DNA of 64,000 bases from contig NC_043007.1 of NCBI RefSeq assembly GCF_006345805.1, positions 70,928,001-70,992,000 of the forward strand, in the 5' to 3' direction. Of the stretch, positions 1-64,000 are shown piece after piece. Position numbers and translations under genes: made by a program. The DNA is from Octopus sinensis (taxonomy: Eukaryota). A model generated the notes under the pieces. The model did no database searches, had not been told where the DNA came from, and worked only from the letters and a program-made list of their open reading frames with translations. Position 1 is the stretch's first letter. Every line of letters starts with the position of its first letter.

Positions 1-330
1 ATAGAAAAGTTTGTGTGAGTGGAAATTTGATTGATGGAAACTGTGTTGAAGACCATTCTGTTTGTATATATATGATGACCTTTAGTAAAGTTCATATTTT
101 GACACTAAAAACATTTGAAGGAGATAAAAAAAAAGAAAGAAAAAAGAACAAAACTGAAGTCAGAATATCAATTTAATTCTGTTTTGGTGGTGGCCAATTC
201 CAGTCAGATAAATCTTACTCTTGAGACTTTGGTTTTCATCATGTATCCAGTATTATTTTAAGAATTCTGGAAGGTTTAGGAAAGAGTTAAGTTGACAAAC
301 TGAAAAGTGCCACAAAGGCAGAGATAGGCA

Positions 331-616
331 TAGGAGTGGCTGTGTGGTAAGGAGCTTGCTTACGAACCACATGGTTCCGGGTTCAGTCCCACTGCGTGGC
401 ATCTTGTGCAAGTGTCTTCTACAATAGCCTTGGGCCGACCAAAGCCTTGTGAGTGGATTTGGTAGATGGAAACTGAAAGAAGCCTGTTGTATATATGTAT
501 ATATATCATCATCATCGTTTAGCGTCCGCTTTCCATGCTAGCATGGGTTGGACGGTTCAACTGGGGTCTGGGAAGCCAGAAGGCTGCACCAGGCCCAGTC
601 TGATCTGCAATGTTTC

Positions 617-697
<81 letters not shown>

Positions 698-880
698 ATA
701 TGTTTGTGTGTCTGTGTTTGTCCCCCCAACATCGCTTGACAACCAATGCTGGTGTCAGCAAAAGAGACTGATAGAATAAGTACTAGGCTTACAAAGAATA
801 AGTCTCGGAGTCAATTTGCTCGACTAAAAGCGGTGCTCCAGCATGGCCACAGTCAAATGACTGAAGAGAGTAAAAGAGAA
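331..880 (+). mobile_element. SINE family 1 (tRNA-like head, internal TA/TG microsatellite) with a nested RTE 3' fragment at ~507-618
   Basis: Head aggagtggctgtgtggtaag...ggttcagtccc and tail ...cagtcaaatgactgaa are shared with more than ten other copies in the window. Confidence 0.85.
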
Positions 881-3878
881 AGAGAGAGAGAGAGTATAAA
901 GAGGTGATAAGCCAGCTTTGTGGGTTTTTTTTAAAAGAAATTTATATTTGTTAGGTGTAGAGGAAGGGAACTGTGCCTCTGTTCTTCATAGGTGTCAGTG
1001 ACAATTGAGATCAATGCCATTAAAATTCCTCTTGAATATTGCAAGCTGACATCTACTGGAGAGACATAAGGGGGTTCCAGAGGGAACACAATTTGAAGGT
1101 AGGACTGGTGGAATGATTAGTGTGGATCCCAGTGAGATGGGATGGATATAGCAAAGATGATAAGAGGCGGAAGAAAGGAATGGTTAAATGAAGGTGACTA
1201 AAGTTCAGTCAGCTCCTTGGAGCAGAGGCCATTACAGTAGCAGTTGCAAAGGTGCAGAGGGAGGAGACACAGCATGGCTTTTAACCAGATGCTGAAATAT
1301 GTTTGAGAATGCTACCAGTTGCTTCCTTTTCCCCATGGAACTGCTTCTTATTAGCATCCGTCCCTCATTCTCATCCTTTTCCTCCGATCAACCCACCTTC
1401 CCCATTCAATATAGCCACCCTTATGTACCTCTAACCTCCATCTCTGTTATCCCCCTACTTTCTGATTTATCTTCTTTCTTGAGCCACTTCTAATCCTCTC
1501 ACCTTATACCTGCCCCCTCCTTCATCAACCCACATCCACCCTTATTTATCACACACTACATTCACCTCTACCTCCATCTCTCACCATCTGGTACTCTCCT
1601 CTCACCCTGATCCAATATCTCTACTCTTCCTTACACTCACCTTCTTGCAACCTGCGAACTTGTTCTGGCACCTTGTCACCACTATCTTTATCTTCTTTCC
1701 AACTACTACTACCCATTTTAGACATCTCTGCTTCTCCCTTTGTTGTACTTCAGCTTCTCAACACCTGATATATAATCACTTCTCCTTCTCTCAAATGCAC
1801 TCTCCAATCATATGAAGAGCTTTTTCCTTTTCCATTGTGGTACCACATAAAAAGCATCCTGTACACATTGTGAAGTAGTTAATTTGAAGAAGGACATCCA
1901 GCCATAGAAACCATGCTGAAGCTGACGCTTGAGCTGGACACAGTCCTGTAGCGCATCTAATTCTGTTAAACTGTCCTATACATACCAGCATAGGAAATGG
2001 ACATTAAATGATAATGATGTATTCACACACACATGTGTGTATATGTGTGTATATGTGTGCATATGTGTATGTGTGTATATCTGTGTGTATGTGTATGTGT
2101 GTGTGCTTGTGTGTGTGTGTGCATGTGTGCATGTGTGCATGTGTAAGTGTGTGTGTAGTGATGAGTTTATGATCATGATCATAATCATCATCACCACCAT
2201 CACCACCACCACCACCACCACCACCACCACCACCACCATCATCATCATAATCATCATCATCACTGCTGTTACTGCCCCTACCACCACTTATTGCCTCACA
2301 CTTGGACAAACATAGAAGTTTCCATGTGAGGTCCATCCATTGTTGTGATCACCTAGCGGAACTCCAGATGACATCTGGAGTTTTCCATATAAGCGTCCGC
2401 ACAGTAGATGGAAGAACACGTTAAGAATCAAATTTGGGTGACCTCTGCATGTCAAGGTCTCCTCTTTGACAACTATTGTATATAATCTGATAGTTTTCCA
2501 CAAGTTCCATGGCAACTGATTGATTGATGAATCGACAGGTGGATGGATGGATGGATGGATGGATGGATGGGAGGATGAACCTGTTGGTTGCTATCACTCA
2601 ATGTAGCAACATGTCCATACATATCTATGTATGGATTGTTTGCCTAGATGCCGTCATTATCGATCAAAGTAAAATCATTATTATCCTGTCTATTAACACT
2701 ATCTCTTTAATGTGTGTGTGTGTGTGTGTGTGTGTGTTGTACAGATCCATATGCACACTAGGTGTGATCGAGTGTGTCTTCATAAGTATGTGACCCTAAC
2801 CCATCTGCCATACCTTCATGGTCATGCCCTAACTTACTGACTCCCATACACACCACCACCACCACCACCATCACCACCACCATTACTGCCAATGTCATCA
2901 ACTCCACTATTACCCTCATTGTCGTCCTCATATGCACTGCTGCTACCACCAACACCATCATGATATATATGTGTACACACACACACACACATACACACAC
3001 ACATACACACGCACAAGCTTATAAGAAATTATGGTTTTCATATTAAGTACCCGAGCGAAGGAATTTTTCACAGAATGTGTATTGAAAATTCCATCATAGC
3101 TATGGCTATTGGGGAAATGTTTATCTTATCAAAGCTAGAGACTTTTTACCTGCTTTAGTCTTAATATTCAAGGAGAAGGGATGGGGGCCATGATAATTCT
3201 TTCCTTGGTGTATTTTTAGGCTCTTATTTGGGTTGAGTGTATTTTATCTTCTCTGTGAAGTGAATGTTTGCCAGGGTGCTATGGTGCTATTTTATAGTAT
3301 TACAATCATGTTGGACCACACATGGTATTCTATACAAGCAGATATGATTACTGCAGTCTCCAAGCATGAAACTTGAAGTAGGTCATGTGTAACTCCTGTA
3401 GTCATTAAATTTATATATTGGACACATACACACATACACACACACTCACACACACACATACATATATATATATTTATAGAGTAATGTTTATTTGCCAACA
3501 GAATGTGGCAGTCCTTTAAAGGATGATATTACTGTTGTTTTAACCTCAGGGAAACATCTTTTCCAGCTGGCTATCAACACACAGTTTGTGTCTGTATAGC
3601 ATTTGCAAGGGAGGTCATCACTTCCATTTCTAGTCTTACGTGATACTCACAGACTTAGGTTTCTGGATGTTATCCGTCCTTAGTGTGAGACAACCATAAG
3701 CTAGTGACAAAAGCTTTCTCCATATATGGGGGTTACCCCAAAATAAGGTCTCCAAAGCACTGAAGATGCAGGGAAACTGCATGTGGCTATTGGTAACACT
3801 GTTGTGTTTGTTGTGCATGCACCTGCCCCTGAGCATACCTTGCTGCCATGGTCAGCCTTGGCTTGGCAGTTGTATCTG

Positions 3879-4278
3879 ATGGAGTTCCCGATTGATGCTA
3901 CTGTGAAGTGTGAAGTTCGTGCAATTATTTGGTTCTTGAATGCAAAAGACATTAAACCAATTGAAATTCATCGCCAATTCATGGAAATGTATGGCTAGTC
4001 GCGCATGGATGTCAAAAAACGTCTGCAAGTGGTGTAGGGTGTTTACAGCTGGTTGTACTGAAATTCAAGACAAAGAAAGGAGCGGGTGACCATCAATTTC
4101 CGATGAGACAGTCATGAAGGTTGAGCAAATCCTGTGTGAAAATCGGTGGATCACTCTGAATGATCTCCATATTTTGGTTTCTGAGGTTTCCCAAAGCACC
4201 ATTCATAGGATCTTGAGTGAAAAGTTGCAATATTGGAAGGTGTGCACAAGATGGGTCCCATGAATGCTCACAGAAGAC
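3879..4278 (+). mobile_element. Mariner transposase N-terminal relic
   Basis: CEVRAIIWFLNAKDIKPIEIHRQ..., then ...STIHRILSEKLQYWKVCTRWVP*MLTED (WVP motif); stops and a frameshift; cut off by a (TACA/TGCA)n tract. Confidence 0.88.
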
Positions 4279-4399
4279 ATACATACATACATGCATGCAT
4301 GCATGCATGCATGCAGCATGCATACATACATGCATGCATGCATACATACATGCATGCATGCATGCATGCATGCATACATACATACATACATACATACAT

Positions 4400-4456
<57 letters not shown>

Positions 4457-4922
4457 TACATACATAGAAGCATTATCATAACAAAGCACACTACTGCAAT
4501 GCCCACAGAATACTCCCATACATCACAAATGAGTAATGATGGGACTAATGATTAACCAATCAATCAATTTTCAATATCTATCCGTAAACATTCAAGTTTT
4601 AAAATTTCATTGGTTGATAAAATCTCCAGAGGGGACTTATGTCTGCCATAAAATATAGCAGGTACATATTACAGTAATACTGTACATTTTAATGATGAGA
4701 GGAGAATACTCTAGAATTATTGATGGCAAGCATGTGTCTAGGAACTTTACAGTAATATGGAAAAACCCTGATGTTAAAACTAGAATACTATTGTGTTTTA
4801 AAAACAACTTGCCTAAAAGAAAACTGTGTGTGTGTGTGTGTGTTCATTAAAACAGTTGCTGCATCACTTTTATTTTGTCCTGATATTATTACCTGACTTT
4901 GGTTTTCTTTCAATAAATTTAG

Positions 4923-4937
4923 GAAACATGTGATAAG
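4923..4937 (+). CDS. Candidate 15-nt micro-exon (ETCDK) of the myosin gene
   Basis: CTGAC branch-like motif, pyrimidine tract, tttag|GAAACATGTGATAAG|gtgagt; frame-preserving. No homology support. Confidence 0.3.
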
Positions 4938-5304
4938 GTGAGTTCTCAATAATCACTGCTGAACCTGTATTAATTAGTCACTTGTATTCATTAACCTTTG
5001 ACTCCTTCCCACAAGCACATTTTGTCCAATGGCTGTATTAAACAAAACAACAACAACTTTTTTTTTCATCTTGAAATTTTATTGTCTTATTTAAATACAT
5101 ATATATATAATTAATTTATATAATATATAATTAATTGAGAAGTCAGATTGATGTTATGAACATTTCTGTAAATAGAAGTTATTTATTCCATTACTACATA
5201 TAAAATTATGCAAATACATGCAATGTTCATCAATTTTCTCTCAGACATCTTGATTTGAAACACAATTAACAATGATACTGCCTCAAATTAGCATCATTAT
5301 CATC

Positions 5305-6770
5305 ATTATCACCATCGTTTAATGTCTGTTTTCCATGCTGGCGTGGATTGCCTGGTTTGACTGAGGTCTGGAAAGCCAGCAGCTGCACCAGGCTCCAATC
5401 TGATCTGGCAATGTTTCTACAGCTGGATGCCCTTCCTAACACCAACCACTCTGGGAGTGTAATGGATGTTTTTTATGTGCCACAGGCACAGGAGCAGTCT
5501 GGTGGCCCTGGCATCAATTATGTTCAGACAGTGCTTTTTATGTGCCGCTGGCATGGGAACCAGCCAGGGGTCACTGGCATCAACTATGTTTGGATGGTGC
5601 TTTTTACATGCCAGCAGCATGGGAGCCAATCAGACGGACCTGGCACCGACCACGATTGGATGGTGCATTTTATGTGCCACCAGCATGGGAGCCAGTCAGG
5701 GGCCACTGGCATTGACCATGTTTGGATGGTGCATTTTACATACCACTAGCACAGAAGCCAACCAGGCAGCACTGGCCATAGCTATGATATTGGCTTTACT
5801 TTTACTCAACAGGTCTTCTCAAGCATATCGTATCACCTGACACATCAAGGGTACTTTTAAACAGGTCGGACATGCAACACTGGCATTGGCCATGGCTGCT
5901 ATCTCACTTTAGTTGCTAGGTCTTCTCAATCACAGCACATCTCCAAAAGTCTCGGTCTCCTGTTATTGCCTCCATGAGGCCCAGCATTTGAAGGTCATGC
6001 TTCACCACCTCATCCCATGTCTTCTTGGATCTACCTCTTCCACAGGTTTCTTCCACAGTTAGGGTGTAGCACTTCCTCACACAGCTGTCCTCATCTATAT
6101 GCAACATATGGCCATACCAGTGCAGTCATCTCTCTTGCACACCACATTTGATGCTTCTTATGACCAACTTTGCTCTCAGGGGTGCTCACACTCTGTCGTG
6201 TATGCACATTGACATTACACATCTAGTGGATCATACTAGCTTCATTTCTTTCAAGCCTACGCATGTCCTCAGCAGTCATGGCCCATGTTTCACTGCTGTG
6301 TAGCATGGCAGTTCGCACACATGCATCATACAGTCTACCTTTCATCCTGAGCGAGAGGCCCTTATTTCCCAGCAGAGCTCTCTGAACTTTGCTCAGGCTA
6401 TTTGTATTCTAGCCGCTACACTCTCAGAGCATCCATCCTCCACTACAGACTTGGTCGCCTAGGTAGCGGAAGCTGTCAACTACTTCTAGTTTTACCCACT
6501 GGCATGTGATGGAACCTGTTTTCTGTACTTCTTCAGTGTTTATTGCTCCAGTGCATCTGTCACACACAAAGACAATCTTCCCAGCTAATCTTCCTTTAAT
6601 ATTGCTGCACCTTTTATGTGTCAATAGCTTACATCTTATGGAGCTATGTGTTCACAGCTTACATCTTCTGGAGTTTCTACCAATGCCTTATCTACAGATC
6701 GAGCCGGGCTATTTACCTGAAGGGGTTTGTGATTTGTCAGCCTTCCTACTTACTAAGGTTATATGTAGTA
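5305..6770 (-). mobile_element. 5'-truncated RTE-clade LINE (end of RT, C-terminus, 3' UTR with ~58-bp tandem units)
   Basis: Minus-strand peptides VDSFRYLGD, GRLYDACVRTAMLH, WYGHMLH..., RGRSKKTWDEVVKHDL; (ATG)n-like tail. Confidence 0.9.
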
Positions 6771-7034
6771 TGGAATAAACAACATTCATTTATGGAAATG
6801 TTCCTAACATTGATTTGATTTCTCTTCTCCTCAATTAAAGTAATTATCATTCACTCTGTGAGTCTTATAACATGCCTACTGGATCATACCTAATATATCG
6901 GATACGCAAAGTGCACCTTTTTATTATCTATCGAAGTATAGCTGAACTTCCTTTGGTTATTGGAATACTACGTTAGCAAGTTTCTCACTTGAAGTGCTGA
7001 TAAGATGATCACCTGGATTGTACTTATCTCCTCA

Positions 7035-7096
<62 letters not shown>

Positions 7097-7494
7097 CATC
7101 ATAATCATCATCATCGTCATTATCATTATTAGTATTATTGTGATTATTATTGTGAAGACACATGGTCTAGTGATTAGGGTGTTGCATTCATAATCGCGAG
7201 ATCGTGGTTTCAATTTCTAGACTGGGTGGTGCTTTGTGTTCTTGAGCAAAACACTTCATCTCATGCTGTTCTGCAATCACTTTGACACCTGAAGCTTGGT
7301 ACACTGTACACCTGTTCAGGCATCATCAATTTGAGGGAGGGAGTAAGCTAATGTGTGGCTAATGTGTGGCTAATGTGTAAGCTAATGTGTAGATTACTAT
7401 AAACAAATCATTTGTGCTGGTCATTTGGCAAAAGCTGAATACTCATATGTCATCATTGATGGGAGAGTCCATTGTTATCATTATATATATATTA

Positions 7495-7785
7495 CGGAGA
7501 TGTACTTGCATAGCAAGTGACTTAATCTGAGATCGTGTGCTGGAACGAAAACAATTGCAGCATGGAAGGTGTTTATAAGCCATTTAAGAAACACACAAAA
7601 ACCGTTAGATTCACTTCAACATTTAAATTTAATTTGTCGAAATATTTTTGTCGCTTTCAGACCACGACCTGTTCACTGACAAAATTCTGTGCTGCATTTG
7701 TCAGTGAATAGGTCACGGTCTGAATCTAACGGTTTTTGTGTGTTTCTTAAATGGCTTATAAACACCTTCCACGTTGCAATTGTTA
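7495..7785. repeat. Fold-back element between (TA)n tracts
   Basis: ~7550-7612 is the reverse complement of ~7721-7784; inner arms ~7656-7683 and ~7697-7724. Confidence 0.85.
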
Positions 7786-8252
7786 TATATATATATATAT
7801 ATATATATAGCTTCTGCACAGATTCCATGTACCAAATTAACTCACAAGATATTGGTTGGTCCAAGGCTATAGTAGAAAGCACTTGCTCAAGGTGCTGAGC
7901 AGTGAGACTTATACTGAGATCACATGGTTGCGAAGCAAGCTTCTTAACCACACAGCCATACCTATGTCTATCTATCTATCTGTCTGTCTGTCTGTCTGTC
8001 TGTCTACACATGTGTGGGTGTGTATGTAAAGATACATGATAGAAAATGGAATGAACAACATTCCTTATTTAAAACCACTATAATTGTTTTGACACATTTT
8101 TACACCCGTGCTACTTTGCTGAAATATGTAATCATTATAAAGTATCCAAGGTGTAAAATGTAGCTCCTCAGGTAATTGTTTGAATAAGGCCTGGTAGCCA
8201 ATAATTGTAGATTTGCTTTGCATAACATTCTACAAAGTTTTTTCCCCCAGAT

Positions 8253-8295
<43 letters not shown>

Positions 8296-8362
8296 GTGTG
8301 TGTCTGTCTGTGTGTGTATGTGTGTGTGTGTGTGTGTATGTATGTATATGTATATATGTGTA

Positions 8363-8408
<46 letters not shown>

Positions 8409-8482
8409 ATATATATACATATATATATACATATATGCATATGTGTTTATATATATGTATATATATTTGTATATATATATGT

Positions 8483-8569
<87 letters not shown>

Positions 8570-8621
8570 ATATATATAATATATATATGTATATGTGTAT
8601 ATATATATATGTATATATTTA

Positions 8622-9003
8622 TATTAATCAAAATAAAAACATGATGCAAAGGATTTAGCGGTACCTATGTTTCTGGCTTTTATTAGACGGTTTATATCAA
8701 CACATAATTAATGTAATATGTATGTCAATAGCCTTCTTCAGCCGCGTACAATTACTACTTCAATTACTACTTTAATGTAATACATGTCCTTGAAGTAGTA
8801 ATTGTACATGGATGAAGAAGGCTATTGACATACATATTACATCAATTATGCATTGATATAAACTGTCTAATAAAAGCCAGAAACATATGTACCGCTAAAT
8901 CCTTTGCATCATGTTTTTATTTTGATAAATATACTCTATCACCTACACCACTAAATGGCATATACAGGTGCTTACAATTATCAAGTATTCACCCTGAATT
9001 TTT
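8622..9003. mobile_element. Fold-back (inverted pLTR-like) element with hammerhead motifs, in (TA)n
   Basis: Arms ~8627-8763 and ~8790-8926 are reverse complements, followed by a ~75-nt unique tail. Confidence 0.8.
8658..8745 (-). ncRNA. Type-I hammerhead ribozyme motif
   Basis: Minus strand gcgg-CTGAAGA-aggct...agcca-GAAAC-atag-GTA-ccgc; stem I gcgg/ccgc. The mirror copy on the + arm has C3>A. Confidence 0.65.
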
Positions 9004-10193
9004 TGTATATATTTATATATATATGTATGTATGTGTGTGTGTGTGTGGTGTGTGTATATACATATATATGTGTGTGTCTATAATAGAAATACATTTTATG
9101 AAAAAAAACAACCAATATCATTTATTTAAAAAAATACGTTGTTTCTCACTTGAAAATGTATAACCCGTTGATGTTTTAGCGTAGGAAAGTAGCTGGAAAG
9201 ATAGATAGATAGACAGATGGATAAATAGATAGATAGAGAGAATGTGAGAGGAGGGAGAGAGAGAGAAGAGGGAAAGAAAGGGATCTTATTGTATTACCTT
9301 GTGAAGTATGTTATTAAGCAGAGTTTTCCCTAATATATTAAACTTTTGACATTAGTAATGATAGACAGCATATTAAATGGAATTTATCCCCATTTCCACA
9401 ATTTTATAATTGAAGAATTTGAAGTAATTTGTTTAAGAGTTGTTTTTTTTAGCTTTCTGCTGTAGAACACCATGTTTCTTAAGTACCCCCCCACACTAAA
9501 TGAAACCTTTAAAATTCTTGAACCACCCACGTTTTCTGTAGCAATGTCACTCTAGTAAAATCCTGTATGTTTTAGTTACTGTTTTAGAACAATATAACTG
9601 TTTCTCATTTTTATTGTTTATTTGCAGTATTTATATATTTTTGTGTTTTGTGAATTCTTGGTAAATCTGTTACCATTGTAGCTGAGTTGTTTTAGGTAGG
9701 ATTGTGTTTTTCTGTACAATGCACTTGCTACCCTGCCAACCAAAATAGGCAGCACACAAGAACAACGGCACCTTAATCTCCAATACAGCAATCATTTTGT
9801 CAAATAACAAGAATCTGGATGTTTCGGTAAAATGTTTTGAAAGTCTTGGTGTATTTGAAAGATATCATTTTGGTTGCTTCCATATGTCAATGACTTAAGG
9901 AGTTCTCTTTTCTTTCCTTTTTCGTTTTTTTCCTTTTTTTTAGCAGATTTGAACTCATCATTCCTGGGTTCTGTCACAGTTACTTTGACTAACTAAACTG
10001 TTGCTAGAAAATGTTAAAAATATTTTTGACAAACTGCTATCTCTAGCTACTATGATATAGAATATTGCAAACTACTCATGACTTCTTACCAGAATTAAAG
10101 TCTTTTTAGAAAATTTATCAAGCTACTATGGTGTAGAATATTGCAAACTACTCATGACTTCCTACCAGAATTAAAATCTTTTTAGAATATTTA

Positions 10194-10422
10194 TTAACCC
10201 TTTTGTTACTGTATTTATTTTGAGATGCTCTGTGTTTCTTTCAATCACTTTAAATATGACAAAGAATTTAGTAAAATAACCTGGTTATCATTAAGCTAGT
10301 GTTAGGAACATAAATTGTGACTAAGGTTTGGTAGAAGATTATAATTCAAAACATATGAAAACAAGACATTTGTACTACATAGCAAGAGCCGGTTTCAGCC
10401 AGGTTGGTAATGAAAGGGTTAA
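10194..10422. mobile_element. piggyBac-like MITE
   Basis: TTAA-cccttttgttac ... gtaatgaaaggg-TTAA. Confidence 0.75.
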
Positions 10423-11003
10423 GCTTCTTTTCATTCCTGATAGAACTGTTGACATTTTTCGATTTTAAAACACAAATGAATTCAAATATCCAATTTCTAG
10501 CAACATGGTAGTGGTGATGGTGGTAGTGGTAGGGAGGACAACAGTACTGGTCATTTCTAAGGACATAACACCACACATTTTATGGAGAAGGCACAAATGA
10601 TCATATACACCACAGTATTTAATTGGTTCCTAATTTTAGAGACCCTGGAAGAATAAAGAGTAGAATCAACCCAATGATAATTCCTAACTTTGGCACGGGG
10701 CTAAATATTTATAATGTATTTATATTAACCCCTGTAAATTGTTGGCACTTTTTTAATTGACCTTGGAAAGATGAAAGGTGAAGTTAACACGGCACAGTTT
10801 TAAATTGAAATATTTAGATCAAAGACTAAATACTACAAAATAATAACAATTTCACACATTGAGACAAAGAAAAAAAATATTGTAGAAGATGAGGTTTAGT
10901 TTATTCAATTGATACTTTCTTGGAAAACAATAAAAATGTTTATTTTAACGACCTCAGAAGGATAAAGGGCAGAAACAGTTTTAGTAGGATTTGAACAGAC
11001 GTA

Positions 11004-11400
11004 GTAGTGGCTGTGTGGTAAGTAGCTTACTTACGAACCACATAGTTCCGGGTTCAGTCCCACTACATGGCACCTTGGCAAGTGTCTTCTACTATAGCCT
11101 TGGGCTCACCAAAGCCTTGTGAGTGGATGTGGTAGATGGAAACTGAAAGAAGCCCACCGTATATATGTATGTGTGTGTATATGTTTGTGTGTCTGTGTTT
11201 GTTCCCCCAACATCGCTTGACAACCGATGCTGGTGTTTTACGTCCCTGTAACTTAGCGGTTCAGCCAAAGAGAGCAATAGAATAAGTACTAGGCTTACAA
11301 AGAATAAGTCCTGGGGTCGATTTGTTCGACTAAAGGCTAAAGGCAGTGCTCCAGCATGGCCACAGTCAAATGACTGAAACAGGTAAAAGAGTAAAAGAGT
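11004..11400 (+). mobile_element. SINE family 1, near full length
   Basis: Same head, body and tail as the copies at 331 and 49981. Confidence 0.85.
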
Positions 11401-11699
11401 ATATAATATAGTGAAACATGACTGAAAAAGCATGTAGTCTGGTGTTTTAATGTCTCTCTTTAATAATGATTTCCAAATTTAGTACAAGGCCAGCAATTTC
11501 AGGGTGGGGGGAAATAAATTGCTTATATCAACTCCTGTATTCAACTAGTACTCATTCTATTGACCCCATAAGGATGAAAAGGCAAAGTCGACTTTGGTAG
11601 AATTTGAACTCAGAACATAAAGATAGATGAACTGCTGCTAAGCATTTTTCCCAGCCTGCTAATGATTCTACAAGTTCTCAGCCTGCTCCATTACATTAT

Positions 11700-11743
<44 letters not shown>

Positions 11744-11979
11744 TAATAATAATAATTTCTACTATAGGCACAAGGCCTGAAATTTGGGGAAGGGAGACTT
11801 GTTGATTACATCAACCCCAATGCCCAACTGGTGCCAATTTTTTTGACCCCCAAAAGGATGAAAAGCAAAGTTGGGCCGGTGGAATTTGAACTCAGAACAT
11901 AAAGACAGACGAAATGCTACTAAGCATTGTTGCCCAGTATGCTTAATGTTTCTGCCCGTACACAACCTACTCTGTTACC

Positions 11980-12020
<41 letters not shown>

Positions 12021-12385
12021 TATATGATGGTGATGATATAATAACTTCTAAAATGAGCAAAAAAGGCCAGAAATTTTGGCTGCAAGAATAGTTGATGAAA
12101 TCATCCTCCAGAACCTGATACTTACTCATTTCATTGATCCTGGCAAAGTAAGAACCATAGAGAACCCCAGCAGGATTTCGTATATAAATAGACTTATCTA
12201 AATACTGTAAGGCTTCATTCCATGAAAGTATCAGCAAAGCCCAGTAAATAGTGAACCAGACTTCCAAGTTTAGAACACAGCCAAGGCACCCAACACAGTC
12301 AAAGGTAGAAATTAGAAGCTGCAGTGTTTGGCAGTTTGGGGAAGGATAAAGTTTGGAGATTAATAACACTATATATTATTAGAGT

Positions 12386-12389
<4 letters not shown>

Positions 12390-12465
<76 letters not shown>

Positions 12466-12539
12466 TATATCTGTCTGTCTGACTCTCTTCCTCTCTCTCT
12501 CTCTTTCTTTCCCACTCTGTCTCTACCTGCCTGCCTGTG

Positions 12540-12593
<54 letters not shown>

Positions 12594-12653
12594 CTTACCT
12601 ACCTATCTACCTCCCTACCTACCTATCTATCTACCTACCTACCTACCTACCTT

Positions 12654-12697
<44 letters not shown>

Positions 12698-12788
12698 CCT
12701 GTCTGTATGTCTTTCTCTCCTTCTCTATTTAATCTATATCCCTCTCTCTCTCTTTCTTTCCCACTCTGTCTCTACCTGCCTGCCTGTG

Positions 12789-12842
<54 letters not shown>

Positions 12843-12902
12843 CTTACCTACCTATCTACCTCCCTACCTACCTATCTATCTACCTACCTACCTACCTACC
12901 TT

Positions 12903-12946
<44 letters not shown>

Positions 12947-13150
12947 CCTGTCTGTATGTCTTTCTCTCCTTCTCTATTTAATCTATATCCCTCTCTCTCT
13001 CTATTTAATCTATCTCTCCACCTCTCTCCCTCTCCCTATTTATCTATCTACCTATTTATCTACCTACCTATGAGAGAAAGAGAGAAGAGGAGTGAACGAG
13101 GAAGAGAGGAAAGAAGAGAGAGAGAAAGAGAGAAAGAGAAAGAGAAGGAG
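12390..13150. repeat. Compound microsatellite (TG, GA, TCTA, CCTA) containing a ~250-bp tandem duplication
   Basis: The block tttcccactctgtctctacctgcctgcctgtgt...ttctctatttaatctatatccc occurs twice in succession. Confidence 0.85.
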
Positions 13151-14777
13151 AGAATTATTTTCTTGCATAAGGAGTTTGTGTCATAAGATATTCCTCCCTA
13201 TGGATGGTCATTATGTTGGACTCACTGTAACAGAAGATACTGTTGCTATCTTTAGACCAGAGCTGACTATGTTTGTACAAAAAGAAATGGTAATTGAGGA
13301 ATACCAGCTTTGAACATGCTGGAGAGAAGATTACATGCTGTATACAAATATACCTTGCAGAATCTGATACCATTTTCTTCCAACTTCTCTAACTCTCACT
13401 CTCTTTTTCTCTCTTCCTGTGGATATGTGTATGAATATATACCATCATTCTCATCATTATCATCATCATCATCATCTTCCAGGTTCAGTCCCACTGCATG
13501 GAACATTGGGCAATGTCTTCTACTATAACCTCTGGTTGACCAAAACCTTGTGGATTTGGTATAACTAGAAGAAGCCCATCATGTGTGTGTGTGTGTTTGT
13601 GTGTGTTTGTGTGTGTGTGTGTTTGTGTGTGTGTGCGCGTATGTGTGTGTGTGTGTGTTTGTGTGTGTTTGTATGTGTGTGTATGTGTGTGCGCGCGTGC
13701 GTGTGCGTTGTCTCTGTGTTTGTCCCTGCCACACCACTTGACAAGTGGAGTTGGCGTATTTACATCCCAATAACTTAGTGGGTCAGTAGTAGAGACTGAT
13801 AGAATAAGCACCCGACTTAAGAAAAAGAGAATAAGCACTGGGGTCAATTCATTTGATTAAAAATTCTCCAAGGCAGTGCCCCAGCATGACCACAGTCTGA
13901 TGACTGAAACACAGTCATGCCCAGACCAATCTTTAGTCTAAAATACATTTAATATTTCAATATTACAATCTTTGTCCTGCTTTTTAGATCTTGTGTTATA
14001 TCTCTTTGATCTGCTGGATCTTGGATCTCTTATTTAATTATGTAAATTACTAATCCAAAATAGTGTGTTTTTGGATTTCCCATTAAAGTTGTTGTTCTTG
14101 CTTAACCACTCAATCCTGATCCATAAAAACTTGTGGATCAAAGTTGTTTAAGCCATGACTACCTTATTTTAACCAGCCTGTTCTTCCTTTTTTAAGATGA
14201 TAGGATGTGATTTTAGGGTGATTTAGCTATGCTTTCTCATAGGTTGGAAAAACAAAACTCTCTTAATAGTTCATTAATCTATATTTTGGATCTCTTCTTG
14301 TCATATAATGGAATTGTTCCTCAAAGACTAATCTTTAGTTCAGTGTCTTAACTAAGAGCAGTGTGGGTGGTAGAATTAATCTGTCTGCTGTAAGCATTTA
14401 AGCCTGATCTGTCTGCAGAAGATAATTTGATTCTGAGTTGACTATGTTGCAAGCCTTCAAGCCTGATCTCTCAGTTGAAAATAATTTGGTCATAAGTTAG
14501 TAAACCATGAGTCCTCTTAAAGTACAAAGATTAATAGCGCTCAATCTAATTATGAGATTATGTTAAGGTTCACTAGGTTTTTTTTCCTTTTGACTTTTGT
14601 GTCTCTTATATATTTATTTCCATATATTGGTATTGATATACATATCTAAAAATATATATTGTGTTTCTGTATGTACATATGTATTGTATGTATGTGTATC
14701 TTATTCTATGTGTATTTAATTATGTTTATATGTGCCTACATGTGTATGTGTGTGCAAGCATGTGTGTAAGCGTGTGC

Positions 14778-14809
<32 letters not shown>

Positions 14810-14854
14810 ATTTATATATACATGCATATATATATATAATATATTTCTTCCTTT

Positions 14855-15205
14855 TATTTCTTTTATTTGCTTCAGTCAAGTGACTGTGGCCATGCTGGAG
14901 CACCACCTTTAGTCGAGCAAATCGACTCCAGTACTTATTTTGTCGGCTTCTTTTGCCGGACCGCTAAGTTACAGAGATGTAAACACACCAGCATCGGTTG
15001 TGAAGCAATGTTGGGGGGCAAACACACACACACACACACATATACAACGGGCTTCTTTCAGTTTCCGTCTGCCAAATCTACTCACAAGGCTTTAGTCGGG
15101 CCAAGGCTATAGTAAAAAACACTTGCCCAAGGTGCCACGCACTGGGACTGAACGCAGAACCATGTGGTTGGTAAGCAAGCTACTTACCACACAGCCACTC
15201 CTGCA
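14855..15205 (-). mobile_element. SINE family 1
   Basis: Reverse complement of the family 1 sequence. Confidence 0.85.
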
Positions 15206-15685
15206 CCTATATATAATATAATATAATATATATATATATATGTAATATATAATATAATATATAATATAGTATATATTTATAATATATATGATATATATGT
15301 ATATATATATGTATGTGTATATATATATATATTATATATATATATATATATAATGTATGAGTGTTTGTGCATATAAATATGTTAATATACACAAGCATGT
15401 ATGTTTGCACTCACACAGATACAAAGTCCTACTCACACTCACACCCAACTCACACTCCACTCACAAATGCTCCTTGATTAGTCCTAAACTGCAGAAATCA
15501 GCTTTCTTTAAACTCTGATGCTTAATAACTTTATTGCAGATGTTGCAACACATTAGTTCTCCGCTCGTCCTGTACAGACCTCGTTTAGTGAATTAGGGAT
15601 TAGCTCTGTCGCAGCTGAGTATGCTTTTCATTCCGCACCCCCAAACAAACCCCTTTTGACTGTAATTCTTTGTATCATACTGTAA

Positions 15686-16915
<1,230 letters not shown>

Positions 16916-17859
16916 TGACTTTTTCAAAAGTTGCCAGCAGGTGGCTACATAGAATTGAACCCAGCACTCCTCAGTTGCCAGCTGAGTGTTCTGTACCATG
17001 AAGCTAAGCAGCTCCTGACACTGCTAAATCTAATAATGACAGTTAGGATCAGTGACCAATTTGTTTTCATTAGGTCCTCTTAGACTGGACAATGATATAA
17101 CTGTGTTTAGTAATAAGGCTCCTGGATATACCTTATTTTTGTATAATTCAATATATTTGATAAAAGACATATGGATCAAAATTGATGGCAGCATTATGTT
17201 TGAATGGTAAGAAAAAACAAAAAACAGATCCTTCAATTTTTATTCTTTACTTGTCTCAGTGGCCATGCTGGGGCACTGTTTTGAATGGTTTAATTGAATA
17301 AATTAACCCCAGTACTTCTGACAAACCTTTAAGTCATGGGGAAGTAAACAAACCAATACCAGTTGTCAAGTAGTGGTGGTGGTGGTGGTGGTGGGGGAGG
17401 GGCAGAAACACAAACACACAAACATATATTTAGAATGTGGTTATAGCAGAACACACTTGCCCAAAGTGCCACACAATTAGACTGAACCCAAAACTCTGTG
17501 GTTACGAAGCGAGCTGTTTAACAACACAACTATGTCTATAGAACTGATTTCCTGGTAGAAGAAGTAGTGGAATCGTCACATTAGAATTGAGATTGCAAGG
17601 TACCTGAGTAACTCTATTACTTCCATTTTAGACATGGTTAAATAATTTGTACTTTCTCCAACTTAAAGATAAATCTCAATTCATTGAGTTGAATGACATT
17701 CCCTTTGTCTTCCCCCATCAACCAAAATTATCAAAATTCATACTATTAACCTACTTGAGTTATTTTCATTAATGCATTTTGTTTTTTCATAATTCTGTAA
17801 ATTACAACTGGCTCAAATTGTTCCATGTCCATTAATCCAGTAGCCTCCATATAACTCTA

Positions 17860-17900
17860 TTCTACTGATGAGGTATAATAAGACTGAAACATGTCTATAG
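17860..17900 (+). ncRNA. Minimal hammerhead-like motif, probably degenerate
   Basis: cta-CTGATGA-ggt...act-GAAACATGTCTA-tag; short stems. Confidence 0.45.
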
Positions 17901-19183
17901 TTGTTACTGTGCCAACTAATAAACATCAAATTTTCTTCTGAGCAATGAATATTTGTAATTTTTCTGTGAAATTCTTAATTCCTCTTTATGAGACATTAAC
18001 GGACCTCAAGTTATTTCCCCTGGCTCGTTTTTTTAATAACTGCATACAGTGTTTGAAGAAGATTTGGCTGGGGCATTGAACAAGTAGTGCAAGGATTACA
18101 ATTGATAAATTAACGTCTGAGGAAGTGGATATGTTTCATATAGGGATTAGATTTGGAGGTGAGATGCGTGAGGCAGGAAAGTTTGTACTTGGAGTTTAAA
18201 TACTATTTTGTATAGTATTATTTAATTAATAAGTATTTTACTGTGAGCTGGCCTCTGAAATACTGAATTATGTTTGATGATATTATACAGTTGGATGGAG
18301 ACTCCTGGTAGACTGCGATTAGTGGAAATAGAAGGTTTGAATGTGTAGGGGTTTTAAGATAAAGAGAGTTAGGTTCATCTAGAATGGTCCTTTTTTATGA
18401 AAATTAGATGATAGTACAGTCCGTTGAGTTAAGAAGAGAAAGAACTAAGAAGAATATGTCTAAATATTGGCGTATATGGTTGTATTTACTTAAACTTACG
18501 ATTATACTTACAAAAATACATATGGTGGGTGTACCCCTATGTAGTTTTTGATAGTTATAAATTCTGAAATGCCTGAAAGATTAACTTGATCATATGGTCA
18601 AAGGCTCAAACTTTAGCATCCCCTAACTGAATTGAGCCTCTAAACAAGACTAATTTCTCTTGCCTCAGTCTACTTGGCTGAAATCAGGTTCACCTGTCAC
18701 TATTTATTTAATGACTGATTAATGAGCTGCAGGAACAGTATCCAGAGGGTGAAAGCAATTCCTCTAACATTATAGCTATGCCTAAAAATGTATAATGAGG
18801 AAATTAGTAGTAAGTAGTAATATGGGGGCATGTGCTGCAACAGTACTTCCAGATTACAGTGACAAGAAACTACATTTTACAATCTGCCAAATGATACCAT
18901 GTAATTCTACACCAATCATAAGACCTTATGTGCTGTGTGGGGTCTGGCATATCATAGAATAAATCCATCATTTCCTCTGCATGTTGTAAAAGTGACTAAA
19001 AAGAGGGTGAGGTAAGATTTACTCTCCAGCCTTGTAAAAACCCTCACCAGCAACAGACTACCCAAATAGACCCATGGTTGGAGGGTTGTCACTTGAGTGG
19101 TACAATGAGGAAATCGATGTTAATAAAATATATACAGGAACTTAAAAGGACAGAGAACTATGTAAATCTTTTATAATAATAAT

Positions 19184-19680
19184 AATGAAATTATTGTATA
19201 CAGTGCTCAGGTGCACCACAAATTGTCAAAAGCGCGTATAAAGCATATGCAGTAATGTATAAATGTCTGCAAAGTGAACAGTGTATGAGTCAGATACATG
19301 CTTGCGTGTGTATGGAGGGGAGAAAATGAGGTGTAGTGTTGGAGAATCTCAGGAAGCATGGAAGTTTTGAAGGATGCAGTGCTCCGACAACTAACAACTG
19401 ATGCTAGCAGTTTGTTCCATGCTTCAGCAACTCTCAGTGTGAAAAAAATGTTTCTGCAAGTCATGGGAGCTGTGCTGTTTTCTGACTTTGTAAACATGTC
19501 CACGGGTGTTAGACAGGTGGAGTTTGAAAAGGTGCTCAGAGTTATTGTTTGTAAGATGGTTAATGATTTTATGGGTGTCTGCCAAGTCAGCTGCCAGACG
19601 TCAGAGTTTTAATGTATCCATGCCCAGGGAAGTAAGGCGTTCAGAATATGGCAAATGCCTGATGGAGGGTATTACAAGTT
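19184..19680 (-). mobile_element. CR1-like LINE 3' fragment
   Basis: FFTLRVAEAWNKL...TASFK C-terminal motif and (TTA)n tail; close paralog at 25300-25762. Confidence 0.85.
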
Positions 19681-19821
19681 TCTCCAGTGATTTAGAATAC
19701 AGAAGAATTAGTAAAGAGGAGAAACCTTTTGTTTGTTGTTTACTAATTAAGATTTTAATGAATTATTTTCTGTTTTTAATTGCATTGTTTATTATGTTTA
19801 ATTTTGTTTCCTATTTTTTAG

Positions 19822-19896
19822 TATGATAAAGAAGAAATCTGCTTTTCCCATATAAATTATACAGATAATAGTTTGTGTGTGGAACTCATTGAAAAG
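19822..19896 (+). CDS. Myo22: Myosin motor exon: YDKEEICFSHINYTDNSLCVELIEK
   Basis: ttttttag acceptor, gtaaat donor; 75 nt, phase 0/0; continues the Y..E.I....I.Y.DN..C.ELIE motif in frame. Confidence 0.93.
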
Positions 19897-21287
19897 GTAA
19901 ATAATAATTTGATGGTTCTAGTCTTCCTTCTAGAAATGAGTCAATTCTGTTTATGGTTTGTGATTGAGTTTTTATTATTTCAGTGACTCTTTGTTATATA
20001 TCTCCATACATAACTATTCATGAAGTTTAGTTGATTAAATACCAATTTATTTGAAAGATCCTAAATAATGACTGGTGATGGTTGTGTCTCTAATAAAGAG
20101 ATTTAACTTCCAATGACTCAGTCTGTCTAGCTGTAAGGCGGTTACATATGGTTAGTTTACCATTGACAACATATTAAATAAACTCAATATTGTTGAAGTT
20201 AACTCTTTTCATGGATGTAACATCTCCAAGGGTTGTCCCTGAGCATGTTAAATAAGATCAGTCTTATCCACCCCACTTACACACATATTTCCAATTTCAA
20301 TTAATTAATACTTTGCTGCATTGACTCATTAAAAAGAAGATATTTTTCTTGTTTTATTTTGAGTCATCTTCCTTACTTTTCTTTGGTTTTCCTAAATATT
20401 GTTTCACAGTGTTTTTCTTTTCAGTATAGTTAACACATTCACCACATTATGTGAACAGTTACTTCACTTCTTTTATACTAAAGTATTAAGGGTGATGGAA
20501 AATATAAAAAAATAGAAACAGGGAACATCAGCTCACTTATCAAGATGAATGTTGCAATTTCACCTTGTCAAACATTGCAGATAAACTTTAATATCTCTGT
20601 CTTATAATCCGTGTACTTGATCATAAAAGTGTGTTTATTTTGACTGCTGTCTTCTTGATTGTATCTCGTATGCTGATATCTACTTCTGCACTCATCTATG
20701 TGACTATAAAACTAGACTGAGCTTTTGTGGACTTGTCACTCTACACTGTTAATGATAAGCATTTACTACTCTGAACTTAAAATATCTGAGAAATAGGTGT
20801 TACTAAGATGATAAGGTACTGAACCAAATAATTTGTTGTTCTTTAGAAACATCTTTATTCCACATTGGATCAGTTCACTGAGTTATGGCAATAAGCACTA
20901 GTATATCTGTAAATAGTACTTGAGGTGGTCCAACATCATATTCAGAGGGTATTTGTCTTTCAACTGTTTGATGTTATGGAACCAGAGATAAGCTTCAACA
21001 ACAACCCTCAAAAAGGCTTTAGAGTTTAGTGATTATATTACAGGACCTCTGAAGGTCAACATTGCTCATTCTTTTACACATAAATGTTCAGGCTTAGCTA
21101 GGAATTTTTACTTTTCTTTTTGAGGAAGACTGGCAGCTAACCCATGTATGCAGGTCTTCTGTCTCTACATCCCTGAGACTTATTCAATAAATAGCTAATT
21201 ATTATCGACATATTATCATGTGTATTATAATCATTATTCTTATTGTTGCATCACTGATCATTCTGAAACTGCTTCTTAATTTTCCAG

Positions 21288-21338
21288 GCACCCCGATGCA
21301 TATTAAAAATATTAGATGAAGAATGCCGATTTCCTCAG
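21288..21338 (+). CDS. Myo22: Myosin motor exon: APRCILKILDEECRFPQ
   Basis: ttttccag acceptor, gtaaat donor; 51 nt, phase 0/0; LDEEC.FP myosin motif. Confidence 0.93.
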
Positions 21339-22497
21339 GTAAATTTCATTACATTTTTTTCCTATATATTATCAGGAAATGTGAAGTAGTTTTTGTTCAA
21401 AAGCAAAACGAAAAAAAGTCTAAAGATGTTGTTTATAAACTATTCTGCATTTCTTACTGTTTTATATAACCAAGATAGAAAACATAGAAATTTAGATGGC
21501 CCATTGTATTTCAAACTTAACGGTTTAGTTTAAACTGGCTTCCTAGCAAGAACATCTTTGTTAGATGTGTACCCCAGTATACTCCAGTGTGTCTTTAGAA
21601 TAGTACTTTCCACCAGTAATTCGTAGACATATTTAATCATAATAAAATGTAGGAAATCAGTTTTACCAATCTTCTGAGGACATAGTTTGTTGTTGCAGGA
21701 AGCTTTACTCTTCACGGCCCATGCCACTCTATGGACAAGTCATCCTCCTTCCCATTAATACAGAGACATACCCACAGTACTTCATAATACACTGCAATAC
21801 ATCATCAAACAGTTATATAAAGCAGTTAGTCTCCGTTTCTGTTGAGACAAACAGAAAACTTGAACACTACAAAAATAACAGTAACAGCATCAATAACTGC
21901 TTTAACAGAAAGTCATGCTAATTGTGACAAAGGAAGAAAAGAAATCACTTCTGTAGCCTGACTAATTAACTTAATTGCCTCCCGCTCCACTGTTGTCATC
22001 ACCACCAACACCTAGAGACTTACAAAAATAGAACAAGGAGAGTGAAGGAAAAAAGACGTCTTTTTGTCACACTGCAACTCCTATCCTTGTTGTCATCAAC
22101 TAGATGGATGAGGCATGGATATAGAGCTAGGACTGTAGATTTGTGGATTACAACTAGTTGTTCAAATTATTTCCTGAATGCTATGGTCAGCTGGCTAAGG
22201 GCTGAACTGGGCTAAAACAATAACAACAACGTCGCAGATTATCCCAGAAGCCATTTCAGCAGTTTACTGGACTACATAAAAGGACTATAACAGAGTTATC
22301 TCCCTTATACTTATATTGGCTTCATTTAATCAGTCGAAAGCAAACGTGCTGCTGACGTCGATATCGAAGAGACTCAGAGAAACGGAATAAATCTTCAGTT
22401 CACAAATGATTGCATTTAATATATTATTTCTTGTGGATGTTTTCTCACTCACACAGATCTGTGCTGACGCTACACACGTATACATATTTTAGTGTTT

Positions 22498-22745
22498 AGC
22501 AAATTAGCTAGTTAGAAAATCTCTGTTAGAAATGAAAGCAGTAACTATTCTGAGAAGTAATGTTTATCATCAATTTAACATAGCTGTTCTGTAGGAACCA
22601 ACGTAACTACCATTTTAACCCCAGGCTGGTTATTCGATGCAATCTTCCCACGGAACAGCTATGTTGAATTGGTGATTAACATTAATTCTCAGTATAGTTA
22701 CTGTTTTCAACTTTTATATAGATTTTTTTAATTAGCTAATTTGCT
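22498..22745. mobile_element. MITE-like inverted repeat with ~95-bp diverged arms
   Basis: agcaaattagcta...aacatagctgttc pairs with gaacagctatgtt...tagctaatttgct; a related reverse fragment lies at ~22935-23050. Confidence 0.7.
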
Positions 22746-23147
22746 TGTTACAAAATCAGTGACTGCTTGTCCCTTATTTCCTATATATTGCAAGCTGGAA
22801 TGAACTACTGCTATCTCTAGCAGATGACTATCCACCACTGATGATGAGCACAAAGAGCTTGAAACTGTACAGTCTGGTGGTCCGGTTGCAGAAACGTTGT
22901 AGGAGTTCGTTTCCCTGCTTGCAATATATATCAGGTACAGATTGCATTGAATAACCAGCTAGAGGAGGCGTCCTCCTGGGGTTAAAATGGTAGTAACATC
23001 GGTTCCTATGAAACAGCCAAGTTAAAGTGGCAATGAACATTATTTCTTATAGTACAAGTAGAAAGATATATTTTTTCAACGCATAAGTACTGATAGAACA
23101 GCATATATAGGATAAAATCCTTATATATATATATATATATATATATA

Positions 23148-23530
23148 CTAGCAGTATCGCCCGGCGTTGCTCGGGTTTGTAAGGGAAATAACTATATAAG
23201 CATTTTTAGAGAGTTATAGCAAAAAATGCATTAAAAATGGAAAAAAAATGATGGTAAATTTTTTTTTAAATCGTTGACTCATCGTATACATTTTTAGAGA
23301 GTTCACTTATATAATAGTGAAAAAAATGCATTAAAATAGAAAAAAATTATGGTAAATTTTTTTTTAAATCGTAGACTCATCGTAGACGCGCGCTTATACC
23401 CAGAAGGGCTCGATATGAATCACGACTATAAGATACCTGGTTTTGGTTAAACTGCACCGCAAAATGTGGGAGTAGTTAGGAATCTAAATCGTAGGAGACA
23501 GACACACAACCTCACTTTTATATATAAAGA
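23148..23530 (-). mobile_element. Non-autonomous Helitron in (TA)n
   Basis: Minus strand starts TCTTTATATATAAAA and ends with hairpin cccgagcaacgccggg then CTAG; A^T target; same family as 36746-37382. Confidence 0.85.
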
Positions 23531-23980
23531 TATATATAATGGTATCAGCCAGACTATCGGATGTTGTTATGTATTACTGGTCACTGTGCTTTGAATGATG
23601 CCACCCAACAGGCCAACATTTCCCCTGATTGAGAGGCTATTACATTGCAGGGTTACCCATTTACAGATGAGTGGACTGGAGCAACATGAAATGAAGTGTT
23701 TTGCTCAAGAATACAATGTGCTGCCCAAACTGGGAATTGAACCCGCAATCTATCGATCATTACTATAACTCTCTAACCACTAGGCCAGGCACCTTCACAT
23801 GTACATATAAACCATAAATAGCCAAACGGTGTGAAAGATGAATACATTTAATTACATGACGTATATCTGTCTAATATGTTCATCTCTCATATCTTCTGGC
23901 TTTTTATGGTTTATATACTCCTCATAAAATAATTTCATTGATTGGATCATCTGGATTTCAACTGCATGAACGCTTTACAT

Positions 23981-24208
23981 CAGTGGTTCCCAAAGTGGGC
24001 AGTACTGCACCCCCTGCAGTTGGCAGAAAGATCCAGGGGGCATTGAAGAAAAGTGGGGGTGATGTGAAAACAACAAAATAATAGATTAATTAGGTTAATT
24101 TATGAAATACAGTTGTTTTGAATTTGTGATGGTGACCAGGGGTGGGGTGGGGTGGATGCAGCCTGGATGCCAAGGGTGCAGCAGCCCCAAATAGTTTGGT
24201 AACCACTG
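23981..24208. mobile_element. hAT (Charlie-like) MITE
   Basis: TIRs CAGTGGTTCCCAAA / TTTGGTAACCACTG; 8-bp TSD-like ctttacat / ctctatat. Confidence 0.8.
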
Positions 24209-24313
24209 CTCTATATTATACTTCTCTGTATTGAATTACTATGTTGTCTGATAGCTGAGTTCATTCGAGGAGCTTTCTGTGATAACCCCATGATTCTCTG
24301 GATGTATATCTTG

Positions 24314-24354
<41 letters not shown>

Positions 24355-25264
24355 GAGGCTGGCAATGGCTATGATTGATTGGTGCTTTTTACATGCCACC
24401 GGCACGGATGCCAGTCAAGGAGGCACTGGCATCGGCCACGTTTGGATGGTGCTTTTTGTGTGCCACCAGCATTGGTATCACAACTACAGTTTCTATTTGA
24501 TTTTTATTTTGATGTTGATGTACTTGACTCAGTAGGTCTCCTCAAGCATAGCAGGTCACCCTGTGATCCAAGGATAATTTCTTCTGGCTTTATGCCCTAA
24601 GTTCAAATGCCACTGAGGTAGGCTTTGACTTACATCCTTTCGGGGGTTGATAAAATGAAGTACTCCTTGAACATTGGGGTCAATCTAATCAACTTTACTC
24701 CTATCCCAAAATTTCAGCCCTGTGCTTATAGTAGAAAGGACATTTAGAAGTGAGCAATAGTATAAGTTCAAATCTTGATGAGGTCAACTGTGTTTTTTAT
24801 ATTTAGGAACCACTGCTCTACATTATACTTCTCTGTACTGGATTTCTATGTTGTCTGATAGCTGAGTCCATTAGAGGAGCTTTCTTCACTAACCCCATGA
24901 TTATCTGAATCCTTATCTTATATAAATATATATAAAATATGTTTTCAAGTTTAGATTTGTTTCTCCTAAAACCACTGACCTACAAGTGGTGACAACGAAT
25001 AATCTTTCTCTGGGTTACAGTTCTTAGGATGAAGAATTGTCTGAAAGAATTTAGTGTTTTGGGTGGACTTTGGCAGGCTAGCTGGTACAGTTTGCTCATT
25101 GAGAGGAGCATAAACAGATGTAGCAATTGTAACTATGATTAGTGGTGTTTTGGGAAGTAAAGTTTAATAATCAAATAAATGGCTTTTATGAAGATGTAAT
25201 CTGAAATGTTATTTAGTTTAACTGCGGTGCTAGTGGTGTTTTATATTATTTTATATTATGGTAC

Positions 25265-25299
<35 letters not shown>

Positions 25300-25301
<2 letters not shown>

Positions 25302-25762
25302 TTATTGTATACAGTGCTCAGGTGCACCACAACTTGTCAAAAGTGCGTATAAAGAATATGCTGTAATGTACAAATGTCTGCAAAGTGAACAGTGTATGAG
25401 TCAGATACATGCTTGCGTGTATATGGAGGGGAGAAAATCAGGTGTAGTGTTGGCGAATCTCAGGAAGCATGGAAGTTTTGAAGGATGCAGTGCTCCGAAA
25501 ACTAACAACTGATACCGGCAGTTTGTTCCATGCTTCAGCAACCCTTAGCGTGAAAAAATGTTTCCAAAAGTCATGGGAGCTGTGCTGTTTTCTGACTTTG
25601 TAAACATGTCCACGGGTGTTAGGCAGGTGGAGTTTAAAAAGGTGCTCAGAGTTATTATTTGTAAGATGGTTAATAATTTTATGGGTGTCTACCAAGACGT
25701 TAGAGTTTCAATGTATCCATGCCCAGGGAAGTAAGACGTTCAGAATATGGCAAATGCCTAAT
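25300..25762 (-). mobile_element. CR1-like LINE 3' fragment
   Basis: KIINHL...NTRGHVYKVRK...HFFTLRVAEAWNKLP; (TTA)n tail. Confidence 0.87.
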
Positions 25763-27580
25763 GCTAATGGTTGCAGGTTTCCAACAGTCTAGTTACTGTT
25801 TTATTGTATTTCTTGAGGGGAAATAGACAGAGGAGTGTATGCCACTAAGCACAGAACAAATATGTTCAAGGACTTCATGTATAAAGCACATTTTTTTTGT
25901 ATCAGTTTTCTTGTTTTTATGATGTTCTTCAGAGAGTATATTGGCAAAAACATGGGAGCACTCAATATTTGGCATGGAGAGGAAATATATATTTATTATC
26001 AGATTAACTTGGCTTCACTGATTTAAAAAATGTAAAAAGAAAAGTACTTGATTGTTCAGCTATGATAACACTGAGTGGCAACTTAATTCCAGTCTCTAAA
26101 TAATGTTGGTTGTCTTTGGATGGTAAATGGGCCTCATTCATATTGTTAAGTTTGGGTCATGTGATGGGAACTAGTACTTTAACAATACTGTCATAAGTTA
26201 CAAATGACCAGTAACTGAATGGCTGGTAACATTGGCAAAAATAAATAGGAGTAGTCTCCCTTGCCTGCAGTTGCTTATAAGAATGGCTTTCCCTTATCCA
26301 ATAATATCCAACTGTATTTGGAAGTTGTGACCACTTGGTGTTGGTGTATACAGACAATCAAATACGAATTTAATTTGCCTTTCACAAAGTTTTAACAAAG
26401 TAAACCTCAGTCAATTTCTTATGATGGCTTCCTTTGTTTTATGTATTATTTTGGTTTGGAAGTTGCATACATTGTAATTAACTACAGGTTTCCAATGAGT
26501 TAGTTTCTGGTTCACTCCATTTCTGATTGTGAAAATATCAAGGGAGTGGTTGTAATTCTGCACAGAACAAATATCTCAAGGACATTTTCATAAGCATCAG
26601 CTTTTACAGTTTTCTCACTTATGTTTGCATTTTTCTCTGATATACGTCAGTAATGAATATATATGTATGTATGAACATATGTACACGTGTGTGTATGTGT
26701 GTATGTATGTATGTATGTATGTATGTATGTATGTATGTATGTATGTATGTATGTATGTATGTATGTATGTATGTGTGTATGTATGTATGTATGTATGTAT
26801 GTATGTATGTATGTATGTATGTATGCATGCATGCATGCATGTATGTATGTATGTATGTATATACGTACGTACACGTGCACGTGCGCAGATTTTTTTACCA
26901 TTTTCAGTCAAAGATATTTAATGTAAGGCTTGTAGCTGAAGACACTTGCCCAAAGTGTTCTGCAATGGAACCAAATACAGAACTATCTTGTAGTTGCTGA
27001 ACAATCTCTTAATTACAGCACAGCAGTCATGTTTGCATGGATTGTGCCTGCATGTATGTCTCAAGATAAACTTCTTGTTCAGGACCATTTTCTGACTCTA
27101 AATAAGAAGTATACATCTTGAGATGTGTACTACTTAAAAAGATAATCAGATATTACACAACCTAATATTGGTAAACTTGAAGAAAATATTAATGGTCTGT
27201 TATTTATCGGAAAAGGTATGTTGAAGGTGTAGCAGATTTGAAATAGAATTGCAGCATATCTGAGTTGGCATCACAGCCAAGCCATAGCAGTTTTATGTGT
27301 TCAGCCAATTAACCAACCCATCAGCATTAAGCTGTTTCATGATTCAACCTTCTAGAACTTTCTCACTGAGCCTTATATAAAAGTGGTTTTTGGCAGCAAC
27401 TCCAGAATGTTGAGACTGTCACTCATCATTTCCATTCTCATTTCATCACCAGCTGTTGAACTCAGAATGTAAAGACGGACAAAATGCTGTTAAAAATTTT
27501 GCCTGGCGTGCTAATCATTCTGCCAACTTGTTGCCTTAATAATAATAATAATAATAATAATAAATATAATAATGATAATA

Positions 27581-27631
<51 letters not shown>

Positions 27632-27645
27632 TAATAATGATAATA

Positions 27646-27676
<31 letters not shown>

Positions 27677-27744
27677 TGCCTCTCATGACTTCTGATCTTA
27701 CTCTCATGGCTTCTCATCTTACTCTGATAGTTTCTCATCTTAAC

Positions 27745-28250
27745 TGATTGGAAGTGTTATCATGTACATTGTTTTGTCTTGGTATAAAAGATGGGCTACA
27801 GCAAATATTTTGCTCAATACCACAGATTTGCTTGTCAGTTGTTCGACCTTAATCAGTTGAGCATGTCCCTTAGTGACTGACGATATGTGCATCACTGATC
27901 ATGAGCAGAAGTAGTGGGGGATCATCATAGCCATGTGCTGAGAGGAATTCTTTGAGGTTTGGATAATTCACCTCTGGAAACATGGGTGTTTCATTCAACA
28001 TCCTTAAACAACCCTTATTCAAGAACCAGGAAGGGATACTCGACCAGAAGAAAATTCTAACTGGGCCCCACCTGCAAGGTCATGCATCGTTAATCTTGAT
28101 ATGAGATGACTATGTCATGCATGTATGGTTGTGATGCATCTGCTTGGTGTACCCTTATCAGATGGGTAGTCATGATGGGTATACTGGGCTTCATATATTT
28201 TACCCCAGTGTCACTTTGATGGCATGCTCTGCTTTCTCCCTCAGTAATAA
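27745..28250 (+). mobile_element. Dispersed retroposon-like repeat with (TAA)n tail
   Basis: Highly similar second copy at 33157-33660. Confidence 0.75.
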
Positions 28251-28352
28251 TAAAGAAAGAAGAAGAACAATAATAAATGTCTTGGGAGATATGTCAGGAA
28301 ATACTGGATATTGTATGTGATTTGTTTTTGTTTTTTATTTTTTTTTATTCAG

Positions 28353-28592
28353 GGTACTGACAAATCCTATTTAAATAAACAACATCAGGAATTAAGTAAC
28401 CATCCATATTACATAAAAGGACAAGATCGTCGATGCTGGGAAGTGGAATTTGGAATCAAACACTATGCAGGTGCTGTAGTATACAAAGCACAAGGATTCC
28501 TTGAGAAAAATAAGGATGTTCAACAAGATCAGTTATTTGAACTAATGTATAACTCAACAAATCCTTTTGTCAAAGAGCTGACACGATTCCAG
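28353..28592 (+). CDS. Myo22: Myosin motor exon: GTDKSYLNKQH...EFGIKHYAGAVVYKAQGFLEKNKD...KELTRFQ
   Basis: Long T tract plus ttcag acceptor, gtaagg donor; 240 nt, phase 0/0; F.I.HYAG.V.Y...GFLEKN.D motif. Confidence 0.96.
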
Positions 28593-28717
28593 GTAAGGAA
28601 TAAACATATTTTTGTTTTGCTTTTATGTTTTTTCTTTGTAAAGCTTCTGTTTTTTGCTCCACCCCACCTAGTTTTGCTAATGCTGTTATTTAATTGCTAT
28701 TATTAGGTTGTTTTGGG

Positions 28718-29170
28718 GAGGCACGTGGCTTAGTGGTTAGGGTGTTAAACTCATGATCGTAAGGTTGTGGTTTCGATTCCTGGACCGGGCGATGCGTTGT
28801 GTTGTTGAGCAAAACACTTCATTTTCATGTTGCTCCAGTCTGCACACCTGGCAAAGATGAGCAATCCTGTGACGGACCAGCGTCCTGTCCAGGTGAGGAA
28901 TTTCTACGCCACTGAAACCGGGAGACTGGTGCTTATGAGCCTAGCATGGTTCAAGAAGGAATATTTATTACACCTAAAAGCTTCACGAGGCTCCAGTAGG
29001 GGGTGGTGGCGACCCCTGTTGTACTCTTTCGTCGCAACATTTTCTCACTCTCTCTTCCTGTTTCTTGAGTAATGCTGTGATGGACTGGCATCCCGTCCAG
29101 CTGGGAGGTACACATATGCTACAGAAACCAGGAAACTGGGCCCATGAGCCTGGCTAGGCTTGAAAAGGGC
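28718..29170 (+). mobile_element. SINE family 3 (tRNA-like head)
   Basis: A-box gtggcttagtgg and B-box-like gtttcgattcc; related heads near 7155, 30355 and 39555, and on the minus strand near 23790, 53470 and 55505. Confidence 0.75.
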
Positions 29171-29191
29171 GATGTTTATCGTTTTATTTTA

Positions 29192-30342
29192 TTAGGCTGT
29201 TTCACATGAAATGTCACATTTTTAATTACTTGTTATTTCAGTTGATTAAAAACTATGTATACCTTGCATTTAATCTTGACTCTTTTCCTTTCCCAACAAT
29301 ATTGGTATACAAAATTTGTACCCACAGACCTTATGAAAATGATAACAACCAAACTATGTTAAGTGATTTTCTCGTATGAGTATAAACCGGGTCACTCTGC
29401 AACAAAGGCTCTATGGAATATCAAGCAGGCCTTTAGTAATAGTTTTTTTGACATCAGAATTGTTCAGAGATGGTTCCAAAGCTCTTGTTCAGGAGATGAT
29501 AGCCTTGAAAATAAACCAAAATCAGTTATTTGGCATGATGGATTAAATGCTTTGGTTGAAGAAAATCCTAGAACAAAGGTTGAAAAATTTTCATCAGAAC
29601 TCCAAACATCTTGTACAGCTGTTTTTGGACACCTGTAAGAAATCAGAAAAGTCAAGAAAATGGATAGGCTTGTTCCACATCAACTGAATGAGATTAAAAA
29701 AAACAGACGCCTCGAAGTGTGCTCCTTATTGCTTTCTCAACTGGAAAAAGACCGTTTTTGCATCAAATCATTAATGTGATGAGAAATGGATACTCTTTGA
29801 CAACAGCAGGAGAACAGGACTGTGATTAGATGCAGGAGAGCCACCTAAACACTACCCAAACCCACCATTACATCCTAAAAAGTTAGTGGTCACTGTATGG
29901 TGGTCTGCGAAGGGAGTTACTCATTATTCATTTTTGCAACAAGGAAAAACAGTAACAGCAACATTGTATTGCCAGGAAATTGATTGTATGTCAGAGAATT
30001 TGAAAAAAAGCAACCCAGACTAGTGACTAGAGATGGCCCAATTTTGCTCCACGACAAGCTACAGCCCAAAAGTTGCAAAGCCTGAATTATGAAATTTTGC
30101 AACATCCTCCCTATTCCCCCAATATCTCTCCTACTGATCATCACTTATTTAAGCATTTTGAACTTTTCATAAGCAATAATAATATTCTTAATAGAGATGG
30201 AATATATGACATAGAGAAATGTTGGGTAAATGTCATAAATGAACATGGATCATACTTTGATTAAATAAATCAGTTCCCCTAACACTTCTGAAACATTTTA
30301 TTGGTACCTTTCAAATATGACATTTCATGTCAAACAATCTAA
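29192..30342 (+). mobile_element. Near full-length decayed mariner transposon
   Basis: TIRs ttaggctgtttcacatgaaatgtca / tgacatttcatgtcaaacaatctaa; transposase motifs VPHQL, DEKWILFDN, HPPYSPNISPTDHHLF; stops and frameshifts. Confidence 0.92.
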
Positions 30343-31097
30343 TTTACGTCAGTGAAGACATGTGGCTGAGTGGTTAAGGTATTCGGCTTATGATTGTTAG
30401 GTCATGAGTTCAATACCCAGTGGTATTCTAGCAGAATAAAATAGGAATCAAAGGGGTCCATAGGCAAAAAAGTGGTGGAAAACCATTGCTCTGCATTAAC
30501 CTTTAGCATACTGTAGGTGCATCATGTCACCATATGAGTTCTCTCCCTTGTGGTAACAGAGCAGTGGCAGGGAAAACAATTCTAGAGAATTAGGTCATGA
30601 GTTCAATACCCAGTGGCACATTGTGTTCTTGGACAAGTCACTCAGCTGCCAAAAATGAGTAATACCTGTATTTCAAAAGGCCAGCGTTATCACACTGGAT
30701 CTCTCTGAGAACTACATTAAGAGTATGCATGTTTGTGGAGTGCTCAGCCACTTGTATGTTAATTTCATGTGCAGGTCGATCCATTGATGGGATTAACTGG
30801 AACAGTTGTTGTTGTAACAGACAGGGCACCAGATTTTTTTTACTACTGTGTCATTTTTGTTGCCTGATTTTCTTTGATGTCCTTTTAACTGTGTTTATTT
30901 ATATCTTAAATACTGTGTAAAAGGTGAACTTCTTTCGATATGATAGAAAAATTCTTACTCGTCTATTCATAACAGGTCAAAGCAAAATGTCAGTATTTGA
31001 TGGAAAAGTTATTTTTCCCATCATAAGTAGGATTAGTAATAGTAGAGATATTCAAGAAAAGATACAGTAGAGGGTACCCCCATAAGTTCTTACAACA

Positions 31098-31516
31098 GGT
31101 GGTGAGCTGGCGGAAACGTTAGCACGCCGGATGAAATGCTTAGTGGTATTTCGTCTGCTACTACGTTCTGAGTTCAAATTCCTCTGAGGTCAACTTTGCC
31201 TTTCATCCTTTCGGGGTCGATTAAATAAGTACCAGTTACACACTGGGGTCGATATAATCAACTTAATCTGTTTGTCTGTCCTTGTTTGTCCTCTCTGTGT
31301 TTAGCCCCTTGTGGGTAGTAAAGAAATGAGTATTTTGTCTTCTGCTACATTCTGAGTTCAAATTCTACCGAGGTCGACACTTAGCCTTTCATCCTTTTGG
31401 GGTCGATTAAATAAGTACCAGTCACGCACTGGGGTTGTTGTAATCAACTTAATCCCTTTGTCTGTCCTTGTTTGTCCCCTCTATGTTTAGCCTCTTGTGG
31501 GCAATAAAGAAATAAG
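31098..31516 (+). mobile_element. SINE family 2, tandem dimer with TSD
   Basis: Two head-to-tail units flanked by the direct repeat agagggtaccccc(c)ataagttc. Confidence 0.85.
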
Positions 31517-32038
31517 AGGGTACCCCCCATAAGTTCCAGGTAATGTTTAAGATCAGCTTTGCAAACTAAACACCATTATTTTTATTGTGCTTCAATGACA
31601 GTGACTTACCTTGCTATGGTATCTGTTTACAAAGGAATTGGCTGAGCGTGGGAAAGTTTTGTGAATTACTGATGCTTTAAGTGAATTGTGTGAATTGTGG
31701 TGCTATTGCACTTGAGGTGATCATGTAAATGAAGTTTTGGATGTCCATGAGGCCTACGTCCAGTGTCAACCTCATTGAAGAGGACCATCTTTGGGAGCCA
31801 ATTACTGGGCATCTGAATCTCATGGCCAACCCAGTGGAGATCATCTCAAGCAGGCTTTCATTTTATGTGGTGATCCTCCCAATTGGTTCGAATCCCTGGA
31901 AGTCCATATGTGATGCTGGAGTAGAGTGCTTTGAAATCTAATGCAGGAAACTGCATGAAGAGAGGAGGAGACATTATCATCAACCCCCTGTGGCTGTTGT
32001 TTGGTGTCACTTTCAGTGCCCTTTATGCCACAGGTTCT

Positions 32039-32268
32039 TATTTCTTTATTGCCCACAAGGGGCTAAACATAGAGGGGGCAAACAAGGAAAGACATAGCAA
32101 TTAAGTCGATTACATTGACTCCAGTGGGTAACTGGTACTTAATTTATCGACCCCGAAAGGATGAAAGGCAAAGTCGACCTCGGTGGAATTTGAACTCAGA
32201 ACGTAACGGCAGATGAATACTGGTAAGCATTTCGTCCGGCATGCTAACGTTTCTGCCAGCTTGCCACA
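32039..32268 (-). mobile_element. SINE family 2 with TSD
   Basis: Flanked by the 17-bp direct repeat tttatgccacaggttct. Confidence 0.85.
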
Positions 32269-32921
32269 TTTATGCCACAGGTTCTGCCTATCCTATCTTA
32301 GTCTTGTCCATCACGTCTGCTCCCGTAAGAAACAATCTACTGGAGGCAGAGAAGGATAAATGTTCTGGATTGATGCTGTCATCACCTTTGATGAGCTGTT
32401 ATAAGCAAAGTAAAATAAGCAAGGTGCTATAATACACCTTTAACTGACACAGCATGCATAATGAAATACCATTAAATTCACCTCCCATTTGTAAACACCT
32501 GTCTTTTATATAATCCTTTGTAGTTGGCAGCTCACTCAGTTAATAAATTATTGATGAATTCCTGAAGAGATTCCAAAAAGAATTGAAACTATTTGGACTA
32601 ATCTTTCATTTCCTCTCTGCATATATTTACCAGCAGCTGTTTAAGAAGCACATTAACAATATTAATCTTATCAATCTCACAGGGCCAGTGTGTTCTACCT
32701 TCTTACGTTATGACCTACTCTTATCATTAATTTTCAGAATAAATTTATGCTTTTTGAGTTAGATTCTCCAACAGCATAAGATCGCTCTGACACACCCGTA
32801 ATTCTTTACTCACCAGTTCTTCATATTTCATTCTTTCGATCATTTCAGGCAACTCAATGGATCATGAATGCCTGTAAATAATAGTATACCATTAACAATA
32901 TCAACAGTAATAATGTTGTTG

Positions 32922-32973
<52 letters not shown>

Positions 32974-33156
32974 CATTATTATTATAATAATAATAATAAT
33001 AATAATCCTTTCTGTCATAGACACATAGCCTGAAATTTTGGAGGAGGGAACCTGTCGATTCTGTTGATCCCAGTGTTTCACTGGTACTTAATTTATTGAC
33101 CCCGAAAGGATGAAAGGCAAAAAATTGACCTAATGATGATAATAATAATAATAATA

Positions 33157-33660
33157 TAAAAGATGGGCTACAGCAAATATTCTGCTCAATACCACAGATT
33201 TGCTTGTCAGTTGTTTGACCTTAACCAGTTGAGCATGTCCCTTAGTGGCTGACGATATGTGCATCTCTGATCACAAGCAGAAGTAGTGGGAGAGCATCAT
33301 AGCCATGTGTTGAGAGGGATTCTTTGGGGTTTGAATAATTCACCTCTGGAAACATGGGTGGTTCTTTCAACATCCTTAAACAACCCTTATTCAGGGACCG
33401 TTTGAGTGAGATGGGCTACTCAACCTGAAGAAAATTCTAACTGGGCCCCACCTGCAAGGTCATGCGCTGTTTACCTTGATATGAGATCACCATGTCGCGC
33501 ACATATGGTTGTGATGCATGTGCCTGGTGTACCCTTATCAGACGGGTAGTCATGATGGGTATATTGGGCTTCGTATATTTTACCCCAGTGTCACTTTGAT
33601 GGCATGAACTGCTCTCTCACTCAATAATAATAATAATGATAATAATAATAATGATAATAA
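33157..33660 (+). mobile_element. Dispersed retroposon-like repeat with (TAA)n tail
   Basis: Paralog of 27745-28250. Confidence 0.75.
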
Positions 33661-34390
33661 TACTTTCTACTCTAAGCACAAGGCCTGAAATTTTGGGGTA
33701 AAAAAATAATGCTATATCATTCATCTCTTACATTTGTGTCACCTGTGGCTTCTGTGTTTTACACTTGGTTGCTTTCAGTTACTTTTCTGACAAAGAATAT
33801 ATTTAACTTGGATGTTTATGAGGTTTTGCTTTAATTCATATATATATATATACTCCTGTTATTTCTATATTCTTTATTCTCATACCCATCCTTATATGCA
33901 TCCTCATCATATATATTGTATACATACATACATACATACATACAGACAGACATACATACATACATACATACATACATACATACATACATACATACATACA
34001 CACACACACATACATACATACATACATACATACATACATACATACATACATACATACATACATACAGACAGACAGACAGACATACATACATACATACATA
34101 CATACATACATACATACATACATACATACATACATACATACATACATACACACACACACATACATACATACATAAATACATACATACATACATACATACA
34201 TACATACATACATACATACAGACAGACAGACAGACATACATACATACATACATACATACATACACATGAACAAGCACATTTCTTTGTTGTTGGAGTTACA
34301 CAGGTTTATTGTTGAGAGAGGATAGGGATACTGTTCAAGGCAGTGTGGGGTGGAGAAAAAGAGGGAGAGAAAGAGAAAAAGAGGGAAAGA

Positions 34391-34427
<37 letters not shown>

Positions 34428-34773
34428 GGAGAGAGATAATACAGTAGGTAATGGTTGAATAGGAGGGAATATAGTGCTGCACCATGTTATATATGGGTGG
34501 GTAAAATAGTATGTGAAGAAAAGATAAGATGGATGTGGGGGGGGTAACGGAGTAGGGGAGCAGGAGAGGAGCATAGTGTGAGTGGATTAGTGAGCGGGTG
34601 GGGGGGGGGACTTGGTGTGATAAGGGTGTTGAAGTAGGAGGATGGGGGGGCCGAGTAGGAGGAGATGCAGTACTTCCCCCACTCGCCCGCTTTAGATAAG
34701 GGTGGATAGAGGGGTGTGGGTGTGGAGGCAATGAGATGGTTGATGAGAGGGGCCAGGGTAAATCTCATGGTAA

Positions 34774-35492
34774 CATGTGCAAGAGAGCATAGTGACAAAA
34801 GAGGGGAGGTAGGAAAAGGTTGTCAGCATGCAGTCCCCTTCACACTCAAGCACAGGGATTCATGATTCAGTAAGGATCATGAATTTTTGAGGGGGTGGCA
34901 GGATATGTGGTTGATGTGGTGGTATGGGTAAGGGAGATATTCTTTAAACACAAATTGAGTATTTTCGTCTCAGTTAAGAGTGTTATGGCAGGGTGAGTCA
35001 GATATGAGAGGGTGGATAATATGTTCTGTAGTAAGGAAATTATGGATGATCATGAGATGTGAAGGTATAGTATGGATACAACAGGTGGATGAGAATTTGT
35101 GCAATTATATATGTGGTAAGAAGCTTGCTTCCCAACCTCATGGTTCTAGGTTCAGTTCCACTGTGTGGCACCTTGAGCAAGTTTCTTCTACTATATAGTC
35201 TTGGGCCAACCAAAGCCTTATGAGTGAATTTGGTACACAGAAACTGAAAGAAGCCTGTCCTATATATAAATATATAATTATGTGTGTGTGTGTGTGTGTT
35301 TGTCCCCCACCATCGTTTGGCAACTAGTGTTGGTGTGTTTTTGTCCCTGTAACTTAGTGGTCTGGTAAAAGAGAATGATAGAATAAGCACCAGGCTTAAC
35401 AGAAATGAGTTTGGGGTCAATTCATTCAATTAAAAATTCTTCAAGGTGATGCCCCAGTATGGCTGTAGTCTAAGACTGAGACAAGTAATATA

Positions 35493-35510
<18 letters not shown>
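34774..35510. repeat. Left arm of a long inverted duplication (includes a SINE family 1 copy)
   Basis: Reverse complement of ~38427-39163; mirror ORFs in the track have identical translations. Confidence 0.95.
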
Positions 35511-35548
<38 letters not shown>

Positions 35549-36344
35549 ATATATATATATCTTATTATAAAAGGCAGATTTTATCTGCCTCCCTTTGGGA
35601 GTTATACAAATCTACAATATAGGATTTCTTCAATTACAATTTACCTAGCATTTTTGAGAGTACAATGCATCGCGTCATGCCAGGTCCAGTTTTTAAAATT
35701 TAAACTCCAATTAAGCAAAATTTACAGAAAACTCACATTCTGGTGTGTGTGTCAAATGCTTTTCTTAGTCTGGTTTACACCACACGCAAACGCACACACA
35801 CAGTGGGCAACGAATAAAATGAAAGTAAATAGCGACAGAGTGATTTGAGGAAGACTAAAGTGAAAGTATTCTGTCTATGACGCTGATAGATACATGAGTA
35901 AAATGTATGGGAAGCTAAGAGCTAAGAGTGAGTGAAAATGTTCTTGGAAGAGAGTAATTAGTAATAAAGTAAACATACACTCATACATACATACATACAT
36001 ACATACATACATACATACATACATACATACATACATACATACATACATACATACACACACATACACACACACATACATACACACACACATACATACATAC
36101 ACACATACATACATACATACATATACATACATACATACATATAGATACATACATACACACACACACATACACACACACAGTATTGAAGCTTGAGAACAAT
36201 CAGATACATTTGCAACACATCTGTTGAAAATATTATTGTTCACACACATACATATACATATATACATACAGACAGACAGATAGACACACACACACACACA
36301 CACACACATGATCCAGCATGGCCACAACCTCAAGGCTGAAACAT

Positions 36345-36720
36345 ATAAAAGAATAACAGAATATAAATGTGTGCAAAGTACAAGAAATATTAATGCAGTA
36401 TATGGGGATTGGACAATAAGCGTAAGGCAGTGTCAATGGTGGTTCCAGAAATCCCGAGCCATAAACTACAGCCTAGAAGACGAGCCTCATCCTGAAAGAT
36501 CTGTAGAACTCGACAAGGACATCCTGAAAACCCTGGTGGAACAAAATATCATCGTAACTGTTGAGGAACTAGCAGAGAAGCTTGGATTTGGTCATTCAAC
36601 CATTCATTGACACCTGTGTGCTATCGGAAAAGTCAGCAAATTGGGTCAATGGGTTCCTCACGAACTTTCCGAGTCTAATTGCATGCAGAGAGTGAATGTA
36701 TGCTTTTCTTTGCTGTCATA
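36345..36720 (+). mobile_element. Mariner transposase N-terminal relic
   Basis: RNINAVYG...QWWFQK...SLEDEPH...TVEELAEKLGFGHSTIH*HL...LGQWVPHELS. Confidence 0.9.
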
Positions 36721-36745
36721 TCTCACCACTACTGCGCTATGTATA

Positions 36746-37382
36746 TCTATATATATAAAACTGTAGTTGTGTGAGTGTCTGTCCCCTTCGATTTAGATTC
36801 CTAACTACTCCCACATTTTGCGGTACAGTTTAACCAAATTCGGGTAGCTTATAGTCGTGATTCATATCGAGCCCGTCTGAATATTAGCGCGCATCTACGA
36901 TGAGTCTACGATTTTAAAAATAATTTAACATCATTTTTTATTCCATTTTAATGCATAATTTTTCGTGTGTTGATGGCGGCGGAGTTGGCGTCCACGCTCA
37001 CACCTGCACCTGTGGGGAAGGGAGTGTAAGGAAATCAACGTCGTAATGCGTTGTCAAGGAGACCAGTGTTCTTTTAGAACAACGACTTCATGGCTTGAAG
37101 ACACCAAAACAGAAATGGCTAAGAAAGCGTCTACATGAGTCTACGATTTAAACAAAAATTTACTATCGTTTTTTTTCCATTTTAATGCATTTTTTCGCTA
37201 TTATATAAGGGAAGTAACTCTCTAAAAATGTCTACGATGAGTCAACGATTTAAAAAAAAATTTACCATCATATTTTCTCCATTTTTAATGCATTTTTTGA
37301 TATTTTTTGGCTATAACTCTCTAAAAATGATTATATAGTTATTTCCCTTACAAACCCGAGCAACGCCGGGCGATACTGCTAG
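36746..37382 (+). mobile_element. Non-autonomous Helitron
   Basis: 5' TCTATATATATAAAA; 3' cccgagcaacgccgggcgatactgCTAG; homologous to 23148-23530. Confidence 0.85.
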
Positions 37383-37446
37383 TATATATATAAATATATA
37401 TATGAATAAATGAAAGAATGGAGCTGAACGAAGATGTTAACAAAAT

Positions 37447-37543
37447 TCCTTTACTCTCGACACCTGTTTCGAAGACAGCATACTTTTATTCCAAAGGAAT
37501 AAAAGGTGCATTATGCAATCTTCTCATCAGGAAAGATAAGGAG
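37447..37543 (-). ncRNA. Type-I hammerhead ribozyme motif, intact core
   Basis: ctttc-CTGATGA-gaaga...tcttc-GAAAC-aggt-GTC-gagag. Confidence 0.75.
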
Positions 37544-37590
37544 CCTCTCTCAGCCACAAAATTTTTTGTTCGTCTTGTGGCTGAGAGAGG

Positions 37591-37687
37591 CTCCTTATCT
37601 TTCCTGATGAGAAGATTGCATAATGCACCCTTTATTCCTTCGGAATAAAAGTATGCTGTCTTCGAATCAGGTGTCGAGAGTAAAGGA
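37591..37687 (+). ncRNA. Hammerhead motif with mutated core (GAAT instead of GAAA)
   Basis: CTGATGA at 37604, GAAT at 37664, GTC at 37673. Confidence 0.55.
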
Positions 37688-37903
37688 ATTTTGTTAACAG
37701 CTTCGTTCGACTCCATTCTTTCATTTATTCATATAAAAAACACACAAATTTCCACACAAGAACCCGGAGTTTCTACCCTTGACAGGTCGCTTCAACCGTG
37801 TTTTCTGACGAATTTTCCATGCTAGGATAATTCATTCACCTACTTAAATATATATATATATATGAAAGAAGGTTTGAAGATGCAATTTTAAAGATGTTTA
37901 TTC

Positions 37904-37945
37904 ACTTGACCGGTTTCACTTTTTTAGAAAAAGATTGTCAAAAGT
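37904..37945 (-). ncRNA. Variant minimal hammerhead (U3-A8 core)
   Basis: actt-TTGACAA-tctttttctaaaaaagt-GAAACCGGTC-aagt. Confidence 0.55.
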
Positions 37946-38192
37946 AAAATGTAAAACTTTGTATAAGCTTTGTTGTGTTAAGTACTGGTTGTCACAAAGT
38001 ATTACAATATATATATACATTCTTTGATAATAACAAGAAAATGTTAAAAACAGTTTACAAGGAAATATCTGACAAAATATTAGACAAAAAGTTCAATAAA
38101 AATATTAGTTCATTAAAAATCATGTTTGTTTGGAAGCATCTATATACATATGCAGAAAAGTATTAGGAGTTCAAAAACAGGCATATTTGGTA

Positions 38193-38245
<53 letters not shown>

Positions 38246-38257
38246 GGCTGAGAGAGG

Positions 38258-38354
38258 CTCCTTATCTTTCCTGATGAGAAGATTGCATAATGCACCCTTT
38301 ATTCCTTCGGAATAAAAGTATGCTGTCTTCGAAACAGGTGTCGAGAGTAAAGGA
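38258..38354 (+). ncRNA. Type-I hammerhead ribozyme motif, intact core (third copy)
   Basis: CTGATGA at 38271, GAAA at 38331, GTC at 38340; stems I and II as in 37447-37543. Confidence 0.75.
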
Positions 38355-38426
38355 ATTTTGTTAACATCTTCGTTCAGCTCCATTCTTTCATTTATTCATA
38401 TATATATTTATATATATATATATATT

Positions 38427-39163
38427 ATATATATATATAATTATATATTACTTGTCTCAGTCTTAGACTACAGCCATACTGGGGCATCACCTTGAAGAAT
38501 TTTTAATTGAATGAATTGACCCCAAACTCATTTCTGTTAAGCCTGGTGCTTATTCTATCATTCTCTTTTTACCAGACCACTAAGTTACAGGGACAAAAAC
38601 ACACCAACACTAGTTGCCAAACGATGGTGGGGGACAAACACACACACACACACACATAATTATATATTTATATATAGGACAGGCTTCTTTCAGTTTCTGT
38701 GTACCAAATTCACTCATAAGGCTTTGGTTGGCCCAAGACTATATAGTAGAAGAAACTTGCTCAAGGTGCCACACAGTGGAACTGAACCTAGAACCATGAG
38801 GTTGGGAAGCAAGCTTCTTACCACATATATAATTGCACAAATTCTCATCCACCTGTTGTATCCATACTATACCTTCACATCTCATGATCATCCATAATTT
38901 CCTTACTACAGAACATATTATCCACCCTCTCATATCTGACTCACCCTGCCATAACACTCTTAACTGAGACGAAAATACTCAATTTGTGTTTAAAGAATAT
39001 CTCCCTTACCCATACCACCACATCAACCACATATCCTGCCACCCCCTCAAAAATTCATGATCCTTACTGAATCATGAATCCCTGTGCTTGAGTGTGAAGG
39101 GGACTGCATGCTGACAACCTTTTCCTACCTCCCCTCTTTTGTCACTATGCTCTCTTGCACATG
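38427..39163. repeat. Right arm of the long inverted duplication
   Basis: Reverse complement of 34774-35510; ends at CATG and runs into (ATG)n. Confidence 0.95.
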
Positions 39164-39794
39164 ATGATGATGATGATGAGGATATATATACACACAGAAG
39201 GAGATATATTTAGGAGTTTACAAAGAATTTGAGATGAACTGACCTGTTTTAGCATTTTATATTTTATGTGAAGCTAATGGTTGTTTGCTATTTTAAGGGA
39301 CAATATGGGAGGTTGGTTGGGGTGGGGGAAAATTAGAGCAATGTGGAATTGAAAGGTTTTTTTTTTGTTTCACAGCTAGTCTTTCATGGTTCAGTGGTTT
39401 TTGGGACTGGTCTTAGAGGTCAGAATGGTGTGTGTGTGTGTGTCTCTGTGTATACACACACACATAGAGACATACACAGAGACTTAAAAATTATATGAAC
39501 CATTTAGCTTCTACTGTTATTTGCTTGAGTCTTTTTTCATTAGAATTTGTGAAGGTGCATGGCTTAGAGGTTAGGGCATCAGGTTCATGATTGCAAGACT
39601 GTGAGTTTGATTCTCAGTGGTGCTTTGTGTCCTTGAGCAAGACCCTTTAATTCATGTTGTTCCACTCCCCTCAGCTGGCAAAAATGAATTGTACCTGTAA
39701 TTCAAAAGGGCTAGTCTTGTTACATTCTCTGTCATGCTGAATCATCCTGAGAACTACATTAAGCTTACATGTCTCTGTGGAGTGCTCAGCCACT

Positions 39795-40032
39795 TTACTC
39801 TTTTACTTGTTTCAGTCATTTGACTGTGGCCATGCTGGAGCACTGCCTTTAGTTGATCAAATCGACCCCAGGACTTATTCTTTGTAAGCCTAGTACTTAT
39901 TCTATTGGTCTCTTTTGCCGAACCGCTAAGTTACGGGGACATAAACACACCAGTATTGGTTGTGAAGCAATGTTGGGGGGGGGGACACACAAACACAAAC
40001 ACATAAATACACACATACATACATACATATAT

Positions 40033-40075
<43 letters not shown>

Positions 40076-40238
40076 ATATACGATGGTCTTCTTTCAGTTT
40101 CCATCTACCAAATCCACTCACAAGGCTTTGGTTGGCCCGAGGCTATAGTAGAAGACACTTGCCCAAGGTGCCACACAGTGGGACTGAACTTGGAACCATG
40201 TGGTTGGTAAGCAAGCTACTTACCACACAGCCACTCCA
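39795..40238 (-). mobile_element. SINE family 1 nested in a family 3 SINE
   Basis: Full reverse-complement copy. Confidence 0.85.
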
Positions 40239-42156
40239 AGCTGACTGTTCCTTTGATTGGATCAAATGGAATGCTCATCATTGTAACGAACAGAGTGCGA
40301 GCTAAAGAATTTGGGTAATTCACATTGTCAAAAGCATTTTAAGAATCAATTTCAATCCTTCCTGAAACTGATAATTTCTCATTAAGAAGTAATCAGTAAT
40401 GCTAAGTAACCTTCTGTTCAGTATTTGCTTATGAAATATTGTCTACTAATAATGCTGTCATGTGTTAATTAGTTGGTAATTATTTGTAAGTGTGCTGTCA
40501 TTTTCTCCTATATAGGATTGACATGTGCAAATATAAATCACTTTGAGGAAAATAGGTTTCAATCGATCGATTTATTGGATCAATAATTTTGTTTATTGTT
40601 CCATTTCTAAAGTTTCCTATTCATCCATGTGATTCTCTGTTGTAGAAATATTTCTTTGAGATATGAAAAGACAGATTTAAAGAAACAGATAAATTCTCCA
40701 TTAGAAACTAGAATTTTCTGCAATTTACTTGTTTTTCTTGGAACAACTCTCTTACTCTTCATGGTCTTTGTCCACAAGAAACTTTTAAATGTCAGCACTG
40801 CACACCAACAGAAACTTTGACAATTATACACCTTAGATATATTCAACAATGATCTGTAACTCTTTTCTTGGAATGTATTTAGCCTGAAGAAATGATTGGT
40901 GTCCCTAAAGCTTCAGTTTTTTTTTTAATACTGTTTCTGGTAGCAGTTCCTAGAAGTTGGTAAGACTAACTTAGTTTGTTACTGTGGTGTTTACTAGTGA
41001 TAATCACTGTTTTTCTAACACTAATGTATTGTCATTTAACATTGGAAATTGTGAGAATCGTCTAAGGGAAGTTTATGGAAAGCCATGATAGTAAACTTGT
41101 TAGTTCTTTGAAGTTAACTCACACCATTTAGGTTGTTATTGCCCTTAAAACAAGGTTCTAATGCCATGCAATATTATTTCCTTTAGTACACATTTATGGT
41201 TTCCTGCTTAAGTATAAAAATCAATATCATATTTTTTTTTCATAATATCTCCCCAACATTAAACTCTTTTCCAGAAAAATTGTTTAAACCAAGTTGATAT
41301 TTTATAGAGGAAATTTTAGCATTAGTTTAAACATCTTTAATCAGTTTGTTTCTGTTTTTTTTTTCTTTTTTCTTCTTTATTCTATCTGAACTACATTATA
41401 TAACTTCCTCAAAATCACATCAATTTAGACGAAAACATGCAAGTGCAGAGAATCTGTTCTGCTTCAGTATAAAGATTTGAAGTACTTGTTACAGATGAGA
41501 TATTGTTATTAGCAAGAGAACTTCTACTCAGCAACTTTATCTCACAGACCATTCCTCACTATCTTCACTCTAACCAATATCTTGCCTCTTGCAGCAGCAG
41601 CTCACTCTTCAATGTGGCAGCTAATTTCCTTGAAATGACTTTTTTCTCAGGTAGATTCTTTAAGGCTATAATTGAATTGGTTTCCCCTGGAAAAATAAAA
41701 TTATTTTCGTTTTCCTGAATCTCTATAATTTCCTGTCTTATCTCCCTCTTATTTCACTCTCCACTTAGTTTTTTTCTCTCTCTCTCTCTCTCTGTCTCTC
41801 TGTTTCTCTTTCCCTCTCTTGTTCTTTCTTCCTCACCCACACACACATTGTGATAAGAAGAAAATAAGAAATATCAAATCAGAAACTTATAAAAAGCTCT
41901 CAAACAATACTGATTTGATCCTATCACCTTCACTTGATAAATATTTATGTTGTTGCTGTCGATGTTGTTTTCTGTTTTGGTGCTGGAGAAGACAACAAAC
42001 ATATTCTAATAAGGATGCTGTGGGCAGAGGTGGGCAGGGAGAGAGAGGATAAAATTGAATTTAGTTCTACTTTAAACCAGTCAAGTTAAACACACTCAAG
42101 GAAATGCCATCATTGACATTTTTATGTATGTACACGTGTGTGTGTGTGTGTGTGCA

Positions 42157-42187
<31 letters not shown>

Positions 42188-42489
42188 CTGCTAATGTGTG
42201 TTGTTTTTTTTAAGATGGCAACAACTATAATGAAATGCTTTTTGAATCTAAACAATATACTTTTTGTTGTTGTTGCTGTTCTTTAGCCCTTGGTCATCTC
42301 TGATCAAGCAGACCCATGATCAAAGGCATTCCACTACATGACTATCTTGTCTTTCAAACATTATTCAACATGAGTTGCCAATTTTTTTTTTTAAAGATCA
42401 TGGAATATAATTTAAGAGAAATTTGACCATTATTTCTTGCAAGCCAAGTGACATTGTAGAGATTCCTTCAATGTAGTTATATATATATA

Positions 42490-42875
42490 GGCACAGGCAT
42501 GGCTGTGTGGTAAGAAGCTTGCTTCCCAACCACATGGTTTTCTGGGTTCAATCTCTCTGTGTGGCACTTTGGGCAAGTATCTTCTACTATAGCTTTAGGC
42601 CAACCAAAGCCTTGTGAGTGGATTTGGTTGGTAGAAACTGAAAGAAGCCCATCATATATATGTGTGTGTGTCTGTTTTTGTTCCCCTGCCACCGCTTGAC
42701 AATTAATGTTGGTGTGTTTACATCCCCATACTTTGGCAGTTCAGCAAAAAAGAAAAAAAAACCCAATAGAATAAGTACTTGGTTTACAAAGAATAAGTCC
42801 TGGGGTTGATTTCTTTGACTAAAGGCAGTGCTCCAGTATGGTTACAGTCGAATAACTGAAACAAATAAAAGAGAA
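42490..42875 (+). mobile_element. SINE family 1
   Basis: Family head and tail present. Confidence 0.85.
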
Positions 42876-42899
42876 TATATATATATATATATATATATA

Positions 42900-43520
42900 A
42901 TTTTTGTATGAGAAAAAGAAAATGGAGAAATTGATACATAGACATTAATTTATTAGAACATTTTCAATTCCAAACAATATCAAACCCATTGCACCTACAA
43001 TTGTTTCTATGCCCAACCAATTCAATTTAAGAAATTAAATTACATTTTCATATTGAATATCGTTTATTTCGTCAGGAGAAGAATTTGATAGAAAAGAGCT
43101 ACATTCCATTGTGTTGTTTGGCCCTTGTTAGACTCCAATATGTGCGTTTCGGCAACAAATGTATTTAAAAAAAAATGTTACTTGTGTATATGTATATGCA
43201 AATTTGTTAATGCATTTGTCTGTGTGTGTGTAATGTGTTGACAAACAAAAGCATCCATTAGTTAGCTTAAACAATATTTGGTTGGGCATAGAAACAGCTG
43301 TAGGTGTAATGGGGTTTATATTGTTCGGAATTGAATATGTGCTAATAATTAATATCTGTATACCAATTTCTCTGTTTTCTTTTTCTCACACAAAAATGGT
43401 AAGATACACATATCCATCAATGTGAAACTAACATCTTTGGTTTTTCACTGATACACTGGATAAAACCGGAGAACTTGGATGCTAACATCCCTTTAAGAGG
43501 ATTTTATATCCTTGGTTTAA
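42900..43520. mobile_element. Older fold-back element in (TA)n with degenerate hammerhead halves
   Basis: ~42901-43020 pairs with ~43279-43396; GAAAC-AGCT-GTA and GAAAC-AATT-GTA in the arms; CTGACGA on the minus strand near 43069-43075. Confidence 0.7.
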
Positions 43521-45251
43521 TTTAATTATATATATATATATAATTAAATTAAACCAGATATCTGTATGCATTAGCAAATAATTTGCTTGTTTCCTATAAA
43601 CGAGAGCTTGTGCTCTTGTCAGATTCATCAGCTCAGTGGGGTTTCTTTGACTGAGTTAGAAACACCACAGGGAATCAAAGTCCCTTCACACTGATGAACC
43701 AGTGAATCACGTGTGCCATGGACACAGTACCTGAATGAAGGTGTTCTCTCAGGGTTGATTGAAGAACTGGAATAGTTGAAATATTGAGACAAATGGAGAG
43801 GCCTTTCACTTTTTATTGCTGCAGTTGCTTCAGATTGTAAGTGCATAGTTAATCTCAGCGATAGTGTAGTACTTGTATGCCCGCTCTACTTATTAAAATC
43901 TGGAAGTTGAAAATTTTGTGGTGTGTTAATAATTGAATTTTTATTTCTGTTGGTTATTTGAAGCCTATTCATGAACAGGGGTGTGAGGGACAATAAAGAT
44001 CAAAAATTGAAATTCTGGAAATAACAATTAAGGAATAAGATGCAACACAATGTCCTTTATTGTGTTATTGATGTGTAAACACATAACTACATACATCACT
44101 TGCTCATAGATACTCACCCGCTTTCTTTCTCTGTATATGTGTATGTATAAATATTTGTGTTTATATATTTGTGTGTGTATGTGTGTGTGTATAAACATGT
44201 TTACATATAGACATGAGCAAACACATGCATACATGTATGCATATACGTATACACATTCATGTATCTGTGCAACTAACTTTAAACTGTTGCTGCTGTTGTC
44301 CCTGACCAAAAATACCATTCCTTCTTTTATTCAAACCCCACATTTAGAGTGAATGTTAGTGTCCATATAAAGTGCAATATATGTAAATGTTCAAAGCCTA
44401 CAAATGAACATACAGTAAAGCATCAGGGAAAATTTAAATATGTTCAATTAACAATTTGTCAATTGAAATCGATATGGTGTTCCATAGATTTTTCTGCCTG
44501 TAGCATGTCATAAAATTTTACTGATTTTTCAGTGAATCAAAGAAAGATGAAACAGAAACAGTATGATCAGAGAAGCTGGCAAGAGATTTATTGGAAAAAT
44601 TATAACACCATTATTGATTCTAATTCACTTATTCCCCACCCATCGTCATTCAAATTCATACTGCCGACTTTCTCTTTTCTCTCCTTCCTCCTTTCTTTAT
44701 TTCTTATTGCAAAAAGAATATATAATTGTTTTATTATTATTGCCCAAACTCTTCCTCTACACATGTCTGCTATAACACTTACTACGTTAACTATTGACTA
44801 TTGTATTCTTTCACTCCTCTACCACATACTATAATTAATACTAAATTATATATTCCACTATGTTGCCTTCACTACAACAGTATCACACTGTTAACTAGAC
44901 ACTCTAATTACTACTAATGTTATCTTATGCTATTACTACATCTTCCCTTCTTTAAACAATATCATCTACATTGCTATATGCTGCATTACTAACAATACAG
45001 CTGCTCTATATCTTCTTGTGTAATACTGCTTCGATACTATCAACCAACTGATGCACTTATCCTTTAGCAATGTGAATTAGTTTCCTCGCTTTCCTACAAA
45101 CCCCCAGCAACTCTGTAGTATTACTATACTAACATATCAAACAAGAGACAAATATAAATATTGCAATATGTCTTAGATATCATCATCATTGTCTCTTGAT
45201 ATTTGGCACAATTTACAGTAAACTGTGTTTGTGTGTGTGTGTGGGGCAGTA

Positions 45252-46411
45252 TGTCAAAGGGATAGCCTCAACGTTACCTCTGCATGTCAGAATAGCCCCA
45301 ATGTTACTTCTGCATGTCAAAAGGATAACCCCAACATTACCTCTACATGTCAAAAGGATAGCCCCAACGTTACCTCTGCATGTCAAAAGGATAGCCCCAA
45401 TGTTACCTCTGCATGTCAAAAGGATAGCCCCAACATTACCTCTGCATGTCAAAAGGGTACCCCCCAACGTTACCTCTGCATGTCAAAAGGATAGCCCCAA
45501 TGTTACCTCTGCATGTCAAAAGGATAGCCCTAATGTTACCTCTACATGTCAAAAGGATAGCCCCAACATTACCTCTACATGTCAAAAGTATAACCCCAAC
45601 GTTACCTCTGCATGCCAAAAGGATAGCCCCAACTGTTACCTCTACATGTCAAAAGGATAGCCCCAACATTACCTCTACATGTCAAAAGGATAGCCCCAAC
45701 GTTACCTCTGCATGTCAAAAGGATAGCCCTAATGTTACCTCTGCATGTCAAAAGGATAGCCCCAACATTACCTCTACATGTCAAAAGGATAGCCCCAACA
45801 TTACCTCTGCATGTCAAAAGGGTACCCCCCAACGTTACCTCTGCATGTCAAAAGGATAGCCCCAACGTTACCTCTGCATGTCAAAAGGGTAGCCCTAATG
45901 TTACCTCTGCATGTCAAAAGGATAGCCCCAACATTACCTCTACATGTCAAAAGGATAGCCCCAACATTACCTCTGCATGTCAAAAGGATAGCCCCAACAT
46001 TACCTCTGCATGTCAAAAGGATAGCCTCAACATTACCTCTGCATGTCAAAAGGATAGCCCTAACGTTACCTCTGCATGTCAAAAGGATAGCCCCAACATT
46101 ACCTCTGCATGTCAAAAGGATAGCCCCAACATTACCTCTGCATGCCAAAAGGATAGCCCCAACATTACCTCTGCATGCCAAAAGGATAGCCCCAACATTA
46201 CCTCTGCATGTCAAAAGGATAGCCCCAACATTACCTCTGCATGCCAAAAGGATAGCCCCAACATTACCTCTGCATGTCAAAAGGATAGCCCCAACATTAC
46301 CTCTGCATGTCAAAAGGATAGCACCAACGTTACCTCTGCATGTCAAAAGGGTAGCCCCAACATTACCTCTACATGCCAAAAGGATAGCCTCCAATGTTAC
46401 CTCTGCATGTC
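45252..46411. repeat. 33-bp minisatellite, ~35 copies
   Basis: Unit tgtcaaaaggatagccccaac(a/g)ttacctctgca; no spacers. Confidence 0.97.
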
Positions 46412-46609
46412 ATAAATGGTGATTATAGGAGGTTGAGATAGGATTTGCCCTCCGACCTCATAAAACCCTCACCGGCAATGATTATCCAAACAAACGCAAA
46501 GTTTGGAGGGGGCTTTTTGCCTGAGTGGTGCAAAGGTGTCATCCACCAGGAGCATTAGAGAAGCACCAACAAATGGTGGATACAGCAATGTGGTATCACA
46601 ATGCATGCT

Positions 46610-46669
<60 letters not shown>

Positions 46670-46714
46670 AGTAAACTGGATTTAGGAATGATTCAATTTA
46701 ATGTATCATTTTAT

Positions 46715-47340
46715 CTTTTACTTGTTTCAGTCATTAGACTGTGGCCATGCTGGGGCACTGCCTTGAAGAATTTTTAGACAACTCTATCCGCCCCAGTACT
46801 TATTTTTAAAAGCCTGGTACTTATTCTATTGGTCTCTTTTGCTGAACTGCTAAGTTTAGGGGTATGTAAACACTCCAGCACTGGTTGTCAAGTGGTGATG
46901 GAGAGACAAACACAGACACAAAAACACATACACGCACACACGCATGCGCACACACACACACACAACGTGCTTCTTTCAGTTTCTTATTTCTTTATTGCCC
47001 ACAAGGGGCTAAGCATAGAGGGGACAAACAAGGACAGACAAAGGGATTAAGTCATTACATTGACCCCAGTGCATAACTGGTACTTAACTTATCGACGCTG
47101 AAAGGATGAAAGGCAAAGTCGACCTTGGCAGAATTTTAACTCAGAATGCAACGGCAGATGAAATACTGCTAAGCATTTTGCCTGGTGTGCTAACGTTTCT
47201 GCCAGCTTGCCGCCTTTCAGTTTCTGTCTACCAAATCCATTCACAAAGCTTTGATTGACCCAGGGCTACAATAGAAGACACTTGCCCAAGGTGCCATGTT
47301 GTAAGACTGATCCTGGAACCATGTGGTCAGGAAGCAAGCT
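46715..47340 (-). mobile_element. SINE family 1 interrupted by a SINE family 2 copy (46985-47213)
   Basis: 12-bp TSD ctttcagtttct at 46973 and 47214. Confidence 0.85.
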
Positions 47341-48090
47341 TTGAACATATTTAGTTTGGTTTTATTAATATGAATATATTGTTATTGTGAATGGATTTTT
47401 GAGCTAAAAATTCAACCACTTCTGTGGTTTTATTCTCTAAGTCTGGTGGTTCCAATAAAAGTTAAAGTGTTTTTACATCCCTCAAAAGTTATGAAACCAT
47501 AAAAAAAACCTGATCTCTTAGACTCTCTTCTTTCACGAGTTATCAGATACTAAAATACTCCCCCATTTAAACTGCAGTTACATTTATTTAATTTAGTTAG
47601 AAATTATTCATGTTGTATAAACCACTTCATAACAGTAGAACTAGTTGGTTCAATATAGGGAAGTATTTTAAAACGTTTGATACGTATTAAAGTTTTAGTT
47701 GTCTAGCTCCAGTTTGGTAGGAATGTATATGTTGATAACTGAGTAACTGCAATATCAGAAGCTCTTGGCTTTATTTTAGGAAGCTCTATGTAACTTGTCC
47801 TATGTTTTATTACTTTGTATAAACAAAGTAACAGTTTATAGTTGCTGGTTGAAGTTTGACAATAAATAAGCAAAATTCTTTTACTTTTACTCGTTTACAT
47901 CATTAGATTGTGGCCATGCTGGGGCACAACCTTGAAGAAATTTTAGCTGCATAAATTGATCCCAGTACTTTTTCTTTAGGCCTGACACTTATTCTGTCAG
48001 TCTCTTTTTACCAAACTGCTAAGGGATGCAAACAAACCAACACAAGTTGTCAAGCAGTGGTTGGGGACAAATGTAGACACAAAGACACAT

Positions 48091-48147
<57 letters not shown>

Positions 48148-48879
48148 ACACACACACATACACACACAAATATATGTAAATATATGATTGACTTCTTTCA
48201 GCTTTCGTCAACCAATCCATCACAAGGATTTGGTTGGTCCAAGACATTTGCCCATGGTGCCATGCAGTGTGACTGAATATGGAATGATGTGTTCTTACCA
48301 CACAGCCATGCCTGTGTCTAACATGATTAATAGTTGATTTCCTAATATAATGTGAATTGGTAAATCCCATTTTAAAATCCATTCAGTCAAAATAAGGAGA
48401 GGTTGTCAGTGAAGTATAAAACTGTTTAACAAGTGTTTACTTATACATGATAATATTTAAAGGGTTGTCTTAAGAAATTATTTTTCAGTTTTTTTTTCAA
48501 CCATGAGGTTCACTACATCTGAACATTTCCAGGAAGGAAAAATAAAATTGTAATTTGTTACAAGTGATGAGGTGCAAGAAATTCTAGAAGATTCTGGTAA
48601 AGATCAACAGGTTTGATCAAAAATATTCACAGGATAACTTGAAGTCAGCTGATTATTTCAAATGTAAAATGATAATGATGTGTCTCAAATGAGACATGAT
48701 TCTTAATCAGCTAATGGTACTGGTGATGGAATATTAGTATTAGATTAATACATTACCATTTCCATTTAATATCCTCAATTTTGGGATGTTGCTGTTAAGT
48801 AGCTTTCAATGAAATATTTATCTTTATTTGTGACATTCTTTTCTTTGTGTGCTTGGTGTGGAGTTCAGCTACAAACACT

Positions 48880-49440
48880 TGCTAGCAGAAATGTTAGCAT
48901 GCCAAGCGAAATGCTTAGCGGTATTTCGTCTGCTGCTACATTCTGAGTTCAAATTCTGCCGAGGTCGACTTTGCCTTTCCTCCTTTCGGGGTCGATTAAA
49001 TAAGTTCCAGTTACACACAGGGGTCGATGTAATCGACTTAATCCATGTGTCTGTCCTTGTTTGTCCCCTCTGTGTTTAGCCCCTTGTTGGTAGGAAAGAA
49101 ATAGGTATTTCGTCTGCTGCTTTGTTCTGAGTTCAAATTCTGCCATGGTCGCATTTGCCTTTCATCCTTTTGGGGTTGATTAAATAAGTACCAGTTATGC
49201 ACTGGGGTTGATATAATCGACTTAATCTGTTTGTCCTCTCTGTGTTTAGCCCCTTGTGGGTAGTAAAGAAATAGGTATTTCATCTGCCGCTTCTGAGTTC
49301 AAATTCCGCTGAGGTCGACTTTGCCTTTCATCCTTTTGGGGTCAATTAACTAAGTACCAGTTATGCACTGGGGTCGATATAATCAACTTAATCCGTTTGT
49401 CTGTCCTTGTTTGTCCCCTCTGTGGGCAGTAAAGAAATAA
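48880..49440 (+). mobile_element. SINE family 2, tandem trimer
   Basis: Three head-to-tail ~175-bp units ending aagaaata. Confidence 0.85.
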
Positions 49441-49980
49441 AAAAAAAAACACTTGTTGTCTCTCTTTGATTTGGGCTGAGAGGGTTAAACATAAATATAT
49501 ATCTATATCCTCTTCTTTTTCTTCAGCTTGTGAGTGATATCTCAACAAGCTCAGGGTTTTGTGAAGCACACTTGTGACTACTCTCATCCAGCTGGGTTAT
49601 TTGCAAAGAGGCAATGGCCAAATAATCGAGACTGTTGGCGATTTGCTGTGCTTGAGAAGACATGTCAAGCTTAGTGAAATCATGGCCAATGCCGGTGACA
49701 TGTAAAAGACACCCATGCCAGTGACACATTATAGGTACCTGAACTGGTGACACATTAAAGGCACCCATGTCAATGGCACTTTAGAGATACCTATACTGGT
49801 GGCACATAAAAGGCACTTGGTACACTCTGTGTGGTTGTCTTTAGGTAGGGCATCCAGCCATAGAAACTATGACTTGGTGATTTCAATGCTCAGTTAGTCT
49901 TTGTGACCCAAATCTTTAGCCATTCTGATTCATTATAGTCACCAGCATATCTCTCTGATTGACACACAAATGGATACTCC

Positions 49981-50151
49981 AGGAGTGGCTGTGTGGTAAG
50001 TAGCTTGCTTACCAACTACATCGTTCCGGGTTCAGTCCCACTGTGTGGCATCTTGGACAAGTATCTTCTACTATACGCTCGGGCTGACCAAAGTCTTGTG
50101 AGTGGATTTGGTAAATGGAAACTGAAAGAAGCCCATCATATATATGTATAT

Positions 50152-50206
<55 letters not shown>

Positions 50207-50437
50207 ATGTATGTGTGTGTGTATACATTTGTGTGTCTGTGTTTGACCCCACAACATTGCTTGACAACCAATACTGGTGTGTTATGTCCCCGTAACCTAT
50301 TGGTTCGGCAAAAGAGACCGATAGAATAAGTACTAGGCTTACAAAGAATAAGTCCTGGGGTCAATTTGCTCGACTAAAGGCGGTGCTCCAGCATGGCCAC
50401 AGTCAAATGACTGAAACAAGTAAAAGAGTAAAAAGAG
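49981..50437 (+). mobile_element. SINE family 1, full length
   Basis: Complete head, internal (TA)n and (gtaaaaga)n tail. Confidence 0.88.
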
Positions 50438-51384
50438 TTTATTCATGATTTCATTCTCACATTCAAACTCAGCCTTTACCAAACTGTCTGTGCCTTCCTG
50501 GTACATAAGATCACTGTCAAACCAATATCAATCTCCACATTCTTATATGCTTCAGCCAGCTGAACTCCACTCATTTTATGCTAATTATACCTCACAGCAA
50601 ATATGCATCACTCTTTAGCCAGCAGGTAGCCAAAAGACTTGTCCAAGACATGTCTCTTCACATTGCTTACATGTTCAAAAGCCATAATTACTGGTCTTTC
50701 AAGTCATTCACCTGTGTTGGAGCAATTCCAGTAAAAAAACATGGTTTCCAATATCTAGAGAAAGATGGTGAGCTGGCAGAATTGTTAGTGTGTTGGATAA
50801 AATGCTTGATGGCATTTATTTCAGGTCTTTATTTTTCTGAGTTCAAATCCTGCTGAGGTCAACTTTGCCTTTCATCCTTCCGGGTCAGTAGAATAAAGTA
50901 CCAGTGAGGTACTGAGGTCAATGTAATCAACTTGCTCCCACCCCTCTCAAAATTGTTGGCCTTGAATCCTGCAATAGAAAGGGAATGGTGTGATTAGAGT
51001 CACTTTTACATCAATGAAACTGGGTAACTGGCCTTATGAGTTTTTACAAGTCAAGAAAATAGGGAAAAAAGTAGCTGGAGAAACTAAAACATTTCTATAA
51101 AAGGTGGCTTTATGGTTGACACTGGAGGTAGGCCTCATGGACTTTGATTAAATAAATCAGTTCTCTAACACTTCTGAAACATTTTATTGTTACCTTTCAA
51201 ATATGACATTTCATGTCAAACAATCTAATTTACGTCAGTGAAGGCATGTGACTGAGTGGTTAAGGTATTCGGCTTATGATTGTTAGGTCATGAGTTCAAT
51301 ACCCAGTGGTATTCTAGCAGAATAAAATAGTAGGAATCAAAGGGGTCCATAGGCAAAAAAGTGGTGGAAAACCATTGCTCTGCA

Positions 51385-51500
51385 TTAACCTTTAGCATAC
51401 TGTAGGCGCATCATGTCACCATATAAGTTCTCTCCCTTGTGGTAACAGGGCAGGGGCAGGGAAAACAATTCTAGAGAAAATGCAGTGTACTAAGGGTTAA
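51385..51500. mobile_element. Small piggyBac-like MITE
   Basis: TTAA-cctttagcatactg ... cagtgtactaaggg-TTAA. Confidence 0.65.
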
Positions 51501-52429
51501 TAATTGGATAGCAGAAAATACTAGTCAGTTCAATGGCTGCCCTCCTGCAAAGTTCCAGTAAGACCTACAACAGTAAGGTACATGTATCTAGTAAGGTGTT
51601 GCTGCTAAACACCCTGAAACAACCCCTAACACATTCAAATAAAAACCATCCATTAGATTTACAATGATCCATTTACTGACTCACTTCAACCTGCAACCCT
51701 CAAACAAGTGCTATCTTTTCACTCTGCTTCTTCTGTTGGTGCTGCTGTTGCCTTTGCTCTTCTTAGTTCACTAGTTGTATATCACCTCAATCCAAGATGA
51801 CATGACACAGCCCATCATTACTGCTGTTGTTATTCATACTGTGTCCTCCCCCTCTTAGGCCTCCAAATGTGAACCCTATAAAAATCCCATCCCCTTTATA
51901 TTTTTCTTGATGACATCAACTTGTAGATATTCAAACATCAACTATGTCGTTGTGACCAATGTCAGAAGACCTGAAAAAATTAGCAGAAGTATTCCCCCTA
52001 CACACTTCTCTTCGCCTAAACCAACGAAAACTAAAACTTTGATCTGCTAAATTGGTTAATTTTGTTTTCTTTTTATGCTTTATGCATGCACACATGCACG
52101 CACGTGTGTTTGCATCGCACGCACACAGACAGACACACACACACACACATGGAATAATATTGAACAGAGAAAGTGTATGTTCAAAACTGCATTTGTAGGA
52201 TAAATATTTTTTATTTATGGATTAACGGTGCTACCAATTATTTTATGTGGAAAGAATTTTCCCAGTCATCATGCAATCTCCTTCAAGATAATGGTAATGG
52301 CTTTCATTTTGGATGAGATCCTCCAAAACTGAGGCAATTACCAGCACTTTTAAATGAATCACTTGAAAATTGTAAAAATTCTTACTACATGAAATCACTT
52401 GCAGCACTGTTAATCCACAAATAAAGTAG

Positions 52430-52471
<42 letters not shown>

Positions 52472-52907
52472 TTGTGATCATCATTATCAACTTTTAACAT
52501 CTGTTTCCCATGCTGGCATGGGTTAGATGGCTTGACAGGAACTGGCAAGGCCAGGGGCTGCACCCAGTTACTTAGTCTATTTTGGCCTACAGGATGTCAC
52601 CAAAGCAATGAGAAAAATGGAAAACAGGACAACATAGAGAAGAGACCCGTCATCAGTTGTCAGCTGTCTATCTACTTCTTGTTTTGAACATTCAATGACA
52701 ATATGAGTCTTCAAAGACAGTTGCTCCCATAAATTCTAAAATGAAATTTAGGATTTATGGAAGGTCAAAGTTGGGAACAAAAACATGGCAGTGGAGGCAT
52801 ACAAGGAAACCGAATAAAAACACGCATGGAGGGTCATAAGACCAGAACGAGGGAAAAATCGTGAATGCTGGGAGAAACATTTGTTTGAAAAAAGAAAAAT
52901 AGAAGAA

Positions 52908-52962
<55 letters not shown>

Positions 52963-53114
52963 AAACAACATATATATATATATATTATATATATATATAC
53001 AGGCTTCTTTCAGTTTCCGTCTACCAAATCCACTCACAAGGCTTTGGTCAGCCCGAGGCTATAGTAGAAGACACTTGCCCAAGGTGCCACATATATATAT
53101 ATATATAAATATAC

Positions 53115-53166
<52 letters not shown>

Positions 53167-53814
53167 TATATACATATATATGATGGACTCTCCCATCGTT
53201 AAATGATGTATGAGGGTTTGACAATTTCTTAACAAACAACCACACAGATGATTTGTTTATAGTGATCAGATGTTTGTGTAGACATAAGCTCACTGTCTCC
53301 ATCAGATTGACATTACCTGTACAAGTGCAAAGCTGCCACATGTCTGATGTCGAAATGATCTCAGAGCAACTGGAAATGAAATGCTTTGCTCAAGAACACA
53401 ATGCAACACCCAGTCTGGGAATTGAAACCACAATCTCGCAATCATGAGTGCAACACCTTAACCGCTAAGCCACATGCCTGTATATGTAGATTTCACCTGA
53501 ATGAAAACAAACATGGAGGGTCATAAGACCAGAACGAGGGGAAAATTGTGAATGCTGGGAGACACATTTTTTTGAAAAAAGAACAGAAGAGAGAGAGAGA
53601 GAGAGAGAGTGAGAGAGAGAGAGTGAGTGAGTGAGAGAGAGAGAGAAACAATATACACACACACACACAGTAAACAAGTAGACAGAGAGACAAGTAAAAA
53701 AGAGAGACAGAAAGCTAATATGGAAAAAAAGATATATAATATCTATAGTTGCAGAGACTTTTCACATTTGTATATTTTGGTGATGTTTTAAAATAAAACT
53801 TTCTTTCTCTTCAG

Positions 53815-53954
53815 CATCTCCTTGGAGTTCGACTTGAAGACCTTGGTGGCCGCCAAACCATTTCCCGAACTGCCAGAAACAAACCTACAGTGGCTGACAC
53901 ATTTAAGCATCAACTCTCAGCCTTAGTTGATGTTTTGAAGTTAACAAATCCTTG
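53815..53954 (+). CDS. Myo22: Myosin motor exon (loop 2 region): HLLGVRLEDLGGRQTISRTARNKPTVADTFKHQLSALVDVLKLTNP(W)
   Basis: ttctcttcag acceptor, gtaagt donor; 140 nt, phase 0/2; KPTV...F..QL..L...L..T.P motif that normally precedes YVRCIKPN. I did not find that next exon in the window. Confidence 0.93.
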
Positions 53955-55036
53955 GTAAGTCATCTAGAAACGGCATAACTAATTCCTCTTTTTTAACAAA
54001 TACTTCAACACCCTCTCACCTCATCCTTTTATTCAATTATTGTTCTATAAATTTCTGGCAAGATGAGATGGACATGTAATTTACAACTCATAAATTCCGT
54101 ATCTTTTATATTTATCTCCTTTAACCATCACTACCATTATCACCATTATCACTTCAGTGACATCATTATCATCATCATTGTCACCACCACCATAACCACC
54201 ATGATCATTATCAATATCATCACCTCTACCGTCATTGCAATCACCTTCATCACAACATCATCACCACCACCATGCCCACAACCACGACGATGACCACCAC
54301 CACCACCAGTATCATCACCTCTACCATCATTGCAATCACCTTCATCAACATCATTATCATCATCATTATTATTATTATTTTGATGATGACCATCATTATT
54401 ATTATTCCCAAAGCCATCATTATTATGCTTCCCTTTGCAACATTCTTTGAGAAAATGAAATTCTAAAGGCGAGATGCATCATTAGAATAGCAAAATAATA
54501 TTGTTTCTGGAACATTTAGAATCTTCAAACTTTATGAAACATTAAATTATCAGAAAACATAAATGAAATATCAAAACTTGGTTGGACACGCACTTACATA
54601 TACATGCACACTCACATGTTCACGCACACACTCACATCCATACAGACATGTATTCATTCACAAACTTCCCCCTCACCCCCTCTTTGAATTTCTTAATGCT
54701 ATGATATGATTATCACTCAAGTCCTCTTGATTTTAATATTTAATTAATAAGCGTTATTTGTTTGATTTAATGTTTGATTTTAACAACCAATAATTAATTC
54801 AGAGTCATCTACGAAATGGTTTTGATCTTGGCTCAGTAAAACACTCACCTGTTTTATACTTGACATCTTGAGATAACAACCTGGTTTACAATAGAGGTTA
54901 GCTTGCCAAAGGTAAAAATGTTGATTAATTGCTATGTGACATTGGCTACCTTGGAGTATGTCTTTTTGAGGATGGGGATATTACGCAAAAATGTCAAGAC
55001 CATGATCTTTTCTGTGATTTTCTCACCATCTTTGTA

Positions 55037-55072
<36 letters not shown>

Positions 55073-55162
55073 TACTGCTTTGTCTAATGAAAGGTGACAC
55101 ATCCACAAGGCCATGATCTTTTCTGTGATTTTCTCACCATCTTTGTAGCCAAGATAAAGAGA

Positions 55163-55231
<69 letters not shown>

Positions 55232-56093
55232 AGAGAGAGAAGAGAGAGGTTTACTGTTTTGTCCAATGAAAGAAGACATATTCACTGATAGTCAGATAGT
55301 TTGTAAATTCCAGCATTGCTATTAAAAAAAAAAAGAGGGATAAAGATGGCACATATATCCCCACTGGATGGGATGCTAGTCTCTTGCAGGATTACTCATT
55401 TTTGTCAACTAAGTGGACTAGAACAATGTGAAATGGAGTTAGCTGGTCCAGGAATTGAAATCAGAATCTCATGATTATGAGACTAACACCCTAACCCCTT
55501 AGCCACATGCCTCCACTACCATTTCTATTCCTAAACAACAACAGATATATTAAATCCTGGTTCATCCTCATCATTATCACCACGCCACATAATATTGACA
55601 ATAGTCAACATTGTCATAGAATGAAAGATGTTCTTCTATAAAGCACACCAGTGTATTCTGGGGATGGAGGTTGGGAGAACTTAATAAATAACACATGACA
55701 TAGCAATGAAGTTTGAGGCATTGTGTTTGAGACACTAGTTTTGTCACCTTTCAAGGAATATTACATCTAGCTTTATTTAATCTACATTTTATGTTGAGTT
55801 CACAACTTGACAGCATAATACATTTGCAAAGTATTAAGCAACAATCAACCTTTTCAGATGCAATACCACAGCACAAAACCATACTGACAGACTCTCAACA
55901 AACGCTCTTGACAGCTTTGTCAAAATGCAAATGTATTAAAGCATATGAAATATTGTGTATCAATATATAGCCGATATCTGAGAACATAAATTTCTACTAA
56001 GATTTGTACTCTCCCTCCCCCCTCTCTCTCTTTCTTCATATTACATATATGTATGTATGTATGTATATATGTATGTATGTATATGTATGTATG

Positions 56094-56125
<32 letters not shown>

Positions 56126-56185
56126 TACATACATACATACATACATACATACATACATACATACATACATACATACATGCATACA

Positions 56186-56227
<42 letters not shown>

Positions 56228-56549
56228 ATAATATATATATATATATGTATGTATGTATACACACACACACACACATCTTTTATCTTTTACTTGTTCCAGT
56301 CATTAGACTGCAGCCATGTTGCCTTGAAAAATTTCAGTCAAATTAACTGAACCCAATACCTACTTTAAAGCTTGATAATTATTCTATCAGCTACTTTTGC
56401 TGAACTGCTAAGTTACAGGGATGTAAATGCACCATCACCAATTGTAAAGTAGCAATGATATACAAACCCAGACACAAAGACACACACATATTGACATATA
56501 TATATATATTATATATATATATATATATATACATATATACATATATATT

Positions 56550-58790
56550 CGTCCTCATTCATCCTTATTCGGCCTTCTAGCTCTGCTATCAGTGTACTTA
56601 GCAAAAATATTCTAAATAAATATATTCCTACCTTAGTTAAAAAAAATTAAACCTTAATTTATGGTCCAATTCCTTCCAAGTGGTCGACTGGTTTAATTCT
56701 ATTAATAACAAGAAGTACACTAAGTTTATCTAGTTTGACATTTCTAGTTACTATTCCTCTTTTAACCCAATTGTACTTAACAAGGCACTCTGGCTTACAC
56801 ACAACAAAGCAGGTGTCACCAGGGATGAAATTAATGTCATGTTAGCCACCAGAAAAATCAACCATTTAATTTGAAAACAAGCTGTGGGTCTGTAAAGATA
56901 TGCCTGTCAGTTTTGATGCCATGATGGGAAGTTTTGATTCATCCTTTATGAGATGGCTGACCAATTCTCAAACATCAGTGGAGGTCTATATCGTGAAGAT
57001 TGTTTACTCTACCTTCAAAATGTTTCTAACCAAAAGTTACAAAGGGTTAAAAATAGGTTGGTTGAATTTTTCTGAAACATGGGCTTAAGCATTGTTTTCA
57101 AAAATGGTATAACTAAACCTGACATTTTGGATATTACCCTTAACTTATATAATGATTCATATTTCCCATACCATAAACCCTCAATTAATTTTAAATATAT
57201 TAGTTCTTTCAGTAATCATTCAAAGGCTATTACAAGGAATTTAGTTAGAAATATTTCACTTAGACTTACTAGATTATCTGCCAATGTTGATATCTTCAAC
57301 GAGAAAGCTGAATTTTATAACTCTGCTTTACTTAAAGTACATGAAATTACGGCATAATGGTAATAACAATATAAATTTTAGTTCGAATAACTATGCATCG
57401 AAAAATTTAATTTTGCAGCGTAAGGAAGATAGCTGTTCTTTAAGACCCTTGTTTTGTTATAAAAGTAAATCTAGGACTTTTGAAGATAATTACCCTAATT
57501 ACAAGGTATGTCCTAGTAAAACTGTTTGGTTGATAATTCCATATGGTAAGCAGATTAAATCCAACTTCCTTTACCAGTTTCTTGAAGCTATAGATAAGAA
57601 TTTCCCCAAAAATTCAAGATACCATTCTATTATCAATTCACACCAAATCAGAATAGGGTTTTCAAACACCAAAAACCTTTCACAAATCATCTCTTTGCAT
57701 AACAATAAGTTGTTAAATACAAATCCACTTTATGAAAATAATAACATTGATATTATTAACACCTATCATTTTTTTAACAATAATAACAACAATATTAGAA
57801 TTTCTGATGTAAATTCCAATCACATTAATTTCCTTAGCAGGAACTCTGTTTATCAATGTAAAATTACTTCCAGTTCTGATGTCTTTTTTTACATAGGTAG
57901 TTCTTTATCTCAGTTGTCCAAAAGAATATCTAACCATTACTCTACATTTAGACATATCAATAAACACAACAATACTGGGCTTAGTAAATTAATTTGATCT
58001 CTGAAGGAACATAATAAACAACTTGATTTGGAATGAAATATTCTATCTAAGTCCTTTCCATATGATAAAGGTAAATCTTCTTGTCCACTCTGTAATGAAG
58101 AACTCTATCTCATCCTGTTCTCAGAGAATTCTCTTGTAAACACATTTAAAGAATGCTTTTATTGTTGCAAACATTGGCAAAAACATATCTTTAGTTCCTA
58201 TAAGTAATTTCTACCAGTCTATAAAATTCAGCCTTTAACTGTCTTCTTACATTCCATTTCCACTAAATATATCTATTTCCATGCCTTTAAGTTTTATTCC
58301 CACTCATCTATTGCACTACATTTCTCTACTCTTGGTTTTCTGCTAATTTCTTTCTTTCTCCTCCTTCTCTGTCTCTAAATTGAATTTGATGTTAAATCTA
58401 TTAATGTTATTTTTTAAAATAACTTGCTAGTGTTCCCCTCATCATATATGCAGTCATCACATTCTATTAAAATGGCTTATTGATGTGTTTTATTTCTCTC
58501 TTTTTCTTCCCTGATGAGAAGATCACATTATTTTACATCATTTTATTCCCTCTGGAATAATACCAATGTTTTCTTTGAAACATATGTCGGAAGTATAAAG
58601 ATTTGAATAACACCTTGTGTTTAACTCCATTTCTTTATTTATCTGTTATACAAAAACATTTCACTAAACCCTGGAATTTCTACTTTTATAAGTAGGCTGT
58701 AACATCCTTGGTACTTATGTGAATTTTTTGCTACCCTTTATTTATTTTTTCAATGTTATTTGTACACATTGAAAAATACACATACATTTA
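56550..58790 (+). mobile_element. 5'-truncated, decayed Penelope-like retroelement (RT plus C-terminal GIY-YIG endonuclease; Naiad-like) between (TA)n tracts
   Basis: RT motifs FDISSYYSS, FDAMMGSFD, GLYRED, LDITLNL, PYHKP..YI...SNH; nuclease VYQCKI...YIG...KRISNH, CPLCNEE; multiple stops and frameshifts; coding ends ~58205. Clade name is from memory. Confidence 0.9.
58506..58593 (+). ncRNA. Type-I hammerhead ribozyme motif in the PLE 3' pseudo-LTR
   Basis: cttcc-CTGATGA-gaaga...ttcttt-GAAAC-ATAT-GTC-ggaag; perfect 5-bp stem I and palindromic loop III. Confidence 0.8.
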
Positions 58791-59872
58791 TATGTGTGTG
58801 TGTTTATATATATATATATATATATATATGTTGGTGTATTTACATCCTTGTTACTTAGCAGTTTGGCAAAAGAGACCTATAAAATAAGTATTAGGCTTTA
58901 TAAAAATACTGAGGTCAATCTGTTCAACTAAAATTCCTCAAGATACTGTTCCAGCATGGCTACAATCAGATGACTGGAACAAATAAAAAGTATATATATT
59001 TTAGTGTATGTATTTCATATATACCTAATACATGCATAATGTGCAGTTTGTGTTAACTGACACATTAAGTTTTGCCCTACAACTTATTCAACTAATGTTA
59101 AATGCTACACTTTCAAGTATTTATATTGGAAAACAAGAGGAAAACCTTATGAAAAGATAGGCAGTTTAAAAGTAGTGGTTTATATCAGTTGTAAAAATTA
59201 CAATACAAGGAATTTTTATTTTATTTGCAGTTGGAAAAAGAAATAGTTTAATGTTGATAAAAGAAAAATAGGTTAAGTCAGCAGACAGATAGGTGCAAGA
59301 TAAAATGAGGGTGGATAGAGGAATTATAGTTGTATAGCTTCAACTGTTAGCAAACCATTAAAATATAGCTAAAGAATACTGTAATAGTATTATTGGTTGG
59401 ATCTTATTCATAGAAGAATGATGGATAATGTTAGTGTATAACTGAAGAAATATTTACACAAAAGCAAATAAAGATATTGAATTTCTTAAACCAAGTGTAA
59501 AATTAAATATATTGACTTTTATAGTGTTAATAAAGGAAATTCATTGATGTTTTAGATGATAGAGCTAGCTGGTTGTAATTTTTGAGGGTTTAAAATGTTT
59601 TAGGGTTTTATATGTCAGGTGTTGGCAGATATGGATTATTTCAGAGTGTTTATTATTAAGTGTAGGCATTTTTGTGTATCTGTGTTTGTATGATCATTTA
59701 GATTTATGTATATGAACCCTAAAGCCTTTCAAAAAATTTACAAAAGAATCTGCCTCACTGCGCTATAAAATAGAGCCATTGTTTCACTCCTCCACTGGAA
59801 AATATTCAAATAAGCAAACCTGATGAGTTCTTCAACATTGTAGATCCATACAAGGAAGAGACAACATTGAAA

Positions 59873-59905
<33 letters not shown>

Positions 59906-61151
59906 CTCCTTCTCATGATTACATTGATTGCATTGACATAAAAGAAGAGGATGTATTACCAGCCATTGATGAGATGACCTCAAACTCAGCAGTAAACCTT
60001 GATGATCTTTCAGCTTTTCTTAAACATGCTTTCAAAAAACTACTGCTGATACTTTTCTAGTGTTTCTTCCCAAAATCTTAAAAGAAAGTATTGTATGCTC
60101 TATCCACAAAGGCAGGAGCAAAGCAGGCCTATCTCTCTAACCTCAAATATCAGCAAAGCCATGGAACACTTTGTGAGAAGGAAGCTGATTATGTTCCTAG
60201 AAGAAAATGGTTTGCTCACTAACCTGCAGCACGACCTCTATCAAGGAACTGCTTCACACAGCTTCTACAGCATTATGACTGGATATTGATACAACAGCTT
60301 GGTCAAATGTGGATGTGATTTGTCTTTGCTTTGCCAAGGTTTTCAACAAAGTTGTTCTGTGTGACTTTGATATCATTGGTAAACTAGAAAAATAGCTGCT
60401 TGTCTTTTTGAAAGATAAGAATCAGGCATTCTTAGCCAATGGTGTTCTCTCTGGGGCGACAGTGATACTATATAGAGTTCCTCAGGTCAACTGTACTGGG
60501 ACCATTGCTGTTTATAGTAGCACTTTCAAACGTGCTTTCAGTCATATAATCAGCCATTCTCATCAGCTATACTGTTGATAAAAAAGTATCACAAGCAATC
60601 AGGGACCTTAAGGATACATAAAAACTATAGAAAGCTTTGAACACAATATACAAGTGGGCTGAAGAAAACAACAAGCATGTCAATGCTGAGCAATTTCAAT
60701 CACTCGGCTATTGGTTCGTAAACAGACTGCATTCAGAATACAAAAGACCAAGGGGTATGACAATTCTGAAATCAGTTGGTGCATAACTTAGGAATCTCTA
60801 CATGCATGGTGATGCAGCATTCCATGAGAATATTACTAAGATGGCAACAATGAGCAGGTGCTTGATTGGTTGAATTCTGAGATCGTTCAGAACATGGAAA
60901 AAGGAAACCATTTTGCTCCTATGAAGAACATTCATTCTCAGTCATCTGGATTACTGATTTTAATTATGGTTGCTGCAAAGCATCAAAGATAATCCAATGC
61001 CACTACACAAAGAAGATTGCCACTGAGTGAGCTAACTGGAGAAGTTAAAATAGCTGAGACTCTCCTCCTTAGAGAACACACACATACACAAACACATACA
61101 CATACACATACACACACAAACACACATGCACGCACACATGTACACATATAT

Positions 61152-61332
61152 ATATGTTAATCCAAACACAAAGAGAAAACACAACAACGCGAGGACGTGG
61201 AACAAATATAGTATTATTGGACGCTCAGGAAGGAAGGGAAAAAGGGGGGGTTTAACGTTTCAAGCGGAGCTCTTCGTCAGAAACATAGGAAAAGGAAAGA
61301 TCCAGAGAACGGAAGACGGAGGAAAAAAAAAA

Positions 61333-61387
<55 letters not shown>

Positions 61388-61597
61388 CATTCAAAATGTG
61401 ACCACCTGTGTACCGTTGGCGATTTTTTTTTCCTCTGTCTTCCCTTCTCTGGATCTTTCTTTCTCCTATGTTTCCGATGAAGAGCTCCGCTCGAAACGTT
61501 AAACCCTCCTTCTTCCCTTCCTTCCTGAGCGTCCAATAATACTATATTTGTTCCACGTCCTCGTGTTGTGTTTTTTTGTGCTTTCATATTTGGATTA

Positions 61598-61600
<3 letters not shown>
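61152..61600. mobile_element. Fold-back element with a minimal hammerhead motif in each arm
   Basis: ~61155-61330 is the reverse complement of ~61423-61599; (TA)n inside and on the flanks. Confidence 0.8.
61250..61284 (-). ncRNA. Minimal type-I hammerhead motif
   Basis: gttt-CTGACGA-agagctccgctt-GAAACGTT-aaac; the mirror copy at 61470-61504 reads CCGATGA. Confidence 0.6.
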
Positions 61601-61633
<33 letters not shown>

Positions 61634-62217
61634 GTAAATAGCTATCACAAGTTCACAAGTTCTGTGGATTTCGTTATAAGCTCTCTTTACTCTCTTAGCA
61701 GATCGAGTGTTATTCTATTTTTTGAAGCCCTACCACATAATATACAAATTTTGGTGCCCAACTTTGGAAATGAAAGCTACACTAATCACTTGCTTAATAT
61801 CAAAGATCTTACTTTCTCCCTTCAGAGTAAGAATCCAATACCATAACACTTTAGAGTTCAAAGGCCCACAGCTTTTCGATACCTTGCCAAAAGGCTTTGG
61901 AGATCTATGAGGTGAAGATGTGGATGTGTTCAAAGAATATTTAGACAAAGTTTTATCAGATATAAACAACATTGCAGTGAAAAATGCAAAGTAGTGCAGC
62001 TATGTCCAATTAACTTGTTTACCCAGCACTGACTTTGGAGAGAGGGCCAAGAAATGCATTTGAAATAAACAAACATTAACACTAATTGCAGTGCCCTAAC
62101 AAAGCTGCAGCTTCTGGCTGAAATCAATAAGAAAAGAAGAATATATTAAAAATTTTTTTTCCTTAATGAGATAAAAAACCAAAGATGTGTTGATTTTAGA
62201 ACATTTATAAATAGAAG

Positions 62218-62265
62218 GTCTTACAGCTGTTTCTAGGATATTTATTATATCTCTTCATCAGAGAT
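62218..62265 (-). ncRNA. Type-I hammerhead motif
   Basis: tct-CTGATGA-agagatataataaatatccta-GAAAC-AGCT-GTA-aga; palindromic loop III. Confidence 0.65.
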
Positions 62266-63267
62266 GGTGTGAGAAAATGGTTAAGCAATAATTAATTTAG
62301 ATGAAATATGAAATGGCGAGTGAGGTGGAGGAATGAAAATAGATGTGAGATATGCAGGGATATTGTATTTGTAGATCCATTATTTAGGCAGAATGGTATA
62401 CATAAAAGATTCTAATACCTTATGAGTAAAATCCAATAGTATTTAAAATTGGTCATTCCAAGTATCGAGTTTATACACGGTGTTATTGAATCAAGGGTTA
62501 TATATATATATATATATATGTTAAAAGAAGAATATATATATATAATTGTCATTTGAGATCCATGTTCTGTGTTGGCATGGATTGATCAGTGAGACATAAT
62601 CCAATGGGTCCAAAGATTGCATTGTGCTCCAATGTCTGCATCAGCATAGTTTGACCCTTCCTATTACCAATCACTTTACAGCATGATCTGGGTGGTTTTT
62701 TTTTGTGTGTCACAGCATTAGTGAGGTTGCCATGTAACTTCAAAACTATGAATCTTGATGGTGTAGCTTTATGCTAGGAGATGAGGGGTTAAATTATGAG
62801 AGAAAAGGGCTCAAAGAAGGACAGGTTTATTGCCTTGAAGGGCCTACATTTTGGAAGAGAAGATGGAGGAGATTGAGTGGAGCTGGCAAGAGATAAAAAT
62901 TGCGATGATGAGGTATCAAGGTGAGTTCTCAAGGTACAAGATGTGTAGAAGCGAGTGAAGGTGAGGAACCAGGTGGAGGTTGCCAGTGTGTGTGTGTGTG
63001 TGTGTGTGTGGTGGGGTGGTCGTGGTGGTGAGAAAAACGAATGGGTAAGGGAAAGGAAGGTGAGTGATGAGTGTAAAGATGAGGTGGCATTGAAGGGTGG
63101 ATAAGGAGTGGTGGATGCATAGAGTTAGGAGGAGGTAGGAAGAGTAGGTGATGACAGACAGGGCAGAAAAAATGGGGAGAGGGTAGCAGAATAGTATTGG
63201 TGATACAGTGAACAGGAGAAGGATGAGAGAACGATGAGTTGTGGTTGCAGAAGTGGCAGTAGGAGAA

Positions 63268-63305
<38 letters not shown>

Positions 63306-63536
63306 TTATATTTATGAGCATATGTATATTTGTTTATGTGTTTATATTTCATCAGTATTGATTTATATTTCCAGGTTAAGAATTATTGTATTTTTACCCC
63401 ATATTTCAATATAATTATGCATTTATATATGTATCCTACATCACCTTGTTTATTTATGTCTGTGTGATATAGTTATAACAATCATTTTGTGTGTGTGTGT
63501 ATATGTATGTATGTGTATATATATATATATATATAT

Positions 63537-63562
63537 ACGGAAACTGAAAGAAGCCTGTCGTA

Positions 63563-63617
<55 letters not shown>

Positions 63618-63815
63618 CTGTGTTTGTCCCCCTAGCATTGCTTGACAACCAATGCTGGTGTGTTTATGTCCCCCGTCACTTAGCGGTTCGGCAAAAGAGA
63701 CCGATAGAATAAGTACTGGGCTTACAAAGAATAAGTCCCGGGGTCGATTTGCTCGGCTAAAGGCGGTGCTCCAGCATGGCCACAGTCAAATGACTGAAAC
63801 AAGTAAAAGAGTAAA

Positions 63816-63818
<3 letters not shown>
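63537..63818 (+). mobile_element. SINE family 1, 3' part
   Basis: Well-preserved body and tail. Confidence 0.85.
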
Positions 63819-63864
<46 letters not shown>

Positions 63865-64000
63865 CATATACATGCATATATGTATACATATGTATGTATT
63901 TATGTATGTTTATATGTATGTATGTATATATATATGTATGTATATATATATATGTATGTAAAATTATAATTTAGGGTATCTAAGAGATACCACCACGCTG

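Follow-up and report, generated by a model that had tools for sequence, protein, structure and literature searches.

The two hammerhead-bearing units in this window (the whole stretch analysed, 64,000 nucleotides) are very probably decayed, 5′-truncated insertions of two sister, protein-coding families of Hydra-type PLEs, whose pLTRs carry a hammerhead with a conserved helix II region of 53–59 nt and likely weak, dimeric cleavage. As predicted, both units lie inside one gene; exon mapping placed them in separate introns of a plus-strand MyTH4-FERM myosin, the following exon of which falls outside the window.

28350–28592, + strand: exon of the host MyTH4-FERM myosin, 5′ of the family-A insertion
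53809 to about 53955 (right end approximate), + strand: host myosin exon between the family-A and family-B insertions

The proposed alignment of the two units over ~200 nt was borne out, with positions 37575–37835 and 58498–58735 aligning with a score of 138 (mean 26 and maximum 43 over 1000 dinucleotide shuffles). The segment 3′ of the cleavage triplet aligns independently, with a score of 70 (shuffle maximum 40). The units belong to sister families, A and B, with an identity of about 71%, and neither is therefore derived from the other. The helix II region measures 53 nt in family A and 59 nt in family B, close to the ~55–60 nt expected for stem II, and the GUC positions predicted at 38342 and 58588 are both occupied by C17 in CUGAUGA...GAAAC...GUC cores.

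The family-B unit retains coding sequence, with a YREDD-type RT motif near 56990 and nuclease motifs reading CPLCNEE...CKH, in a frame interrupted by several stops and frameshifts.

56549–58207, + strand: family-B Hydra-type PLE, 5′-truncated in the region ahead of the RT core, with RT and then GIY-YIG at the C-terminal end
58506–58593, + strand: family-B pLTR hammerhead with stem I UUCC/GGAA, core motif at 58511–58517 and a 59-nt helix II region
58589–58793, + strand: family-B 3′ segment with site 1 near +55, a tail to site 2 near +205, then (TG)/(TA)n

The type I hammerhead anticipated at the 3′ end of this PLE is present, with a core motif starting at 58511 and a palindromic ACAUAUGU. The motif is decayed, with helix II absent from the minimum-energy fold (z −1.66).

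At 37.4 kb, the family-A unit comprises two arms joined head-to-head, with a further arm nearby.

37399–37559, − strand: family-A inverted arm, a 5′-truncated 3′ end covering −100 to +60 as counted from the predicted cleavage site
37560–37846, + strand: family-A direct arm, beginning at −115, passing site 1 and running through the tail to site 2
37604–37675, + strand: direct-arm hammerhead with a 53-nt helix II region, predicted inactive
37736–37846, + strand: PLE tail, the beginning of the next unit's 5′ UTR
38242–38402, + strand: second family-A arm, with a 5′ breakpoint identical to that of the inverted arm
38426–39163, no strand assigned: flank, a 100% inverted copy of 34774–35510, extending the duplication in which the second arm lies

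The inverted arm stops at internal end site 1, adjoining (TA)n, and has an intact core (CUGAUGA from 37530 on the minus strand, 53-nt helix II region, C17 at 37459) with loop III mutated to GG. The direct-arm core is damaged, reading GAAT through a change of A15.1 to T at 37667, and its tail lacks about 30 nt through a deletion private to this copy; in full tandem copies (L119, L113, L130 and L140), the tail continues to the ORF start codon. What looks like a 15-nt ‘loop’ in the fold-back is sequence belonging to the element itself. Rfam miRNA matches at 37452–37682 were rejected, as they reflect the fold-back only. The second arm has an intact core at 38271–38342, with a 53-nt helix II and loop III GG, and belongs to a local inverted duplication or results from an assembly artefact, rather than being an insertion of its own.

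The description of the 37.4-kb unit as non-coding holds for this copy, which has no ORF, but not for its family, in whose longer copies this 3′ end is preceded by RT and GIY-YIG. The unit is a 5′-truncated, head-to-head insertion of a protein-coding family. RT and/or EN were found upstream of the family-A 3′ end in 7 of 14 extended loci (half of these chosen on a prior hint). One such locus, L032, was read directly, two others (L117 and L119) also code upstream of this end, and L112 holds a 644-aa open RT-EN frame with 87–89% identity to the family-A unit. As intronic fossils, the copies in the window are unremarkable; all are decayed, and those of both families are likely inert.

The wider subclade contains many families, some with open frames of 775–902 aa and thousands of copies. 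Its gene layout is a single ORF with RT and then a C-terminal GIY-YIG, both in the window copy and in full ORFs. DKG is replaced by DKT in 6 of 9 ORFs from the same genome (L125 reads DMT; L112 and L118 begin downstream of the motif), CxxC and CxH flank the nuclease E and N in all nine, with CCHH absent as judged by eye, and ORFs reaching that far have RIRWL at the place of RWK. DKT, CxxC-E...N-CxH and the lack of CCHH are on the published Hydra motif list (section 11 of PMC8557442). The CxCX5C linker ahead of the nuclease was found in none of the nine ORFs, the single regex match (L129) being a translated microsatellite, and an Asn/Ser-rich insertion stands in its place. Because this linker is missing, we filed the elements as a variant subclade of Hydra rather than as typical members, an assignment that sequence features support and for which Hydra references were compared by motif. 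The nearest proteins are 30–41% identical and belong to elements of about 700 aa, many with RWK/RWR, DKT and CxCx5C. In a quick tree, which had neither a named reference nor an outgroup, the 10 own-genome rows formed one group (support 100) among Hydra-motif proteins. A Pfam search that included the full ORFs named neither the RT nor the nuclease. (TA)n targeting was confirmed by (TA)n flanks at window and genomic copies. The proposed Naiad-like affinity was not: in Naiads the nuclease is N-terminal and a canonical hammerhead is missing (PMC8557442), neither of which applies here, and the RT-first order and C-terminal nuclease with Hydra motifs therefore exclude these elements from Naiads.

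Across copies, the core elements CUGANGA, GAAA and UH are present, the exceptions being the direct arm in the window and part of family C (U4C), and 26 of the 40 loci sampled around RT matches have a core with a long helix II. Helix II is made up of a 12-bp proximal part, an internal loop and a distal hairpin, and its UUAUU, unpaired or weakly paired, is invariant in sequence across families. Stem I is just 3 bp in families D and I. In 21 aligned copies, 92.0% of cells are paired, compared with 84.8% after shuffling (reached by none of 500 shuffles) and 36–55% when slid, although related sequences may exceed such a shuffle control even without structure. A check of stem covariation gave a positive result for both stems in these copies, which were picked for clean cores: both sides change in 7 of the 12 proximal pairs of helix II and in 3 of the 5 pairs of stem I, and RNAalifold independently predicts 10 pairs of the same structure. 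The ‘further pair types’ were no better than the shuffle control in the same alignment (469/500). Core variation is mainly at N7 and H17, with H17 never G, and the invariance of the remaining core is inflated by the choice of copies. Single-sequence folds of the youngest family are no better than shuffles (L140, z −0.28; L130, z −0.43). A hammerhead-model search, suggested as a check, did match Rfam Hammerhead_1 at 38265–38348 but below threshold (14.1 bits against a gathering score of 34, E 1.1); no hammerhead was among the 150 of 157 whole-window rows listed, and none was matched in L140 1450–1830.

Loop III is an 8-nt palindrome that forms no hairpin alone, with a predicted self-duplex of −6 to −10.3 kcal/mol, and this self-complementarity fits a loop of the dimer type and dimeric cleavage. 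The expectation of a palindromic, dimer-capable loop thus holds for the family variants but fails for all three family-A copies in the window, where loop III reads ACAGGTGT, is not self-complementary and has a self-duplex of only −1.6 kcal/mol. The central pair is UA in 10 of the 21 copies, UG in eight, CG in two and unpaired in one. The series CG, UG, UA is also the outcome expected of CpG decay.

The hammerhead likely cuts RNA only weakly and in pairs. In the mechanism we propose, a tandem copy would be transcribed from its upstream pLTR, and the RT-nuclease would nick (TA)n and prime reverse transcription at internal 5′ UTR sites on RNA that is mostly uncleaved; RT priming at internal sites of mostly uncleaved RNA was found in vitro for an anole PLE (PMC11167929). 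An early cDNA stop, followed by fold-back or by meeting with a second cDNA, would give the hairpin at 37.4 kb. Two pLTR hammerheads of the tandem transcript may pair via loop III and, inefficiently and perhaps aided by protein, trim host read-through transcripts to RNA of unit length. Contigs of four runs, guessed to be RNA and giving neither ends, strand nor level, cover 30 of 30 bins of L140 1380–4600.

Insertion ends fall at two fixed 3′ sites, about +60 (site 1) and +200 to +226 (site 2), and head-to-head arms join one of each in 52 of 54 family-D pairs and in 9 of 9 unselected family-A pairs. The 5′ breakpoints of family A vary continuously. For PLEs, a tail at one end, truncated copies in inverted orientation and RT starts at internal positions have already been described. 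Genome-wide junction probes gave 16 matches at +1, 13 at +5 and 19 at −3, of which 10, 8 and 6, respectively, are true truncations, with no enrichment of 5′ ends at the cut site. A cleavage footprint suggested by 2 of the first 100 family-D arms, which apparently start at +1, was undone by these probes.

It is possible, if rather unlikely, that the motif is a hammerhead-derived structure for which cleavage is no longer required, kept for protein binding, as a promoter or for RNA pairing in the pLTR. The failure of 5′ ends to accumulate at the cut site, the sequence invariance of UUAUU despite its poor pairing, and the behaviour of the anole PLE, whose in vitro insertion is independent of cleavage and for which RNA ends at its site were not seen (PMC11167929), all favour this. 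So does the U4C lineage: a family-C lineage with open ORFs has U4C in both pLTRs, and exact matches number 432 for U4C and 314 for U4, so a canonical core is not needed for amplification. U4C lowers activity in vitro yet is tolerated in a viroid, and this sole fixed core change is thus one with known in vivo function. This, the covariation in stems I and II, and the match between changes tolerated across families and changes that active hammerheads allow (N7, H17 not G, G10.1-C/U11.1) argue against the loss of any need for cleavage. A scheme at the other extreme has efficient hammerhead cleavage, ligation of unit RNA to a circle, and a cDNA that crosses the re-joined site of this circular template. 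It accounts for partial tandems and for copies spanning the site without a stop, and a model of this kind is proposed in PMC4209133; we nevertheless regard it as improbable, as read-through RNA from tandems, left uncleaved, is a simpler explanation of these observations, uncleaved RNA is the dominant in vitro substrate of the anole PLE (PMC11167929), and PMC4209133 reports low activity for metazoan PLE hammerheads. More speculative still is a hammerhead turned pairing and docking scaffold, in which the palindromic loop III would join two pLTR copies, the extended helix II with its invariant UUAUU would replace the lost zinc linker as a handle for the RT-nuclease, and one template end would be primed at site 1 and the other at site 2. 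If so, the near-absolute one-of-each rule of head-to-head insertions (52/54) would follow whether or not the RNA is cut.

The original prediction also read the 37.4-kb unit as a retrozyme-like, non-autonomous element with small circular RNAs, mobilised in trans by the PLE. The absence of an ORF from this copy and the shortness of most family copies would suit such an element, PLE pLTRs are a proposed source of animal retrozymes (bioRxiv 10.64898/2026.07.22.740005), and two family-C same-strand pairs, 130 and 198 nt apart, occur among the first 100 matches listed. Retrozymes are by definition head-to-tail tandems, however, and among the first 100 listed matches for each of families A and D we found no retrozyme-type array and no same-strand neighbour within 1 kb (0/100 and 0/100), the close neighbours being head-to-head. 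With coding parents that share the 3′ end and variable family-A breakpoints besides, the retrozyme-like reading is largely refuted, and we consider it very improbable. The preferred reading remains that of truncated insertions of coding PLEs with a hammerhead that likely cleaves weakly, as a dimer.

Published hammerhead descriptors allow a 7–17 nt spacer and ‘half cores’ of 35–50 nt. As the long-stem motif lies outside these and below Rfam thresholds, thousands of cephalopod hammerhead-like motifs have likely gone uncounted. The subclade is a natural series (many families, young open-frame copies, an extended helix II that covaries, variants of loop III, and a U4C lineage amplified beside its U4 sister) in which one can test directly whether cleavage, dimerisation and helix II are needed, and which bears on the role of PLE hammerheads.

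Among known systems, Naiads, including those of cephalopods, share the (TA)n preference, inverted 5′ copies and tails, and differ in their N-terminal nuclease, CxC domain and lack of a canonical hammerhead. Animal non-LTR retrozymes (PMC7229834; bioRxiv 10.64898/2026.07.22.740005) share a type I hammerhead and a proposed pLTR origin; they are head-to-tail arrays of short non-coding units, whereas the 37.4-kb unit is a head-to-head truncation of a coding element. Poseidon PAc of the green anole (Frangieh et al. 2024, PMC11167929) likewise has two internal 3′ end sites defining a tail, AT-rich targets and a hammerhead site without trace of ends, but belongs to a different clade, and its tail is 30–40 bp within the ORF rather than about 140–160 nt in the 5′ UTR. 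The minimal dimeric PLE hammerheads of Cervera and de la Pena (2014, PMC4209133) are also type I motifs in pLTRs, have a short stem I and palindromic positions around loop III, and occur, where PLEs are truncated, as dual motifs on opposite strands at a spacing of 100–700 bp; the helix II termed ‘larger than usual’ there has 7–8 bp, compared with 12 bp plus internal loop and distal hairpin here. PLE-X1_sMoe and PLE-X1_sTam of spike mosses (File S2, PMC8557442) share a long helix II region, that of PLE-X1_sMoe (9+35+9 = 53 nt) being a precedent in size, although these are unrelated EN-minus, rDNA-targeting elements, marked as deviating in a table that, in the part used, does not show covariation. 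Closest are the Hydra PLEs (Craig et al. 2021, PMC8557442), among them Hydra-1_Obim of Octopus bimaculoides, whose hammerhead and protein represent a different family from the window elements. They share RT followed by GIY-YIG, DKT, CxxC/CxH without CCHH, (TA)n insertion, inverted 5′-truncated copies and, in the pLTR, a type I hammerhead whose helix III is short and palindromic. Our elements have the Asn/Ser-rich insertion for the CxCX5C linker, RWL for RWK, and a unit length of up to about 3.6 kb, compared with under 3 kb in Hydra. Their helix II region is 53–59 nt against 10–24 nt in 26 Hydra rows of File S2 (PMC8557442) and, on this sequence comparison, is what appears new relative to published Hydra hammerheads.

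The original prediction, which paired a unit at ~37.4 kb with the 3′ end of a Penelope-like element (PLE), proved largely real as an observation. Alignment of 37575-37835 with the PLE 3′ end (58498-58735) gave a local score of 138, compared with a mean of 26 and a maximum of 43 for 1000 dinucleotide shuffles, confirming the claimed homology. The segment 3′ of the cleavage triplet, aligned alone, scored 70 (shuffle maximum 40), so the homology reaches beyond the hammerhead core. The features under discussion are as follows; the units at 37399-38402 are assigned to family A and the PLE to family B (letters are our own).

37399-37559, family-A inverted arm, meeting the direct arm head to head
37560-37846, family-A direct arm, meeting the inverted arm head to head
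38242-38402, family-A copy, with a 5′ breakpoint identical to that of the inverted arm
37530, minus strand, hammerhead core
38271, plus strand, hammerhead core, predicted cut site 38342
58511, plus strand, hammerhead core, predicted cut site 58588
15716, 19822, 21276, 28350 and 53809, myosin exons (next exon at L273:9629, a locus beyond the window)

The listed cores have 53-59 nt between CUGAUGA and GAAA, and both predicted cut sites coincide with those originally proposed. Every window motif is damaged in the core, loop III or helix II; in the direct family-A copy at 37604, A15.1 is replaced by T (37667), and Rfam gives only a sub-threshold Hammerhead_1 match (14.1 bits). The loop III sequence ACAGGTGT is private to all three window family-A copies, with ACATGTGT found in other copies of the family. 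A short-helix hammerhead-like motif at 17865-17895 (+) (CUGAUGA, 14 nt, GAAACAUGUC) combines a palindromic loop III with a weak stem I; its fold is not better than that of shuffled sequences, and it is likely a remnant of another PLE family.

Both insertions lie, as had been proposed, in one gene, within introns of a myosin whose relatives are molluscan; the family-B copy and two family-A arms are in sense orientation. Since each family has hundreds to thousands of copies, two insertions in one large gene are unremarkable. A myosin intron also holds a 33-bp tandem repeat (45251-46412, 35 copies, several frames open).

At ~37.4 kb, the 15-nt ‘loop’ between the arms is sequence of the element itself. 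The ~740 nt following the 38242 copy (38426-39163) match 34774-35510 in inverted orientation at 100% identity, and this pair, which contains a SINE-like repeat, is a recent duplication or an assembly artefact. Given this flank and the breakpoint common with the inverted arm, the 38242-38402 copy is itself attributed to local duplication or misassembly. Nearby are a TA-bounded repeat with short internal direct repeats (36738-37385, −), apparently Helitron-like, whose end also adjoins locus L026, and a degenerate fragment (36284-36740, +; ORF 36284-36610) that we take to be a Tc1/mariner-like transposase.

The ~37.4-kb unit had been read as a non-coding, retrozyme-like element, a reading that is not supported, as coding loci lead to this 3′ end too. 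A 25-mer from family A occurs 427 times in the genome as an exact match (reversed control, 0). Reverse transcriptase (RT) and/or nuclease matches, 52-73% identical to the window PLE, lie upstream of this end in 7/14 extended loci, seven of the 14 having been picked for PLE similarity already seen. In one locus (L032), a 161-nt inverted arm at the 5′ end precedes RT, nuclease, 3′ UTR, hammerhead and tail; another (L112) has a 644-aa open RT-nuclease frame and ends 87-89% identical to the window unit; and in a third (L119) the tail of an upstream pseudo-LTR (pLTR) continues to the start codon. Family A is protein-coding; its copies are truncated to continuously varying lengths, and the window unit lies at the short extreme. 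In family C, two same-strand motif pairs, spaced by 198 and 130 nt (G000 C4:89877936-89878163 and C4:97672490-97672649), form short partial tandems from which retrozymes might arise.

Relative to the predicted cleavage site, arms end either at about +56 to +72 (site 1) or at site 2, which in family D lies at +220 to +226; these sites account for 80 and 66 family-D arms, respectively. Leaving out two non-adjacent pairings, head-to-head pairs join a site-1 arm to a site-2 arm in 52/54 cases for family D and 9/9 for unselected family A, and in tail-selected sets in 17/17 (family A) and 10/10 (family B). Breakpoints of both arms lie ≤20 nt apart in 31/46 resolved pairs (mean 12, maximum 23 in 10000 shuffles), many from loci picked for short arms. 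A −171/−171 breakpoint is common to independent family-D insertions (L218, L224, L234, L259 and L263), which suggests a fold-back hotspot. Head-to-head arms would arise when the first cDNA folds back, or when two cDNAs meet. PMC8557442 records one-end tails and inverted truncated copies of PLEs, and PMC11167929 explains tails by two internal RT starts; the octopus tail is about four times longer than that of the anole PLE described there.

The unusually long stem II noted originally recurs, at 53-55 nt, in 26/40 loci taken around RT hits, the others having core changes, deletions or a missing 3′ end. In 21 aligned copies (at least one per cluster, picked for clean cores), 92.0% of cells were paired versus 84.8% when shuffled (0/500 as high) and 36-55% when slid. 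Both sides change in 7/12 proximal helix II pairs and 3/5 stem I pairs; the count of further pair types was not above shuffles. RNAalifold, too, predicted 10 of these helix II pairs, but neither stem I nor stem III. Single-sequence folds were significant for families A and F (z −3.3, −2.7) and not for families D and E (z −0.3, −0.4) or the window family-B copy (z −1.7). The loop III centre is UA, UG or CG in 20/21 copies and, its two bases being adjacent, can pair solely with that of a second molecule, with self-duplex energies of −7.0, −6.0 and −10.3 kcal/mol, respectively, and −1.6 for the window's GG. Short-helix motifs of other PLE families adjoin long-helix elements at L110 5776-5783 and L132 5842, one as a head-to-head pair.

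Exact matches to a family-D 25-mer at +1 number 3122, of which 2729 retain all 12 bases upstream, and junction probes gave true truncations in 10/16 cases at +1, 8/13 at +5 and 6/19 at −3. As most copies keep the upstream bases and truncations at +1 resemble those at +5 and −3, the templates are not mainly cut RNA. U4C occurs in both pLTRs of a family-C lineage with open frames (28/34 rows, five being repeats of one locus), and in exact matches outnumbers U4 by 432 to 314. Near-identical young family-C copies (L107-L110, L078-L103) pair 778-aa open frames with a U4C hammerhead. According to the sources cited, U4C reduces activity in vitro yet is tolerated in a viroid (PMC3088659), metazoan PLE hammerheads cleave weakly and only as multimers (PMC4209133), and the anole hammerhead needs protein and is dispensable for insertion in vitro (PMC11167929). 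On balance, we lean slightly towards the predicted cleavage being dimeric and weak.

In the window PLE (56549-58793), RT precedes GIY-YIG, and the sequence contains several frameshifts and stops. A protein search returned 9644 candidates, with many long open frames among the 150 scored. Full ORFs of 775, 895 and 902 aa contain DKT, YRDD and CxxC-E...N-CxH, which are Hydra features in section 11 and the alignment of PMC8557442. The closest proteins in the library share 30-41% identity, and both named proteins among the ten looked up come from Argonauta hians; together with the molluscan myosin relatives, this points to an octopod-type genome. In a quick tree rooted at the midpoint, whose other members were unnamed proteins with Hydra motifs, ten rows from this genome cluster together. 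Family-D words (54-75% of those sampled from L140 1380-4600) occur in runs under four organism labels, so this family is common to close relatives.

The suggestion that the PLE is Naiad-like is not supported, since Naiads, according to PMC8557442, place the nuclease N-terminal to the RT and lack canonical hammerheads, whereas the octopus elements have RT then nuclease, with a hammerhead. Typical Hydra elements have a CxCX5C linker, whereas 0/9 octopus ORFs do, an Asn/Ser-rich stretch standing in its place. By their motifs, the elements are a high-copy Hydra-type subclade without the zinc linker and with an extended, covarying helix II. In literature searches, no listed paper described a cephalopod PLE hammerhead of the long-helix kind, and ‘hammerhead’, ‘ribozyme’ and ‘Hydra’ are absent from the main text of PMC13282606. 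The 26 Hydra rows of a table in PMC8557442 have 10-24 nt in helix II, in contrast with 53-59 nt here; the same table's source gives 53 nt for the helix II region of the spike-moss PLE-X1_sMoe hammerhead, a size like that of the octopus motifs.
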